Positions 1-43,460 of a DNA stretch of 43,460 nt are shown piece by piece. The notes under the pieces are model-generated. The model worked only from the letters and a program-made list of their open reading frames with translations, was not told the DNA's origin and did no database searches. The DNA is from a bacterium (GTDB lineage: Bacteria; Patescibacteriota; Minisyncoccia; Phycocordibacterales; Phycocordibacteraceae), in the NCBI GenBank assembly GCA_021817705.1, contig JAKAGB010000001.1, positions 1-43,460 on the forward strand, in the 5' to 3' direction. The position numbers and the translations under genes were made by a program. The first letter of the stretch is position 1. Each line of letters starts with the position of its first letter.

Positions 1-7
1 GCACTGA

Positions 8-358
8 TTATGCGAACCAGCCGAAGCGCTGGACGAAGAATAGGAACGCAAATGCCAGTACAAAAAAGACAAGGAGCGCGATGCCAATCGTCGTGTACGT
101 GTCGTGATACGGGGCAAGGTAGATGACCGCGAGCATATACGGCACCCAGGCGACCAAGGTGCCAACGAGCACGAGTTCGGCATGGTGGCTGAGCGCGGAA
201 CCGCCGCGCGATTCGCCGATGAAGAAGTAGCCGATGAGCGTGAACACCGGCATGAGAGTCGCGAGCCCCGAAAGGAGACGCAACCCGCTTTCCTCGAGAA
301 GCACGATGGCGGTCGTCACGATGCCGCCCGTCACGAAGTAAATGATGATGTTCGTCAT
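8..358 (-). CDS. small polytopic membrane protein (GlpM/DUF3147-like by eye)
   Basis: ORF 8..364 is almost entirely hydrophobic helices. The in-frame ATG at 358 sits 8 nt after a TATACT hexamer (366..371), while the ATG at 364 is only 2 nt after it, so 358 is preferred. Confidence 0.6.
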   Translation of the reverse strand: MTNIIIYFVTGGIVTTAIVLLEESGLRLLSGLATLMPVFTLIGYFFIGESRGGSALSHHAELVLVGTLVAWVPYMLAVIYLAPYHDTYTTIGIALLVFFVLAFAFLFFVQRFGWFA

Positions 359-365
359 GAGCATG

Positions 366-371
366 AGTATA
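366..371 (-). promoter_or_regulatory. -10-like hexamer TATACT upstream of the membrane protein gene (leaderless-type spacing)
   Basis: Minus strand reads AG TATACT C ATG CTC ATG. Confidence 0.4.
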
Positions 372-477
372 CTCGAATCGGACGCGGCTCACGACGTGAT
401 GGATTATTTTGTGCTCCTCGTCGCTCGTGGTGTCGTCTCCGCACGCGCTCATGCGCACGTGAACGGCTCGTTCGCCG

Positions 478-508
478 CATGCGTATGCTATCTGATAGCA
501 TACGCATG
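478..508. repeat. perfect 15+15 bp palindrome with 1-nt centre (CATGCGTATGCTATC t GATAGCATACGCATG)
   Basis: Read directly. The arms 478..492 and 494..508 are exact reverse complements. It lies in the divergent intergenic region between the membrane gene and tRNA-Arg. Confidence 0.9.
493..501 (+). promoter_or_regulatory. extended -10-like TGATAGCAT, candidate tRNA-Arg promoter
   Basis: TGnTAnnnT pattern ending 18 nt before tRNA position 1. It is embedded in the right arm of the palindrome. Confidence 0.4.
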
Positions 509-518
509 TCCTCATTCC

Positions 519-590
519 GCTCTCGTCATTCAATGGATAGGATAGCTCCCTCCGAAGGAGCCAATGTCGGTTCGATTCCGACCGAGAGCA
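519..590 (+). tRNA. tRNA-Arg (anticodon CCG)
   Basis: Hand-folded cloverleaf. Acceptor GCTCTCG/CGAGAGC, D stem ATTC/GGAT, anticodon stem GCTCC/GGAGC with loop CTCCGAA, T arm GTCGG-TTCGATT-CCGAC, discriminator A. CCA is not encoded. Confidence 0.85.
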
Positions 591-594
591 CTAA

Positions 595-636
595 AACGGA
601 AGACGCGCGCCGCTTTAGCGGCGCGCGTCTTCCGTT
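595..636. terminator. 19-bp GC-rich hairpin; bidirectional terminator between tRNA-Arg and rpsT
   Basis: AACGGAAGACGCGCGCCGC ttta GCGGCGCGCGTCTTCCGTT, with A/T runs forming the stem ends. Confidence 0.75.
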
Positions 637-644
637 GTGAGGGC

Positions 645-902
645 TTACGCCGCTTTCAGCATCCGCGCGAGGCGCGCCTTCTTGCGCGACGCCGTATTCT
701 TCGAAATGACGTTGCGCTTCGCAGCCTTGTCAATCGCTTCAAAGGCGGCCGGCAGCAAGGTCGCTGCCTTCGCGTCCTTCGAGGCGACGGCCTTAGTGAA
801 CGCCTTCGTCGAATCGTAGAGCGCGGACTTGCGGCGCAGGTTGAAGACTCGCTTCTTGCGCGAGACGCGGATTGCCTTCTTTGCGGACGAGGTAATTGCC
901 AT
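645..902 (-). CDS. rpsT: 30S ribosomal protein S20
   Basis: 85-aa C-terminal part of ORF 645..1523: MAITSSAKKAIRVSRKKRVFNLRRKS...ASRKKARLARMLKAA. This is a typical S20 sequence. ATG at 902..900. Confidence 0.9.
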   Translation of the reverse strand: MAITSSAKKAIRVSRKKRVFNLRRKSALYDSTKAFTKAVASKDAKAATLLPAAFEAIDKAAKRNVISKNTASRKKARLARMLKAA

Positions 903-944
903 GTGCGACTCACCATACGGCATCGGCTGCTTTTTCGCAAGGAG

Positions 945-953
945 TGGTACGAT
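945..953 (+). promoter_or_regulatory. extended -10 TGGTACGAT, 7 nt before the ruvA ATG (leaderless-type)
   Basis: TGGTACGAT ggtgcc ATG. No SD in the gap. Confidence 0.5.
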
Positions 954-959
954 GGTGCC

Positions 960-1505
960 ATGATTCGGCAGATTAGCGGAACGGTGCTCTCGGTCTCCCC
1001 GGTCGGAGCCGTCATCGAGGTTGCCGGCTTCGGGATGGAAGTGCGCATGAATGCACCCGAGGCGCTCCACGAAGGCACCAAGGCAACCCTTTTTACGCAC
1101 CTCGCAGTAAAGCAGGACGGCATGGAGCTGTATGGATTCGTTGACGCGGCCGATCGAGACTTTTTTGAAAAACTGCTCAGCGTTTCCGGTGTGGGGCCGA
1201 AGACGGCGCTCTCGGTCTTGCGCCGCGGCTCGCGCGAGGCACTCGTGGGTGCCATCGGCAAACGCGACCTCTCCTACCTCACGAAGGTAGTGGGTCTCGG
1301 CAAGAAGAGTGCGGAAAAGATGCTCGTGGAACTTTCGGAAAAAGTGGGAAGCGCGGCGCATGATGACGCCGATGGCGACGTGTTCGACACGCTCGTCGCC
1401 TTGGGTTACACCGAGCGCGAAGCGCGCAAGGCGCTCCAGGCCGTGCCCGACTCCGTTACCGGCAAAGACGCGCGCCTCAAAGCCGCGCTCTCGGCACACG
1501 CATGA
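960..1505 (+). CDS. ruvA: Holliday junction branch migration complex subunit RuvA
   Basis: 181 aa: MIRQISGTV...GFVD..R.FF..L..VSGVGPKTAL..L, then a C-terminal domain LVALGYTEREARKAL. The upstream part of ORF 564..1505 is antisense to rpsT. Confidence 0.93.
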   Translation: MIRQISGTVLSVSPVGAVIEVAGFGMEVRMNAPEALHEGTKATLFTHLAVKQDGMELYGFVDAADRDFFEKLLSVSGVGPKTALSVLRRGSREALVGAIGKRDLSYLTKVVGLGKKSAEKMLVELSEKVGSAAHDDADGDVFDTLVALGYTEREARKALQAVPDSVTGKDARLKAALSAHA

Positions 1506-2764
1506 AGAAACTCCGCCGTGCACTCAAACTTCCCTACCACTACGCGCTCGCGGTTTTTGCGGCCGTGCGCTACGGATTTCCCGCACGGCACATGACGGTA
1601 ATCGGGGTGACGGGCACCAAAGGGAAATCCTCGGTGTCCGACATGCTCCTCGCAATCCTTACCGAGGCGGGCCACAAGACGGCACTCTCCGGAACCATCC
1701 GGTTCGTCGACGGCAACGAGTCGAAACCGAACCTGACCAAGATGAGCTTGCCCGGCCGCGGGTTCATTCAACGATTCCTCGCGCGCGCAAAAAAGAATGG
1801 TTGCACGCATGCCGTCGTCGAGCTGTCGAGCGAGGCGGCGGTGCAGTATCGGCATCTCGGGCTTTTCCTCGATGCACTCGTGTTCACCGGACTCCATAAG
1901 GAGCACTACGAATCACACGGCTCCATGGAGAATTATTTTCAGGCGAAATACCGCATTGCCCGCGCGCTCGTGCGTTCGCCCAAACGCCCACGGGCAATCA
2001 TCGCGAATGCTGATGACCCGTACGGCGTGCGATATCTCGACACGCCGGTCGAGCAGCATCTCCCGTTTACGTATGCCGATGCGCACGATGCGCGCATCAC
2101 CGAAGATGGCATCTCGTTCTCGTATCACGACGTGCGATTTTCGCTTCCACAGCCGGGCCGCTTCAGCATACTGAATGCGCTGGCGGCAATACGCGCCGCA
2201 GAATTCTGCGGCGTTCCGCTTCAAACGGCCGCGCGTGCGCTCGCTCACATCACGGTCATACACGGTCGCGCGGAAAAAATCGACGCCGGACAGGATTTCC
2301 TTGCCGTCGTGGATTACGCACATACGCCGGATTCGCTGCAGGCCCTGTACGACGCATTTCCGAACCGCCGGAAAATCTGCGTGCTCGGCAACACGGGCGG
2401 CGGGCGCGACACCTGGAAGCGACCGGAGATGGGAAAGATTGCGGACGAGGCGTGCGCAGAAGTGTTCCTTACGAACGAAGACCCGTATGACGAAGACCCG
2501 CGTACGATCGTTGACGCTATGGCCGCTAAGATGCAGCGCGCGCCGCGCGTCATCATGGACCGCCGCGAGGCGATACGCGCGGCACTGCGTGCCGCGCGCC
2601 CGGGCGACGCGGTCCTCATTTCCGGCAAGGGCACCGACCCGTTCATCATGGGCGCAAAGGGCGCCAAAGAACCGTGGAGCGACGCGCAGGTGGTGCGGGA
2701 GGAACTGGAACATCTCAAACATTTTCGGCACGAGCAAAATGGCTCGGACGCGAGGCGCTCGTGA
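1502..2764 (+). CDS. murE: Mur ligase family protein (MurE-like UDP-MurNAc-tripeptide synthetase, short N-terminus)
   Basis: VIGVTGTKGKSS P-loop, VVELSSEA, TGLHKEHYESHGSMENYFQAK, DYAHTPDSL, ISGKGTDP. ATGA overlap with the ruvA stop. Confidence 0.8.
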   Translation: MKKLRRALKLPYHYALAVFAAVRYGFPARHMTVIGVTGTKGKSSVSDMLLAILTEAGHKTALSGTIRFVDGNESKPNLTKMSLPGRGFIQRFLARAKKNGCTHAVVELSSEAAVQYRHLGLFLDALVFTGLHKEHYESHGSMENYFQAKYRIARALVRSPKRPRAIIANADDPYGVRYLDTPVEQHLPFTYADAHDARITEDGISFSYHDVRFSLPQPGRFSILNALAAIRAAEFCGVPLQTAARALAHITVIHGRAEKIDAGQDFLAVVDYAHTPDSLQALYDAFPNRRKICVLGNTGGGRDTWKRPEMGKIADEACAEVFLTNEDPYDEDPRTIVDAMAAKMQRAPRVIMDRREAIRAALRAARPGDAVLISGKGTDPFIMGAKGAKEPWSDAQVVREELEHLKHFRHEQNGSDARRS

Positions 2765-2853
2765 GCACCGAAACGAGCCGCATTGGATATACGGTGAGTG
2801 AGGAGCGGAACGAGCAACGACGCAGGCGAGGTGTTTGGCCGTGCCCTCTCGCC

Positions 2854-2862
2854 TGCTAGAAT
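2854..2862 (+). promoter_or_regulatory. extended -10 TGCTAGAAT, 8 nt before ATG 2870
   Basis: TGCTAGAAT actcttc ATG. Confidence 0.5.
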
Positions 2863-2869
2863 ACTCTTC

Positions 2870-3808
2870 ATGCACGACGCCTGGTTTTTCATTGGTATCT
2901 TCGCGTTCATCTTTTTGCTCTGGATAGCGACCGGAGGCCCTTCGCACCCGCTCGCCTTTTCGGTGCCGACGCTCTCCGGCACCCCGGGCACGGGGAGCGG
3001 TTCGTTCATATCGCTGCCGCGTGCGCCATTCAGTATCGGCGGCTCTGGCGTATCGCTTCCGGGTTCTTCAAACGGGGCGAGTACCGCACAGGAGCCCGCG
3101 GCACCGGCACCCGGCGTCCCTTTCGGCACCCCGTCGCCATACCGCGGCCTCGTCTCCCTTTCGCACTACGTTTCGGGCGCAGGCAGCGACCCCGCACAAG
3201 AAGAAATAACGCTCTCAGTAAACAGCAGCGCATCCACGCCGGTCGACCTTTCGGGTTGGACGCTCGAAAGCCAGGTGACGGGCAACGCATCGGTGATTCC
3301 GCAGGGTGCCGAAACGCCGACCTCGGGCATAGTGAATGCGGTCGCGGACATCGTGCTCGAGCCCGGCGAATCCGCCGACATCATCTCCGGCCGTTCGCCT
3401 ATCGGCGGCTCGTTCCGCGAAAATAAATGCATCGGCTACTTCGGCCAGTTCCAGAAATTTTCGCCGATGCTGCCCCTGAACTGCCCGAGCGCATCGAGCG
3501 AACTTTCGAGTCAGTACGGCGACAGCTACTACATCCGCGACACCTCGTGCATCGACTACGTTTCAAACCTTTCGCGCTGCGAAGCGGTGCTCTCGCCGCC
3601 CACGACCCTTTCGGGCGCGTGCCAGTCGTTCCTGGTGAAGGCGCTCAATTACAATGGCTGCGTGCAGGCGCACCAGAACGATAGCGATTTCCTCGGCAGT
3701 ACGTGGCGCATCTACCTCGGCCGCACGACGCCGCTCTTCCGCTCGACGCGCGAGGTGGTGGAGCTACTCGACAAGCAGGGTCGCACCGTCGACGCATTCT
3801 CGTACTGA
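2870..3808 (+). CDS. membrane-anchored lamin-tail-domain (LTD)-like protein with Cys-rich C-terminal region
   Basis: In-frame ATG inside ORF 2798..3808. N-terminal TM helix WFFIGIFAFIFLLWIA. An LTD-like stretch EEITLSVNSSASTPVDLSGWTLES. Six Cys in the C-terminal half. Confidence 0.6.
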   Translation: MHDAWFFIGIFAFIFLLWIATGGPSHPLAFSVPTLSGTPGTGSGSFISLPRAPFSIGGSGVSLPGSSNGASTAQEPAAPAPGVPFGTPSPYRGLVSLSHYVSGAGSDPAQEEITLSVNSSASTPVDLSGWTLESQVTGNASVIPQGAETPTSGIVNAVADIVLEPGESADIISGRSPIGGSFRENKCIGYFGQFQKFSPMLPLNCPSASSELSSQYGDSYYIRDTSCIDYVSNLSRCEAVLSPPTTLSGACQSFLVKALNYNGCVQAHQNDSDFLGSTWRIYLGRTTPLFRSTREVVELLDKQGRTVDAFSY

Positions 3809-3871
3809 ACCGCAGAAAATCACGAGCTGCCGCATAGCGTTTTTGTGAGAAAATGGTAAAACGATTGCACA

Positions 3872-3895
3872 CCCCTATACGTAAGCGTATAGGGG
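3872..3895 (+). terminator. 10-bp hairpin CCCCTATACG taag CGTATAGGGG downstream of the LTD gene
   Basis: Read directly. No clear U-tract. Confidence 0.35.
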
Positions 3896-3907
3896 ACTCG
3901 TTCGGCG

Positions 3908-3940
3908 TAAAAGAATATTGCAGAAGCCAATATTCTTTTA
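3908..3940. repeat. 13-bp AT-rich inverted repeat TAAAAGAATATTG cagaagc CAATATTCTTTTA just upstream of tRNA-Lys
   Basis: Read directly. The right arm contains TATTCT, a possible -10 for tRNA-Lys. Confidence 0.8.
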
Positions 3941-3950
3941 TCCTCACTTC

Positions 3951-4021
3951 GCCCCTATAGCTCAATGGTAGAGCAACGGCCTTTTAAGCCGCTGACCTTG
4001 GTCCGATTCCAAGTGGGGGCA
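3951..4021 (+). tRNA. tRNA-Lys (anticodon UUU)
   Basis: Hand-folded. Acceptor GCCCCTA/TGGGGGC, D arm GCTC-AATGGTA-GAGC, anticodon loop CTTTTAA, T arm CTTGG-TCCGATT-CCAAG, discriminator A. One A-C mismatch at the top of the anticodon stem. CCA is not encoded. Confidence 0.8.
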
Positions 4022-4024
4022 CAT

Positions 4025-4627
4025 ATGATTGACTGGCACACATTAGTAGGAGCGGCTGCGACGATTGTAATGTTCGTGCTCCTGGTTCCGTATATCCGGA
4101 GCATCTTAAAGGAAGATACACGCCCAAACCCGGTCTCATGGTTTGGCTGGACGCTTTTGTACGGCATCGCGGCAGTGGCGCAAGCTTCGCAAGGTTTCGA
4201 TTGGTCACTCGCTATTCCGGCAATCGGAACCGTAAGCACTGGAGTCGTCGGGTTTGTGGCACTTCGCACCGGTAAAGCTATGTGGACGAAGATTGACCGG
4301 TTCAGCATCACCGTAGCGATACTCGCAATCGTTTTGTGGGTGATTACGAAAGAACCGCTCACTGCCCTTGTGCTCAGCATCATTGCTGACCTCGCCGTGA
4401 GTCTGCCAACCCTGTACAAGACGTACACGCAACCGTTCTCCGAACCATGGCTCCTGTGGGTTATCTATTCGACAGCAGTTGCGCTTGAGTTGCTTGCGAC
4501 CACTCACCTGACCATCTATAACCTGCTTGTGCCGGTATATTCTTTCGGCGTCGATGTGCTTATCACGCTGTTCTCTTTGCGACAATTTCTCATAAAAAGA
4601 CCGGGCGAGATTGATTCATTAAATTGA
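4025..4627 (+). CDS. polytopic membrane protein with two PQ-loop-like internal repeats (SWEET/PQ-loop-like, tentative)
   Basis: ATG 3 nt after the tRNA discriminator. Six or seven hydrophobic helices. Repeated motif LVPYIRSILKEDTRPNPVSW / SLPTLYKTYTQPFSEPWLLW. Visibly lower G+C than the neighbouring genes. Confidence 0.6.
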   Translation: MIDWHTLVGAAATIVMFVLLVPYIRSILKEDTRPNPVSWFGWTLLYGIAAVAQASQGFDWSLAIPAIGTVSTGVVGFVALRTGKAMWTKIDRFSITVAILAIVLWVITKEPLTALVLSIIADLAVSLPTLYKTYTQPFSEPWLLWVIYSTAVALELLATTHLTIYNLLVPVYSFGVDVLITLFSLRQFLIKRPGEIDSLN

Positions 4628-5311
4628 AAGCGCGAAGCGCTCGAGTTCGAGAGCAAGGTCGAGGCCTTTGCGGCGGGATTCGACGAGGAGCGCGATGAGG
4701 CGCACAGAGAGCGCGCGAGCGTCGGCCTTTGGCCACGCTCGCGCGCTCTTTTGCATGAGATCGCGCGCCTTCCAGTGAAGGAGGCCTTGGAGCATCTCGG
4801 GCGCATCGCCCGCGCGCAGTGCGCGCACCACCTCGAGCCAGAGCTTCTCGCGCGAGCGCGACGCGAGCGCGTTTACGAGCGCGGAGTTGAAGCCGCGCGT
4901 CGCGACGCCTCGCGCGGGCACATCGTACGCGTACGTCTTTGCCGCCTTCGCCGCGAGCTTCTTCGCTTTCACCGCCGGCAATTTCGGCGCGAGAATCACG
5001 ATGGCGTTGTCGCTCTTCGCGAGCGCATCGAGCGCATCATCGATGTAGGACATATCATGTCCTACATCGGAATCGGTGTCTTCGCCCGCGCCGCGAAGCG
5101 GCGCGGGGAATGGGTCATCAAGGAGCACGAGAAGTCTCTTCACAAAAAGCCCGCCCGAAAGCGCCGCTTCCTCGAGCGCGGAGGCAGAAAGTTCTTCGCG
5201 TGCGAGGCGCGCGTATGCGAGGTTCGGCTCCTTTGCACGTGCCGCAGCAATCCACGCGAACGCTTTCCCGCGCACCTTGCTCGCATCGGTGCCGTGGAAA
5301 AGGAAAATCAT
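4619..5311 (-). CDS. holA: DNA polymerase III delta subunit-like (HolA-like, short form)
   Basis: MIFLFHGTDASK... N-terminus and overall helical Ala/Leu-rich pattern. Start overlaps the polA stop (ATGA). Assignment by eye only. Confidence 0.55.
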   Translation of the reverse strand: MIFLFHGTDASKVRGKAFAWIAAARAKEPNLAYARLAREELSASALEEAALSGGLFVKRLLVLLDDPFPAPLRGAGEDTDSDVGHDMSYIDDALDALAKSDNAIVILAPKLPAVKAKKLAAKAAKTYAYDVPARGVATRGFNSALVNALASRSREKLWLEVVRALRAGDAPEMLQGLLHWKARDLMQKSARAWPKADARALSVRLIALLVESRRKGLDLALELERFALSI

Positions 5312-7686
5312 AGCGGCTCGAGCTCGCCCCAGTTCTTCCCTGCTTTACCTTGCGCGATGATGGGCACGCCACGCGCATGCTCGGCTGGAAGCGCGTGTTC
5401 CATGATTTCTTTGATGCGCGCGCCGAGCGAAGCGAGGCGCGTCTCACGGATTTCGTACACGAGCTCGTCGTGCACCTGGAGCAAGAGATGCGCATCGTCG
5501 CGCGCACCTTCCGCCTCGAGCATCGCGTCGGCTTCCACCATCGCGAGCTTGATGACGTCTGACTGCGTGCCTTGAATCGGCGCGTTTATGGCCATGCGCT
5601 CCGCCTGCGCACGCACATATGGCAGGGGTGATTTCATTTCCGGGAATTGCCGGCGGCGGCCGAACAGGGTTTCCGTGTAGCCGTGCTTGCGCGCGAAGCC
5701 CTTCGTCGATTCAAGGTATTCCGCGAGTGTCTTGAAGGTGTGGAAGTAGTCGTCGAGGAACTGATGCGCTTCGGCAGTGGTGCTGCCCAGCTGCTGCCGG
5801 AGTGCATTCGCTCCCATGCCATAGAGGATGCCGAAATTTATGACCTTCGCACGCCGACGCATCTCGATGGTCACCTCGTCGGGCTCGACCCCGAACACCA
5901 TGGCCGCTACCTCGCGGTGCACGTCGCGGCCATGAATGAACACCTCGCACAGCTTTTCGTCGCCGGAGAGTATCGCCGCGAGCCGCAGTTCTATCTGCGA
6001 ATAGTCGAGCGAAAGGAGCTGGAATCCTTCGGGTGCCACGAATGCATGACGAATCGCCTTCCCGCGCTCCGAGTGGAGCGGGATATTCTGCAGGTTCGGA
6101 TTCTGGCTCGCCATGCGGCCGGTCGAGGTGCCGGTCTGGAGGAATTCGGCGTGCAGCCGACCGTCTTTGTCCAAGAGCGGCGGCAAGTTCTCGATGTAGG
6201 TGCCGAGGAGCTTCTTCACCTCGCGATACTCGAGCACGAGGTCGATGATTGCGTGCTGCCCGCGCAGCTTGGCGAGCTCGCTCTCTTTGGTCGAACGCTG
6301 ACCGGTCGCGGTGCGCTTTTGCCGGGCGCCATTCTCTGGCACGAGCTTGAGCTCGTCGAAGAGCACTTCGCCGAGCTGTTTGGGCGAAGAGATATTGAAC
6401 TCGCGCCCCGCAGCCTTGAATATCTTTTTCTCAAGCTGGTCGAGTTCGGCGCCGTAGTCTTTCGCGAGCTTCGCGAGCGTCTTCGCGTCTACCGATATCC
6501 CCGTCTCTTCCATGCGCGCAACGACCGGAATGAGGGGCTTCTCGATTTTTTCGTACACCTCACGCACGCGACCGAGCTTATCGAGTTCCGTTTCGAGCTT
6601 CGCGTAGGCCGCATCGAAATCGCGCTCCTTCGTGAAGGCAAGCACGTCATCCAAGGACGGATTCGTGAACTCGGAAGAGATGAGCCAGAGCATCACCGCC
6701 GCCTCTTTGAGGCGTTCGGGGTCTACCGCGGCTGCGTTCGCAGCGTCCTCTGCCATTTCGGCTTCGACGTCGGCACGTTCGGCGAGCGCAAGGATGCGCG
6801 CGCGGAGCGAACGGAATCCGTAGGTGTCGCACAAGGCGAGGGCCATCTTCGGATTGAATCCTTCTTTCCAGAGCTTTGGCGGCAGCGCATAGGCGATGGG
6901 AGCATCGCGGCGGATCGTGGCAAGCGCGAGGCTGAACCGCGCATCCTCTTCGTGCTCTTTGAGGAGCGCGAGCACGCGCGGCTTTATGCCTTTTTTCGTG
7001 AACGTCGCGTCGCCCTTCGCGAGCTTCGCGTAGATTTCTTCGATGCCGCCGAACTGCGTGACGAGTTCGGTTGCGCTCTTTTCGCCGATTCCCGGCACGC
7101 CTTTTATATTGTCGGACGGATCGCCGCGAAGCCCTTTGTAGTCGGGAATGAGCGCGGGCGGGAATCCGAACCGCTCCTTCACGCCTTTTTCGTCGTACAG
7201 GATCGTGTCGCTCATGCCTTTCTTGAGCGTGTACACCATGACGCGACGATCGTCGACGAGCTGCAGCGTGTCCATGTCGCCCGAAGCGATGATGACCTCG
7301 AGGTCTTTTTCGGTTTTCATTTCTTCGGCGATGGTGCCGAGCAGGTCGTCGGCTTCGAATCCTTTGCGCTCGTAGCACGGGATGTTGAACGCCTTGAACA
7401 CTTCGCGCGAAGACGCGAGCTGCGAGACGAGCGCATCCTCGAGCTTTGCGCGCGTACCTTTGTATTCTTCGTAGGCTTCGTGGCGCACCGTGGGGCCCGG
7501 CAGGTCGTAGCAGGCGGCCAGGTAGTCCGGCCGCAGGTCGGCGATGAGTTTTATGAGCATCGCGGTGAGACCATAGAGCGCGTTCGTCGGCTCGCCGTTC
7601 GGCCCCGTGAACGAGGGCGGCAGCGCGTGGTAGGCGCGGTGAATTATCGCGTGCGCATCGAGGAGTACGAGCCGTTTCTTAGCCAT
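5308..7686 (-). CDS. polA: DNA polymerase I (5'-3' exonuclease plus polymerase domains)
   Basis: KRLVLLDAHAIIHRAYHA, GVPGIGEKSA, motif A LLSLDYSQIELR, RRRAKVINFGILYGM, motif C QVHDEL. ATG at 7686 is preferred over the ORF start at 7794. Confidence 0.95.
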   Translation of the reverse strand: MAKKRLVLLDAHAIIHRAYHALPPSFTGPNGEPTNALYGLTAMLIKLIADLRPDYLAACYDLPGPTVRHEAYEEYKGTRAKLEDALVSQLASSREVFKAFNIPCYERKGFEADDLLGTIAEEMKTEKDLEVIIASGDMDTLQLVDDRRVMVYTLKKGMSDTILYDEKGVKERFGFPPALIPDYKGLRGDPSDNIKGVPGIGEKSATELVTQFGGIEEIYAKLAKGDATFTKKGIKPRVLALLKEHEEDARFSLALATIRRDAPIAYALPPKLWKEGFNPKMALALCDTYGFRSLRARILALAERADVEAEMAEDAANAAAVDPERLKEAAVMLWLISSEFTNPSLDDVLAFTKERDFDAAYAKLETELDKLGRVREVYEKIEKPLIPVVARMEETGISVDAKTLAKLAKDYGAELDQLEKKIFKAAGREFNISSPKQLGEVLFDELKLVPENGARQKRTATGQRSTKESELAKLRGQHAIIDLVLEYREVKKLLGTYIENLPPLLDKDGRLHAEFLQTGTSTGRMASQNPNLQNIPLHSERGKAIRHAFVAPEGFQLLSLDYSQIELRLAAILSGDEKLCEVFIHGRDVHREVAAMVFGVEPDEVTIEMRRRAKVINFGILYGMGANALRQQLGSTTAEAHQFLDDYFHTFKTLAEYLESTKGFARKHGYTETLFGRRRQFPEMKSPLPYVRAQAERMAINAPIQGTQSDVIKLAMVEADAMLEAEGARDDAHLLLQVHDELVYEIRETRLASLGARIKEIMEHALPAEHARGVPIIAQGKAGKNWGELEPL

Positions 7687-7691
7687 CTCCC

Positions 7692-8144
7692 CTATTGTAC
7701 CGAAAAAGTGAGGGTTCGCCCGCCGGCTGGACGAGACTGGATGCGTACGGCCGCAGAGGGGGCCGGAAGTCCGTCGGCGACCTGTTCTGGCCACTCGAGG
7801 AACACGAGATTCCCGGGGTCGCGCATGAGCTCGTCAAAGCCTAGGGCGCTGAGGTCGCTGCCCCGCTCGAGGCGGTAGGCGTCGATGTGTATGAGCCGCG
7901 AAAATCCGGCTTCGCCGGATTTTCGCGGCAATGCATAAATCTTTTCCAGCACGAAGGTCGGGCTGTTCACGGTCTCTGTGATGCCGAGCTCCCTAGCTGC
8001 CGCTTTTACGAACGCGGTCTTTCCTGCCCCGAGTTCACCCGAGAGCGTTATGAGGGTTGCTTCATGCGCGCGCGGCCGAAGGCCGCGCGCGAATTCCGCC
8101 GCGATGTCTTCAAACGTACGAAGCGTCTCCGCCGTTTTCTCCAT
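7692..8144 (-). CDS. tsaE: tRNA t6A37 biosynthesis ATPase TsaE
   Basis: LSGELGAGKTAFVK P-loop, SPTF, HIDAYRL. 150 aa. Confidence 0.9.
   Translation of the reverse strand: MEKTAETLRTFEDIAAEFARGLRPRAHEATLITLSGELGAGKTAFVKAAARELGITETVNSPTFVLEKIYALPRKSGEAGFSRLIHIDAYRLERGSDLSALGFDELMRDPGNLVFLEWPEQVADGLPAPSAAVRIQSRPAGGRTLTFSVQ
7694..7699 (-). promoter_or_regulatory. -10-like TACAAT, 8 nt before the polA ATG, overlapping the tsaE stop codon
   Basis: Minus strand reads GG TACAAT aggggag ATG. Confidence 0.4.
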
Positions 8145-8150
8145 GCCGCC

Positions 8151-8156
8151 ACTCTA
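8151..8156 (-). promoter_or_regulatory. -10-like TAGAGT, 7 nt before the tsaE ATG
   Basis: Minus strand reads CGG TAGAGT ggcggc ATG. Confidence 0.45.
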
Positions 8157-8172
8157 CCGCGCAAATAAGAAT

Positions 8173-8199
8173 CGCGCTCGTCCTCGGGGGACGAGCGCG
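8173..8199 (-). terminator. 11-bp hairpin followed by a U-rich tract, after the lipoprotein gene
   Basis: CGCGCTCGTCC...GGACGAGCGCG, then ATTCTTATTT on the minus strand. Confidence 0.6.
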
Positions 8200-8203
8200 T
8201 ACT

Positions 8204-8527
8204 TCAATGGCGGTGATGATGCCAGCCGAAACCGGGCACCCAGAGTCGTCCATTCAAGATGACAACAGTGGGCGCGGTTGGTGGTGCATACAGCATGGCG
8301 GTCGGCGCGATGGTGCGACCGTAACAATCGTACGAGAGGGGCGGCGCGACGCTATACACGTTCTGCCATTCCGTCTCGCCGTACACGCCGCACACTGCGC
8401 GCTTCCAAAGAAGCGCTTGCCCTTGCGGCGCGTAGTTGAATTGTTCGTACGCATGCAGTGCCGCAACTTCTGGCCCGCAGGCCGAAAGCAGAAGTGCTGC
8501 AAGCGCGGCAACCAAAAGCGTTTTCAT
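8204..8527 (-). CDS. small lipoprotein with C-terminal His-rich tail
   Basis: MKTLLVAALAALLLSAC lipobox, two further Cys, C-terminus GWHHHRH. AGGGAG lies 7 nt before the ATG. Confidence 0.6.
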   Translation of the reverse strand: MKTLLVAALAALLLSACGPEVAALHAYEQFNYAPQGQALLWKRAVCGVYGETEWQNVYSVAPPLSYDCYGRTIAPTAMLYAPPTAPTVVILNGRLWVPGFGWHHHRH

Positions 8528-8555
8528 TTTTGACTCCCTGCAGATATCCGTAAAA

Positions 8556-8585
8556 ATTATACTACACAACTCGCCATAAAGTCAA
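8556..8585 (-). promoter_or_regulatory. near-consensus sigma70-type promoter (TTGACT, 18-nt spacer, TATAAT) for the lipoprotein gene
   Basis: Minus strand reads TTGACT ttatggcgagttgtgtag TATAAT. Confidence 0.6.
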
Positions 8586-8589
8586 TAGC

Positions 8590-8615
8590 AAAAGAAAAAC
8601 GCTCCCGAAGGAGCG
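8590..8615 (-). terminator. intrinsic terminator after the 141-aa secreted protein gene
   Basis: Minus strand reads CGCTCC ttcg GGAGCG TTTTTCTTTT. Confidence 0.7.
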
Positions 8616-8625
8616 CGTAGACACT

Positions 8626-9051
8626 TTAGTGGCCGCGGCCGTGATGGTCTCCGCCGCCGGGGTGGAAACCGCCACCGCCGCGATGATCATCGCCATGGGG
8701 TCGTCCACCGTCGAAACGGTGGTCATCCCCACCGCGGTAACCGCGGTCGTAGTCGCGGTGATCATAATCGTGATGATCGTGGTCGCCGAAGATTCCCCGC
8801 AGAAAGAGGCCGAAGAAAGGATTCGGCGCGTAGCCGGGGCCGTAGTAGCATGGCCGATCCGCAAGCGGATGGTTGTACCACAGAACCTGATTCTGCCCAT
8901 TCACACACACGACCGCACGGTACGGATAGTAGTACGGGTCGTAGTTGTATGCGTAGCCATAGTCATACGGCGACGCATATTGCGCGCTCACTGGCGCGGC
9001 AAACGCAGAAAGAGCAAGAACGGCAGCTGCCGCAAGTAGGAGCTTTTTCAT
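8626..9051 (-). CDS. secreted Tyr-rich protein with long His/Asp/Gly-rich C-terminal tail
   Basis: Signal peptide MKKLLLAAAAVLALSAFAAPVSA. Two Cys. Tail DHDHHDYDHRDYDRGYRGGDDHR...GGGDHHGRGH. AAGGGAGG lies 5 nt before the ATG. Confidence 0.6.
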   Translation of the reverse strand: MKKLLLAAAAVLALSAFAAPVSAQYASPYDYGYAYNYDPYYYPYRAVVCVNGQNQVLWYNHPLADRPCYYGPGYAPNPFFGLFLRGIFGDHDHHDYDHRDYDRGYRGGDDHRFDGGRPHGDDHRGGGGFHPGGGDHHGRGH

Positions 9052-9132
9052 GGCATCCTCCCTTGTGTTTCCGTATCTAAGGGTACGCCTGATTTACGTG
9101 CGCGCAAGCGTGCCGTTCGCATAACGAACGAA

Positions 9133-9141
9133 TGGTAGAAT
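9133..9141 (+). promoter_or_regulatory. extended -10 TGGTAGAAT, 7 nt before the pilB ATG (leaderless-type)
   Basis: TGGTAGAAT gcgcat ATG. Confidence 0.55.
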
Positions 9142-9147
9142 GCGCAT

Positions 9148-10818
9148 ATGGATCTGCCATTCAGTACGAAAGAGAGTGAAGCGAAGCTCTCGCAGGTGCG
9201 CGAGCGCGAAGAAGAGGACCTCGCGCAGATACTCTCGCAGAAATACGGCATGCCCTATGCCGACCTTTCGCTCAAGGAGGTGAACAACGACGCCTTGCGC
9301 GTCGTTCCGGAAGAAGTGGCGCGTAAGGCGGACGCTGCGCCGTTCGACCGCGCCGCGCAAAAACTCTCGCTCGCGGTGCACAATCCGAACAACCCCGCAC
9401 TCGCCGCCCTGCGCGCCGACCTCAAGAGCCGCGGGTTCTCCGCCACTGAACATCTCGTATCGAAGAAAAGCCTCGAGCATGTGCTCGAGCACTACGCCGA
9501 TCTTACGGTCGCGGCGGAATCGAAAGCGGGCGTGTTCGTCGTTGCTCCCGCGGCGTTTTCCGCTGCAGAAAACGCTGGAGCCACCCGCGCCGCGCTAAAG
9601 AATGCGCTCGACGAGGCGAGCGGCATGAAAGCGCTCGACCGCGTCTCGCGCGTTCTCGAGCTCGTCTTCGCCGGCGCGCTCGCTTTGCGCGCTTCCGACA
9701 TCCACTTCGAGCCGGAAGAATCAGCTACGCGCCTCCGCCTCCGCCTCGATGGTCTCCTCACGGAAATCTACGACTTCGACCCGGAAACGTACCGCCTCCT
9801 CAATTCGCGTGTAAAGCTCGTTGCCGGTGTGAAGCTTAATATCACGAACCGCGCACAGGACGGCCGCTTCAGCCTTGCGCATGGCGATTCCGAAATAGAG
9901 ATTCGCGCCTCGTTCATCCCCGGCAACTACGGCGAGTCCATCGTGCTGCGTATCCTCGATCCGGAAGCGACCAAAGTGTCGTTCAAAGAACTCGGTATCC
10001 ACCCGAAACTCCTTACGCGTCTCGAAAAAGAGATCCGCCGCCCGAACGGCATGCTGCTCACCACGGGTCCAACCGGCTCCGGTAAGACCACCACGCTCTA
10101 CTCATTCTTGCGCGAAGTGCAGGCGCCCGAACTCAAAATCATCACGATCGAAGACCCGATCGAATACCATCTTGCGGGCATTGTGCAGACGCAGGTGGTG
10201 GAAGGAAAATACACCTTCGCCGACGGCCTCCGCTCCATCGTGCGCCAAGACCCGGATGTGATAATGGTGGGCGAAATCCGCGACGGCGACACGGCCTCTA
10301 TCGCCATCCAGGCCGCCTTGACTGGCCACTTCGTGTTCTCCACGCTCCACACGAACGACGCTGCGGGCACCTTCCCCCGCCTCGCCGACCTCGGTGCCGA
10401 CCCGAAGTCCTTCGGCTCCGCCATCACCGTCTCCATGGCACAACGCCTTGTGCGCAAACTCGACCAAGAAACCAAGAAAGAGCGCCCGCTCACTGAGGAA
10501 GAAAAGGCAATGATTCAGAAAGTCTTTGAACCGCTCTCCGACAAATCGCTCATCCCTGAAAAAATCGAAACCGTGTGGGAAGCGAGCCCTGTAGGCGAAG
10601 GCGACACCGGCTACCACGGCCGCATCGGTCTCTACGAAGCCATCTTCATGGACGATGAGCTCGCGACCTTCTTGCGCGACAATCCTCCCTCGAATGAGAT
10701 TGCGAAGCTCGCCGCGAAGCAGGGCTACCTCACCATGGCACAAGACGGCATTCTCAAAGCTCTTGCCGGCATCACCTCCCTTTCCGAAGTCGCCTCGACC
10801 GTCGACCTACCGCAATAA
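9148..10818 (+). CDS. pilB: type IV pilus assembly ATPase (GspE/PilB family)
   Basis: GspII_E N-terminal-like region, GPTGSGKTTTLYS Walker A, IITIEDPIEY, VGEIRD, GHFVFSTLHTNDA. Confidence 0.93.
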   Translation: MDLPFSTKESEAKLSQVREREEEDLAQILSQKYGMPYADLSLKEVNNDALRVVPEEVARKADAAPFDRAAQKLSLAVHNPNNPALAALRADLKSRGFSATEHLVSKKSLEHVLEHYADLTVAAESKAGVFVVAPAAFSAAENAGATRAALKNALDEASGMKALDRVSRVLELVFAGALALRASDIHFEPEESATRLRLRLDGLLTEIYDFDPETYRLLNSRVKLVAGVKLNITNRAQDGRFSLAHGDSEIEIRASFIPGNYGESIVLRILDPEATKVSFKELGIHPKLLTRLEKEIRRPNGMLLTTGPTGSGKTTTLYSFLREVQAPELKIITIEDPIEYHLAGIVQTQVVEGKYTFADGLRSIVRQDPDVIMVGEIRDGDTASIAIQAALTGHFVFSTLHTNDAAGTFPRLADLGADPKSFGSAITVSMAQRLVRKLDQETKKERPLTEEEKAMIQKVFEPLSDKSLIPEKIETVWEASPVGEGDTGYHGRIGLYEAIFMDDELATFLRDNPPSNEIAKLAAKQGYLTMAQDGILKALAGITSLSEVASTVDLPQ

Positions 10819-10822
10819 AAAT

Positions 10823-10841
10823 ACCCCGCGCGGTGCGGGGT
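10823..10841. terminator. bidirectional hairpin terminator (ACCCCGC gcggt GCGGGGT)
   Basis: Lies between the convergent pilB and 77-aa gene. A U-run follows on the minus strand. Confidence 0.6.
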
Positions 10842-10846
10842 TGTGT

Positions 10847-11080
10847 TCAATCAAGTTCGAAACTTGGGTCGTATGTTTCTTCGGTCAGGCCGCGCACGTC
10901 CTTGTAGTCGATCGTGGTAATCAGCCTAGTTGTACCGTGCTGATCGCGATGCTTCAGTCTGAATCCATCGTCTCCGGCCTCATACACCCTTCCTTTTATG
11001 GCAGGGGCGTCGCGACGTTCGACCGTTATCTGGGTATCCAGACCGACGAGTTCTTTGATGCACCTTATATAAGCATTCAT
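10847..11080 (-). CDS. small hypothetical protein (77 aa; beta-rich, possibly Sm-like fold)
   Basis: AAGGAGG lies 5 nt before ATG 11080. Uses AGG/AGA Arg codons and has lower G+C than the flanking genes. Confidence 0.55.
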   Translation of the reverse strand: MNAYIRCIKELVGLDTQITVERRDAPAIKGRVYEAGDDGFRLKHRDQHGTTRLITTIDYKDVRGLTEETYDPSFELD

Positions 11081-11334
11081 CGCGTCCTCCTTATAAAGAG
11101 CTTCCAATCCCGCTCACGCTCCCCTGGGCAATATCCTGCAAAATCGCAGGGTGGACAAAACACCTGAGGATGTCCCCAGTACGCCGCACCGAAATGCGGG
11201 ACCAGAGAGTCCTTGGGGTAGAGCCCGAAGCCGTCAAGCCTTGCCTCGGGGAGCGTGCGCACGATTTCCGAACCGTTCTGAAGCTGGTATAATCCTAGCA
11301 CACCCCGATTTTTTATGTCAAGTGCCCCTGACAC
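11077..11334 (-). CDS. possible small ORF (up to 85 aa, GTG start); alternatively a long 5' leader of the 77-aa gene
   Basis: Stop overlaps the next ATG (ATGA). Contains no ATG codon. The GTG at 11334 would overlap the ruvB start. The first half has GC-rich third positions and there is a CPPCDFAGYC motif. Confidence 0.25.
   Translation of the reverse strand: MSGALDIKNRGVLGLYQLQNGSEIVRTLPEARLDGFGLYPKDSLVPHFGAAYWGHPQVFCPPCDFAGYCPGERERDWKLFIRRTR
11285..11293 (+). promoter_or_regulatory. consensus extended -10 TGGTATAAT for ruvB (22 nt before the ATG)
   Basis: Read directly. Confidence 0.55.
11292..11300 (-). promoter_or_regulatory. extended -10 TGCTAGGAT on the minus strand, overlapping the ruvB -10 back to back
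   Basis: The reverse complement of ATCCTAGCA. It would drive the 10847..11334 cassette. Confidence 0.4.
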
Positions 11335-12292
11335 CCTATCCGGAGACGGTCAACTACAGGACGCGGCGCTGCGCCCGACCGAGTGGGACGAGTATGTGGG
11401 ACAAGCACAGGTGAAAGCGAACGTACGCGTGGCGATAGACGCGGCAAAGAAGCGCGGCGGTATGCCCGAACACCTCCTTTTTTATGGCCCGCCGGGCGTC
11501 GGCAAGACCACGCTTGCGTACCTGGTAGCGAGCACGCTCGGCGCAAACCTTAAGAGCACTTCCGGCGTTGCTATTGAGCGCGCGGCCGACCTCGCCGCTA
11601 TCCTCACGAACCTCGAACCGGGAACGGTGCTTTTCATCGACGAAATCCACCGCCTCTCGCGCAAGATCGAAGAGCTCCTCTACCCTGCCCTCGAGAGCGG
11701 GCACCTCGACATCGTGCTCGGTAAGGGCCCATCCGCGCGCACGGTCGAGCTCGCATTGCCTGCATTCACGTTGGTGGGTGCGACGACGCGCATGGCGGAA
11801 CTTTCTGGCCCGTTACGCTCGCGCTTCGGTGGTGGTACCTTCCAGCTCGATTTTTACAGCGACCGCGACTTGCGCGACATCATCCGCCGTTCGGCTTCGA
11901 GGCTCGGCGTCGACGCGACCGATGACGCCATCGAGAACATCGCTGCGAAAAGCCGTGCAACGCCGCGCGTCGCGAACTCGCTCTTGAAGCGCGTGCGCGA
12001 TTACTCGCTCGTCCACGAGAAGCCCGTGGACGCCGCGCTCTGCGACGAAGCGTGCATTCTCTTCGGCATTGACGCTCACGGGCTCACCAAAGACGACCGT
12101 CGCTATCTTGAAACGCTGCGCGAAGGCTTCCGCGGCGGCCCGGCCGGCATCCGCGCTCTTGCGAGCGCGATGCATGAAGAGCCCGACACGGTGGAGCACG
12201 TTTACGAGCCGTACCTCTTGCGCCTCGGGTTCATCGAGCGCTCCCCCCGCGGCCGCATCCTCACCTCGAAAGGCCGCGAATATTTGGGATAG
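11315..12292 (+). CDS. ruvB: Holliday junction DNA helicase RuvB
   Basis: LRPTEWDEYVGQ, LFYGPPGVGKTTLA, LFIDEIHRL, ATTR...L..PLRSRFG, winged-helix C-terminal region. Confidence 0.97.
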   Translation: MSSAPDTLSGDGQLQDAALRPTEWDEYVGQAQVKANVRVAIDAAKKRGGMPEHLLFYGPPGVGKTTLAYLVASTLGANLKSTSGVAIERAADLAAILTNLEPGTVLFIDEIHRLSRKIEELLYPALESGHLDIVLGKGPSARTVELALPAFTLVGATTRMAELSGPLRSRFGGGTFQLDFYSDRDLRDIIRRSASRLGVDATDDAIENIAAKSRATPRVANSLLKRVRDYSLVHEKPVDAALCDEACILFGIDAHGLTKDDRRYLETLREGFRGGPAGIRALASAMHEEPDTVEHVYEPYLLRLGFIERSPRGRILTSKGREYLG

Positions 12293-12309
12293 TGTCGGGC
12301 TTCTGTTTT

Positions 12310-12318
12310 TGGTACGCT
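12310..12318 (+). promoter_or_regulatory. extended -10-like TGGTACGCT, 8 nt before the yebC ATG
   Basis: TGGTACGCT cttacgt ATG. Confidence 0.45.
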
Positions 12319-12325
12319 CTTACGT

Positions 12326-12883
12326 ATGGCAGGACACAGTAAATGGGCGCAGATAAAACGGCAGAAGGCGGTGACGGATGCGGCGAAGAGCCGCGCATTC
12401 TCGCGCTTTGCGCGGCTCATCGCACTCGAATCGAAAGCATCGGGTGGCAATGTGAACTCCCCTTCCTTGAAGGCGGTTATCGACCGTGCGAAGGCCGCGA
12501 ATATGCCCAAAGACAACATCGAGCGCGCGGTGGCAAAAGGCATGAGCAAAGACGCGGGCGACATGGAGCGCGTGGTGTACGAAGCATATGGCCCCGGCGG
12601 CACCGCTATCGTGGTAGACGCGCTTACCGACAGCCGCAATCGTACGACGCAGGAGGTAAAGCTTATCTTTACCAAGAACGATATCGAGCTTGCGGCACCC
12701 GGTGCTGCCGCTTGGGCGTTTACGAAAAATCCAGAAGGCGGCTACGCACCGAATGAGCCGTTGGTGGAACTTTCTGACGAAGATGGCGAGCGGCTCGGGA
12801 AACTCCTCGACGCGCTCGATGAGCACGACGATGTGCAAGCGGTCTATACGAACGCTTCCGGATATGAAAGTACTGGGGATTGA
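12326..12883 (+). CDS. yebC: YebC/PmpR family DNA-binding regulator (short, 185 aa)
   Basis: MAGHSKWAQIKRQK, ...AKAANMPKDNIERA..., YEAYGPGGTAIVV, DDVQAVYTN. Confidence 0.9.
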   Translation: MAGHSKWAQIKRQKAVTDAAKSRAFSRFARLIALESKASGGNVNSPSLKAVIDRAKAANMPKDNIERAVAKGMSKDAGDMERVVYEAYGPGGTAIVVDALTDSRNRTTQEVKLIFTKNDIELAAPGAAAWAFTKNPEGGYAPNEPLVELSDEDGERLGKLLDALDEHDDVQAVYTNASGYESTGD

Positions 12884-13346
12884 CCCGGGCTTCGATAGGC
12901 TCGGTATCGCCGTGGTAGAAGGCGACCCATCGAAACCGCGCCTCGTGTGGAGCACATGCGTGGAACCGGAAAAGGGCGACGCACACGCGCGCCTGGCGCG
13001 CGTGCATGCGGAAATCACGCACGCCATCGAAAGATTCATACCAGACATCGTCGCGCTCGAAACGCTCTTCTTCAGCACGAACAAGAAGACGGCGCTTCGG
13101 GTCGCCGAGGCGCGTGGCGCTATACTCGCCGCGATCGGCGCACATGGAGCGCGGGTCGCCGAATATTCTCCGGCAGCGGTAAAGATAGCGGTCACGGGCG
13201 ACGGACGCGCCGATAAGGCCGCGATCGCGCGCATGGTTCCGAAACTGGTCGCGCTGGCGCCCGGGAAACACCGGGATGATGAGCTCGATGCGATTGCGGT
13301 GGCCGTGTGCGGCCTCGCGAATGGGAAAATCCCCAACTGTTCCTAG
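12864..13346 (+). CDS. ruvC: crossover junction endodeoxyribonuclease RuvC
   Basis: MKVLGIDPGFDRLGIAVV, VALETLFF, GDGRADK, DELDAIAVAV. Overlaps the yebC 3' end by 20 nt. Confidence 0.92.
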   Translation: MKVLGIDPGFDRLGIAVVEGDPSKPRLVWSTCVEPEKGDAHARLARVHAEITHAIERFIPDIVALETLFFSTNKKTALRVAEARGAILAAIGAHGARVAEYSPAAVKIAVTGDGRADKAAIARMVPKLVALAPGKHRDDELDAIAVAVCGLANGKIPNCS

Positions 13347-13435
13347 CGCGGACTTGCACAGACTATATTTTTTGATTAAGTAGAGTGCACCGCGGCTCTT
13401 TAACCGCCCCGGTATCGGCTATCCATTCATACTGT

Positions 13436-13600
13436 ATGTTCTCTGACGAACAAGACGAATTTGAGAAGAGCGAGACAGAACCCACCGAGAACGATCTTAA
13501 AGACCCTAAAGAAGAGGACGATGAGGATCCGTACGATGATGAATCCGAGCTCGATGACGAGGAGCCGAATGACGACGAAGATCCGTACGATATGATGTAA
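13436..13600 (+). CDS. possible highly acidic mini-protein (54 aa, about half Asp/Glu)
   Basis: First ATG of ORF 13385..13600. Repeated EDPYD motif. No SD and no adjacent -10. Followed by a strong hairpin. Confidence 0.3.
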   Translation: MFSDEQDEFEKSETEPTENDLKDPKEEDDEDPYDDESELDDEEPNDDEDPYDMM

Positions 13601-13608
13601 AAGGGACA

Positions 13609-13641
13609 GGAGGCGCGGCGGCCTAAGGCCGCCGCGCTTCC
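13609..13641 (+). terminator. 15-bp GC-rich hairpin (no clear U-tract)
   Basis: GGAGGCGCGGCGGCC taa GGCCGCCGCGCTTCC. Confidence 0.5.
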
Positions 13642-13650
13642 TGCTACCCG

Positions 13651-13659
13651 TGCTACCAT
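13651..13659 (+). promoter_or_regulatory. extended -10-like TGCTACCAT, 7 nt before the PBP ATG
   Basis: TGCTACCAT tccccc ATG. Confidence 0.5.
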
Positions 13660-13665
13660 TCCCCC

Positions 13666-15822
13666 ATGCACTTGAAGCCCAGGGCGCGTCATTATCTTCT
13701 TCTCGGTATCCTCACGGTCAGCGGCATCGGATTCCTCGGAGCCGGCGCGCTTCTTCTCATCATCGCTGGTACGCCGACGCCGGACATTACCTCGTTCGCC
13801 AACCGCCAAGTCGCGCAGTCGACCAAGATTTACGACCGTACCGGCCAGGTGCTCCTCTATGACTACAATCGTGACGCGAAGCGAGATATCGTCCCGCTCT
13901 CCGACATCTCCCCTAATGCGGTCGAAGCGACTATCGCGATAGAAGACTCGAGCTTCTATGAGCATGGCGGTATCCGCATCGCCTCTATCATCCGCGCAGC
14001 GCTCGCCGACCTCATCCCGGGCGGTAACACCCAGGGCGGTTCGACCATCACGCAGCAAGTGGTCAAGAACGAGATTCTCACGAATACGCGCAGTATCTCG
14101 CGCAAGGTGCGCGAGTGGGTGCTCGCCATAAAGATGGAGCAGGTTTATTCGAAAGACCAGATTCTCGAGACGTACCTGAACGACATCCCGTATGGCGGCA
14201 CGCTCTACGGTATCGAGGCGGCATCGGAAACTTACTTCGGCATACCTGCGAAAGACCTCGACCTCGCACAGTCGGCCTACCTCGCGGCCATGGTGCAGGC
14301 GCCCTCGTACTACTCGCCGTACGGCGCGAATCGTGCAGCACTCGATGCACGTGAACAGCTTGTGCTCGACCGCATGCACACGCTCGGTTTCATTTCTGAT
14401 GCCGACTACGCGAGTGTGAAGACCGAGCAGGTCGCCTTCGCGCCGAACGGTCGCACCACGACCATCATCGCGCCGCACTTCGTCTTCTACATCCTCAACC
14501 AGCTCGAAGAGCAGTACGGACAGAACGCGCTCGTTTCCGGTCTGAAGGTGACGACGACCCTCGATGCTGACCTGCAGACGCATGCGGAAAGCATCATCAA
14601 GGACGCCGCACCGACCTTGCTCAAGAACGACAACGCAAGCAATGAAGCGATGGTCGCGATACAACCCTCAACCGGCGAGATCCTTGCGATGGTCGGTTCG
14701 AGCGATTTCTTCTCGACTACCACGGATGGCCAATACAATGCGGCGCTCGCCTTGCGCCAGCCTGGCTCGACCATGAAGCCGTTCATCTATTCGCTCGCCT
14801 TGGAGAAAGGCTATACGCGCGACACGGTCGTCTTCGACACGCCGACACAGTTCTCGACGGCATGCGCGCCGTCCGACATCACGAGCACGACACCGCCCTG
14901 CTACGCCCCACAGAACTACGATGATAAGTTCCGTGGCCCGATGACCTTCGAGACGGCGCTCGCGCAGTCCATAAACGTTCCTGCTATCAAAGTACTCTAT
15001 CTGGTCGGTATACAGAACGCTATCAACCTTGCAGAGAACATGGGACTTTCATCGCTTGGTGATGCGAACCAGTACGGGCTCACGTTGGTGCTCGGTGGTG
15101 GCGAAGTACGTCTTTTGGACCTTACGGGCGCGTATGCCGCGTTCGCGGATGGCGGTGTGAAGAATACGCCGACCGGCATCTTGGAAGTCGATGACGCGCA
15201 AGGGAACGTGCTTGAAAAATACACGCCGAACCCGACTCAGGTGTTGCCGCAGAATATCGCGAACGATATGAATGCGATGCTTTCCGACAATCCTGCCCGC
15301 GTACCGGAATACACGCTCGATTCCCCGCTCCACTTCCCCGGCTATGATGTGGCAGTAAAGACCGGTACCACCGATGATACGCGCGACGCGTGGGTCATCG
15401 GCTACACACCATCCATCACGATCGGCACCTGGGCTGGGAACAACGACAATACGCCGATGGTGAAGAGTATCGCCGGTATGATCCTTGCGCCGTCGTGGCA
15501 CGATATCATGGCGTACGCGCTCACGAAATATCCGAAGACTTATTTCGGCCAAGCGGACCCTATTTCCACTTCTGTACCGCCTATGCTGCAAGGTAAATGG
15601 CAGGTTCCTGACGCTTCGGGCGTGATTGCCCCGCACAGCCTTCTCTACTGGACGAACAAGAACGATCCGCAAGGCCCACAACCGCAGAATCCCTCACAGG
15701 ACCCGCAATTCAATTACTGGGAATACGGTATCGCTTATTGGTACGCACAGCATCCGGAACTGTTCTCGGGCGGCGTACAGCTTCCCGTGCCGCTTTCAGC
15801 CGCATCTTCTACAGCTTACTGA
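13666..15822 (+). CDS. class A penicillin-binding protein (GT51 glycosyltransferase plus transpeptidase)
   Basis: N-terminal TM helix, EDSSFYEHGGI, GGSTITQQVVKN, RKVRE (GT51 motifs), STMKP, KTGTT. Confidence 0.93.
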   Translation: MHLKPRARHYLLLGILTVSGIGFLGAGALLLIIAGTPTPDITSFANRQVAQSTKIYDRTGQVLLYDYNRDAKRDIVPLSDISPNAVEATIAIEDSSFYEHGGIRIASIIRAALADLIPGGNTQGGSTITQQVVKNEILTNTRSISRKVREWVLAIKMEQVYSKDQILETYLNDIPYGGTLYGIEAASETYFGIPAKDLDLAQSAYLAAMVQAPSYYSPYGANRAALDAREQLVLDRMHTLGFISDADYASVKTEQVAFAPNGRTTTIIAPHFVFYILNQLEEQYGQNALVSGLKVTTTLDADLQTHAESIIKDAAPTLLKNDNASNEAMVAIQPSTGEILAMVGSSDFFSTTTDGQYNAALALRQPGSTMKPFIYSLALEKGYTRDTVVFDTPTQFSTACAPSDITSTTPPCYAPQNYDDKFRGPMTFETALAQSINVPAIKVLYLVGIQNAINLAENMGLSSLGDANQYGLTLVLGGGEVRLLDLTGAYAAFADGGVKNTPTGILEVDDAQGNVLEKYTPNPTQVLPQNIANDMNAMLSDNPARVPEYTLDSPLHFPGYDVAVKTGTTDDTRDAWVIGYTPSITIGTWAGNNDNTPMVKSIAGMILAPSWHDIMAYALTKYPKTYFGQADPISTSVPPMLQGKWQVPDASGVIAPHSLLYWTNKNDPQGPQPQNPSQDPQFNYWEYGIAYWYAQHPELFSGGVQLPVPLSAASSTAY

Positions 15823-16916
15823 TTCATCGGGGAAACGAGGTAGAGGAGCGACGGGTCGCCTACGCCGCGTATGAGGAGCGGACGGCCGACGCCAGTCGCG
15901 ACGAATGAGATGCTCTCAGTATTCGAAAGTCCGAGCACGGTCGCGAGATACCGATGATTGAAAGAAAGGTCTATAGAGTCTCCGGACACCTTCGCAGGAA
16001 CGCTTTCATTCGATTCGCCGATATCGGCATTGCGCGCTTCGAATGAGAGCAAATTCTTCTTCGGGTCGAAATGGAGGGTAATCTTCTGGAACGAGTCGGA
16101 GAATACCGCGGTGCGGCGGAGCGCCGATTCGAAGTCTCGTCGAAGCACAATTGCTTCGACGATGGATTCTTTCGGGATTATCTGGCGGTAATCGGGGTAG
16201 ACGGAATTCGTGAGACGGGTGATGAACGTACCGAAATCGCCGATGAACGCGCATTGATGTTCATCGAACGATACGATGACATCTTCATTCGGGAGCACAT
16301 GCGCGATATCGGCGGCATTCTTCGCCGGGATGAGGAGTTTCCCTTGTGCGCCGCGGCCGGTGAGGGGAATCTTCTTTTCCGCGAGGCGGAACGAATCAGT
16401 CGCCACGGCCGTAAGCACGCCGCCTTCGATAGAAAGATAAATGCTTGCGAGCTCCGGGCGAACACTCGAGGCGCTCGCACAGGGCGCGAGGGCACTAAAA
16501 AGCATCTTCAGGGTCGCACCTGGCAACACGATACGATTCGTTCCGCTTTCCGGAAATGGGATAGAAGGAAAATCATCGTACGGGACCGTCTTTATGACAC
16601 TTTTGCTCGTGCCGGTCTTTACGGTGAGTATTTCCCCTACCTGTTCGAGCGTTACTTCTCCTTCTCCAGAAAGCGATGAGGATATCTGACTCAGGATCGC
16701 GGCAGGGACTGCTGCGACGCCCTTCTCGCGGCAAGTGCCGCGCACCTTAAGGTCGGCTGCGGTCTCAAGATTCGTCGAACGGAGCTTAACGCCATCATCG
16801 CTCGCGATGATGAGAAGCGAAGCGAGCGCGGGCAACGTCGCATGTCGTTGTAGAGCAAAACGAGACGCTGTCGACACCTTTTCAGAGAATTCCTTTTTTT
16901 CAAAAGAAATATTCAT
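15816..16916 (-). CDS. dnaN: DNA polymerase III beta sliding clamp
   Basis: 366 aa from MNISFEKKEF... Typical three-domain length, sits directly downstream of dnaA, C-terminus PLLIRG...YLVSPM. 7-nt convergent overlap with the PBP gene. Confidence 0.93.
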   Translation of the reverse strand: MNISFEKKEFSEKVSTASRFALQRHATLPALASLLIIASDDGVKLRSTNLETAADLKVRGTCREKGVAAVPAAILSQISSSLSGEGEVTLEQVGEILTVKTGTSKSVIKTVPYDDFPSIPFPESGTNRIVLPGATLKMLFSALAPCASASSVRPELASIYLSIEGGVLTAVATDSFRLAEKKIPLTGRGAQGKLLIPAKNAADIAHVLPNEDVIVSFDEHQCAFIGDFGTFITRLTNSVYPDYRQIIPKESIVEAIVLRRDFESALRRTAVFSDSFQKITLHFDPKKNLLSFEARNADIGESNESVPAKVSGDSIDLSFNHRYLATVLGLSNTESISFVATGVGRPLLIRGVGDPSLLYLVSPMNQ

Positions 16917-17026
16917 AGTTCCCTTATTATAGCGGTGGATACGGGGATAACGCAAAAACGGCCGTATATAAGCCGTTTTTCGAGCTCTCCAACACTGTTT
17001 TCTTGTGGAAAAGAAGCCATAGTACG
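16917..17026. promoter_or_regulatory. dnaA-dnaN intergenic region with three DnaA-box-like 9-mers and the dnaN -10 (candidate oriC part)
   Basis: GGTGGATAC 16934..16942 (7/9 to TGTGGATAA). CGGGGATAA 16942..16950 (7/9). TGTGGAAAA 17004..17012 (8/9). TATAAT on the minus strand at 16926..16931. Confidence 0.4.
16954..16980 (-). terminator. hairpin AAAAACGGC...GCCGTTTTT after dnaA
   Basis: 9-bp stem with A/T-run ends and a 9-nt AT-rich loop. Confidence 0.5.
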
Positions 17027-18385
17027 TTAGGAAATCATCGTGCGGATATCCTGAATCTCCTTTGCGAGCTCGCTATCCTCAACTACTTCACGCTTTATCT
17101 TCTCACAGGAGTGGATAACGGTGGTGTGGTCGCGGCCGCCGAGCTTAGTGCCGATCGTCGGGTACGAGATGTTGAAATCTTCTCGCAAGAGATACATGAT
17201 CACCTGCCGCGGCCGCACCACTTCACGTCGACGAGTCTTCTCATAGATGCTTTCCTGCTCGATTCCATAGAATTCAGACACTTTTTCGACCACATGCTTC
17301 ACGGAGACGGTCTTTTGCGGCCGCACGAACGAGCGGAGCGACTGCCGTACCTCGGCGATATCGGGAGCACTCCCCTTCACCTGCGCACTACAGACGATGT
17401 TATTAACCAACCCTTCGAGTTCACGGATAGAATTGTTCGTATTCGTCGCGATGAACTCGACCACTTCGGGCGAAAGGAGTACTCCTGAGAGAGCCGCCTT
17501 ACGCTTTATGATTTCTGAGCGTGATTCCATGTCCGGTTCGGAAATATCGACTGCCATACCGCTCCCGAGTCGTCCCGCAAGCCGTCCCGCGATATCCGGA
17601 ATAGCCGATGGGGCGCGGTCGGACGAGAAGATTATCTGTTTGTTCGTGTCGTAGAGCGCATTAAAGAGGTGGAATAGCTCTTCCTGCATCTTGTCCTTCT
17701 TCGAGAAGAACTGGACGTCATCCATAATGAGCAGATCGTACTGGCGGTACTTCTCTTTGAAATTCTTGAAGTGCGCTGCGGCGCCTGCTTGCACCGCATC
17801 GGTGTAATCCACACCGAATTTCTCGCTCGTCACATAGAAAACCTTGCGGTTCGGATAGGATTTCTTGAATTGATTACCAATCGCCTGTATGAGGTGCGTC
17901 TTACCACGGCCCGTATCGCCGTAAATGAAGAGCGGGTTGTAGGTTATCCCCGGCCGCTTCAATGCTGCCTGTGCGGCAGCGAAGGCGAGCTGATTGAATG
18001 AGCCGACGACGAACGTGTCGAACGTGTACCGCGGATTAAGATTGTCGCTCTTATTCACATAGAAGTCCTCAAGCGGTAACTCCACGAGCACCTTATCGCG
18101 CGCGGATTCGCGCGCAGGCTTCCTCCGCTCATCCTTAACGATCTGATACTCGATATTCCGGAATTCGTAGGAAATATCACGTACGATCTTCAAGAGGAGC
18201 TGATGGAACTTCTTAAGGAACCAGTCTTTGAAGAACTGGCTCGGCACCCCAATCGTGATGATGCCATCATCGACTTTTACAATAGAACTTTCTTTGAACC
18301 AGGTGTTGAAGTTCGCAGGGGATACCGAAAGCTCTACTTGGGTAAGCATCTGTTCCCATAATTCCTTCGGATCCTGCATGTCCAT
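17027..18385 (-). CDS. dnaA: chromosomal replication initiator DnaA
   Basis: NPLFIYGDTGRGKTHL Walker A, LLIMDDVQF, AAA+ sensor motifs, C-terminal domain IV ...ISYPTIGTKLGGRDHTTVIHSCEKI. Confidence 0.97.
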   Translation of the reverse strand: MDMQDPKELWEQMLTQVELSVSPANFNTWFKESSIVKVDDGIITIGVPSQFFKDWFLKKFHQLLLKIVRDISYEFRNIEYQIVKDERRKPARESARDKVLVELPLEDFYVNKSDNLNPRYTFDTFVVGSFNQLAFAAAQAALKRPGITYNPLFIYGDTGRGKTHLIQAIGNQFKKSYPNRKVFYVTSEKFGVDYTDAVQAGAAAHFKNFKEKYRQYDLLIMDDVQFFSKKDKMQEELFHLFNALYDTNKQIIFSSDRAPSAIPDIAGRLAGRLGSGMAVDISEPDMESRSEIIKRKAALSGVLLSPEVVEFIATNTNNSIRELEGLVNNIVCSAQVKGSAPDIAEVRQSLRSFVRPQKTVSVKHVVEKVSEFYGIEQESIYEKTRRREVVRPRQVIMYLLREDFNISYPTIGTKLGGRDHTTVIHSCEKIKREVVEDSELAKEIQDIRTMIS

Positions 18386-18477
18386 ATGATTGGGTGGATT
18401 ATACGCGTCTTACTGCAGGTGCACATCTAGCGGAGTCGGGGAGAATCTGTTAGTATGCTGTGCATAACTCCTCTTCC
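18386..18477. promoter_or_regulatory. divergent dnaA/rpmH control region with DnaA-box-like sites
   Basis: Minus-strand TATAAT at 18398..18403, 13 nt before the dnaA ATG. Plus-strand TGTTAGTAT at 18448..18456. TGTGCATAA 18459..18467 (8/9). GGTGGATTA 18393..18401 (7/9). Confidence 0.4.
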
Positions 18478-18618
18478 ATGGCCACCAAACGAACCTACCA
18501 ACCGAAGAAGCGCAAGCGCGCCAAGACGCACGGCTTCCGTAAGCGCTCAAAGACGAGCTCTGGTAAGAAAATCCTCAAAGGACGCCGCCGCATGGGTCGC
18601 AAGAAGCTCGCGGCCTAG
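18478..18618 (+). CDS. rpmH: 50S ribosomal protein L34
   Basis: Not in the ORF track (46 aa). Hand translation [46 protein letters not shown]. Confidence 0.93.
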
Positions 18619-18619
18619 C

Positions 18620-18934
18620 ATGTTGCCCCGCGCTCGCAGGCTCCGCAGCGCGGAATTGGGCGCAATCCGCGGTAAACGGTTCTTTTCCGAGCATTTTTCG
18701 GCGATTCTCACAGCTGGCGCCCGGCCAGCGTTCGCAGTGGTCGTACCCAATAAAGTCGCAAATAGCTCGGTTTTACGCCATAAAATACGCCGCCGGGTAT
18801 ACGCAGCACTCCACTCGAAGACCCCGAAGGGCTCACTCGTACTCTTCCCGAAAACGGCTGTCGCGGTGCTTCCCATGAATGAGCTCGCGGCCGAGCTCGA
18901 GCAACTGCTTTCTAAAATCCGTTCTGCCGCGTAA
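18620..18934 (+). CDS. rnpA: RNase P protein component
   Basis: 104 aa from the internal ATG of ORF 18455..18934. Basic, with the ...VPNKVANSSVLRHKIRRR... motif region. Canonical position after rpmH. Confidence 0.85.
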   Translation: MLPRARRLRSAELGAIRGKRFFSEHFSAILTAGARPAFAVVVPNKVANSSVLRHKIRRRVYAALHSKTPKGSLVLFPKTAVAVLPMNELAAELEQLLSKIRSAA

Positions 18935-18943
18935 AATACTTCC

Positions 18944-19696
18944 GTGTTGTCGACCTTTTTCCATGTGTTTTTCTATAATCCCATCTATAACGCCCTTGTG
19001 GCGATCGTCGCCTTCGTTCCCGGCGGCGATGTGGGTGTGGCGGTAATCCTTCTCACCATCCTCATCCGCCTCATCCTCCTTCCGTTTACTCTTTCCGCGG
19101 CACGCACCCAGCGCGCCATGAAGGAGGCCGAGCCGCATTTGAAGGCAATAAAGGAGAAGCACCAGGGCGATAAGGAAAAAGAGGCGATGGAAACCCTCGC
19201 GCTCTATCGAGAGCGTAAGATAAACCCGTTTTCGGGCATTCTGACCGCATTTATCCAGATTCCGGTGCTGCTCGCCTTGTATTGGGTGTTCCGCTACGAG
19301 CACCTCACCACGCTCGACTCTGCACGGCTCTACGCATTCACCCCGGTTCCCGCACATGTGTCCCTCATGTTCCTCGGTATCGTGTCGGTTTCTGCGGCAT
19401 CCATACTCCTCGCGGTTCTCGCGGGGGGAACGCAGTACCTCCAAGCGCACCTTGCGCTCTCCGGCACCGCAAAACCCGCGGAGGGCGAAGGCGGCATGCA
19501 GGATTTCCAGCGGCTCATGGGCACGCAGATGAAATTCGTCTTCCCTATCCTCATCGGGGTCATCTCCTATTCGGCTGGTGCGGCGGTTGCGCTGTATTTC
19601 ATTACTACGAACCTCGTCGGCTCACTCCAGGAACTATATGTTCGCAAAAAAATCGGTATCGCAGTTCCGGCAATCTCGGAATCTCAGAGCGAGTAA
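18944..19696 (+). CDS. yidC: membrane protein insertase YidC/Oxa1 family (short form)
   Basis: GTG start. VAVILLTILIRLILLPF, MKEAEPHLKAIKEKH, INPFSG, IQIPVLLALYWV. Confidence 0.9.
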   Translation: MLSTFFHVFFYNPIYNALVAIVAFVPGGDVGVAVILLTILIRLILLPFTLSAARTQRAMKEAEPHLKAIKEKHQGDKEKEAMETLALYRERKINPFSGILTAFIQIPVLLALYWVFRYEHLTTLDSARLYAFTPVPAHVSLMFLGIVSVSAASILLAVLAGGTQYLQAHLALSGTAKPAEGEGGMQDFQRLMGTQMKFVFPILIGVISYSAGAAVALYFITTNLVGSLQELYVRKKIGIAVPAISESQSE

Positions 19697-20901
19697 GCCC
19701 AGAGCGAGCCATCATTCTTGTTCACGAAGGTGAGTACCTGCTGATTCTTGTCTACCGCGAGCGCGGTCGCATCAAGCGCACCACCATTCGTCTGCGTACC
19801 GAAATCGAGCACCAAGGAGGCGAAGCGTCCCGTGACGTCTATCTTCCAGATACGGTCATTGAAATGCACGGCGCCCTGGTACCAATCGTCCGGGTACGCG
19901 TAGCTCGCGTCCGGCGAAACCGGGATACCGCAATAAGCAGCGGAGCTGTCCGGTGCCCACACGCATGTATCGGCGATGGTCGCCACCGGCAGCTGAGTCG
20001 CGGAGTCATCGCTCGTATTCACGAGTTCGAGATGCATCGTGCCGCTCGTCGCATAGCTCACGAGTGCCCACTTACCATCCGGGCTCGCGAGCGCAACGAG
20101 CCCGTACAAAGGGCCGGCGATGTGACTGAATGCCCCGCTACTATTCACGAGGTATGCGTTCCCCGCAAGCGAAGCGGACGGTTTCGTGAACACGAGATAT
20201 TGCTTCGCGCCAGCGAACGATGCACGAATCGCGGAAAGCGGTGTCGAGAACACCTGTGCCGGTTTTGTACCGTCGGTGCGCGATACGTTCGCACTCGAAC
20301 CGTTCGCGTCCGATGCGAGTGTAAAGAGGCTCGTGAGTGCGGTATCGAGCCCCGCAAGGTTTTGCGGCAAGAAGAACCCATTCGAACCGTCTGCGGCGAG
20401 CGAGTAGGTGTTTACGGTCGAGAAATCGCTTCCCGAAAGGTACTGCGCGTACACGCGCGAGCCGTCGGGGAGCCAGTAGGCGTCCTCGATACCCGGAATC
20501 GTCTTATTGCTCGTCCTCGTGAGCGTGCCCGCGCGCACGAGGTAGCGGTACAGGTTGCCGCTCTGCCGCTCGATGAAGGAAATGGCGATGTCGGGCGTCG
20601 AGGAGCCGGTCGAATTCGTGCTTGAAGCGTCTACCGCCACGAGCCCAGGCACTATCGGCCCTGCGGCAATCTCTACCAAACGGCTATTCACCTTCTCGGC
20701 CGCGGCACTCGGCAAGGCAACTGCCGGGTTCTGCGCGGCAGGCGTTTGCGCGCTCCCTTGCCCTGCGGAGGGCAGGCTCGTGCTCGTGCCTACGGATGGA
20801 GTGACCGCAACCGACGACCCGCTAAAGAAGTACCAGTATGCGCCGATACCCACCACAAGGAGGGCGAGTGCGCTAACGGCGATGATGATTGGTCGGCGCA
20901 T
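19684..20901 (-). CDS. membrane-anchored extracytoplasmic protein, beta-propeller-like (TolB-like, tentative)
   Basis: N-terminal TM helix IIIAVSALALLVVGIGAYWYFF, Ser/Thr/Pro linker, then repeated beta-strand-rich segments (WLPDGS, SPDGKW, WAPDSS). Last gene of the T4SS-like cluster. Confidence 0.6.
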   Translation of the reverse strand: MRRPIIIAVSALALLVVGIGAYWYFFSGSSVAVTPSVGTSTSLPSAGQGSAQTPAAQNPAVALPSAAAEKVNSRLVEIAAGPIVPGLVAVDASSTNSTGSSTPDIAISFIERQSGNLYRYLVRAGTLTRTSNKTIPGIEDAYWLPDGSRVYAQYLSGSDFSTVNTYSLAADGSNGFFLPQNLAGLDTALTSLFTLASDANGSSANVSRTDGTKPAQVFSTPLSAIRASFAGAKQYLVFTKPSASLAGNAYLVNSSGAFSHIAGPLYGLVALASPDGKWALVSYATSGTMHLELVNTSDDSATQLPVATIADTCVWAPDSSAAYCGIPVSPDASYAYPDDWYQGAVHFNDRIWKIDVTGRFASLVLDFGTQTNGGALDATALAVDKNQQVLTFVNKNDGSLWAYSL

Positions 20902-20904
20902 ATA

Positions 20905-21885
20905 TCAGTTTCCTAGGTTTGGCGTGCTCGAGGTACAAGCGACCATTGCCTCTTGATTATTCGGGCACGAGACTTTAGTCGGATCAGTCGGAGTGGGTGT
21001 TAATGGAACAGATGAGGTGGTAACGATTGGGTTGCTTGTTGGCACGCAATATATGATTGGAGTCGGATGGTAGAGAAGCGAAGCGCTGTTATTGCAGGTC
21101 GCTATCGCAGCCTGACAGTTTCCATTCGGGCAAATATATTGATCGGAAGCAATCGTTGCCGCACCTCCACCAACTGTATTAATGGTTGTTTTCGACACAA
21201 GTGTAGGGCTCCAGGTCCCCCATTGGGTCGGCAGGTTCGGGATGTTGAGCGAGAGATTCAGGATGGAGGGGTTGATGATGCCGAACACGAGCGCGGGCAG
21301 GAGCATGAGCCCAAGCCCAAAGAGCGCATTGTAGATGCGGTTCTTACCTTCCAGTTTCTGCGAAACAGACTCCTGCACCGACATCTCTATACCGCCCCAG
21401 ATGATGTAGACGACCGCGATAGCAGCGGCGAGGCCTATCGCGTATTTGTAGAGATTATTAAGGAAGCTCGGCAGAGCCGGCAGGGTGGAAAAGGGCGTGC
21501 CGCTCTGATTTGCGGTGAGGCCGGGGATTGGTGCGAGCGGAACGAACGGCACGGTCGCGGAATTATCGAGCGTCTGCGCGGTTGCGCCGCCGGGCGTTTG
21601 GTTTCCGTACTGCGCCTGCGAGATACACGAGAAGGTACCATCAGCGTTCTGATTGCAGATGGGGGTTGTACCACCGCAGGCAGGCGTGCAGGACGCAGGG
21701 TTCACCTGGCAGGTGGCCGGGCTCCCCTTGCAGATGTACCCGTCTGGACAGCCGGTCGTCAAGCAATCTGTAGCGGTTTGTGGCGTGGCCTGTGCGGTTG
21801 TCGGGTTTGCAGTGGTGGGCGCAGCAAATGCAGCGCTTGGTGCGAGAAGCGCGAGGGTTATGAGGGTGAAAAGCGTGCGTTTCAT
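20905..21885 (-). CDS. T4SS pilin-like (TrbC/VirB2-type hairpin) protein with Cys-rich N- and C-terminal extensions
   Basis: Signal peptide MKRTLFTLITLALLAPSAAFA. Core LNNLYKYAIGLAAAIAVVYIIWGGIEM plus a second TM helix ALFGLGLMLLPALVFGII. 8 Cys before and 6 Cys after the core. Confidence 0.6.
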   Translation of the reverse strand: MKRTLFTLITLALLAPSAAFAAPTTANPTTAQATPQTATDCLTTGCPDGYICKGSPATCQVNPASCTPACGGTTPICNQNADGTFSCISQAQYGNQTPGGATAQTLDNSATVPFVPLAPIPGLTANQSGTPFSTLPALPSFLNNLYKYAIGLAAAIAVVYIIWGGIEMSVQESVSQKLEGKNRIYNALFGLGLMLLPALVFGIINPSILNLSLNIPNLPTQWGTWSPTLVSKTTINTVGGGAATIASDQYICPNGNCQAAIATCNNSASLLYHPTPIIYCVPTSNPIVTTSSVPLTPTPTDPTKVSCPNNQEAMVACTSSTPNLGN

Positions 21886-22589
21886 AGGCCGAGTATGTTC
21901 GAGCTCTGCGAACCGAACGAAAGCGAGAGGCTCGCGGTAGTCTTCAGTTCGCCTTCGCTCGCAACGAACGAAAGGTTCGCCGCGCCCTGCCCCGACCCGG
22001 TGGGGCGGAGCGTTATGGCAGCGCCCTGACCTGCACTCGCGCCGTTCAAGAACCATTCGAACGTGGGGAGCACGGAATCAACCGGGAATGAATAGGCGCC
22101 GCCATAGAGCGAGACCTCGGAGCCGGTGATGGCGTACGAGCCGCTAAGGGCGTGGTCGAATAGAATGCCGAGGAGCGGGTCGTGCACATACACGCGCACG
22201 GAAGGGTCGCTCGTCGAGAGGTCAACCGATGCGGTGCCAAGGAGGGTGCCGCTCCCGTCGGAAACCGTTACCGTGACCGTACTCGCGCGGTACGGCAGAG
22301 GCGCGTCCACCACAAGACTGCTTTTTCCCACGCCAGAACCGTTTGCTATCGCTACTGAGTCAACCGACCACTCGTAATCGAGCGCTCCCGGCTTCGCGTT
22401 CGTACCGCTTACGACTGCGACGATGCGCGCCACCCCACCCTCTACCAAGAGCGGCTCGCCTTGGTAGAGAGGCGGTGCCGAAGAAAGCGGCTCAACCGAA
22501 AGAGATACGTCCGGTGTTGCGGCGAGCACAACTCCCGGCAGAAGAAGTGCCGGCAGAATGAGGAGTGCCGCAGCATAAGCGGGCTTCAT
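21882..22589 (-). CDS. secreted protein with Ig-like/beta-sandwich repeats (hypothetical)
   Basis: Signal peptide MKPAYAAALLILPALLLPGVVLA, beta-rich. ATGA overlap with the pilin-like gene. Confidence 0.6.
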   Translation of the reverse strand: MKPAYAAALLILPALLLPGVVLAATPDVSLSVEPLSSAPPLYQGEPLLVEGGVARIVAVVSGTNAKPGALDYEWSVDSVAIANGSGVGKSSLVVDAPLPYRASTVTVTVSDGSGTLLGTASVDLSTSDPSVRVYVHDPLLGILFDHALSGSYAITGSEVSLYGGAYSFPVDSVLPTFEWFLNGASAGQGAAITLRPTGSGQGAANLSFVASEGELKTTASLSLSFGSQSSNILGL

Positions 22590-22595
22590 GTGTTT

Positions 22596-22601
22596 AGTAT
22601 A
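22596..22601 (-). promoter_or_regulatory. -10-like TATACT, 7 nt before ATG 22589
   Basis: Minus strand reads CGG TATACT aaacac ATG. Confidence 0.45.
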
Positions 22602-22619
22602 CCGCCTTTGTGCGAATGC

Positions 22620-23294
22620 CTACGCGGCTTCGCGGAGACCGTCGGGGATTTCGCTTTCGGCGACTGCTTCCTCTACCTCCGCTTGTGCAAACCGTGCAGC
22701 TTCTCCGGCTGCCGCGGCTTGCTGCATTTGGATGGCCGCGAGCTGCTGTTCTTGCCGTGCGGCGCGAAGCGCCGCGGCATTCTCTTCTTCCCACTTTTTA
22801 TACGCTTCTTTCTCTCGCTTCATCTGAGCGCGATATCCGCTCCATACGGCCGCCGAGAGCGCGGGCACGGTGCCCACAAGCGGCGTTTCGCTCGCAAGAA
22901 GCGCAAGAAGGAACCGGAGCGCCGCCATGCGGCCGGGCGCGTTGTTTGCGAACATGCGCGGGTTGAACACGACCAAGAGGAACCCGACCACCATCCAGCC
23001 CAAGAGGCCGATGGCCGAAGCGAGAACAAGCCCGAAGAATTCAATACTTTCGCCCGTCGCGAGACCGAATACTCCCGCAATGCCCGCGACGGTTTCTCCG
23101 GCTGTAGTGCTACCGGTAGCGACGCCCGCCGTGACACCCACAAGTGCGGGTCCGAAGAACCACATCTGTTCGCACATGGCGCGCAGGATGTCGAATACAC
23201 CGGCAAGAGCCAGAATCCACCACGCCTTGCCCCAGGTCATGACCGGCGGCGGAGGCGGCAGTTTTTTGCGCGCGCGCATCAAAGAAGGCGGCAT
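22620..23294 (-). CDS. polytopic membrane protein with C-terminal Ala/Gln/Glu-rich coiled tail (hypothetical, T4SS-associated)
   Basis: Four or five hydrophobic helices, then KREKEAYKKWEEENAAALRAARQEQQLAAIQMQQAAAAGE. Confidence 0.55.
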   Translation of the reverse strand: MPPSLMRARKKLPPPPPVMTWGKAWWILALAGVFDILRAMCEQMWFFGPALVGVTAGVATGSTTAGETVAGIAGVFGLATGESIEFFGLVLASAIGLLGWMVVGFLLVVFNPRMFANNAPGRMAALRFLLALLASETPLVGTVPALSAAVWSGYRAQMKREKEAYKKWEEENAAALRAARQEQQLAAIQMQQAAAAGEAARFAQAEVEEAVAESEIPDGLREAA

Positions 23295-23303
23295 ACGAAA
23301 TCA

Positions 23304-23309
23304 ATTATA
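23304..23309 (-). promoter_or_regulatory. -10 TATAAT, 10 nt before ATG 23294
   Basis: Minus strand reads GC TATAAT tgatttcgt ATG. Confidence 0.4.
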
Positions 23310-23310
23310 G

Positions 23311-23335
23311 CGCCGCCGCGCGGAGCGCGGCGGCG
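23311..23335 (-). terminator. perfect 11-bp GC hairpin (CGCCGCCGCGC gga GCGCGGCGGCG) after virB4, without a U-tract
   Basis: Read directly. May be a partial terminator or a stabiliser. Confidence 0.4.
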
Positions 23336-23347
23336 GAATCTTACGGA

Positions 23348-25192
23348 TTATTGGCGCGCCGGCGCAGCTGGCGCGCCGTCCTGCGCTGCCGCGAAGCGAC
23401 CCTTTTCCTGTTTTATCGCCAAAAGCTGCGACGGATCACTCGTGATTATCTGGTCTTCGGTGTAGCTCGCCACCACCTTTATTGCCACATGCTTCAAGCC
23501 CGCGAAGAAAAGCCCCTCCCCCACTCCTGCTTCGAGCAAGAGGTATTTTTCTTCGTCGGTAAGGTTGAACGTTTCTTGGAGCACATCAATCGTCGTCGGC
23601 GACTGTTTTAGGAGGAGCTGCAAGGACGAGTTCGTAAGGATCGGCCGGCCGTAGGGGCTCTTCAAGAAGTCCTCTACATCCTGGGTGATGGTGCAGACGC
23701 CGAGGTAGTACTTGCGGCCGCGTTTCGCCAAGGAATACAGGAACGAGGCGGTGTCCTCGCTCTTCATCATCCACCACGCCTCGTCGATGACGAGGAGCCG
23801 TTTTTTAAGCTCGTAGCGCACCGCATTCCAGATGTAGTGCGTGATGATGTACATGGCGACCGGCTTCAGCTCGTCCTCCATGTCACGCACGGAGAACACG
23901 GCGAACTGGCGCTTCAGATCGATGTTGGTCGGCTGATTCATGAATCCTGCCCACGTGCCGTGCGTGTATTTGGAAAGACGTTCGACCAGAGACACAGAAC
24001 CCTCCATGCCGGAGAGCACCTGCTCGAAGTCGGTCAAAAGCGGCGATTCGGCGCCCGTGAAGTCGGCATCACCCGTGATGTCTTTGAGTGCGTACGTCTC
24101 GGTAATCGCGCGGTCGATGATGGCGTCTTCTTCGGGCGATAGCCCGCCGAGCATAATGCGGAAGAGACCCACCAGGTTAATGATGTTTGAGCGCAAGATG
24201 TCTTTGGGGTTCTCGTCTTCTTTCACGGGCGGCAGGTCGAACGGATTTATGTGGTGTTCGGAAGAGAGCGAGATGTGGAACGAGCGACCGCCGGTCGCTT
24301 CTGCGAGCTGGTCGTACTCGCGCTCGGGGTCGATGACGATGACGTCCGTGCCGAACATGAGAGAACGCAGAATTTCGAGCTTCGTCGCGTAGCTTTTCCC
24401 CGAACCCGACTTCGCGAAGACGACCGAATTGTAGTTTTCCAAAGAGAAGCGGTCGAAGAGGATGAGCGAAGAGTTGTGGCGGTTGATGCCGTAGAGGATG
24501 CCGCGGTCCGAGGTGAGGTCGAAGGAGACGAACGGGAAGATGGAGGACAGGGGCGATGAATTGAGTTTCGAGTTCACGAGGAGTTCGTCGGTGCCTAAGG
24601 GCAGTGTCGAGCGGAACCCTTGCTCCTGCTGGAACAAGGCCGGCTTCGTGTACACGAGCTTCGCGTCGAGGATGCCGCGTATCTCCCCTTCGAGCTTGTC
24701 TATCTCATCCTGGCTGTCGCCATAGAGCGAAAGGTAGAGTCCCACATCGAAGAGCTTTTCCTGCGCCTGTTGCAGGTTGTCACGCAGCTGCTCAAGGTCC
24801 TGGTATGCGGTGTCGAGCATCGGGTCGCGCACGAGGCCGCGCGCCTCGCGTTCGGCAATCTGGCTCTGCACCTCGGCCACTTTCTTCTGGAAGGAGCGCA
24901 GCGCTGCCGCGGTCTCGACCGGATGTATGAAGATGGAGATGTCGAGCACGGAGTCGAGGTTGATGACCGGCGCGAACCAACCGTCCGTGAGGAATCGCGG
25001 GTAAGAGACGGTGTAGAACGTGCGCGCGAATTTCTCACCGAGCTGGAGTTCGCGCGGGCCGATCTTGAGAGCGGCGGGCGCGATGGTGTCGAGGAGGCTG
25101 AGTGCGCCTTTCGCGTAGATATCCTTCGGCAGGACCGGAACGATTTCCGGCGCTTCTTCTTTCTTCTTTCCGAGGAAGTCGAGTAAAGCCAT
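23348..25192 (-). CDS. virB4: VirB4/TrbE/TraC-family type IV secretion ATPase
   Basis: 614 aa from MALLDFLGKKK. Walker A FAKSGSGKSY, Walker B LLVIDEAWWMM, LAKRGRKYYLGVCTITQD. Confidence 0.88.
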   Translation of the reverse strand: MALLDFLGKKKEEAPEIVPVLPKDIYAKGALSLLDTIAPAALKIGPRELQLGEKFARTFYTVSYPRFLTDGWFAPVINLDSVLDISIFIHPVETAAALRSFQKKVAEVQSQIAEREARGLVRDPMLDTAYQDLEQLRDNLQQAQEKLFDVGLYLSLYGDSQDEIDKLEGEIRGILDAKLVYTKPALFQQEQGFRSTLPLGTDELLVNSKLNSSPLSSIFPFVSFDLTSDRGILYGINRHNSSLILFDRFSLENYNSVVFAKSGSGKSYATKLEILRSLMFGTDVIVIDPEREYDQLAEATGGRSFHISLSSEHHINPFDLPPVKEDENPKDILRSNIINLVGLFRIMLGGLSPEEDAIIDRAITETYALKDITGDADFTGAESPLLTDFEQVLSGMEGSVSLVERLSKYTHGTWAGFMNQPTNIDLKRQFAVFSVRDMEDELKPVAMYIITHYIWNAVRYELKKRLLVIDEAWWMMKSEDTASFLYSLAKRGRKYYLGVCTITQDVEDFLKSPYGRPILTNSSLQLLLKQSPTTIDVLQETFNLTDEEKYLLLEAGVGEGLFFAGLKHVAIKVVASYTEDQIITSDPSQLLAIKQEKGRFAAAQDGAPAAPARQ

Positions 25193-25193
25193 A

Positions 25194-25823
25194 CTATTGT
25201 TCGAGACGGATAGGGTTCTCAAGCTCGCCCGGATTGAATGAGCGGTAGAGGAGCTCGATGACCTCCTCGGTGCCGAGGGGCTCCGCGCGCACGCCGGTGC
25301 CCGAGAGCCCTTCAGCAACGAGGGCGAGCCGCTGCTCGAGCTGCACGCGGTCTTCTTCGAACGTGGTTTCAGGGGTCGCCGCGGTCTTCTTCGCGCCGAA
25401 GAAACTCGTGGCCGCCTGCGCTACCTCGACCTTCGGCGCGTACGGCACGACGATATAGAACGATTTGGTCATGATGTTCGCCTGGTCTGCGAACGAACGG
25501 ATGAATTCGATGTACTCGCGGAGCTGGATGCGCAGGAGCTCGGTCTTCTGCTCGGGCTCCTTTTTCGCGAGGAGTTCAAGGTACGGGCGCAGGTCCATCT
25601 TGCGCGAATTCACGACGATCTGTATCGAGAAATCGAGCGTGTTCAGAAACGACTGGAAGCCGAGCGTGACCGCGCGTTGCTCTTCCGTGCTCTTTAGCCC
25701 AAAGTTTATGGACGAACAGAGGAGGATGCCGCGATAGCCGCCATCCTTCAGGATGATGACGCCGTTCCGGATCTCTTTTACCGGGACGAAGTTCTGTGTC
25801 GCGCTTGTAGGGGTTGCGGCCAT
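25194..25823 (-). CDS. T4SS-associated protein resembling the N-terminal region of VirB4-type ATPases (hypothetical)
   Basis: 209 aa from MAATPTS. VPVKEIRNGVIILKDGGYRGILLCSSINFGLKSTEEQ pattern. 1-nt gap to the virB4 ATG. Confidence 0.55.
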   Translation of the reverse strand: MAATPTSATQNFVPVKEIRNGVIILKDGGYRGILLCSSINFGLKSTEEQRAVTLGFQSFLNTLDFSIQIVVNSRKMDLRPYLELLAKKEPEQKTELLRIQLREYIEFIRSFADQANIMTKSFYIVVPYAPKVEVAQAATSFFGAKKTAATPETTFEEDRVQLEQRLALVAEGLSGTGVRAEPLGTEEVIELLYRSFNPGELENPIRLEQ

Positions 25824-25827
25824 AGGG

Positions 25828-26262
25828 CTACTGGTTTTTGCGCTCCGGTTTCTGCACGTCGAGTGACCACGCGAGCTGCTCGAGCTTGCCGCGCGTGAGT
25901 CGGGGCGCAGCGCCCGCCAAGGGCGGTGCAGCGGGCGTTTCCGGTTTTTTCTGCGCCGCTTGCGGCGCCTTCGGCTCCACATGCTTCCAAAGGAAGAGCT
26001 TCGCGCCCACGTAGTACGAAAAGGCAGCCTCCATCATCTCGATGAACGGCTTGCCATTCACCTTGTAGAACGAGAGCGCGACGCCGAGCGCGACGAACGG
26101 CGCGGCCACGAGGAATGCGATTACGAACGAGAGGTATGCGAATGCCGCGACCGTGATGCCCGCAGCACCGGCGAGATAGATGAATTGCTTCAGCGTGAGC
26201 GGCCCCACGATCTTGTTTTCTACCTCGATGAACTGCGGAACCTGGTATTCCATCATCGCCAT
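25828..26262 (-). CDS. PrgI family (VirB3-like) membrane protein
   Basis: YQVPQFIEVENKIVGPLTLKQFIYL followed by two TM helices. The start is possibly the 4th Met (26253), given the position of the -10. Confidence 0.75.
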   Translation of the reverse strand: MAMMEYQVPQFIEVENKIVGPLTLKQFIYLAGAAGITVAAFAYLSFVIAFLVAAPFVALGVALSFYKVNGKPFIEMMEAAFSYYVGAKLFLWKHVEPKAPQAAQKKPETPAAPPLAGAAPRLTRGKLEQLAWSLDVQKPERKNQ

Positions 26263-26269
26263 TCTAGCA
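26261..26269 (-). promoter_or_regulatory. extended -10 TGCTAGAAT overlapping the first ATG of the PrgI ORF
   Basis: Minus strand reads TGCTAGAATGGCGATGATGGAA. The expected TSS falls at Met3/Met4. Confidence 0.45.
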
Positions 26270-26278
26270 CCCGCGTGC

Positions 26279-26902
26279 TCACATTCCGGTGATTACGTGG
26301 AACAGAAAGAGTATGAATTGGTAGAACGGCGCGGCGAGGACGTAGGAAAAAACAATAAGGAAGAGCACGAGCGCGAGTATGCCAGAGGCGCGCACCTGGT
26401 TCTCGAACCGATGGAATCCCGACGCGAGACTCCACGGAAGTGCGGCGCGCACGACCGTGAATCCATCCAAGGGCGGGAACGGGATGAGATTGAAGAGGCC
26501 GAGGAAGAGATTCACGAAAGCGATGGTACCGGCTAAGGACGCCGCGGCGGGGAGCGTGGCGACAAAGAATCGCGCGAACAGCCCGAAGAAGAGCGCAAGG
26601 AAGAGGTTCGTGGCGCTGCCGGCCACTGCGACGAGTGCCTCGCCCCACCGCTGGTTCCTGAGGTTGTACGGGTTATACGGCACCGGCTTCGCCCACCCGA
26701 AGAGGATGGGCGAGCTCGAAAGCACGAGGAGCGCGGGGATGAGCACGGAGCCTATAGGGTCGATGTGCGGCAATGGGTTCAGGGTGAGCCGGCCGGAAAG
26801 CCGCGCGGTTGGGTCGCCGAGAGCGTCGGCGGCGTACCCGTGCGCCACTTCGTGCGCAATGATGGAGAGGAGGAGTATCGCGAGGGTCAGGGCGGTCACC
26901 AT
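26279..26902 (-). CDS. site-2 protease family (M50) zinc metalloprotease
   Basis: HEVAHG motif in TM1, LNPLPHIDPIGS, polytopic. Confidence 0.85.
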   Translation of the reverse strand: MVTALTLAILLLSIIAHEVAHGYAADALGDPTARLSGRLTLNPLPHIDPIGSVLIPALLVLSSSPILFGWAKPVPYNPYNLRNQRWGEALVAVAGSATNLFLALFFGLFARFFVATLPAAASLAGTIAFVNLFLGLFNLIPFPPLDGFTVVRAALPWSLASGFHRFENQVRASGILALVLFLIVFSYVLAAPFYQFILFLFHVITGM

Positions 26903-26909
26903 TGCCTAA

Positions 26910-26915
26910 AGTCTA
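26910..26915 (-). promoter_or_regulatory. -10-like TAGACT, 8 nt before the M50 protease ATG
   Basis: Minus strand reads CG TAGACT ttaggca ATG. Confidence 0.4.
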
Positions 26916-26922
26916 CGGTGTA

Positions 26923-26931
26923 TGGTAGGCT
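26923..26931 (+). promoter_or_regulatory. extended -10-like TGGTAGGCT, 10 nt before the rpmB ATG
   Basis: TGGTAGGCT gcggcaact ATG. Confidence 0.4.
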
Positions 26932-26940
26932 GCGGCAACT

Positions 26941-27183
26941 ATGGCACGAACGTGTGAAATCACCGGCAAGAGCACGCAGATCGGCGGGCGGTATTCTAAC
27001 CGTACCCGCGCGACGCAGTTCAACCCTACGGGCAAGGTGCGCCGCAAGGCAAACCTCCAGAAGCGCCGCATCTTTGTGCCGGAAATCGGCAAGACGCTCC
27101 TCGTGGACGTGTCGGTGAAGGGACTGAAGACTATTAAGAAGAATGGCGCATACGCGACCCTCAAGAAGGCTGGCGTCATTTAA
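26941..27183 (+). CDS. rpmB: 50S ribosomal protein L28
   Basis: MARTCEITGKSTQIGGRYSNRTRATQ..., 80 aa. Confidence 0.95.
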   Translation: MARTCEITGKSTQIGGRYSNRTRATQFNPTGKVRRKANLQKRRIFVPEIGKTLLVDVSVKGLKTIKKNGAYATLKKAGVI

Positions 27184-27198
27184 GACCTAAGGAACGGG

Positions 27199-27238
27199 AA
27201 ACGCGCGAGCCGCCCTGTTGGGGCGGCTCGCGCGTTTT
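27199..27238. terminator. 17-bp hairpin plus T-run; shared by rpmB (+) and the convergent 190-aa gene
   Basis: AAACGCGCGAGCCGCCC tgttg GGGCGGCTCGCGCGTTT T. Confidence 0.8.
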
Positions 27239-27810
27239 CAACCGGGCAAGCGCGTCCCATTTTCTAGATAGGTTCCCGCCGGCGTCGTTGACGCGAGCGG
27301 TACGCGAGCTGGCCCATATATGAGTGTGGCCGAAAGACCGTTCGGCGCCGATGCGAAAGAAATGAACGCACCCCCGCCAAGGTCGAGCTCGGCTCCGGGC
27401 GGAAGCGCGAGCGAGCGGAGCCCGCTCGCGCTTTCGGCATCGACAAGCGTGCGTTCTGTAGCGTTCGTTCCTGGGAACGCGGTACGCAGGAGCGCACCCA
27501 CGCGATACCGCGCCAGCACCGCCACCGCGCCACCCGCCGTGTCGGGTTTCAGGTTTGGCAGCACGAGCACGGTCAAGGAGCGCTGCCACGGCAAGAGCGT
27601 AGTGCCAAGCCCGCGCAATACCGATGCATCGGCTCCGGCGCCCACCAAGACGCGCGTTGCGCCAATAGTAACGAGCGTAGCAGCGCCCTGTCCTTCCGCC
27701 ACCTGTGCGACGCGCACGCCGTTCGGGGCATGGAGCGCATGCCACACGATCCCATTCATGAGCACGAGCGCGAGAAGCGCAAGCACGAGACGCGTGCGGG
27801 TGATTCCCAT
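27238..27810 (-). CDS. membrane-anchored degenerate metallo-beta-lactamase-like protein (resembles a detached ComEC C-terminal domain lacking the HxHxDH motif)
   Basis: N-terminal TM helix. VAEGQGAATLV aligns by eye with the DVGQGDA motif. LVLPNLKPDTAGG sits where THxHxDHxGG is expected. Confidence 0.5.
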   Translation of the reverse strand: MGITRTRLVLALLALVLMNGIVWHALHAPNGVRVAQVAEGQGAATLVTIGATRVLVGAGADASVLRGLGTTLLPWQRSLTVLVLPNLKPDTAGGAVAVLARYRVGALLRTAFPGTNATERTLVDAESASGLRSLALPPGAELDLGGGAFISFASAPNGLSATLIYGPARVPLASTTPAGTYLENGTRLPG

Positions 27811-27816
27811 GCGGCA

Positions 27817-27822
27817 ACTATA
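27817..27822 (-). promoter_or_regulatory. -10-like TATAGT, 7 nt before ATG 27810
   Basis: Minus strand reads CCG TATAGT tgccgc ATG. Confidence 0.45.
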
Positions 27823-27830
27823 CGGCAGGG

Positions 27831-27839
27831 TGGTAGAGT
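27831..27839 (+). promoter_or_regulatory. extended -10-like TGGTAGAGT, 9 nt before the SOD ATG
   Basis: TGGTAGAGT acgtgcat ATG. Confidence 0.45.
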
Positions 27840-27847
27840 ACGTGCAT

Positions 27848-28459
27848 ATGGCTTACACCGAAAAGAAGTTCGACCTCCCTGCGCTCGAGGGGATTTCCGA
27901 GAAGCAAATAACCGTGCATCTCGGACTTTACGCAGGCTATGTGAAGAACGTGAACCTCATCATGGAAACTCTGAAGGGCTACGCCGCCTATGGCGATAAG
28001 GCGAGCGAGGGCGACAAATTCGCCATCGCGGAGTTGCGCCGCCGGCTCGCCTTCGAGTTCGACGGCATGCGCATGCACGAGTACTACTTTGAGCAATTCG
28101 AAGGCGAAAAAGGCGGGTCGCCCGAATCCGGCCTAGCCAAAGCAGCCGCGGATAAATACGGCAGCGGCGAGGCGTTCATCGCGCATATAAAAGAAGTTGC
28201 GGCCACGCGCGGCATCGGCTGGGTGGTGGTGTACTACGACCCGCGCGGCAAAACCCTGCACACAAGCTTTGTAGCGGACCATGAGCTCGGACAGCTCGCG
28301 GGACTTCCCGTCATCCTCGCGCTCGACCTGTGGGAGCATGCGTTCATGGTCGACCGCGTGCCCGCAGAAAAGAAGGACTACGTGGATGCCTTCCTCGCGA
28401 ACCTCAACTGGAGCGTTGTTGAAAAACGATTTGAGGCCGCCACAGCGAGCGCGGCGTAA
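27848..28459 (+). CDS. Fe/Mn superoxide dismutase family protein
   Basis: 203 aa from MAYTEKKFDLPAL. Putative ligands are present (TVH, RMHEYYF, DLWEHAFM). The GKHH stretch is replaced by GLYA. Confidence 0.85.
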   Translation: MAYTEKKFDLPALEGISEKQITVHLGLYAGYVKNVNLIMETLKGYAAYGDKASEGDKFAIAELRRRLAFEFDGMRMHEYYFEQFEGEKGGSPESGLAKAAADKYGSGEAFIAHIKEVAATRGIGWVVVYYDPRGKTLHTSFVADHELGQLAGLPVILALDLWEHAFMVDRVPAEKKDYVDAFLANLNWSVVEKRFEAATASAA

Positions 28460-29871
28460 GCAAGGAGTACCGCCACGAACGGGAACGCGGGAATAATGGT
28501 ATGGGCGAACGGAAGCGCGGCCGAGAGCCGCGCGACCGCTATCACATACGCAGTGCTCGCATACGCGGGCAGCGCGAGTGCGATTGCAAGAGTTTGCGGC
28601 AGGAGGCCTCCCGTGATTCCTGCGAGCGCGGAGAAACCCATAGCCGCGGGCATGATAGGCATGACCGCGAGGTTCGCTGGCACGGCGATGAACGATAGAT
28701 TTCCTGTGAAATAAAGGAGGAGCGGTAAGACGCCGAGCTGCGCCGCGAGTGTCGTGGCTCCCGCCTCGCGCCAGAAAGCGCTTCGGAGGAATGCGAGACG
28801 CACTTCGATCGGTTTTTGAAATGCGATGAGTCCTGCGGTTGCCGCGACTGAAAGCGCGAAGCCCGGGTCGAACGCGAGAAAGAGCGGGTTATAGAGCAGC
28901 ATGAGAAGCACGACGAGGAGGAGCGCGCGACCCGCTGCGTACGTGCGACCGGTCGCGTGCGCATACAGGGCGATGAGTGCCATGAGCGCGGCACGGATCG
29001 CAGTCGAACTCGCGCCGGCGATGCCGACGAACAGAATGAGCGCAAGTGTTCCTCCGGCTGCCTGCACCCGTCGCGGAAGCCGCGCGTACGCGAAAAGCTC
29101 CATGACCCACTCGGCCACCACCATGACGTTGTATCCCGAGAGCACGATGACCTGCACGAGCCCGCTCGCAATAAACGCATCCTCTAAGGACGTGCCGAGT
29201 CCGCTCTTGCCGCCTATGACGATACCGCCCGCCAAGGACGCGTACGGCTCGGGAAGCGCTTGCTCAAGGCCGCCGAGGAACCAGCGTTTCATGCGTGCAA
29301 GAAGTGCTGGCAGCGAGTACCACGGCGCGGGCGCGTCGACCGATAGGTATGCGTAGTTGAGTAAGAAGCGGATGCCGTCTTTTTGCAGGTATTTGTCGTA
29401 GCGGAAGACGCGGCCGTCGTCGCTTGCGAACGCTGCCGGTAGCGCAAGCGTGCCGGAAACGTATACACGGTCGCCCACGCGCGCGGTCGTGGCGCGCGAC
29501 ACGACGGCGAGCACGACGGTCGTTTCGTTGCCGGAAGAGACGCGCACCGGAATGCGCGTGGAGGCGTCGCGCACATCAGGCTCCCCCACCACAACGCCGT
29601 GGTACGCGACTCGGTGCTTTACTTGCGCGGAAAACGAAGGCGGCAGCGGCGAGTCGGCGAGCGCTGCGCGGCCGATACCGAGCGCGAGCAGAATAAAGAA
29701 CAACGCGCCGACCTTGTATATAGAGCGCTGTCCCTCGAAAAGACTCGGGACGACGATAAGAATCGTCGCAAGCAAAAGAGCAAACGCCGCCGCCGGCCAC
29801 CCCACATGAAAAAGCGAGCGGACAAATATGCCGCTCGCAAATCCTTCCACGAGCGCGAGCAGGAAGCTCAT
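28378..29871 (-). CDS. comEC: DNA internalisation competence protein ComEC/Rec2 (DUF4131 OB-like plus competence channel domains, no MBL domain)
   Basis: N-terminal TM helices, OB-like region VVGEPDVRD...RVYVSGTL, polytopic domain with GLVQVIVLSGYNV. The 3' end overlaps the convergent SOD gene by 82 nt. Confidence 0.9.
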   Translation of the reverse strand: MSFLLALVEGFASGIFVRSLFHVGWPAAAFALLLATILIVVPSLFEGQRSIYKVGALFFILLALGIGRAALADSPLPPSFSAQVKHRVAYHGVVVGEPDVRDASTRIPVRVSSGNETTVVLAVVSRATTARVGDRVYVSGTLALPAAFASDDGRVFRYDKYLQKDGIRFLLNYAYLSVDAPAPWYSLPALLARMKRWFLGGLEQALPEPYASLAGGIVIGGKSGLGTSLEDAFIASGLVQVIVLSGYNVMVVAEWVMELFAYARLPRRVQAAGGTLALILFVGIAGASSTAIRAALMALIALYAHATGRTYAAGRALLLVVLLMLLYNPLFLAFDPGFALSVAATAGLIAFQKPIEVRLAFLRSAFWREAGATTLAAQLGVLPLLLYFTGNLSFIAVPANLAVMPIMPAAMGFSALAGITGGLLPQTLAIALALPAYASTAYVIAVARLSAALPFAHTIIPAFPFVAVLLAYAALAVAASNRFSTTLQLRFARKAST

Positions 29872-29877
29872 GCGCTC

Positions 29878-29883
29878 ATCCTA
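29878..29883 (-). promoter_or_regulatory. -10-like TAGGAT, 7 nt before the comEC ATG, overlapping the upstream gene's stop
   Basis: Minus strand reads GCAG TAGGAT gagcgc ATG. Confidence 0.4.
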
Positions 29884-30138
29884 CTGCACTTCAACCGTGC
29901 CGTCGTCCTTTACGAGGAACGTGGCAAGCAGTGCTTGGCGCGTTTCCTGTCGTGAATCCGTTTTGGCGAGCCGCACTTCCATGAGTATGTTGTTCCCTTG
30001 TTCGCGCGCATGTAAACGCACGCGCGCAAATTCGGAAACGGTGAGCTTCGGTCTGCCCGCTGCCGCGAGGAGTTCGTTGATTTTCTCCATGGTCGCAAAG
30101 CGGTCGAGCGCACGCTGTTTTGGCGGCCGTATCGTCAT
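29881..30138 (-). CDS. small hypothetical protein (85 aa), possible ribbon-helix-helix-like DNA-binding protein
   Basis: GGGAG lies 6 nt before the ATG. INELLAAAGRPKLTVSEFARVRL resembles an RHH helix pattern (weak, by eye). Confidence 0.5.
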   Translation of the reverse strand: MTIRPPKQRALDRFATMEKINELLAAAGRPKLTVSEFARVRLHAREQGNNILMEVRLAKTDSRQETRQALLATFLVKDDGTVEVQ

Positions 30139-30190
30139 CTTTTTCTCCCGTCTGTTTCCGCGCGGATACTACGCGCCGAAGTTGGCGTGG

Positions 30191-30625
30191 TCAAGCCCCT
30201 CGATCCATCGCTTCGTTTGCAAGAAAATCCGCGTCTTTATTCTGTTCGCGGCGGACGTGTATGAAGGTGATGGAGGCGAGCGGCGCGGCGAGCGAAGCGA
30301 GCCGCGCATTCTGCACCTTCATGTCCGGGTGCTTCACTTTGTATTCTCCGCGCATCTGCTTCACGACGAGCTCGCTGTCCATCTTCACTTCTACGGTAGT
30401 GTTCGCGAGCTTCCCTGCCGCAAGTTCGTGCACTTTTTTAAGCGCGCGGATGACCGCTTCGTATTCTGCGAAATTGTTCGTGCGAATCCCGAGGAAATCT
30501 GAAACGCTCGCGACGATTTCGCCGAGCTCGTTGCGCACCACGGCGCCCGCGCCAGAGGGCCCCGGGTTTCCGCGCGCTCCGCCGTCGGCATGGATGGTGA
30601 ATTTCACCCCGTTAGAAGTCTTCAT
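30191..30625 (-). CDS. rnhA: ribonuclease HI
   Basis: IHADGGARGNPGPSGAG, NNFAEYEAVIRAL, DSELVVKQM, REQNKDADFLAN (DEDD residues are present). Confidence 0.9.
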   Translation of the reverse strand: MKTSNGVKFTIHADGGARGNPGPSGAGAVVRNELGEIVASVSDFLGIRTNNFAEYEAVIRALKKVHELAAGKLANTTVEVKMDSELVVKQMRGEYKVKHPDMKVQNARLASLAAPLASITFIHVRREQNKDADFLANEAMDRGA

Positions 30626-30808
30626 GCAAAAAGATTTTATCGTATATTTCGAATAACTCGAACAGCGTTCATTGGACGAGAGGAATATGCCGCTACTGTT
30701 TTTGTAACGACTAAAATCTTTTTGCCTGTCGCGGAACTAGCGCCTGTGCTTTTTGAACCTGCGTATTTTTTCGACCGTTCGAAACACCTCGACAGACTTC
30801 TAACGGGG
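30607..30808. repeat. nested perfect inverted repeats around the rnhA start: outer 15 bp (30607..30621 / 30794..30808), inner 14 bp (30626..30639 / 30712..30725)
   Basis: CCCCGTTAGAAGTCT pairs with AGACTTCTAACGGGG. GCAAAAAGATTTTA pairs with TAAAATCTTTTTGC. The inner repeat contains the rnhA -10-like TAAAAT (30634..30639, minus strand, 9 nt before the ATG). Confidence 0.9.
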
Positions 30809-30821
30809 CAAGTGCCGCGCA

Positions 30822-32537
30822 TCATACCAGTTTCAGGTCGAGAAGCCGCAGGCGCACGGGCGCGCCGCGGGTGAACGTGTCGCGCTCGAGGTGGGCGATG
30901 AGGTGCGCGCGTGCATGCGGCGCGAGCGCGTCGGCGGTTTTTGCGAGCATACCTTTTGCAAAAAAAGTAACAGCGTCCATCGTGGTGCCCGACTCGTCTT
31001 TTAGGAGCGCTAGTTTTAGGTGTTCCTGTGCTTTGCCAAAACGCGAAACACGCACGACCGGAACCGAGCGGAACAAGAAGACCGGTTTTTCATTCTCTTG
31101 CCCGAACGGCGCAAGGCGCGAAAGTCGCTTCAAGAATTCGGGCGTCGCCTCGTGCGGTTCGAGCACCGCGTCAGCGCGCATCTCGAGTGGGTCTTCGGTT
31201 TTTGGCGCGAGCGAAGCGAGCGCCGCTTCGAGACGCGCTTCGAGATCGAACACCGCGTCTTCACGCACGGTGAAACCGCCCGAGGCCGCGTGCCCTCCGA
31301 ATTCTGCAAATGTATTTTGTGCTGCCTGCATGAGCTCAAGCGCATGTACCACGCCGCTCCGTACCGAACCTTTCGCCCCGCCGTTTCCCTCCCTGCCCCA
31401 CAGGAACACCGGGACGTTGTATTCGTCGGCAAGGTTTCCCGCGACGATGCCGAGCAGACTCGGTCGCCAGTCTGGGTCGCCGAGTGCGATAACCTTCCCT
31501 ATCGCGCGGTCTTTCATGCGCGAGTGTACCGCGCGCGTGATGGTGCCCGCTTCCGCTTTGCGTTTCCGATTCAGTGTTTCGAGCTTTGCCGCGAGCCGTT
31601 CGGCCTCACTCGCCTCTTTCGCGACGAACAGCTTGTAGGCGTCCACCGCGTCGCCCATGCGGCTCGCGGCATTTATGCGCGGCGCGAGCATGAAACCAAT
31701 GTCATCTTCGGAAATGAAGCGTTGGTTCACGCGCATCGCTTCGCACAATTTCTTAAGGCCGATGCGCGGCGATTTGCGCAGCACGAGGAGCCCGTAGGTG
31801 GCGAGCACGCGGTTCTCGCCGGTGAGTGGCACCATGTCGGCGACGGTCGCGATGCCAACCATATCGAGGAGCCATTTCTCCCATCCTTCCGGAATCTTCG
31901 CGCGGAGTTCCGGAGACACGAAGAGCGTGGCGCACACGAGTTTCCAAGCGACGCCCGCGCCGCACAATCCTTTGAATGGGTACGGTTCGTCGGCGCGCGC
32001 ATTCGGATTCACCACCGCGAATGCGTCCGGCAATGTTTCTTGCGGCAGGTGGTGGTCGGTGACGATAACATCGATGCCGAGCGCTTTCGCCCGCGCGACC
32101 GGCGCAAGGTCGGTGATGCCTGAGTCGGCGGTGACGATGAGCGTGACGCCGCGCGAAGCGAGCTGTTCCACGCCGTGCTCGTTCATGCCGTACCCTTCCG
32201 TGTGCCGGTGCGGAATGTACACTTCAAAATTCGCGCCGGCTTTTTCCAAAAAATCATGGAGCAGCACCGCGGCCGGAATGCCGTCGGCGTCGTAGTCGGT
32301 CCACGCGGCGATCTTTTCGCCGGAAAGAATGCCGTGCGCGAGCCGCTCCGCGGCTCGCGCCATATCGGTCATCAGGAGCGGATTATGCAGGTGCGTTTCG
32401 TATGACGGATTAAGGAACGCATCGGCAGCTTCCTTGCTTGTGACCCCACGGCGCGCGAGCAAGGCCGCAATCAAGTCGTCGTACTCCTGCAGTTCTTTGC
32501 GCAGCGCGTCGTCGAGCGGTTCGTGCAGGGGAAACAT
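30822..32537 (-). CDS. recJ: single-stranded-DNA-specific exonuclease RecJ
   Basis: DHH family motifs: TDYDADGI, VTADSGI, VIVTDHH, GGHAASGGF. Confidence 0.93.
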   Translation of the reverse strand: MFPLHEPLDDALRKELQEYDDLIAALLARRGVTSKEAADAFLNPSYETHLHNPLLMTDMARAAERLAHGILSGEKIAAWTDYDADGIPAAVLLHDFLEKAGANFEVYIPHRHTEGYGMNEHGVEQLASRGVTLIVTADSGITDLAPVARAKALGIDVIVTDHHLPQETLPDAFAVVNPNARADEPYPFKGLCGAGVAWKLVCATLFVSPELRAKIPEGWEKWLLDMVGIATVADMVPLTGENRVLATYGLLVLRKSPRIGLKKLCEAMRVNQRFISEDDIGFMLAPRINAASRMGDAVDAYKLFVAKEASEAERLAAKLETLNRKRKAEAGTITRAVHSRMKDRAIGKVIALGDPDWRPSLLGIVAGNLADEYNVPVFLWGREGNGGAKGSVRSGVVHALELMQAAQNTFAEFGGHAASGGFTVREDAVFDLEARLEAALASLAPKTEDPLEMRADAVLEPHEATPEFLKRLSRLAPFGQENEKPVFLFRSVPVVRVSRFGKAQEHLKLALLKDESGTTMDAVTFFAKGMLAKTADALAPHARAHLIAHLERDTFTRGAPVRLRLLDLKLV

Positions 32538-32546
32538 CGTCGTAGT

Positions 32547-32555
32547 AGGATACCA
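32547..32555 (-). promoter_or_regulatory. extended -10-like TGGTATCCT, 10 nt before the recJ ATG
   Basis: Minus strand reads TGGTATCCT actacgacg ATG. Confidence 0.4.
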
Positions 32556-32646
32556 AACTCACGGAAGACCCCCGTCGGAAGTTCATCGAGACCACGGGGT
32601 ATTCGAAAATCTCTGGAGCGAACTCGCCTTCCAGCTCCCGTTGGCG

Positions 32647-32652
32647 TACCAT
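32647..32652 (+). promoter_or_regulatory. -10-like TACCAT, 8 nt before ATG 32660 of the HIT gene
   Basis: GCG TACCAT gagcggc ATG. The ATG at 32651 lies inside the hexamer. Confidence 0.4.
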
Positions 32653-32659
32653 GAGCGGC

Positions 32660-33088
32660 ATGGGTGAAACTTCCAACGGGGCAAGTTGCGTATTTTGCAA
32701 AATAGCGCGCAAGGAAATCCCGGCGCGTGTCGTATATGAAGATGAGCACACGCTCGCGTTTCTCGACCACCTACCGAACACGGCCGGCCACACGCTCGTC
32801 ATCCCGAAGAAACACGCCACGAACATCTTTGACACGGATGCAGAAACGCTCATCCAGACGATGGAAACGGTGCGGAAGATTTCTCCTGCCGTGCGCGACG
32901 CCGTGGGCGGGAAAGGCGTGCACCTGAACTCGAATCATGGCGAAGCGGCGGGGCAGATCGTAATGCACCTCCACTTCCACATCATTCCGCGCCACGACCG
33001 GAGTGAATTTGAATTCTGGCCGCATCACGAAATCGACCAGGCAGAGGCCGACGTAATCGTCGAGAAAATAAAAACCGCGCTCGCGTAG
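32660..33088 (+). CDS. HIT family (histidine triad) nucleotide hydrolase
   Basis: CVFCKIARKEIPARVVYEDEH, AGHTLVIPKKH, HLHFHIIPR. ORF 32651..33088 with the second ATG preferred. Confidence 0.92.
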   Translation: MGETSNGASCVFCKIARKEIPARVVYEDEHTLAFLDHLPNTAGHTLVIPKKHATNIFDTDAETLIQTMETVRKISPAVRDAVGGKGVHLNSNHGEAAGQIVMHLHFHIIPRHDRSEFEFWPHHEIDQAEADVIVEKIKTALA

Positions 33089-33099
33089 AACGAGCGCGG
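33070..33099 (-). terminator. intrinsic terminator for the minus-strand 125-aa gene, embedded in the last codons of the HIT gene
   Basis: Minus strand reads CCGCGCTCG ttctacg CGAGCGCGG TTTTTATTTT. The HIT stop codon lies in the loop. Confidence 0.65.
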
Positions 33100-33104
33100 C
33101 ATGA

Positions 33105-33482
33105 TTATGCCGTTGCCGGCTGCCGCAAGGCGGCGAGGAGCGGCATGACGCCGAGCGGCAGGAGGAAGAGCCACAGGCTCATCCATCCGTAGGTGAACGG
33201 ATGCACCAGGTACCCGAAGAAGTACGCGGCGCTGAGGCACCCGACGACCGCAAAGCCGAAGTTCACACGCGGGCTCCACAGGGGAGCACGCACGAACGCT
33301 TCGTGCGTCGCGAGCCCGACACTTGCCACAAGGCAGATGAAGACCGCGCCATCGAAGGCGACGATGAAGAACGGCAGGAACCCGCCGATCGTGTCGAACG
33401 TGGTCGACACGAACTGGCCGAAGGCAAGCGCAATGAGCGCGAGCACCAGTGCGCCGATGGTGTTGAGGAGCGGATTATTCAT
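33105..33482 (-). CDS. hypothetical polytopic membrane protein (125 aa)
   Basis: Four hydrophobic helices. GGGAGG lies 5 nt before the ATG. Confidence 0.55.
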   Translation of the reverse strand: MNNPLLNTIGALVLALIALAFGQFVSTTFDTIGGFLPFFIVAFDGAVFICLVASVGLATHEAFVRAPLWSPRVNFGFAVVGCLSAAYFFGYLVHPFTYGWMSLWLFLLPLGVMPLLAALRQPATA

Positions 33483-33603
33483 TCTTTCCTCCCAAGGTAC
33501 ATGAGTGCCGACAGAGCACTCTTTCCTTTTATGCTACGCCGCCCGCAGGTGCCGTCAAGCGCACGCAGAGGATTCCGCGCTCGCTCCGCGAGCGCGGCAA
33601 AAG

Positions 33604-33628
33604 AAAAAAACCGGCGCGCATGCGCCGG
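33604..33628 (-). terminator. intrinsic terminator after the 130-aa membrane protein gene
   Basis: Minus strand reads CCGGCGC atgc GCGCCGG TTTTTTTCTTTT. Confidence 0.75.
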
Positions 33629-33634
33629 TTCCTG

Positions 33635-34027
33635 CTACTCCGTTGCTTCCAGGTACAGCGCTCGTATCACGAGAGAGAGCGCATGGAACGCGGGAAAAAG
33701 CAGCAGATCGTACCATGTCCACAGCGCAGCAATGCCGTGTTCGAACGGATTAACGAAAAATCCGTAAGGAAACAAGAGGAATACCGCGATAACGGAGATG
33801 CCAATCAGATATTCAGGATCGCCATAGGTGTCCCATCGTCCCGAATCGCCAAGAATGATGAGCCAAAACACAACGCCGATAAAGGCGCTGAATCCCGCAC
33901 CCCGAGCGCTGTCATCTGCCGAACCGAACGCTATGGCAGAATCATGTGCGAAACCGCCAAGCCACACCACGAACACGAGGCACACGAGTGCGAAGGCGAA
34001 CAGGATACTCCGGCTGAAAACGCTCAC
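33635..34027 (-). CDS. hypothetical polytopic membrane protein (130 aa)
   Basis: GTG start preceded by AAGGAGG with a 5-nt gap. Four hydrophobic helices. Confidence 0.55.
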   Translation of the reverse strand: MSVFSRSILFAFALVCLVFVVWLGGFAHDSAIAFGSADDSARGAGFSAFIGVVFWLIILGDSGRWDTYGDPEYLIGISVIAVFLLFPYGFFVNPFEHGIAALWTWYDLLLFPAFHALSLVIRALYLEATE

Positions 34028-34064
34028 GGCGTCCTCCTTTTATTTGGCCACTTCCGAAGGGAAA

Positions 34065-35231
34065 CTACGCGCCGTTTGGCGCTTTGTCAAGCGCCGCGAT
34101 GCCGGGCAAGGTGCCTTTGGCGAGGAAGTCGAGCATCGCGCCGCCACCCGTGGAAACGAACGAGAATTTGTCGAGTACGCCGAGTTTCTGTATGGCAGTG
34201 ATGGTGTCACCGCCGCCCACGATCGAGTGCGCGCCGGAGCTTGCGACGGCGCGCGCGAATGCATCGGTCGCATCCACGAACCCGTTTTCGTAATTTCCCA
34301 AAGGACCGTTCCAGAGCACCGTTTCGGCATCGTGCGCATGGGCGGCAAGCAGGGCGACCGTTTCGGGGCCGTGGTCAAGGATGACTTCATCCGGGCGCAC
34401 GTCGCCGCGCTTCGCGACGCGAGCATGGCGTTTCGCATCCGGTGTGCCGAGCGCGGCCTTCTTCACGACGACCGAATCGAGCGGCAAAAGGAGTTTCGGG
34501 TGGTGTGCGAGCTTCACGAGTGTCGGGTCAACCACGCCGGAGGTGAGCGACTGCCCCACTTCTTGTCCGAGAGCCTGTATGAAATCGTTCGCGAGCGCGC
34601 CGCCCACAAACACGCGGTCATAAGTAGGAAGCAGCGCTTCGAGCACTGCTTCTTTCGTGCCGAACTTCGCGCCGCCTACCACTGCAAAGGCTGGATGTTT
34701 CGGTTTTTTTGCGTCGGTAAGCGCGGCGACTTCCGCCTCCAACTGAAGGCCGGCATAGCTTGGCAAAAGCTCCGGTACGCCAACGATGGACGCGTGCGCG
34801 CGATGGCAGGTGTCGAACGAATCTTCGACGAACGCATCGCCAAGCTCCGCGAGCGCTTTTGCAAAGGCCGGGTCGTTTTTCTTTTCGCCCGCGTTGCGGC
34901 GCAGGTTTTCCATCACGAGGATGCTGCTGGGTGTCATGCCGCGCACGGCCGCGCGTGCTTCGCTGCCCACGGTGTATGGACAGAATGAGACACCGCGCAC
35001 GAGTTCGCCGAGCGCTTTAGCAACTGGCGCGAGCGTTTCCGTGCCGAGCTCGCCGATGTGGCTTATGACTACCACGCGCGCGCCTTGTTCTGCGAGGAAC
35101 CGCAGCGTCGGCGCCGTGCGCGTGAGCCGGAACGTGTCGGCGACGATGCCATTCGCGATGGGTTCGTTCAAAGACGCGCGCACGAGTATGGGAATGTTCT
35201 CGAACGACGGGATGTCGCGAACGCTCCGCAT
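34065..35231 (-). CDS. pgk: phosphoglycerate kinase
   Basis: 388 aa from MRSVRDIP. ILVRASLNEP, VVVISHIG, FAVVGGAKFGTK, WNGPLGNYE, GGGDT, STGGGA. Confidence 0.95.
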   Translation of the reverse strand: MRSVRDIPSFENIPILVRASLNEPIANGIVADTFRLTRTAPTLRFLAEQGARVVVISHIGELGTETLAPVAKALGELVRGVSFCPYTVGSEARAAVRGMTPSSILVMENLRRNAGEKKNDPAFAKALAELGDAFVEDSFDTCHRAHASIVGVPELLPSYAGLQLEAEVAALTDAKKPKHPAFAVVGGAKFGTKEAVLEALLPTYDRVFVGGALANDFIQALGQEVGQSLTSGVVDPTLVKLAHHPKLLLPLDSVVVKKAALGTPDAKRHARVAKRGDVRPDEVILDHGPETVALLAAHAHDAETVLWNGPLGNYENGFVDATDAFARAVASSGAHSIVGGGDTITAIQKLGVLDKFSFVSTGGGAMLDFLAKGTLPGIAALDKAPNGA

Positions 35232-35232
35232 G

Positions 35233-35976
35233 CTATAAAACCGCGCGCACCAGGTTGCTGAATGTCTTCGGGTCGACCGATGCGTGGCCGACGAGGAACC
35301 CGTCGACGCCGGTGCCGCCCGCGAGGTCGCGCGCGCCCTCAGGCTCCACCGAGCCGCCATACAGGATGCGCGTCTTCGCCGGATTTTTTCCGGGCAAGAG
35401 CTCGGCGAGCACTTTGCGGAGGTAGAGCACCATCTCGGCAAGGTCGTTCGGATTGATGGCATCCGCCGCGGTCTTCCCTATCGCCCAGATGGGTTCGTAG
35501 GCAAGCACCACCTGTGCGCGTTCCTTGGGTTCGAGCCGCTCGAGCGCTGCGGTGATTTCGGCGCGGACGAAGGAAAGGTAGTGCCCTTCAAGGTCGCGTT
35601 CGCGTTCGCCGACGCAGAGTACCGGCGTCATGCCCTCTGCGAGCGCATGCCGGAGCTTCAGCGCGATGGTCGCGTCCGTCTCGCCCATGGCGCGGCGCTC
35701 CGAGTGGCCGACGATGGCGTAGGAAGCGCCCGCGGCCGCGTATGCGGCCGCGGTATTCTCTCCGGTCGCTGCGCCGCCCGTGCTCGCAGAAACGTCTTGC
35801 GCCGAAAACGCAACACGCGAGCGGTTCTTTGCGGAAAGCAGAGAAAGCAAGGGCGCGGGCGGCGCGAGCACGAGCTCGTGCTTCGACGCGCTCGCGAGGC
35901 GTTTCGCCGTGGCATACAGCTTTTTCGCCTGAGCGGCCTCTTCTACGTACGCTTTCCAGTTAGCGATGATGAGCAT
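35233..35976 (-). CDS. tpiA: triosephosphate isomerase
   Basis: IIANWK, AIVGHSERR, LAYEPIWAIGT-like (AYEPIWAIGK), ILYGGSV. Confidence 0.95.
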   Translation of the reverse strand: MLIIANWKAYVEEAAQAKKLYATAKRLASASKHELVLAPPAPLLSLLSAKNRSRVAFSAQDVSASTGGAATGENTAAAYAAAGASYAIVGHSERRAMGETDATIALKLRHALAEGMTPVLCVGERERDLEGHYLSFVRAEITAALERLEPKERAQVVLAYEPIWAIGKTAADAINPNDLAEMVLYLRKVLAELLPGKNPAKTRILYGGSVEPEGARDLAGGTGVDGFLVGHASVDPKTFSNLVRAVL

Positions 35977-35982
35977 GGGTAC

Positions 35983-35991
35983 ATAGTACCA
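35983..35991 (-). promoter_or_regulatory. extended -10 TGGTACTAT, 7 nt before the tpiA ATG
   Basis: Minus strand reads TGGTACTAT gtaccc ATG. Confidence 0.5.
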
Positions 35992-36006
35992 GGAAGAGGG
36001 CTCGCT

Positions 36007-36031
36007 GCCCGCGCCGCGGAGCGGCGCGGGC
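36007..36031 (-). terminator. perfect 11-bp GC hairpin overlapping the stop of the PilX-like gene (no U-tract)
   Basis: GCCCGCGCCGC gga GCGGCGCGGGC. Confidence 0.4.
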
Positions 36032-37437
36032 TACTTTTGTCGCCAGTCCACGAACGTGTAGTTCGTCGAAAGTATGGGCGTGAACGGCGGCGGGTCGGTC
36101 GCGAGCGCGCGGTCCGGGTAGTCCACCGTGTTCACGTAGCCGCCCACGGGGTTGCCGCTCCCGTCCACATACGTTTCTGCAGACTGGAGCGCAGAAAGAA
36201 CGGTGCCCATCACGGTGAGCGTGCCGCGCGGCTCGTAGGAGCCGCCCGCATAGCCGTAGTAGTTCCTGCCGAAGACGCCGCTCTGCGCGACGAACACGCC
36301 CGAAATCGACATGTCCTGCGGCGAATTCGGCGTAATGAGCACGTCGTGCGATGCGATGACCGTGAGGCCGTCCGAACCATCTGCCGAAGCATACGTGATG
36401 TTGCCCGGCAGGTACGCGTTCGGCGTCACGTTCGCGGTTGTCACGTTCGCAACCACCACCGTCACCTTCGCAGGAATCGTGCCTTCTATCCACGCGTTGT
36501 CTTCCACGAATATGAGCCCGCAGTTCGCCGGTATCGGGACCGTCTCATACGAAACCTGATTGCCCATGAGCGCGTAGTCGCTGCCGTACGTATTGCTGTC
36601 CAAGAGGTACACATTCGAGAGCCGGTTCGGTTGCGCCTTGTATATGGTGACCGTGCCGTTCGCGTTAAAGACGAGGTGGTAGCCCTTGTAGTACGCCGTG
36701 CTGTTGCTGTTGCCCGAACTGTAACGCGGCAGGTAGATGCCGCTCGACTGCGCTATCGATTTCAGGTTCGCGAAGTTCGCGGCGATGCCGTTGAAGTCGA
36801 TGGTGGGCGTCGGATACTGCCAGAGGCTCGCGTTCGTGCCGCTGCCGAAGACGCCCGGCTCGGTCTTGCTCGGCGAGCAGCCGTATGAAGACGTGCAGGT
36901 CCAGGTGGATACCGAACTCGAGACCTGCGCATTCGCCGTGCCGTCCATGCGGATGCCGTTGTTCGAGTGGTATGGGCCGTTTACGACGTCCGAAGAGCCG
37001 ATCCATACGCTCGCGTTCGAGACGAAGTCGTAGGAGGCGATGGAGGGCTCCGCATAGCGCGCCTCGAGCGTCACCGGCTGGGTGGAATCGTCCGCCGCGG
37101 TTCCTGTGGAGTCGAGCGTGAGCGAGGTGGTCTGCCCGCACGCGGTGTTCGGGGTGATCGCGAGCGATGCGGTACCAGCCGTGCCCCCTGAGGGGTCGGG
37201 TATGGGAATCGCGTAGGGTCCCGGGAGGCCGGTGCCATTCTGTAGATCGGTCGGGAAATGCGCAAGATGCCAGCGGTAGTACTCGAGCCCCGCTTCGGCC
37301 ACGTTGAACGCTTCGGCACGGACGCGCGTCGCGTCATTCGCGCGATTCTCCGAGAGCACGTAGCCCGAGAGCGCAGCCAGGACCGCGAGGAAGATGCCGC
37401 CGAACACGAGCACGAGGAGCGTAATAGAGCCGCGCAT
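36031..37437 (-). CDS. PilX-N-like large pilus-associated protein (468 aa)
   Basis: MRGSITLLVLVFGGIFLAVLAAL N-terminus followed by AFNVAEAGLEYYRWHL (PilX_N-like by eye). Ser/Thr/Asn/Gly-rich beta region. Confidence 0.6.
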   Translation of the reverse strand: MRGSITLLVLVFGGIFLAVLAALSGYVLSENRANDATRVRAEAFNVAEAGLEYYRWHLAHFPTDLQNGTGLPGPYAIPIPDPSGGTAGTASLAITPNTACGQTTSLTLDSTGTAADDSTQPVTLEARYAEPSIASYDFVSNASVWIGSSDVVNGPYHSNNGIRMDGTANAQVSSSVSTWTCTSSYGCSPSKTEPGVFGSGTNASLWQYPTPTIDFNGIAANFANLKSIAQSSGIYLPRYSSGNSNSTAYYKGYHLVFNANGTVTIYKAQPNRLSNVYLLDSNTYGSDYALMGNQVSYETVPIPANCGLIFVEDNAWIEGTIPAKVTVVVANVTTANVTPNAYLPGNITYASADGSDGLTVIASHDVLITPNSPQDMSISGVFVAQSGVFGRNYYGYAGGSYEPRGTLTVMGTVLSALQSAETYVDGSGNPVGGYVNTVDYPDRALATDPPPFTPILSTNYTFVDWRQK

Positions 37438-37438
37438 A

Positions 37439-38080
37439 CTATTGGTTCATATTATGCAGGTTGCGCAGGGTCGCGCTGCCGAGAAGCGTGTACACGTCGG
37501 GCGCGCGGTTCGGATTCACGTCCGTCATCGCCGTGATGCGCACCGAAGCGACCGCAGAAAGCGATACCGGTTCGGTGAGCTCCACGCCGTTCGCGTCGTA
37601 GTAGGTGAAGAGCGGCGTCGAGGTGCCGTTCCGGATGTTATCGATGACGAGCGTCGTCGTTTCCGGCTGTCCGCCATAGGTGAGCGGCGTACCGGCCGGT
37701 TCCGTAATGCCGCGATAGAGCGTCGTACCCGAAAGGTAGTAGCGTACCTTGTCGACGGCCGTGTCCTGGTCGACCTGTGCGTAGAACGTGACGGTCGAGG
37801 TTGCGGCCGCCGCGAGCGGATAGGAACCGTCCGCGCCGTAGGAAGCGCCGCGCAGGTCGTTCATCGCACTCTCAACCGAACGGCGCGCGCTCGAGAGCGC
37901 CTGGGTCGACTCGAGTACGTACGCATTCGTCACGTAGAAATAACGGATGAGTTGCGCGAGCGCCACGAGGATGAAGGCGGTGAGCGCGACGACGACGACC
38001 GTCTCGACGAGGGTCATGCCGCGCGCCGCGGAGCGGCGCGCGTATCCGCCGAATGCATGACTACGGGAAGTTCGCATCAT
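37439..38080 (-). CDS. prepilin-type N-terminal cleavage/methylation domain pseudopilin (PilW/GspJ-like)
   Basis: ARG-MTLVETVVVVALTAFILVAL class III signal with Glu at +5. Confidence 0.8.
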   Translation of the reverse strand: MMRTSRSHAFGGYARRSAARGMTLVETVVVVALTAFILVALAQLIRYFYVTNAYVLESTQALSSARRSVESAMNDLRGASYGADGSYPLAAAATSTVTFYAQVDQDTAVDKVRYYLSGTTLYRGITEPAGTPLTYGGQPETTTLVIDNIRNGTSTPLFTYYDANGVELTEPVSLSAVASVRITAMTDVNPNRAPDVYTLLGSATLRNLHNMNQ

Positions 38081-39776
38081 AGGTGGTTGCGCCGGAAATG
38101 GTGAGGCCGCTCACGGTCACGGTCGTATAGCCTGATTTTGCCACGGTGAGCGAGTAGTCGCTCGCATTCGCGAGGCTGCCGAAATATGCGGAGCCGCACG
38201 CGGAGCTCGCAACCGTTTCGCTAAATCCGGTGCGCGAAAGCGTGACGCTAGCCTGCCCCACCGGCGCACCGGTGTTATCGAGCACGAGCACCCGCAGCGA
38301 ATTCGCGGTCGCCGGCACTACGGTCACGCGTTCGCGCTCGCTCGCGCCCGGCGAGAGCGCATAGGGCGGCGCCGTGCATGCATCGACGAGGTCATAGCTC
38401 GGGATGCTGAGCGCGTACGTGTCCCACTCGAGGTTAGAAGAGTACACGCCGGTCGCATCGGTCGCGCTCGAGATGATCGTCTTCGGTATCGGCGTTCCGT
38501 CACTCTTCGTGCCGATAATCTTCGCGCCAGTGAGCGTGAATGCGACGGCGGGCAGGGGCGTGGGGCCCTCGGTGTAGGAGAGCGACCAGCCAGAAACGGA
38601 AGGCTCGGTCGTGCCGCCTGAGGTGAAGGTCGCGCCGACCGCGAGCGATGGGTAGGTGGTGGTTGAAACGGTTTCGAGCGGAATCGGGAACGAGGAGAAC
38701 CCGGCGGCGTTTCCAGGCAGCACGGTATCGGGAAGCAGGTTACCGCTCGCGTCATATATATGTATGAGCGCGGTCGCGCCCGTAGGAACGCTCGTGGTCG
38801 CCATCGCCTGCCCCCACGACGCGAGGCGCGAAGACGTGGTGGCCACCGCGCGCGCGTATCCGCTCGTGTCGCCCGGCACGACGGTAAGGGAGCCGTTCGT
38901 GACGGTGGTCGAAGCAGACACGGCAATCTTCGAGGTGTCGGCAAATGCGTCGGCGAAAGTGGAGGTGGCGATGGGCGCGTAGGTGGCGAGCGAGAACGCG
39001 TTCAGGAGGTCGATGGCGAAGGTCTGTGTGGTGGTCTGGTTCGCTACGACGGTGAGGTACCCCGGGCTCGGATTCTGGTTCGTGCTGTCGACCGCGTACG
39101 TTTGCGCGCTCGAATAGCCGCTCTTCGAGACCGAGACCTGATACGCGGTCGAGGTGGCGGCACCCGGCAGGAATACCACGCCGGCGGTGTTCGTCGTGGC
39201 GGTCACGTCTACGGCAGGCGAGACGGCCGCATTCACGATGTGGACGGACGCACCAGGAACCGCCGCGCCGCTCGCGTTCACTACGTTTACGGCGAGCGTT
39301 CCGCCGCCATTATTCGACTCGATGCCGGGCGGCGCGAATTCCGACACGAGCGCCACGGAGCGTGGCGAGCCGCCGGCTTCGTACGATACGGACACGAGTG
39401 CGCGCTTGTAGTCGGTCGTGATGCCGTTCGTATCATTCACGCCCGTCCCGTCTGCCGGATCGTCTACGTATTCTATGAACGTGTGCGTCACGTACGTAAA
39501 GCCATCCTCGGTCGTGGTCGCGTATTCCGGCACGATACCCGAAGGAATGCCGCCTTCAGTGCCGAGGTTGGCGTAGGTGAGCGAGCGCAGGTATTCCATC
39601 TGCACCTGCGCGGTCGCGGTTGCGCCGGCTTTCGCCTTTGCGAGCGACGAGACGAGGAGCGACGCGCGCAATACGCCCATGAGCGCGAGAAGGAGTACGG
39701 ACAGGAGTGCGACCCCGACGACGACGTCGATGAGGCTCATGCCGCGCCGCGCAAAGGTACGGGACATCATCTGCAT
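38061..39776 (-). CDS. very large prepilin-type protein (571 aa, PilV-like N-terminus plus carboxypeptidase-regulatory-like beta domains)
   Basis: RRG-MSLIDVVVGVALLSVLLLAL with Asp at +5. Repeated VNVVNASGAAVPGASV / VLVLDNTGAPVGQASV type segments. Confidence 0.75.
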   Translation of the reverse strand: MQMMSRTFARRGMSLIDVVVGVALLSVLLLALMGVLRASLLVSSLAKAKAGATATAQVQMEYLRSLTYANLGTEGGIPSGIVPEYATTTEDGFTYVTHTFIEYVDDPADGTGVNDTNGITTDYKRALVSVSYEAGGSPRSVALVSEFAPPGIESNNGGGTLAVNVVNASGAAVPGASVHIVNAAVSPAVDVTATTNTAGVVFLPGAATSTAYQVSVSKSGYSSAQTYAVDSTNQNPSPGYLTVVANQTTTQTFAIDLLNAFSLATYAPIATSTFADAFADTSKIAVSASTTVTNGSLTVVPGDTSGYARAVATTSSRLASWGQAMATTSVPTGATALIHIYDASGNLLPDTVLPGNAAGFSSFPIPLETVSTTTYPSLAVGATFTSGGTTEPSVSGWSLSYTEGPTPLPAVAFTLTGAKIIGTKSDGTPIPKTIISSATDATGVYSSNLEWDTYALSIPSYDLVDACTAPPYALSPGASERERVTVVPATANSLRVLVLDNTGAPVGQASVTLSRTGFSETVASSACGSAYFGSLANASDYSLTVAKSGYTTVTVSGLTISGATTYDANFP

Positions 39777-39785
39777 GATAGCGCA

Positions 39786-39816
39786 TAAAAAACGCGCGCC
39801 GCATTGCGGCGCGCGT
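39786..39816 (-). terminator. intrinsic terminator ending 10 nt upstream of the 571-aa pseudopilin ATG
   Basis: Minus strand reads ACGCGCGCCGC aat GCGGCGCGCGT TTTTTAT. The stem overlaps the stop codon of the 116-aa ORF. Confidence 0.7.

Positions 39817-43460: not shown

Follow-up and report, generated by a model that had tools for sequence, protein, structure and literature searches.

What is a set of VirB4-type secretion genes doing on a bacterial chromosome, next to core genes and with no conjugation genes in sight? The question is raised by seven genes in the stretch of DNA analysed here (the window; 43,460 nucleotides). A preliminary description, made from the letters of the window, had read them as a T4SS-like module that is minimal, centred on VirB4, set among core genes and lacking both relaxase and coupling ATPase, and the analysis below supports that reading. 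We consider it likely that the genes encode a chromosomal, non-conjugative T4SS of the Patescibacteria type, in a compact seven-gene form of Kaiserbacteria-like Paceibacteria, which would act as a VirB4-driven machine at the host interface.

Gene content and layout

The seven genes lie co-directionally on the minus strand at 19684-26262 (Table 1), where the preliminary description had placed them, and all seven reading frames are intact. Public gene calls for the source contig, compared as those of the Kaiserbacteria-like Paceibacteria MAG GCA_027422695.1, agree with all seven, except that g4 is called as 219 aa. The genes had been described as uniformly packed, with 1-4 nt gaps or ATGA overlaps. 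This holds for four junctions (g1-g2, 4 nt; g2-g3, 1 nt; g5-g6, ATGA overlap; g6-g7, 3 nt) but not for g3-g4 (53 nt) and g4-g5 (30 nt), each of which contains a -10-like box.

The flanks are core genes, as first noted: dnaN, dnaA, rpmH, rnpA and yidC on one side, and genes for an M50 peptidase, rpmB, Fe-SOD and comEC on the other, the last 2 kb from the module. The G+C content of the module is about that of its flanks. Scanning of the window ORFs, several of which have no family match of any kind, against Pfam and NCBIfam revealed no relaxase, coupling protein (T4CP), VirB11, lytic transglycosylase (VirB1), VirB6 or VirB8-10 family member, in line with what had been read by eye; nor was an integrase found adjoining the module among the ORFs scanned. 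A tyrosine recombinase gene lies 16 kb off, past glycolysis and pilus genes.

Table 1. Coordinates of the module genes, promoter-like boxes and two further genes in the window
Feature	Coordinates	Strand	Description
g1	25828-26262	-	144 aa; PrgI/VirB3-like small membrane protein
g2	25194-25823	-	209 aa; TrsD-like, split-off VirB4 N-terminal domain
g3	23348-25192	-	614 aa; VirB4 ATPase body
g4	22620-23294	-	224 aa; polytopic membrane protein
g5	21882-22589	-	235 aa; secreted Ig-like protein
g6	20905-21885	-	326 aa; VirB2/TrbC-like pilin with Cys-rich ectodomains
g7	19684-20901	-	405 aa; membrane-anchored beta-propeller
TGCTAGAAT	26261..26269	-	extended -10-like box upstream of g1
TATAAT box	23304..23309	-	9 nt 5' of the g4 start codon; read from the window sequence alone
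TATACT box	22596..22601	-	6 nt 5' of the g5 start codon; read from sequence
comEC	28378-29871		
Tyrosine recombinase gene	41895-42854		

A PrgI/VirB3-like protein, a two-piece VirB4 and a pilin

Four of the proteins had been likened to known T4SS families, and profile searches bear this out, with PrgI, T4SS_pilin and VirB4 (CD1110) all scoring above curated cut-offs. PF12666 (PrgI) matches g1 with 36.3 bits (cut-off 27), and the protein has a hydrophobic hairpin at about residues 27-66. Its true start is probably the ATG at 26253 (141 aa), judging from the spacing to the conserved -10 box discussed below.

g2 matches the NCBIfam models TrsD (E 3.2e-5), CD1110 VirB4 (positions 2-165) and Mbov_0397 VirB4 (positions 101-238), carries PF26593 (TraC-like) as its precomputed annotation, and resembles the N-terminal end of fused VirB4 proteins over ~165-190 residues. 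With hhalign it aligns to a plasmid VirB4 that is a single fused protein of 783 aa, over residues 20-193 of the latter (probability 74.7%, E 2.6e-5); g2 and g3 together are colinear with this protein. Profile comparison thus identifies g2 as the known TrsD-type split-off N-domain of VirB4.

The ATPase body, g3, contains the Walker A motif GSGKS and the Walker B motif DEAWWMM, as first read, and matches NF045971 (VirB4-like conjugal transfer ATPase, CD1110 family) with 370.7 bits (cut-off 325) over profile positions 184-733 of 752. It also matches P-loop_TraG (E 8e-25), AAA_10 and DUF87 in Pfam. In the PDB its matches include 4AG5 (E 5.6e-42), a solved structure of the C-terminal domain of VirB4, and TrwK (E 7e-7). 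Outside patescibacteria its nearest relatives (29-36% identity) are VirB4 proteins encoded on conjugative plasmids from Bacillota and Actinomycetota.

PF18895 (T4SS_pilin) matches g6 with 34.3 bits (cut-off 26.6), and TrbC does so with E 0.011. A signal peptide is followed by an N-terminal insert with eight Cys, a two-helix hairpin (~140-204) and a C-terminal ectodomain with six Cys; across related loci these Cys-rich extensions are highly variable in length and sequence.

Accessory proteins

For g4, g5 and g7, models and profiles agree with the first reading of a polytopic membrane protein with an Ala/Gln tail, a signal-peptide beta-rich protein and a membrane-anchored propeller-like protein. 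g4 is polytopic and fast-evolving, with conserved WFFGPAL and SE.P..G..PA motifs (34 homologues) and a long, cytoplasmic Ala/Gln-rich helix, and its AlphaFold2 model, from which its fold class is taken, is predicted to be all-helical (pLDDT 85.8). Foldseek against the PDB returned nothing for it at E <= 0.001, the TrbL/VirB6 Pfam models match 0/34 members of its family, and hhalign against TrsF and TrsL of pSK41 was negative. An iterated HMM placed a g4-family member immediately 3' of virB4 in 70/80 related loci. g4 occupies a VirB6-/TrsF-type slot, without detected homology to either.

The profile matches of g5 point to a signal-peptide protein of two Ig-like beta-sandwich domains; its relatives have three, the first of which is absent here according to the alignment. 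The alignment profile matches Ig-like domains of phage Hoc (3SHS, E 2.1e-5), and members of the family match Cadherin-like, BiPBP_C, Ig_3 and PKD_3. The third protein, g7, consists of an N-terminal TM anchor (1-26), a disordered linker (27-72) and, as modelled, a beta-propeller with some seven blades (75-405; AlphaFold2 pLDDT 80.7, pTM 0.75). Its sequence has no match in Pfam, NCBIfam or the PDB, and Foldseek found generic propellers only (oligogalacturonate lyase, TolB, WD40; TM-score ~0.5). C313, C324 and a PDDW motif do not vary across relatives. No VirB6- or VirB8-like fold was found in the proteins checked by fold or profile.

The predicted topology of g5, g6 and g7 fits a surface location, given their signal peptides or N-terminal anchor, the invariant Cys pair of g7 and the pilin extensions with their 14 Cys. 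It is conserved adjacency alone that would place g4, g5 and g7 in the machine.

Conservation in related genomes

We compared 80 loci from the genomes with the best VirB4 matches (MAGs of Kaiser-, Nomura-, Taylor- and Paceibacteria). The seven genes co-occur in these relatives in the order g1-g2-g3-g4 slot-g5-g6-g7, adjoining yidC-rnpA / dnaA-dnaN. Among the 59 of 80 loci with enough flank, g1-g3 are present in 59, g7 in 58, g5 in 55 and g6 in 48 (its hairpin is found in 59 of all 80), and the neighbours yidC and dnaA are kept in 58 and 56, respectively. The position beside replication-origin genes is fixed across dozens of species-level genomes. VirB4 is 73-90% identical over the 80 genomes. 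In each of the 58 that yielded both genes, VirB4 identity (median 78%) is higher than DnaA identity (50-79%, median 57%), although the sample was picked by best VirB4 match and the VirB4 figures are somewhat inflated. A T4CP-like gene occurs within 10 kb of the cassette in 1/78 loci (L060, 3-7 kb away). Because of the synteny and because VirB4 is more conserved than DnaA, the module appears to be a vertically inherited core machine and not a mobile element.

The same data bear on whether the module is what decay or domestication has left of an integrated conjugative element, with relaxase and coupling protein lost or encoded elsewhere. Such a remnant would either have no current cellular role or still mobilise DNA in trans. 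The kinship of g3 with plasmid VirB4 proteins, the T4CP-like gene of L060 and the tyrosine recombinase gene would suit such a history. However, the intact reading frames, the fixed origin-side position, the conservation of VirB4 beyond that of DnaA, the flank-like composition and the distance of the recombinase all speak against it, as does the rarity of relaxases in the phylum: a survey of 3,035 genomes counted 109, of which 15 lay near virB4 (PMC12102498). We strongly disfavour this origin and regard it as highly improbable.

Promoter-like boxes

A box of the TGcTATACT type starts 11-15 nt 5' of g1 in 56/76 related loci, compared with 11/80 for the g2 and g3 controls, suggesting that TGCTAGAAT is likely the promoter of a leaderless or near-leaderless g1-g2-g3 transcript. 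Upstream of g5, 14 of the first 22 related loci examined have a TATAnT box at a distance of 12 to 15 nt from the start, and the TATACT box of the window is a likely internal promoter for g5-g6-g7.

Possible functions

A machine without relaxase or T4CP is what would be expected of a DNA importer, and such a role has been proposed in the literature: DNA from the host or the environment would be brought through the envelope and passed to ComEC, as in H. pylori ComB or archaeal Ced, feeding nucleotides to an organism unable to make them. The preliminary description had drawn attention to the comEC and type IV pilus genes of the window, and g3 has weak matches to CedB (E 3e-8) and CedD (E 1.8e-5), two ATPases of DNA import in archaea. 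Yet these NCBIfam scores (32.8 bits against a cut-off of 700, and 23.6 against 600) reflect the shared P-loop region only, and none of the seven proteins was recognised as a DNA-binding component. The link to comEC and the type IV pilus genes is weak, comEC staying near the cassette in only 12/59 related loci. Moreover, according to the passage of a review that cites Wang 2023 (PMC12857230), deletion of comEC in Southlakia abolishes competence and leaves the cells viable, whereas the T4SS is essential; the essential role is therefore not exerted via ComEC. We regard DNA uptake as an unlikely function.

Alternatively, the module might deliver proteins into the host bacterium or onto it and need no coupling protein for this, as is the case for Bordetella Ptl and Brucella VirB. 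Protein-secreting T4SSs without T4CP are known, authors working on Saccharibacteria have speculated along these lines, and the lifestyle demands manipulation of the host cell. However, the known exporters of this kind are diderm, possess the full VirB1-11 set and are loaded in a Sec-dependent manner, and neither the window nor the conserved synteny block offers a linked candidate gene for an effector, chaperone or secretion signal. Effector translocation seems improbable. Such export is compatible with the pilus model below.

The module most likely functions at the host interface, as a pilus or conduit driven by VirB4. The identification as a T4SS draws direct support from the gene content, the families of g1, g2, g3 and g6, the origin-side synteny and the strong conservation. 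By analogy with VirB3-VirB4 biology, g1 would anchor the two-piece VirB4 (g2 N-domain and g3 ATPase) to the cytoplasmic membrane. ATP hydrolysis by VirB4 would then pull the Sec-inserted pilin g6 out of the membrane to form a short pilus or tube across the thin monoderm envelope, a step modelled on the pilin-dislocation role of Agrobacterium VirB4 and on the R388 assembly model. The hypervariable, disulfide-rich N- and C-terminal ectodomains of g6 may coat the exterior of the filament and touch the host cell. Position, topology and co-conservation suggest that g4, the Ig-like g5 and the propeller g7 provide the membrane platform and extracytoplasmic scaffold, parts that in other systems are supplied by homologous VirB6, VirB8 or VirB1. 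The structure would most likely serve host attachment and/or the exchange of macromolecules with the host bacterium. To our knowledge, no pilus has been seen in any patescibacterial T4SS.

Comparison with known systems

The preliminary description implied that the module was new, but systems of this kind were published in 2023-2025 (PMC10633639; PMC12102498; review PMC12857230). In a survey of 3,035 genomes, Quinonero-Coronel et al. 2025 found T4SSs across Patescibacteria, with PrgI-TrsD-VirB4-pilin near dnaA and relaxases rare (PMC12102498). The window module, also from Paceibacteria, shares with these a VirB4 of MPF-FATA affinity, an adjacent TrsD-like gene and PrgI/VirB3, a PF18895 pilin near virB4, neighbouring dnaA, dnaN, rnpA and rpmH, and the lack of a relaxase or nearby T4CP; there is no difference in kind. 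Most Patescibacteria genomes contain VirD4-like matches distant from virB4 (PMC12102498), and a coupling homologue may sit outside this 43-kb contig. The 4-TM/coiled-coil protein, the tandem-Ig protein, the membrane-anchored propeller (the word 'propeller' is absent from the text), the Cys-rich pilin ectodomains and the internal promoter-like boxes are not described in PMC12102498. What is new here is detail of the seven-gene version in this lineage. It has three accessory proteins and a split VirB4, its pilin carries a disulfide-rich ectodomain that is hypervariable, and there are likely internal promoters of the leaderless type.

The T4SS of Southlakia epibionticum ML1 (SEML1_0004-0019), essential for epibiotic growth by Tn-seq (Wang et al. 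2023; PMC10633639), has the same PrgI - TrsD-like - VirB4 order, on the origin-facing strand and at a distance of a few kb from dnaA/dnaN. It also includes PF18895 pilins and an exported protein that is Ig-like, and its cluster likewise has no recognisable relaxase or coupling protein. The cluster is, however, about twice as large. Its lysozyme/CHAP and DD-peptidase proteins, its two VirB6-like proteins of ~1000 aa, its NTF2-like (VirB8-like) protein and its array of six short pilins are all absent from the window, where there are instead one long decorated pilin, the small g4 and a beta-propeller protein.

Among MPF-FATA systems with TrsD, the order of VirB3-like TrsC, TrsD, VirB4 TrsE and membrane protein TrsF in pGO1/pSK41 trs and pIP501 tra parallels g1-g2-g3-g4; the g2 family matches TrsD, while g4 has no detectable similarity to TrsF or TrsL of pSK41. 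The pSK41 plasmid also encodes a small CagC/VirB2-like TrsB, and, beyond what the module has, a CHAP hydrolase, TrsH, topoisomerase III, a VirD4-like T4CP, a TrbL-family protein, SSB and MobA/MobL and MobV relaxases. Clostridial CD1110-type modules, the best-scoring curated family for g3, likewise have PrgI directly 5' of VirB4. In C. perfringens pSXP-169_2, however, VirB4 is a single 783-aa protein. Linked to it on that plasmid are genes for a topoisomerase and a sortase as well as for MobC, relaxase, VirD4-like protein and SLT transglycosylase; MobC, relaxase, VirD4-like protein, PrgI, VirB4 and SLT hydrolase all fall within 15 kb. Bordetella Ptl, Brucella VirB and H. pylori ComB are diderm systems with VirB6-VirB10 homologues, in which homology to the module was found for VirB2, VirB3 and VirB4 only; they operate without a VirD4-type coupling protein and are therefore precedents for non-conjugative use.

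The seven-gene cassette and its two-piece VirB4

The preliminary description placed seven minus-strand genes (g1 to g7) at 19684-26262, and gene calls confirmed all of them; those published for the source contig differ little. The packing, described there as uniformly tight, is so at four junctions (4 nt, 1 nt, an ATGA overlap and 3 nt), but g3 and g4 are 53 nt apart, and g4 and g5 30 nt. The 3′ ends of g7 and of the plus-strand yidC converge, overlapping by 13 nt (19684-19696).

The product of g3 is a VirB4-family ATPase. Indeed, it scored 370.7 bits (cut-off 325) against the NCBIfam equivalog NF045971 ('VirB4-like conjugal transfer ATPase, CD1110 family'), matched PF19044 (P-loop_TraG; E 8e-25), AAA_10 and DUF87, and matched the crystal structure of a VirB4 C-terminal domain (4AG5; E 5.6e-42) as well as TrwK of R388; the Walker A (GSGKS) and Walker B (DEAWW) motifs, already quoted in the preliminary description, are intact. 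Two genes upstream, g1 encodes a VirB3/PrgI partner (PF12666, 36.3 bits, cut-off 27), and g6 matched the pilin family PF18895 (T4SS_pilin, 34.3 bits, cut-off 26.6), so that these three families all scored above their cut-offs.

The 209-aa product of g2 had been taken for a VirB4 N-terminal region, and this was borne out by NCBIfam and hhalign, on which the link rests. Within the CD1110 VirB4 model it matched positions 2-165, and within that of mycoplasma VirB4 positions 101-238; it also matched TrsD/TraD. In the CD1110 model, g3 spans positions 184-733 of 752. When 31 g2 orthologues were made into a profile, hhalign placed it on residues 20-193 of a fused, 783-aa VirB4 encoded by a plasmid of Clostridium perfringens (probability 74.7%, E 2.6e-5), and g3 aligned to residues ~203-754 of the same protein; comparison of g2 with solved structures by sequence profile gave nothing useful. 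Since g2 and g3 align to successive parts of the fused protein, together they amount to one VirB4 in two genes. The best curated family of g3 is the monoderm CD1110 family, and its nearest plasmid homologues (29-36% identity) come from Bacillota and Actinomycetota, matches that point to a patescibacterial VirB4 of MPF-FATA affinity.

Features of the window and of one related locus (L060, chosen like the other L-numbered loci by VirB4 similarity)
Feature	Position	Strand	Remarks
g1	25828-26262	-	PrgI/VirB3-like
g2	25194-25823	-	split-off VirB4 N-domain
g3	23348-25192	-	VirB4 ATPase
g4	22620-23294	-	all-helical membrane protein (model)
g5	21882-22589	-	signal peptide and predicted Ig-like domains
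g6	20905-21885	-	VirB2-type pilin
g7	19684-20901	-	TM helix and beta-propeller (model)
-10-like box, g1	26261-26269	-	TGcTATACT type, before start codon
-10-like box, g4	23304-23309	-	TATAAT, before start codon
-10-like box, g5	22596-22601	-	TATACT, before start codon
tRNA-Arg(CCG)	519-591	+	Rfam
336-aa protein	2798-3808	+	weak Lamin Tail Domain match, 25.3 bits, below cut-off 34.3
tRNA-Lys(UUU)	3951-4022	+	Rfam
Small secreted Tyr-rich protein	8626-9051	-	signal peptide, then YASPYDYGYAYNYDPY...; no family match
PilB (T2SSE/MshEN)	9148-10818	+	type IV pilus gene
Three large pilin-like/pseudopilin-like proteins	36031-39776	-	one with CarboxypepD_reg domains
PilC (T2SSF)	40216-41430	-	type IV pilus gene
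Tyrosine recombinase	41895-42854	+	XerC/XerD-like by sequence; adjoins PilC
T4CP-like gene	L060:425-3196	-	923 aa; DUF87, TraG-D_C and T4SS-DNA_transf matches

Genomic position and conservation

On one side of the module lie genes for RuvA, Mur ligase, PolA, PilB, RuvB, PBP1A, DnaN, DnaA, rpmH, RnpA and YidC, and on the other those for an M50 peptidase, L28, Fe-SOD, ComEC, RNase H, RecJ, HIT, PGK and TPI; the far end of the window holds pilin-like proteins, PilC and a tyrosine recombinase. Outside the module the window thus carries housekeeping genes and type IV pilus genes, the latter in two separate places, at 9.1-10.8 kb and 36-41.4 kb. An Rfam scan of the window gave no family at gathering score beyond the two tRNAs.

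We noted that dnaA is 1.3 kb from g7 and that the cumulative GC skew reaches its minimum at 19-20 kb. A scan for DnaA boxes gave seven matches against 3.1 expected, an excess not significant alone, with six of the seven at 17.0-19.3 kb. The skew minimum together with the box cluster puts the replication origin beside the module, whose seven genes point towards it and so run against the rightward fork.

Scanning one genome per species returned more than 543 relatives of g3, of which we kept the best 80; the nearest genomes are MAGs of Kaiserbacteria, Nomurabacteria, Taylorbacteria and Paceibacterota. Among these 80 loci the order g1-g2-g3-(g4)-g5-g6-g7, then yidC-rnpA, then dnaA-dnaN, is kept. 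Where enough flank was available (59 loci), g1-g3 were present in all, g7 in 58, g5 in 55, g6 in 48, yidC in 58 and dnaA in 56, and the opposite flank (M50, rpmB, comEC) was retained in only 12-13. Identity of VirB4 to g3 across the best 80 was 73-90% (median 78), compared with 50-79% (median 57) for DnaA and 32-68% for DnaN in the same genomes; VirB4 was better conserved than DnaA in 58 of 58 genomes, by about 20 points, a comparison somewhat biased by the choice of loci on VirB4.

Synteny and conservation led us to reject a mobile element, and because they contradict it, the idea that the cassette is such an element in decay is hardly credible. The position beside yidC and dnaA is fixed in the related genomes, the G+C content of the module (0.58-0.62) is that of its flanks, and no integrase adjoins it. 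The tyrosine recombinase in the window is too distant from the module to count as a sign of an integrative element.

Transcription signals

Inspection of the intergenic DNA, and comparison with relatives (L003-L082), revealed -10-like boxes ending 6-9 nt ahead of the start codons of g1, g4 and g5. The g1 box was present in 56 of 76 related loci, against 11 of 80 for the g2 and g3 controls. None of the three starts has an obvious Shine-Dalgarno sequence, and a generic promoter and terminator scan of 19000-27500 showed no enrichment over shuffles. These features suggest leaderless-type mRNAs, at least three transcription units in the module, and a g1 translation start at 26253.

The pilin and the accessory proteins

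Besides a signal peptide and the two-helix hairpin of VirB2-type pilins, the g6 protein has 14 cysteines: an N-terminal insert contains eight of them and a C-terminal extension the other six. In its relatives (for example the ORFs L004:5790-6908, L028:13360-14616 and L047:13882-15306) the hairpin is conserved and the extension is hypervariable, from about 10 to >400 residues, often with 4-16 cysteines and sometimes with none. The variable Cys-rich ectodomains of this single pilin could mark host specificity. Among the related loci the eight-Cys insert recurs only in L026, and L047 has two hairpins within one pilin ORF as well as a second pilin gene.

The AlphaFold2 model of g4 (pLDDT 85.8) is all-helical, a membrane bundle followed by a long Ala/Gln-rich helix, and has no Foldseek match in the PDB at E ≤ 0.001. 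Its profile found nothing among PDB sequences, a set including the R388 T4SS (TrwK) entries; the TrbL/VirB6 Pfam is absent from g4 and from all 34 family members; and hhalign against TrsF and TrsL of pSK41 was negative. With Pfam, PDB profile, Foldseek and hhalign all negative, we reject homology of g4 to VirB6, TrbL, PrgH or TrsF; it may be a functional analogue of the VirB6-like channel subunit. The family is small (320 clusters among 1.84 billion representative proteins), and the extensions of its long members from that search (370-620 aa) contain no Pfam domain. It evolves fast, yet with an iterated HMM a member was detected immediately after virB4 in 70 of the 80 best-matching loci.

The g5 protein has a signal peptide, and profile matches predict Ig-like beta-sandwich domains in it. 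The family profile matches phage Hoc (E 2.1e-5), and family members match Cadherin-like, BiPBP_C and PKD_3; as the matches are Ig-like, cadherin-like and PKD-like and none is NTF2-like, the reading of g5 as a VirB8-like protein was rejected on these profiles. The protein is ~100 residues shorter than its orthologues: of the three Ig-like domains found there the first is absent here and the signal peptide is retained, which suggests that this genome lost one domain in frame.

For g7, the AlphaFold2 model is confident (pLDDT 80.7): a TM helix at the N-terminus is joined by a disordered linker of 45 residues to a beta-propeller with some seven blades. Conserved features are a PDDW motif and two invariant cysteines, C313 and C324. 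Foldseek returned only generic propellers (TM-score ~0.5, 8-14% identity), and neither a Pfam or NCBIfam family nor a solved structure matched the sequence; nothing here supports an enzyme or a TolB orthologue. The propeller likeness proposed in the preliminary description thus held, as a generic fold in a model.

Components looked for

The reading of the module as minimal and VirB4-centred is supported by what the ORF scans of the window did not return, namely a relaxase (MOB) family, a VirD4/TcpA-type coupling ATPase or VirB11. The same scans, which included the seven proteins, gave no match to TrbL/VirB6 or PrgH for a VirB6-like subunit and no lysozyme, CHAP or SLT family for a VirB1-like hydrolase; no NTF2-fold, VirB8-like subunit was found in the module, where g5 is predicted to be Ig-like and g7 models as a propeller. 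The survey of relatives agrees with this: g1-g7 co-occur in related genomes, and a T4CP-like gene lies within 10 kb of the cassette in a single one (L060) of 78. The 10-kb flanks of these 78 loci contained just four P-loop ORFs of 350 aa or more with no counterpart in the window, and the L060 gene is one of the four.

A probable pilus machine and its cargo

From established VirB3/VirB4/VirB2 biology, topology and co-conservation, we infer that the module probably encodes a machine at the host interface in which VirB4 drives the polymerisation of pilin. PrgI (g1) would anchor the two-piece VirB4 (g2 and g3), which would pull the Sec-inserted pilin out of the membrane and assemble it into a short filament or tube. 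The variable, disulfide-rich ectodomains would be displayed on the outer surface of the filament, with g4, g5 and g7 providing a membrane platform and an extracytoplasmic scaffold. Agrobacterium, the model system, needs no coupling protein to make pili when no substrate is transferred, and the gene content of the module fits this. Should the compact set prove enough for filament assembly, it would define the fewest parts from which a monoderm T4SS pilus can be made.

Rival readings concern the cargo. DNA uptake, to which the comEC gene in the window might point, is unlikely, since linkage of comEC to the module is not conserved and, according to a 2025 review (PMC12857230), a comEC mutant of the Saccharibacterium Southlakia epibionticum is viable. 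Components of known DNA importers (archaeal Ced, H. pylori ComB) were not found at family level: CedB scored 32.8 bits against a cut-off of 700 and CedD 23.6 against 600, with only the P-loop region matched. Export of effectors is likewise unlikely, there being no linked candidate effector. We can also imagine, as a long shot, that the cassette is a self-sufficient, T4CP-independent 'feeding pilus', in which the split VirB4 polymerises the pilin, particular host envelopes are recognised through its hypervariable, disulfide-rich ectodomains, the tube imports host macromolecules (nucleic acids, lipids, peptides), and the unrelated g4, g5 and g7 replace VirB6, VirB8 and VirB1. If true, Paceibacteria would have a core organelle that represents an import-type class of T4SS with a new function.

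Comparison with known systems

Few machines are known to be indispensable to epibiotic life in the very large and mostly uncultivated branch of bacteria to which Patescibacteria belong, and their T4SS is among them. Wang et al. 2023 (PMC10633639) found a T4SS beside dnaA in S. epibionticum that is essential by Tn-seq, the only organism in which a requirement for epibiotic growth has been demonstrated. That cluster resembles the module: PrgI, a hypothetical protein and VirB4 follow one another as they do here, pilins are encoded too, and neither a relaxase nor a coupling protein can be recognised. The module, in contrast, lacks the hydrolases, ~1000-aa VirB6-like proteins, NTF2-like protein and pilin array of Southlakia.

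Quinonero-Coronel et al. 2025 (PMC12102498) found VirB4 in 2,417 of 3,035 Patescibacteria genomes, mostly in one clade inside MPF-FATA, with TrsD, PrgI/VirB3 and VirB2-like pilins common near virB4, VirB6 homologues fewer and relaxases rare; in Paceibacteria and Microgenomatia the T4SS genes lie near dnaA, dnaN, rnpA and rpmH. The module shares with this clade a TrsD-like gene, PrgI/VirB3 and a PF18895 pilin near virB4, an origin-proximal position by the same four genes, and no linked relaxase among the ORFs scanned. The 2025 review (PMC12857230) regards patescibacterial systems as new members of the T4SS superfamily, and a 2024 perspective called their role completely unknown.

Among plasmids, pGO1/pSK41 have the order TrsC-TrsD-TrsE-TrsF, and the g2/g3 split is the same TrsD arrangement. 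The module differs from a Clostridium plasmid with a homologous VirB4, on which a 15-kb stretch encodes not only PrgI and VirB4 but also MobC, a relaxase, a VirD4-like protein and an SLT hydrolase.

Given the descriptions in PMC10633639 and PMC12102498, the module is a correct rediscovery of an already described system; it leaves the general picture unchanged and by itself raises no new question. It is a cleaner object of study, with seven genes, a VirB4 more conserved than DnaA and a single decorated pilin, and its three conserved accessory proteins define targets for cryo-ET or pull-downs. What it contributes beyond those two papers are small additions: a defined seven-gene Paceibacteria version with the accessory families of g4, g5 and g7, a decorated hypervariable pilin, and the -10-like boxes before g1, g4 and g5.
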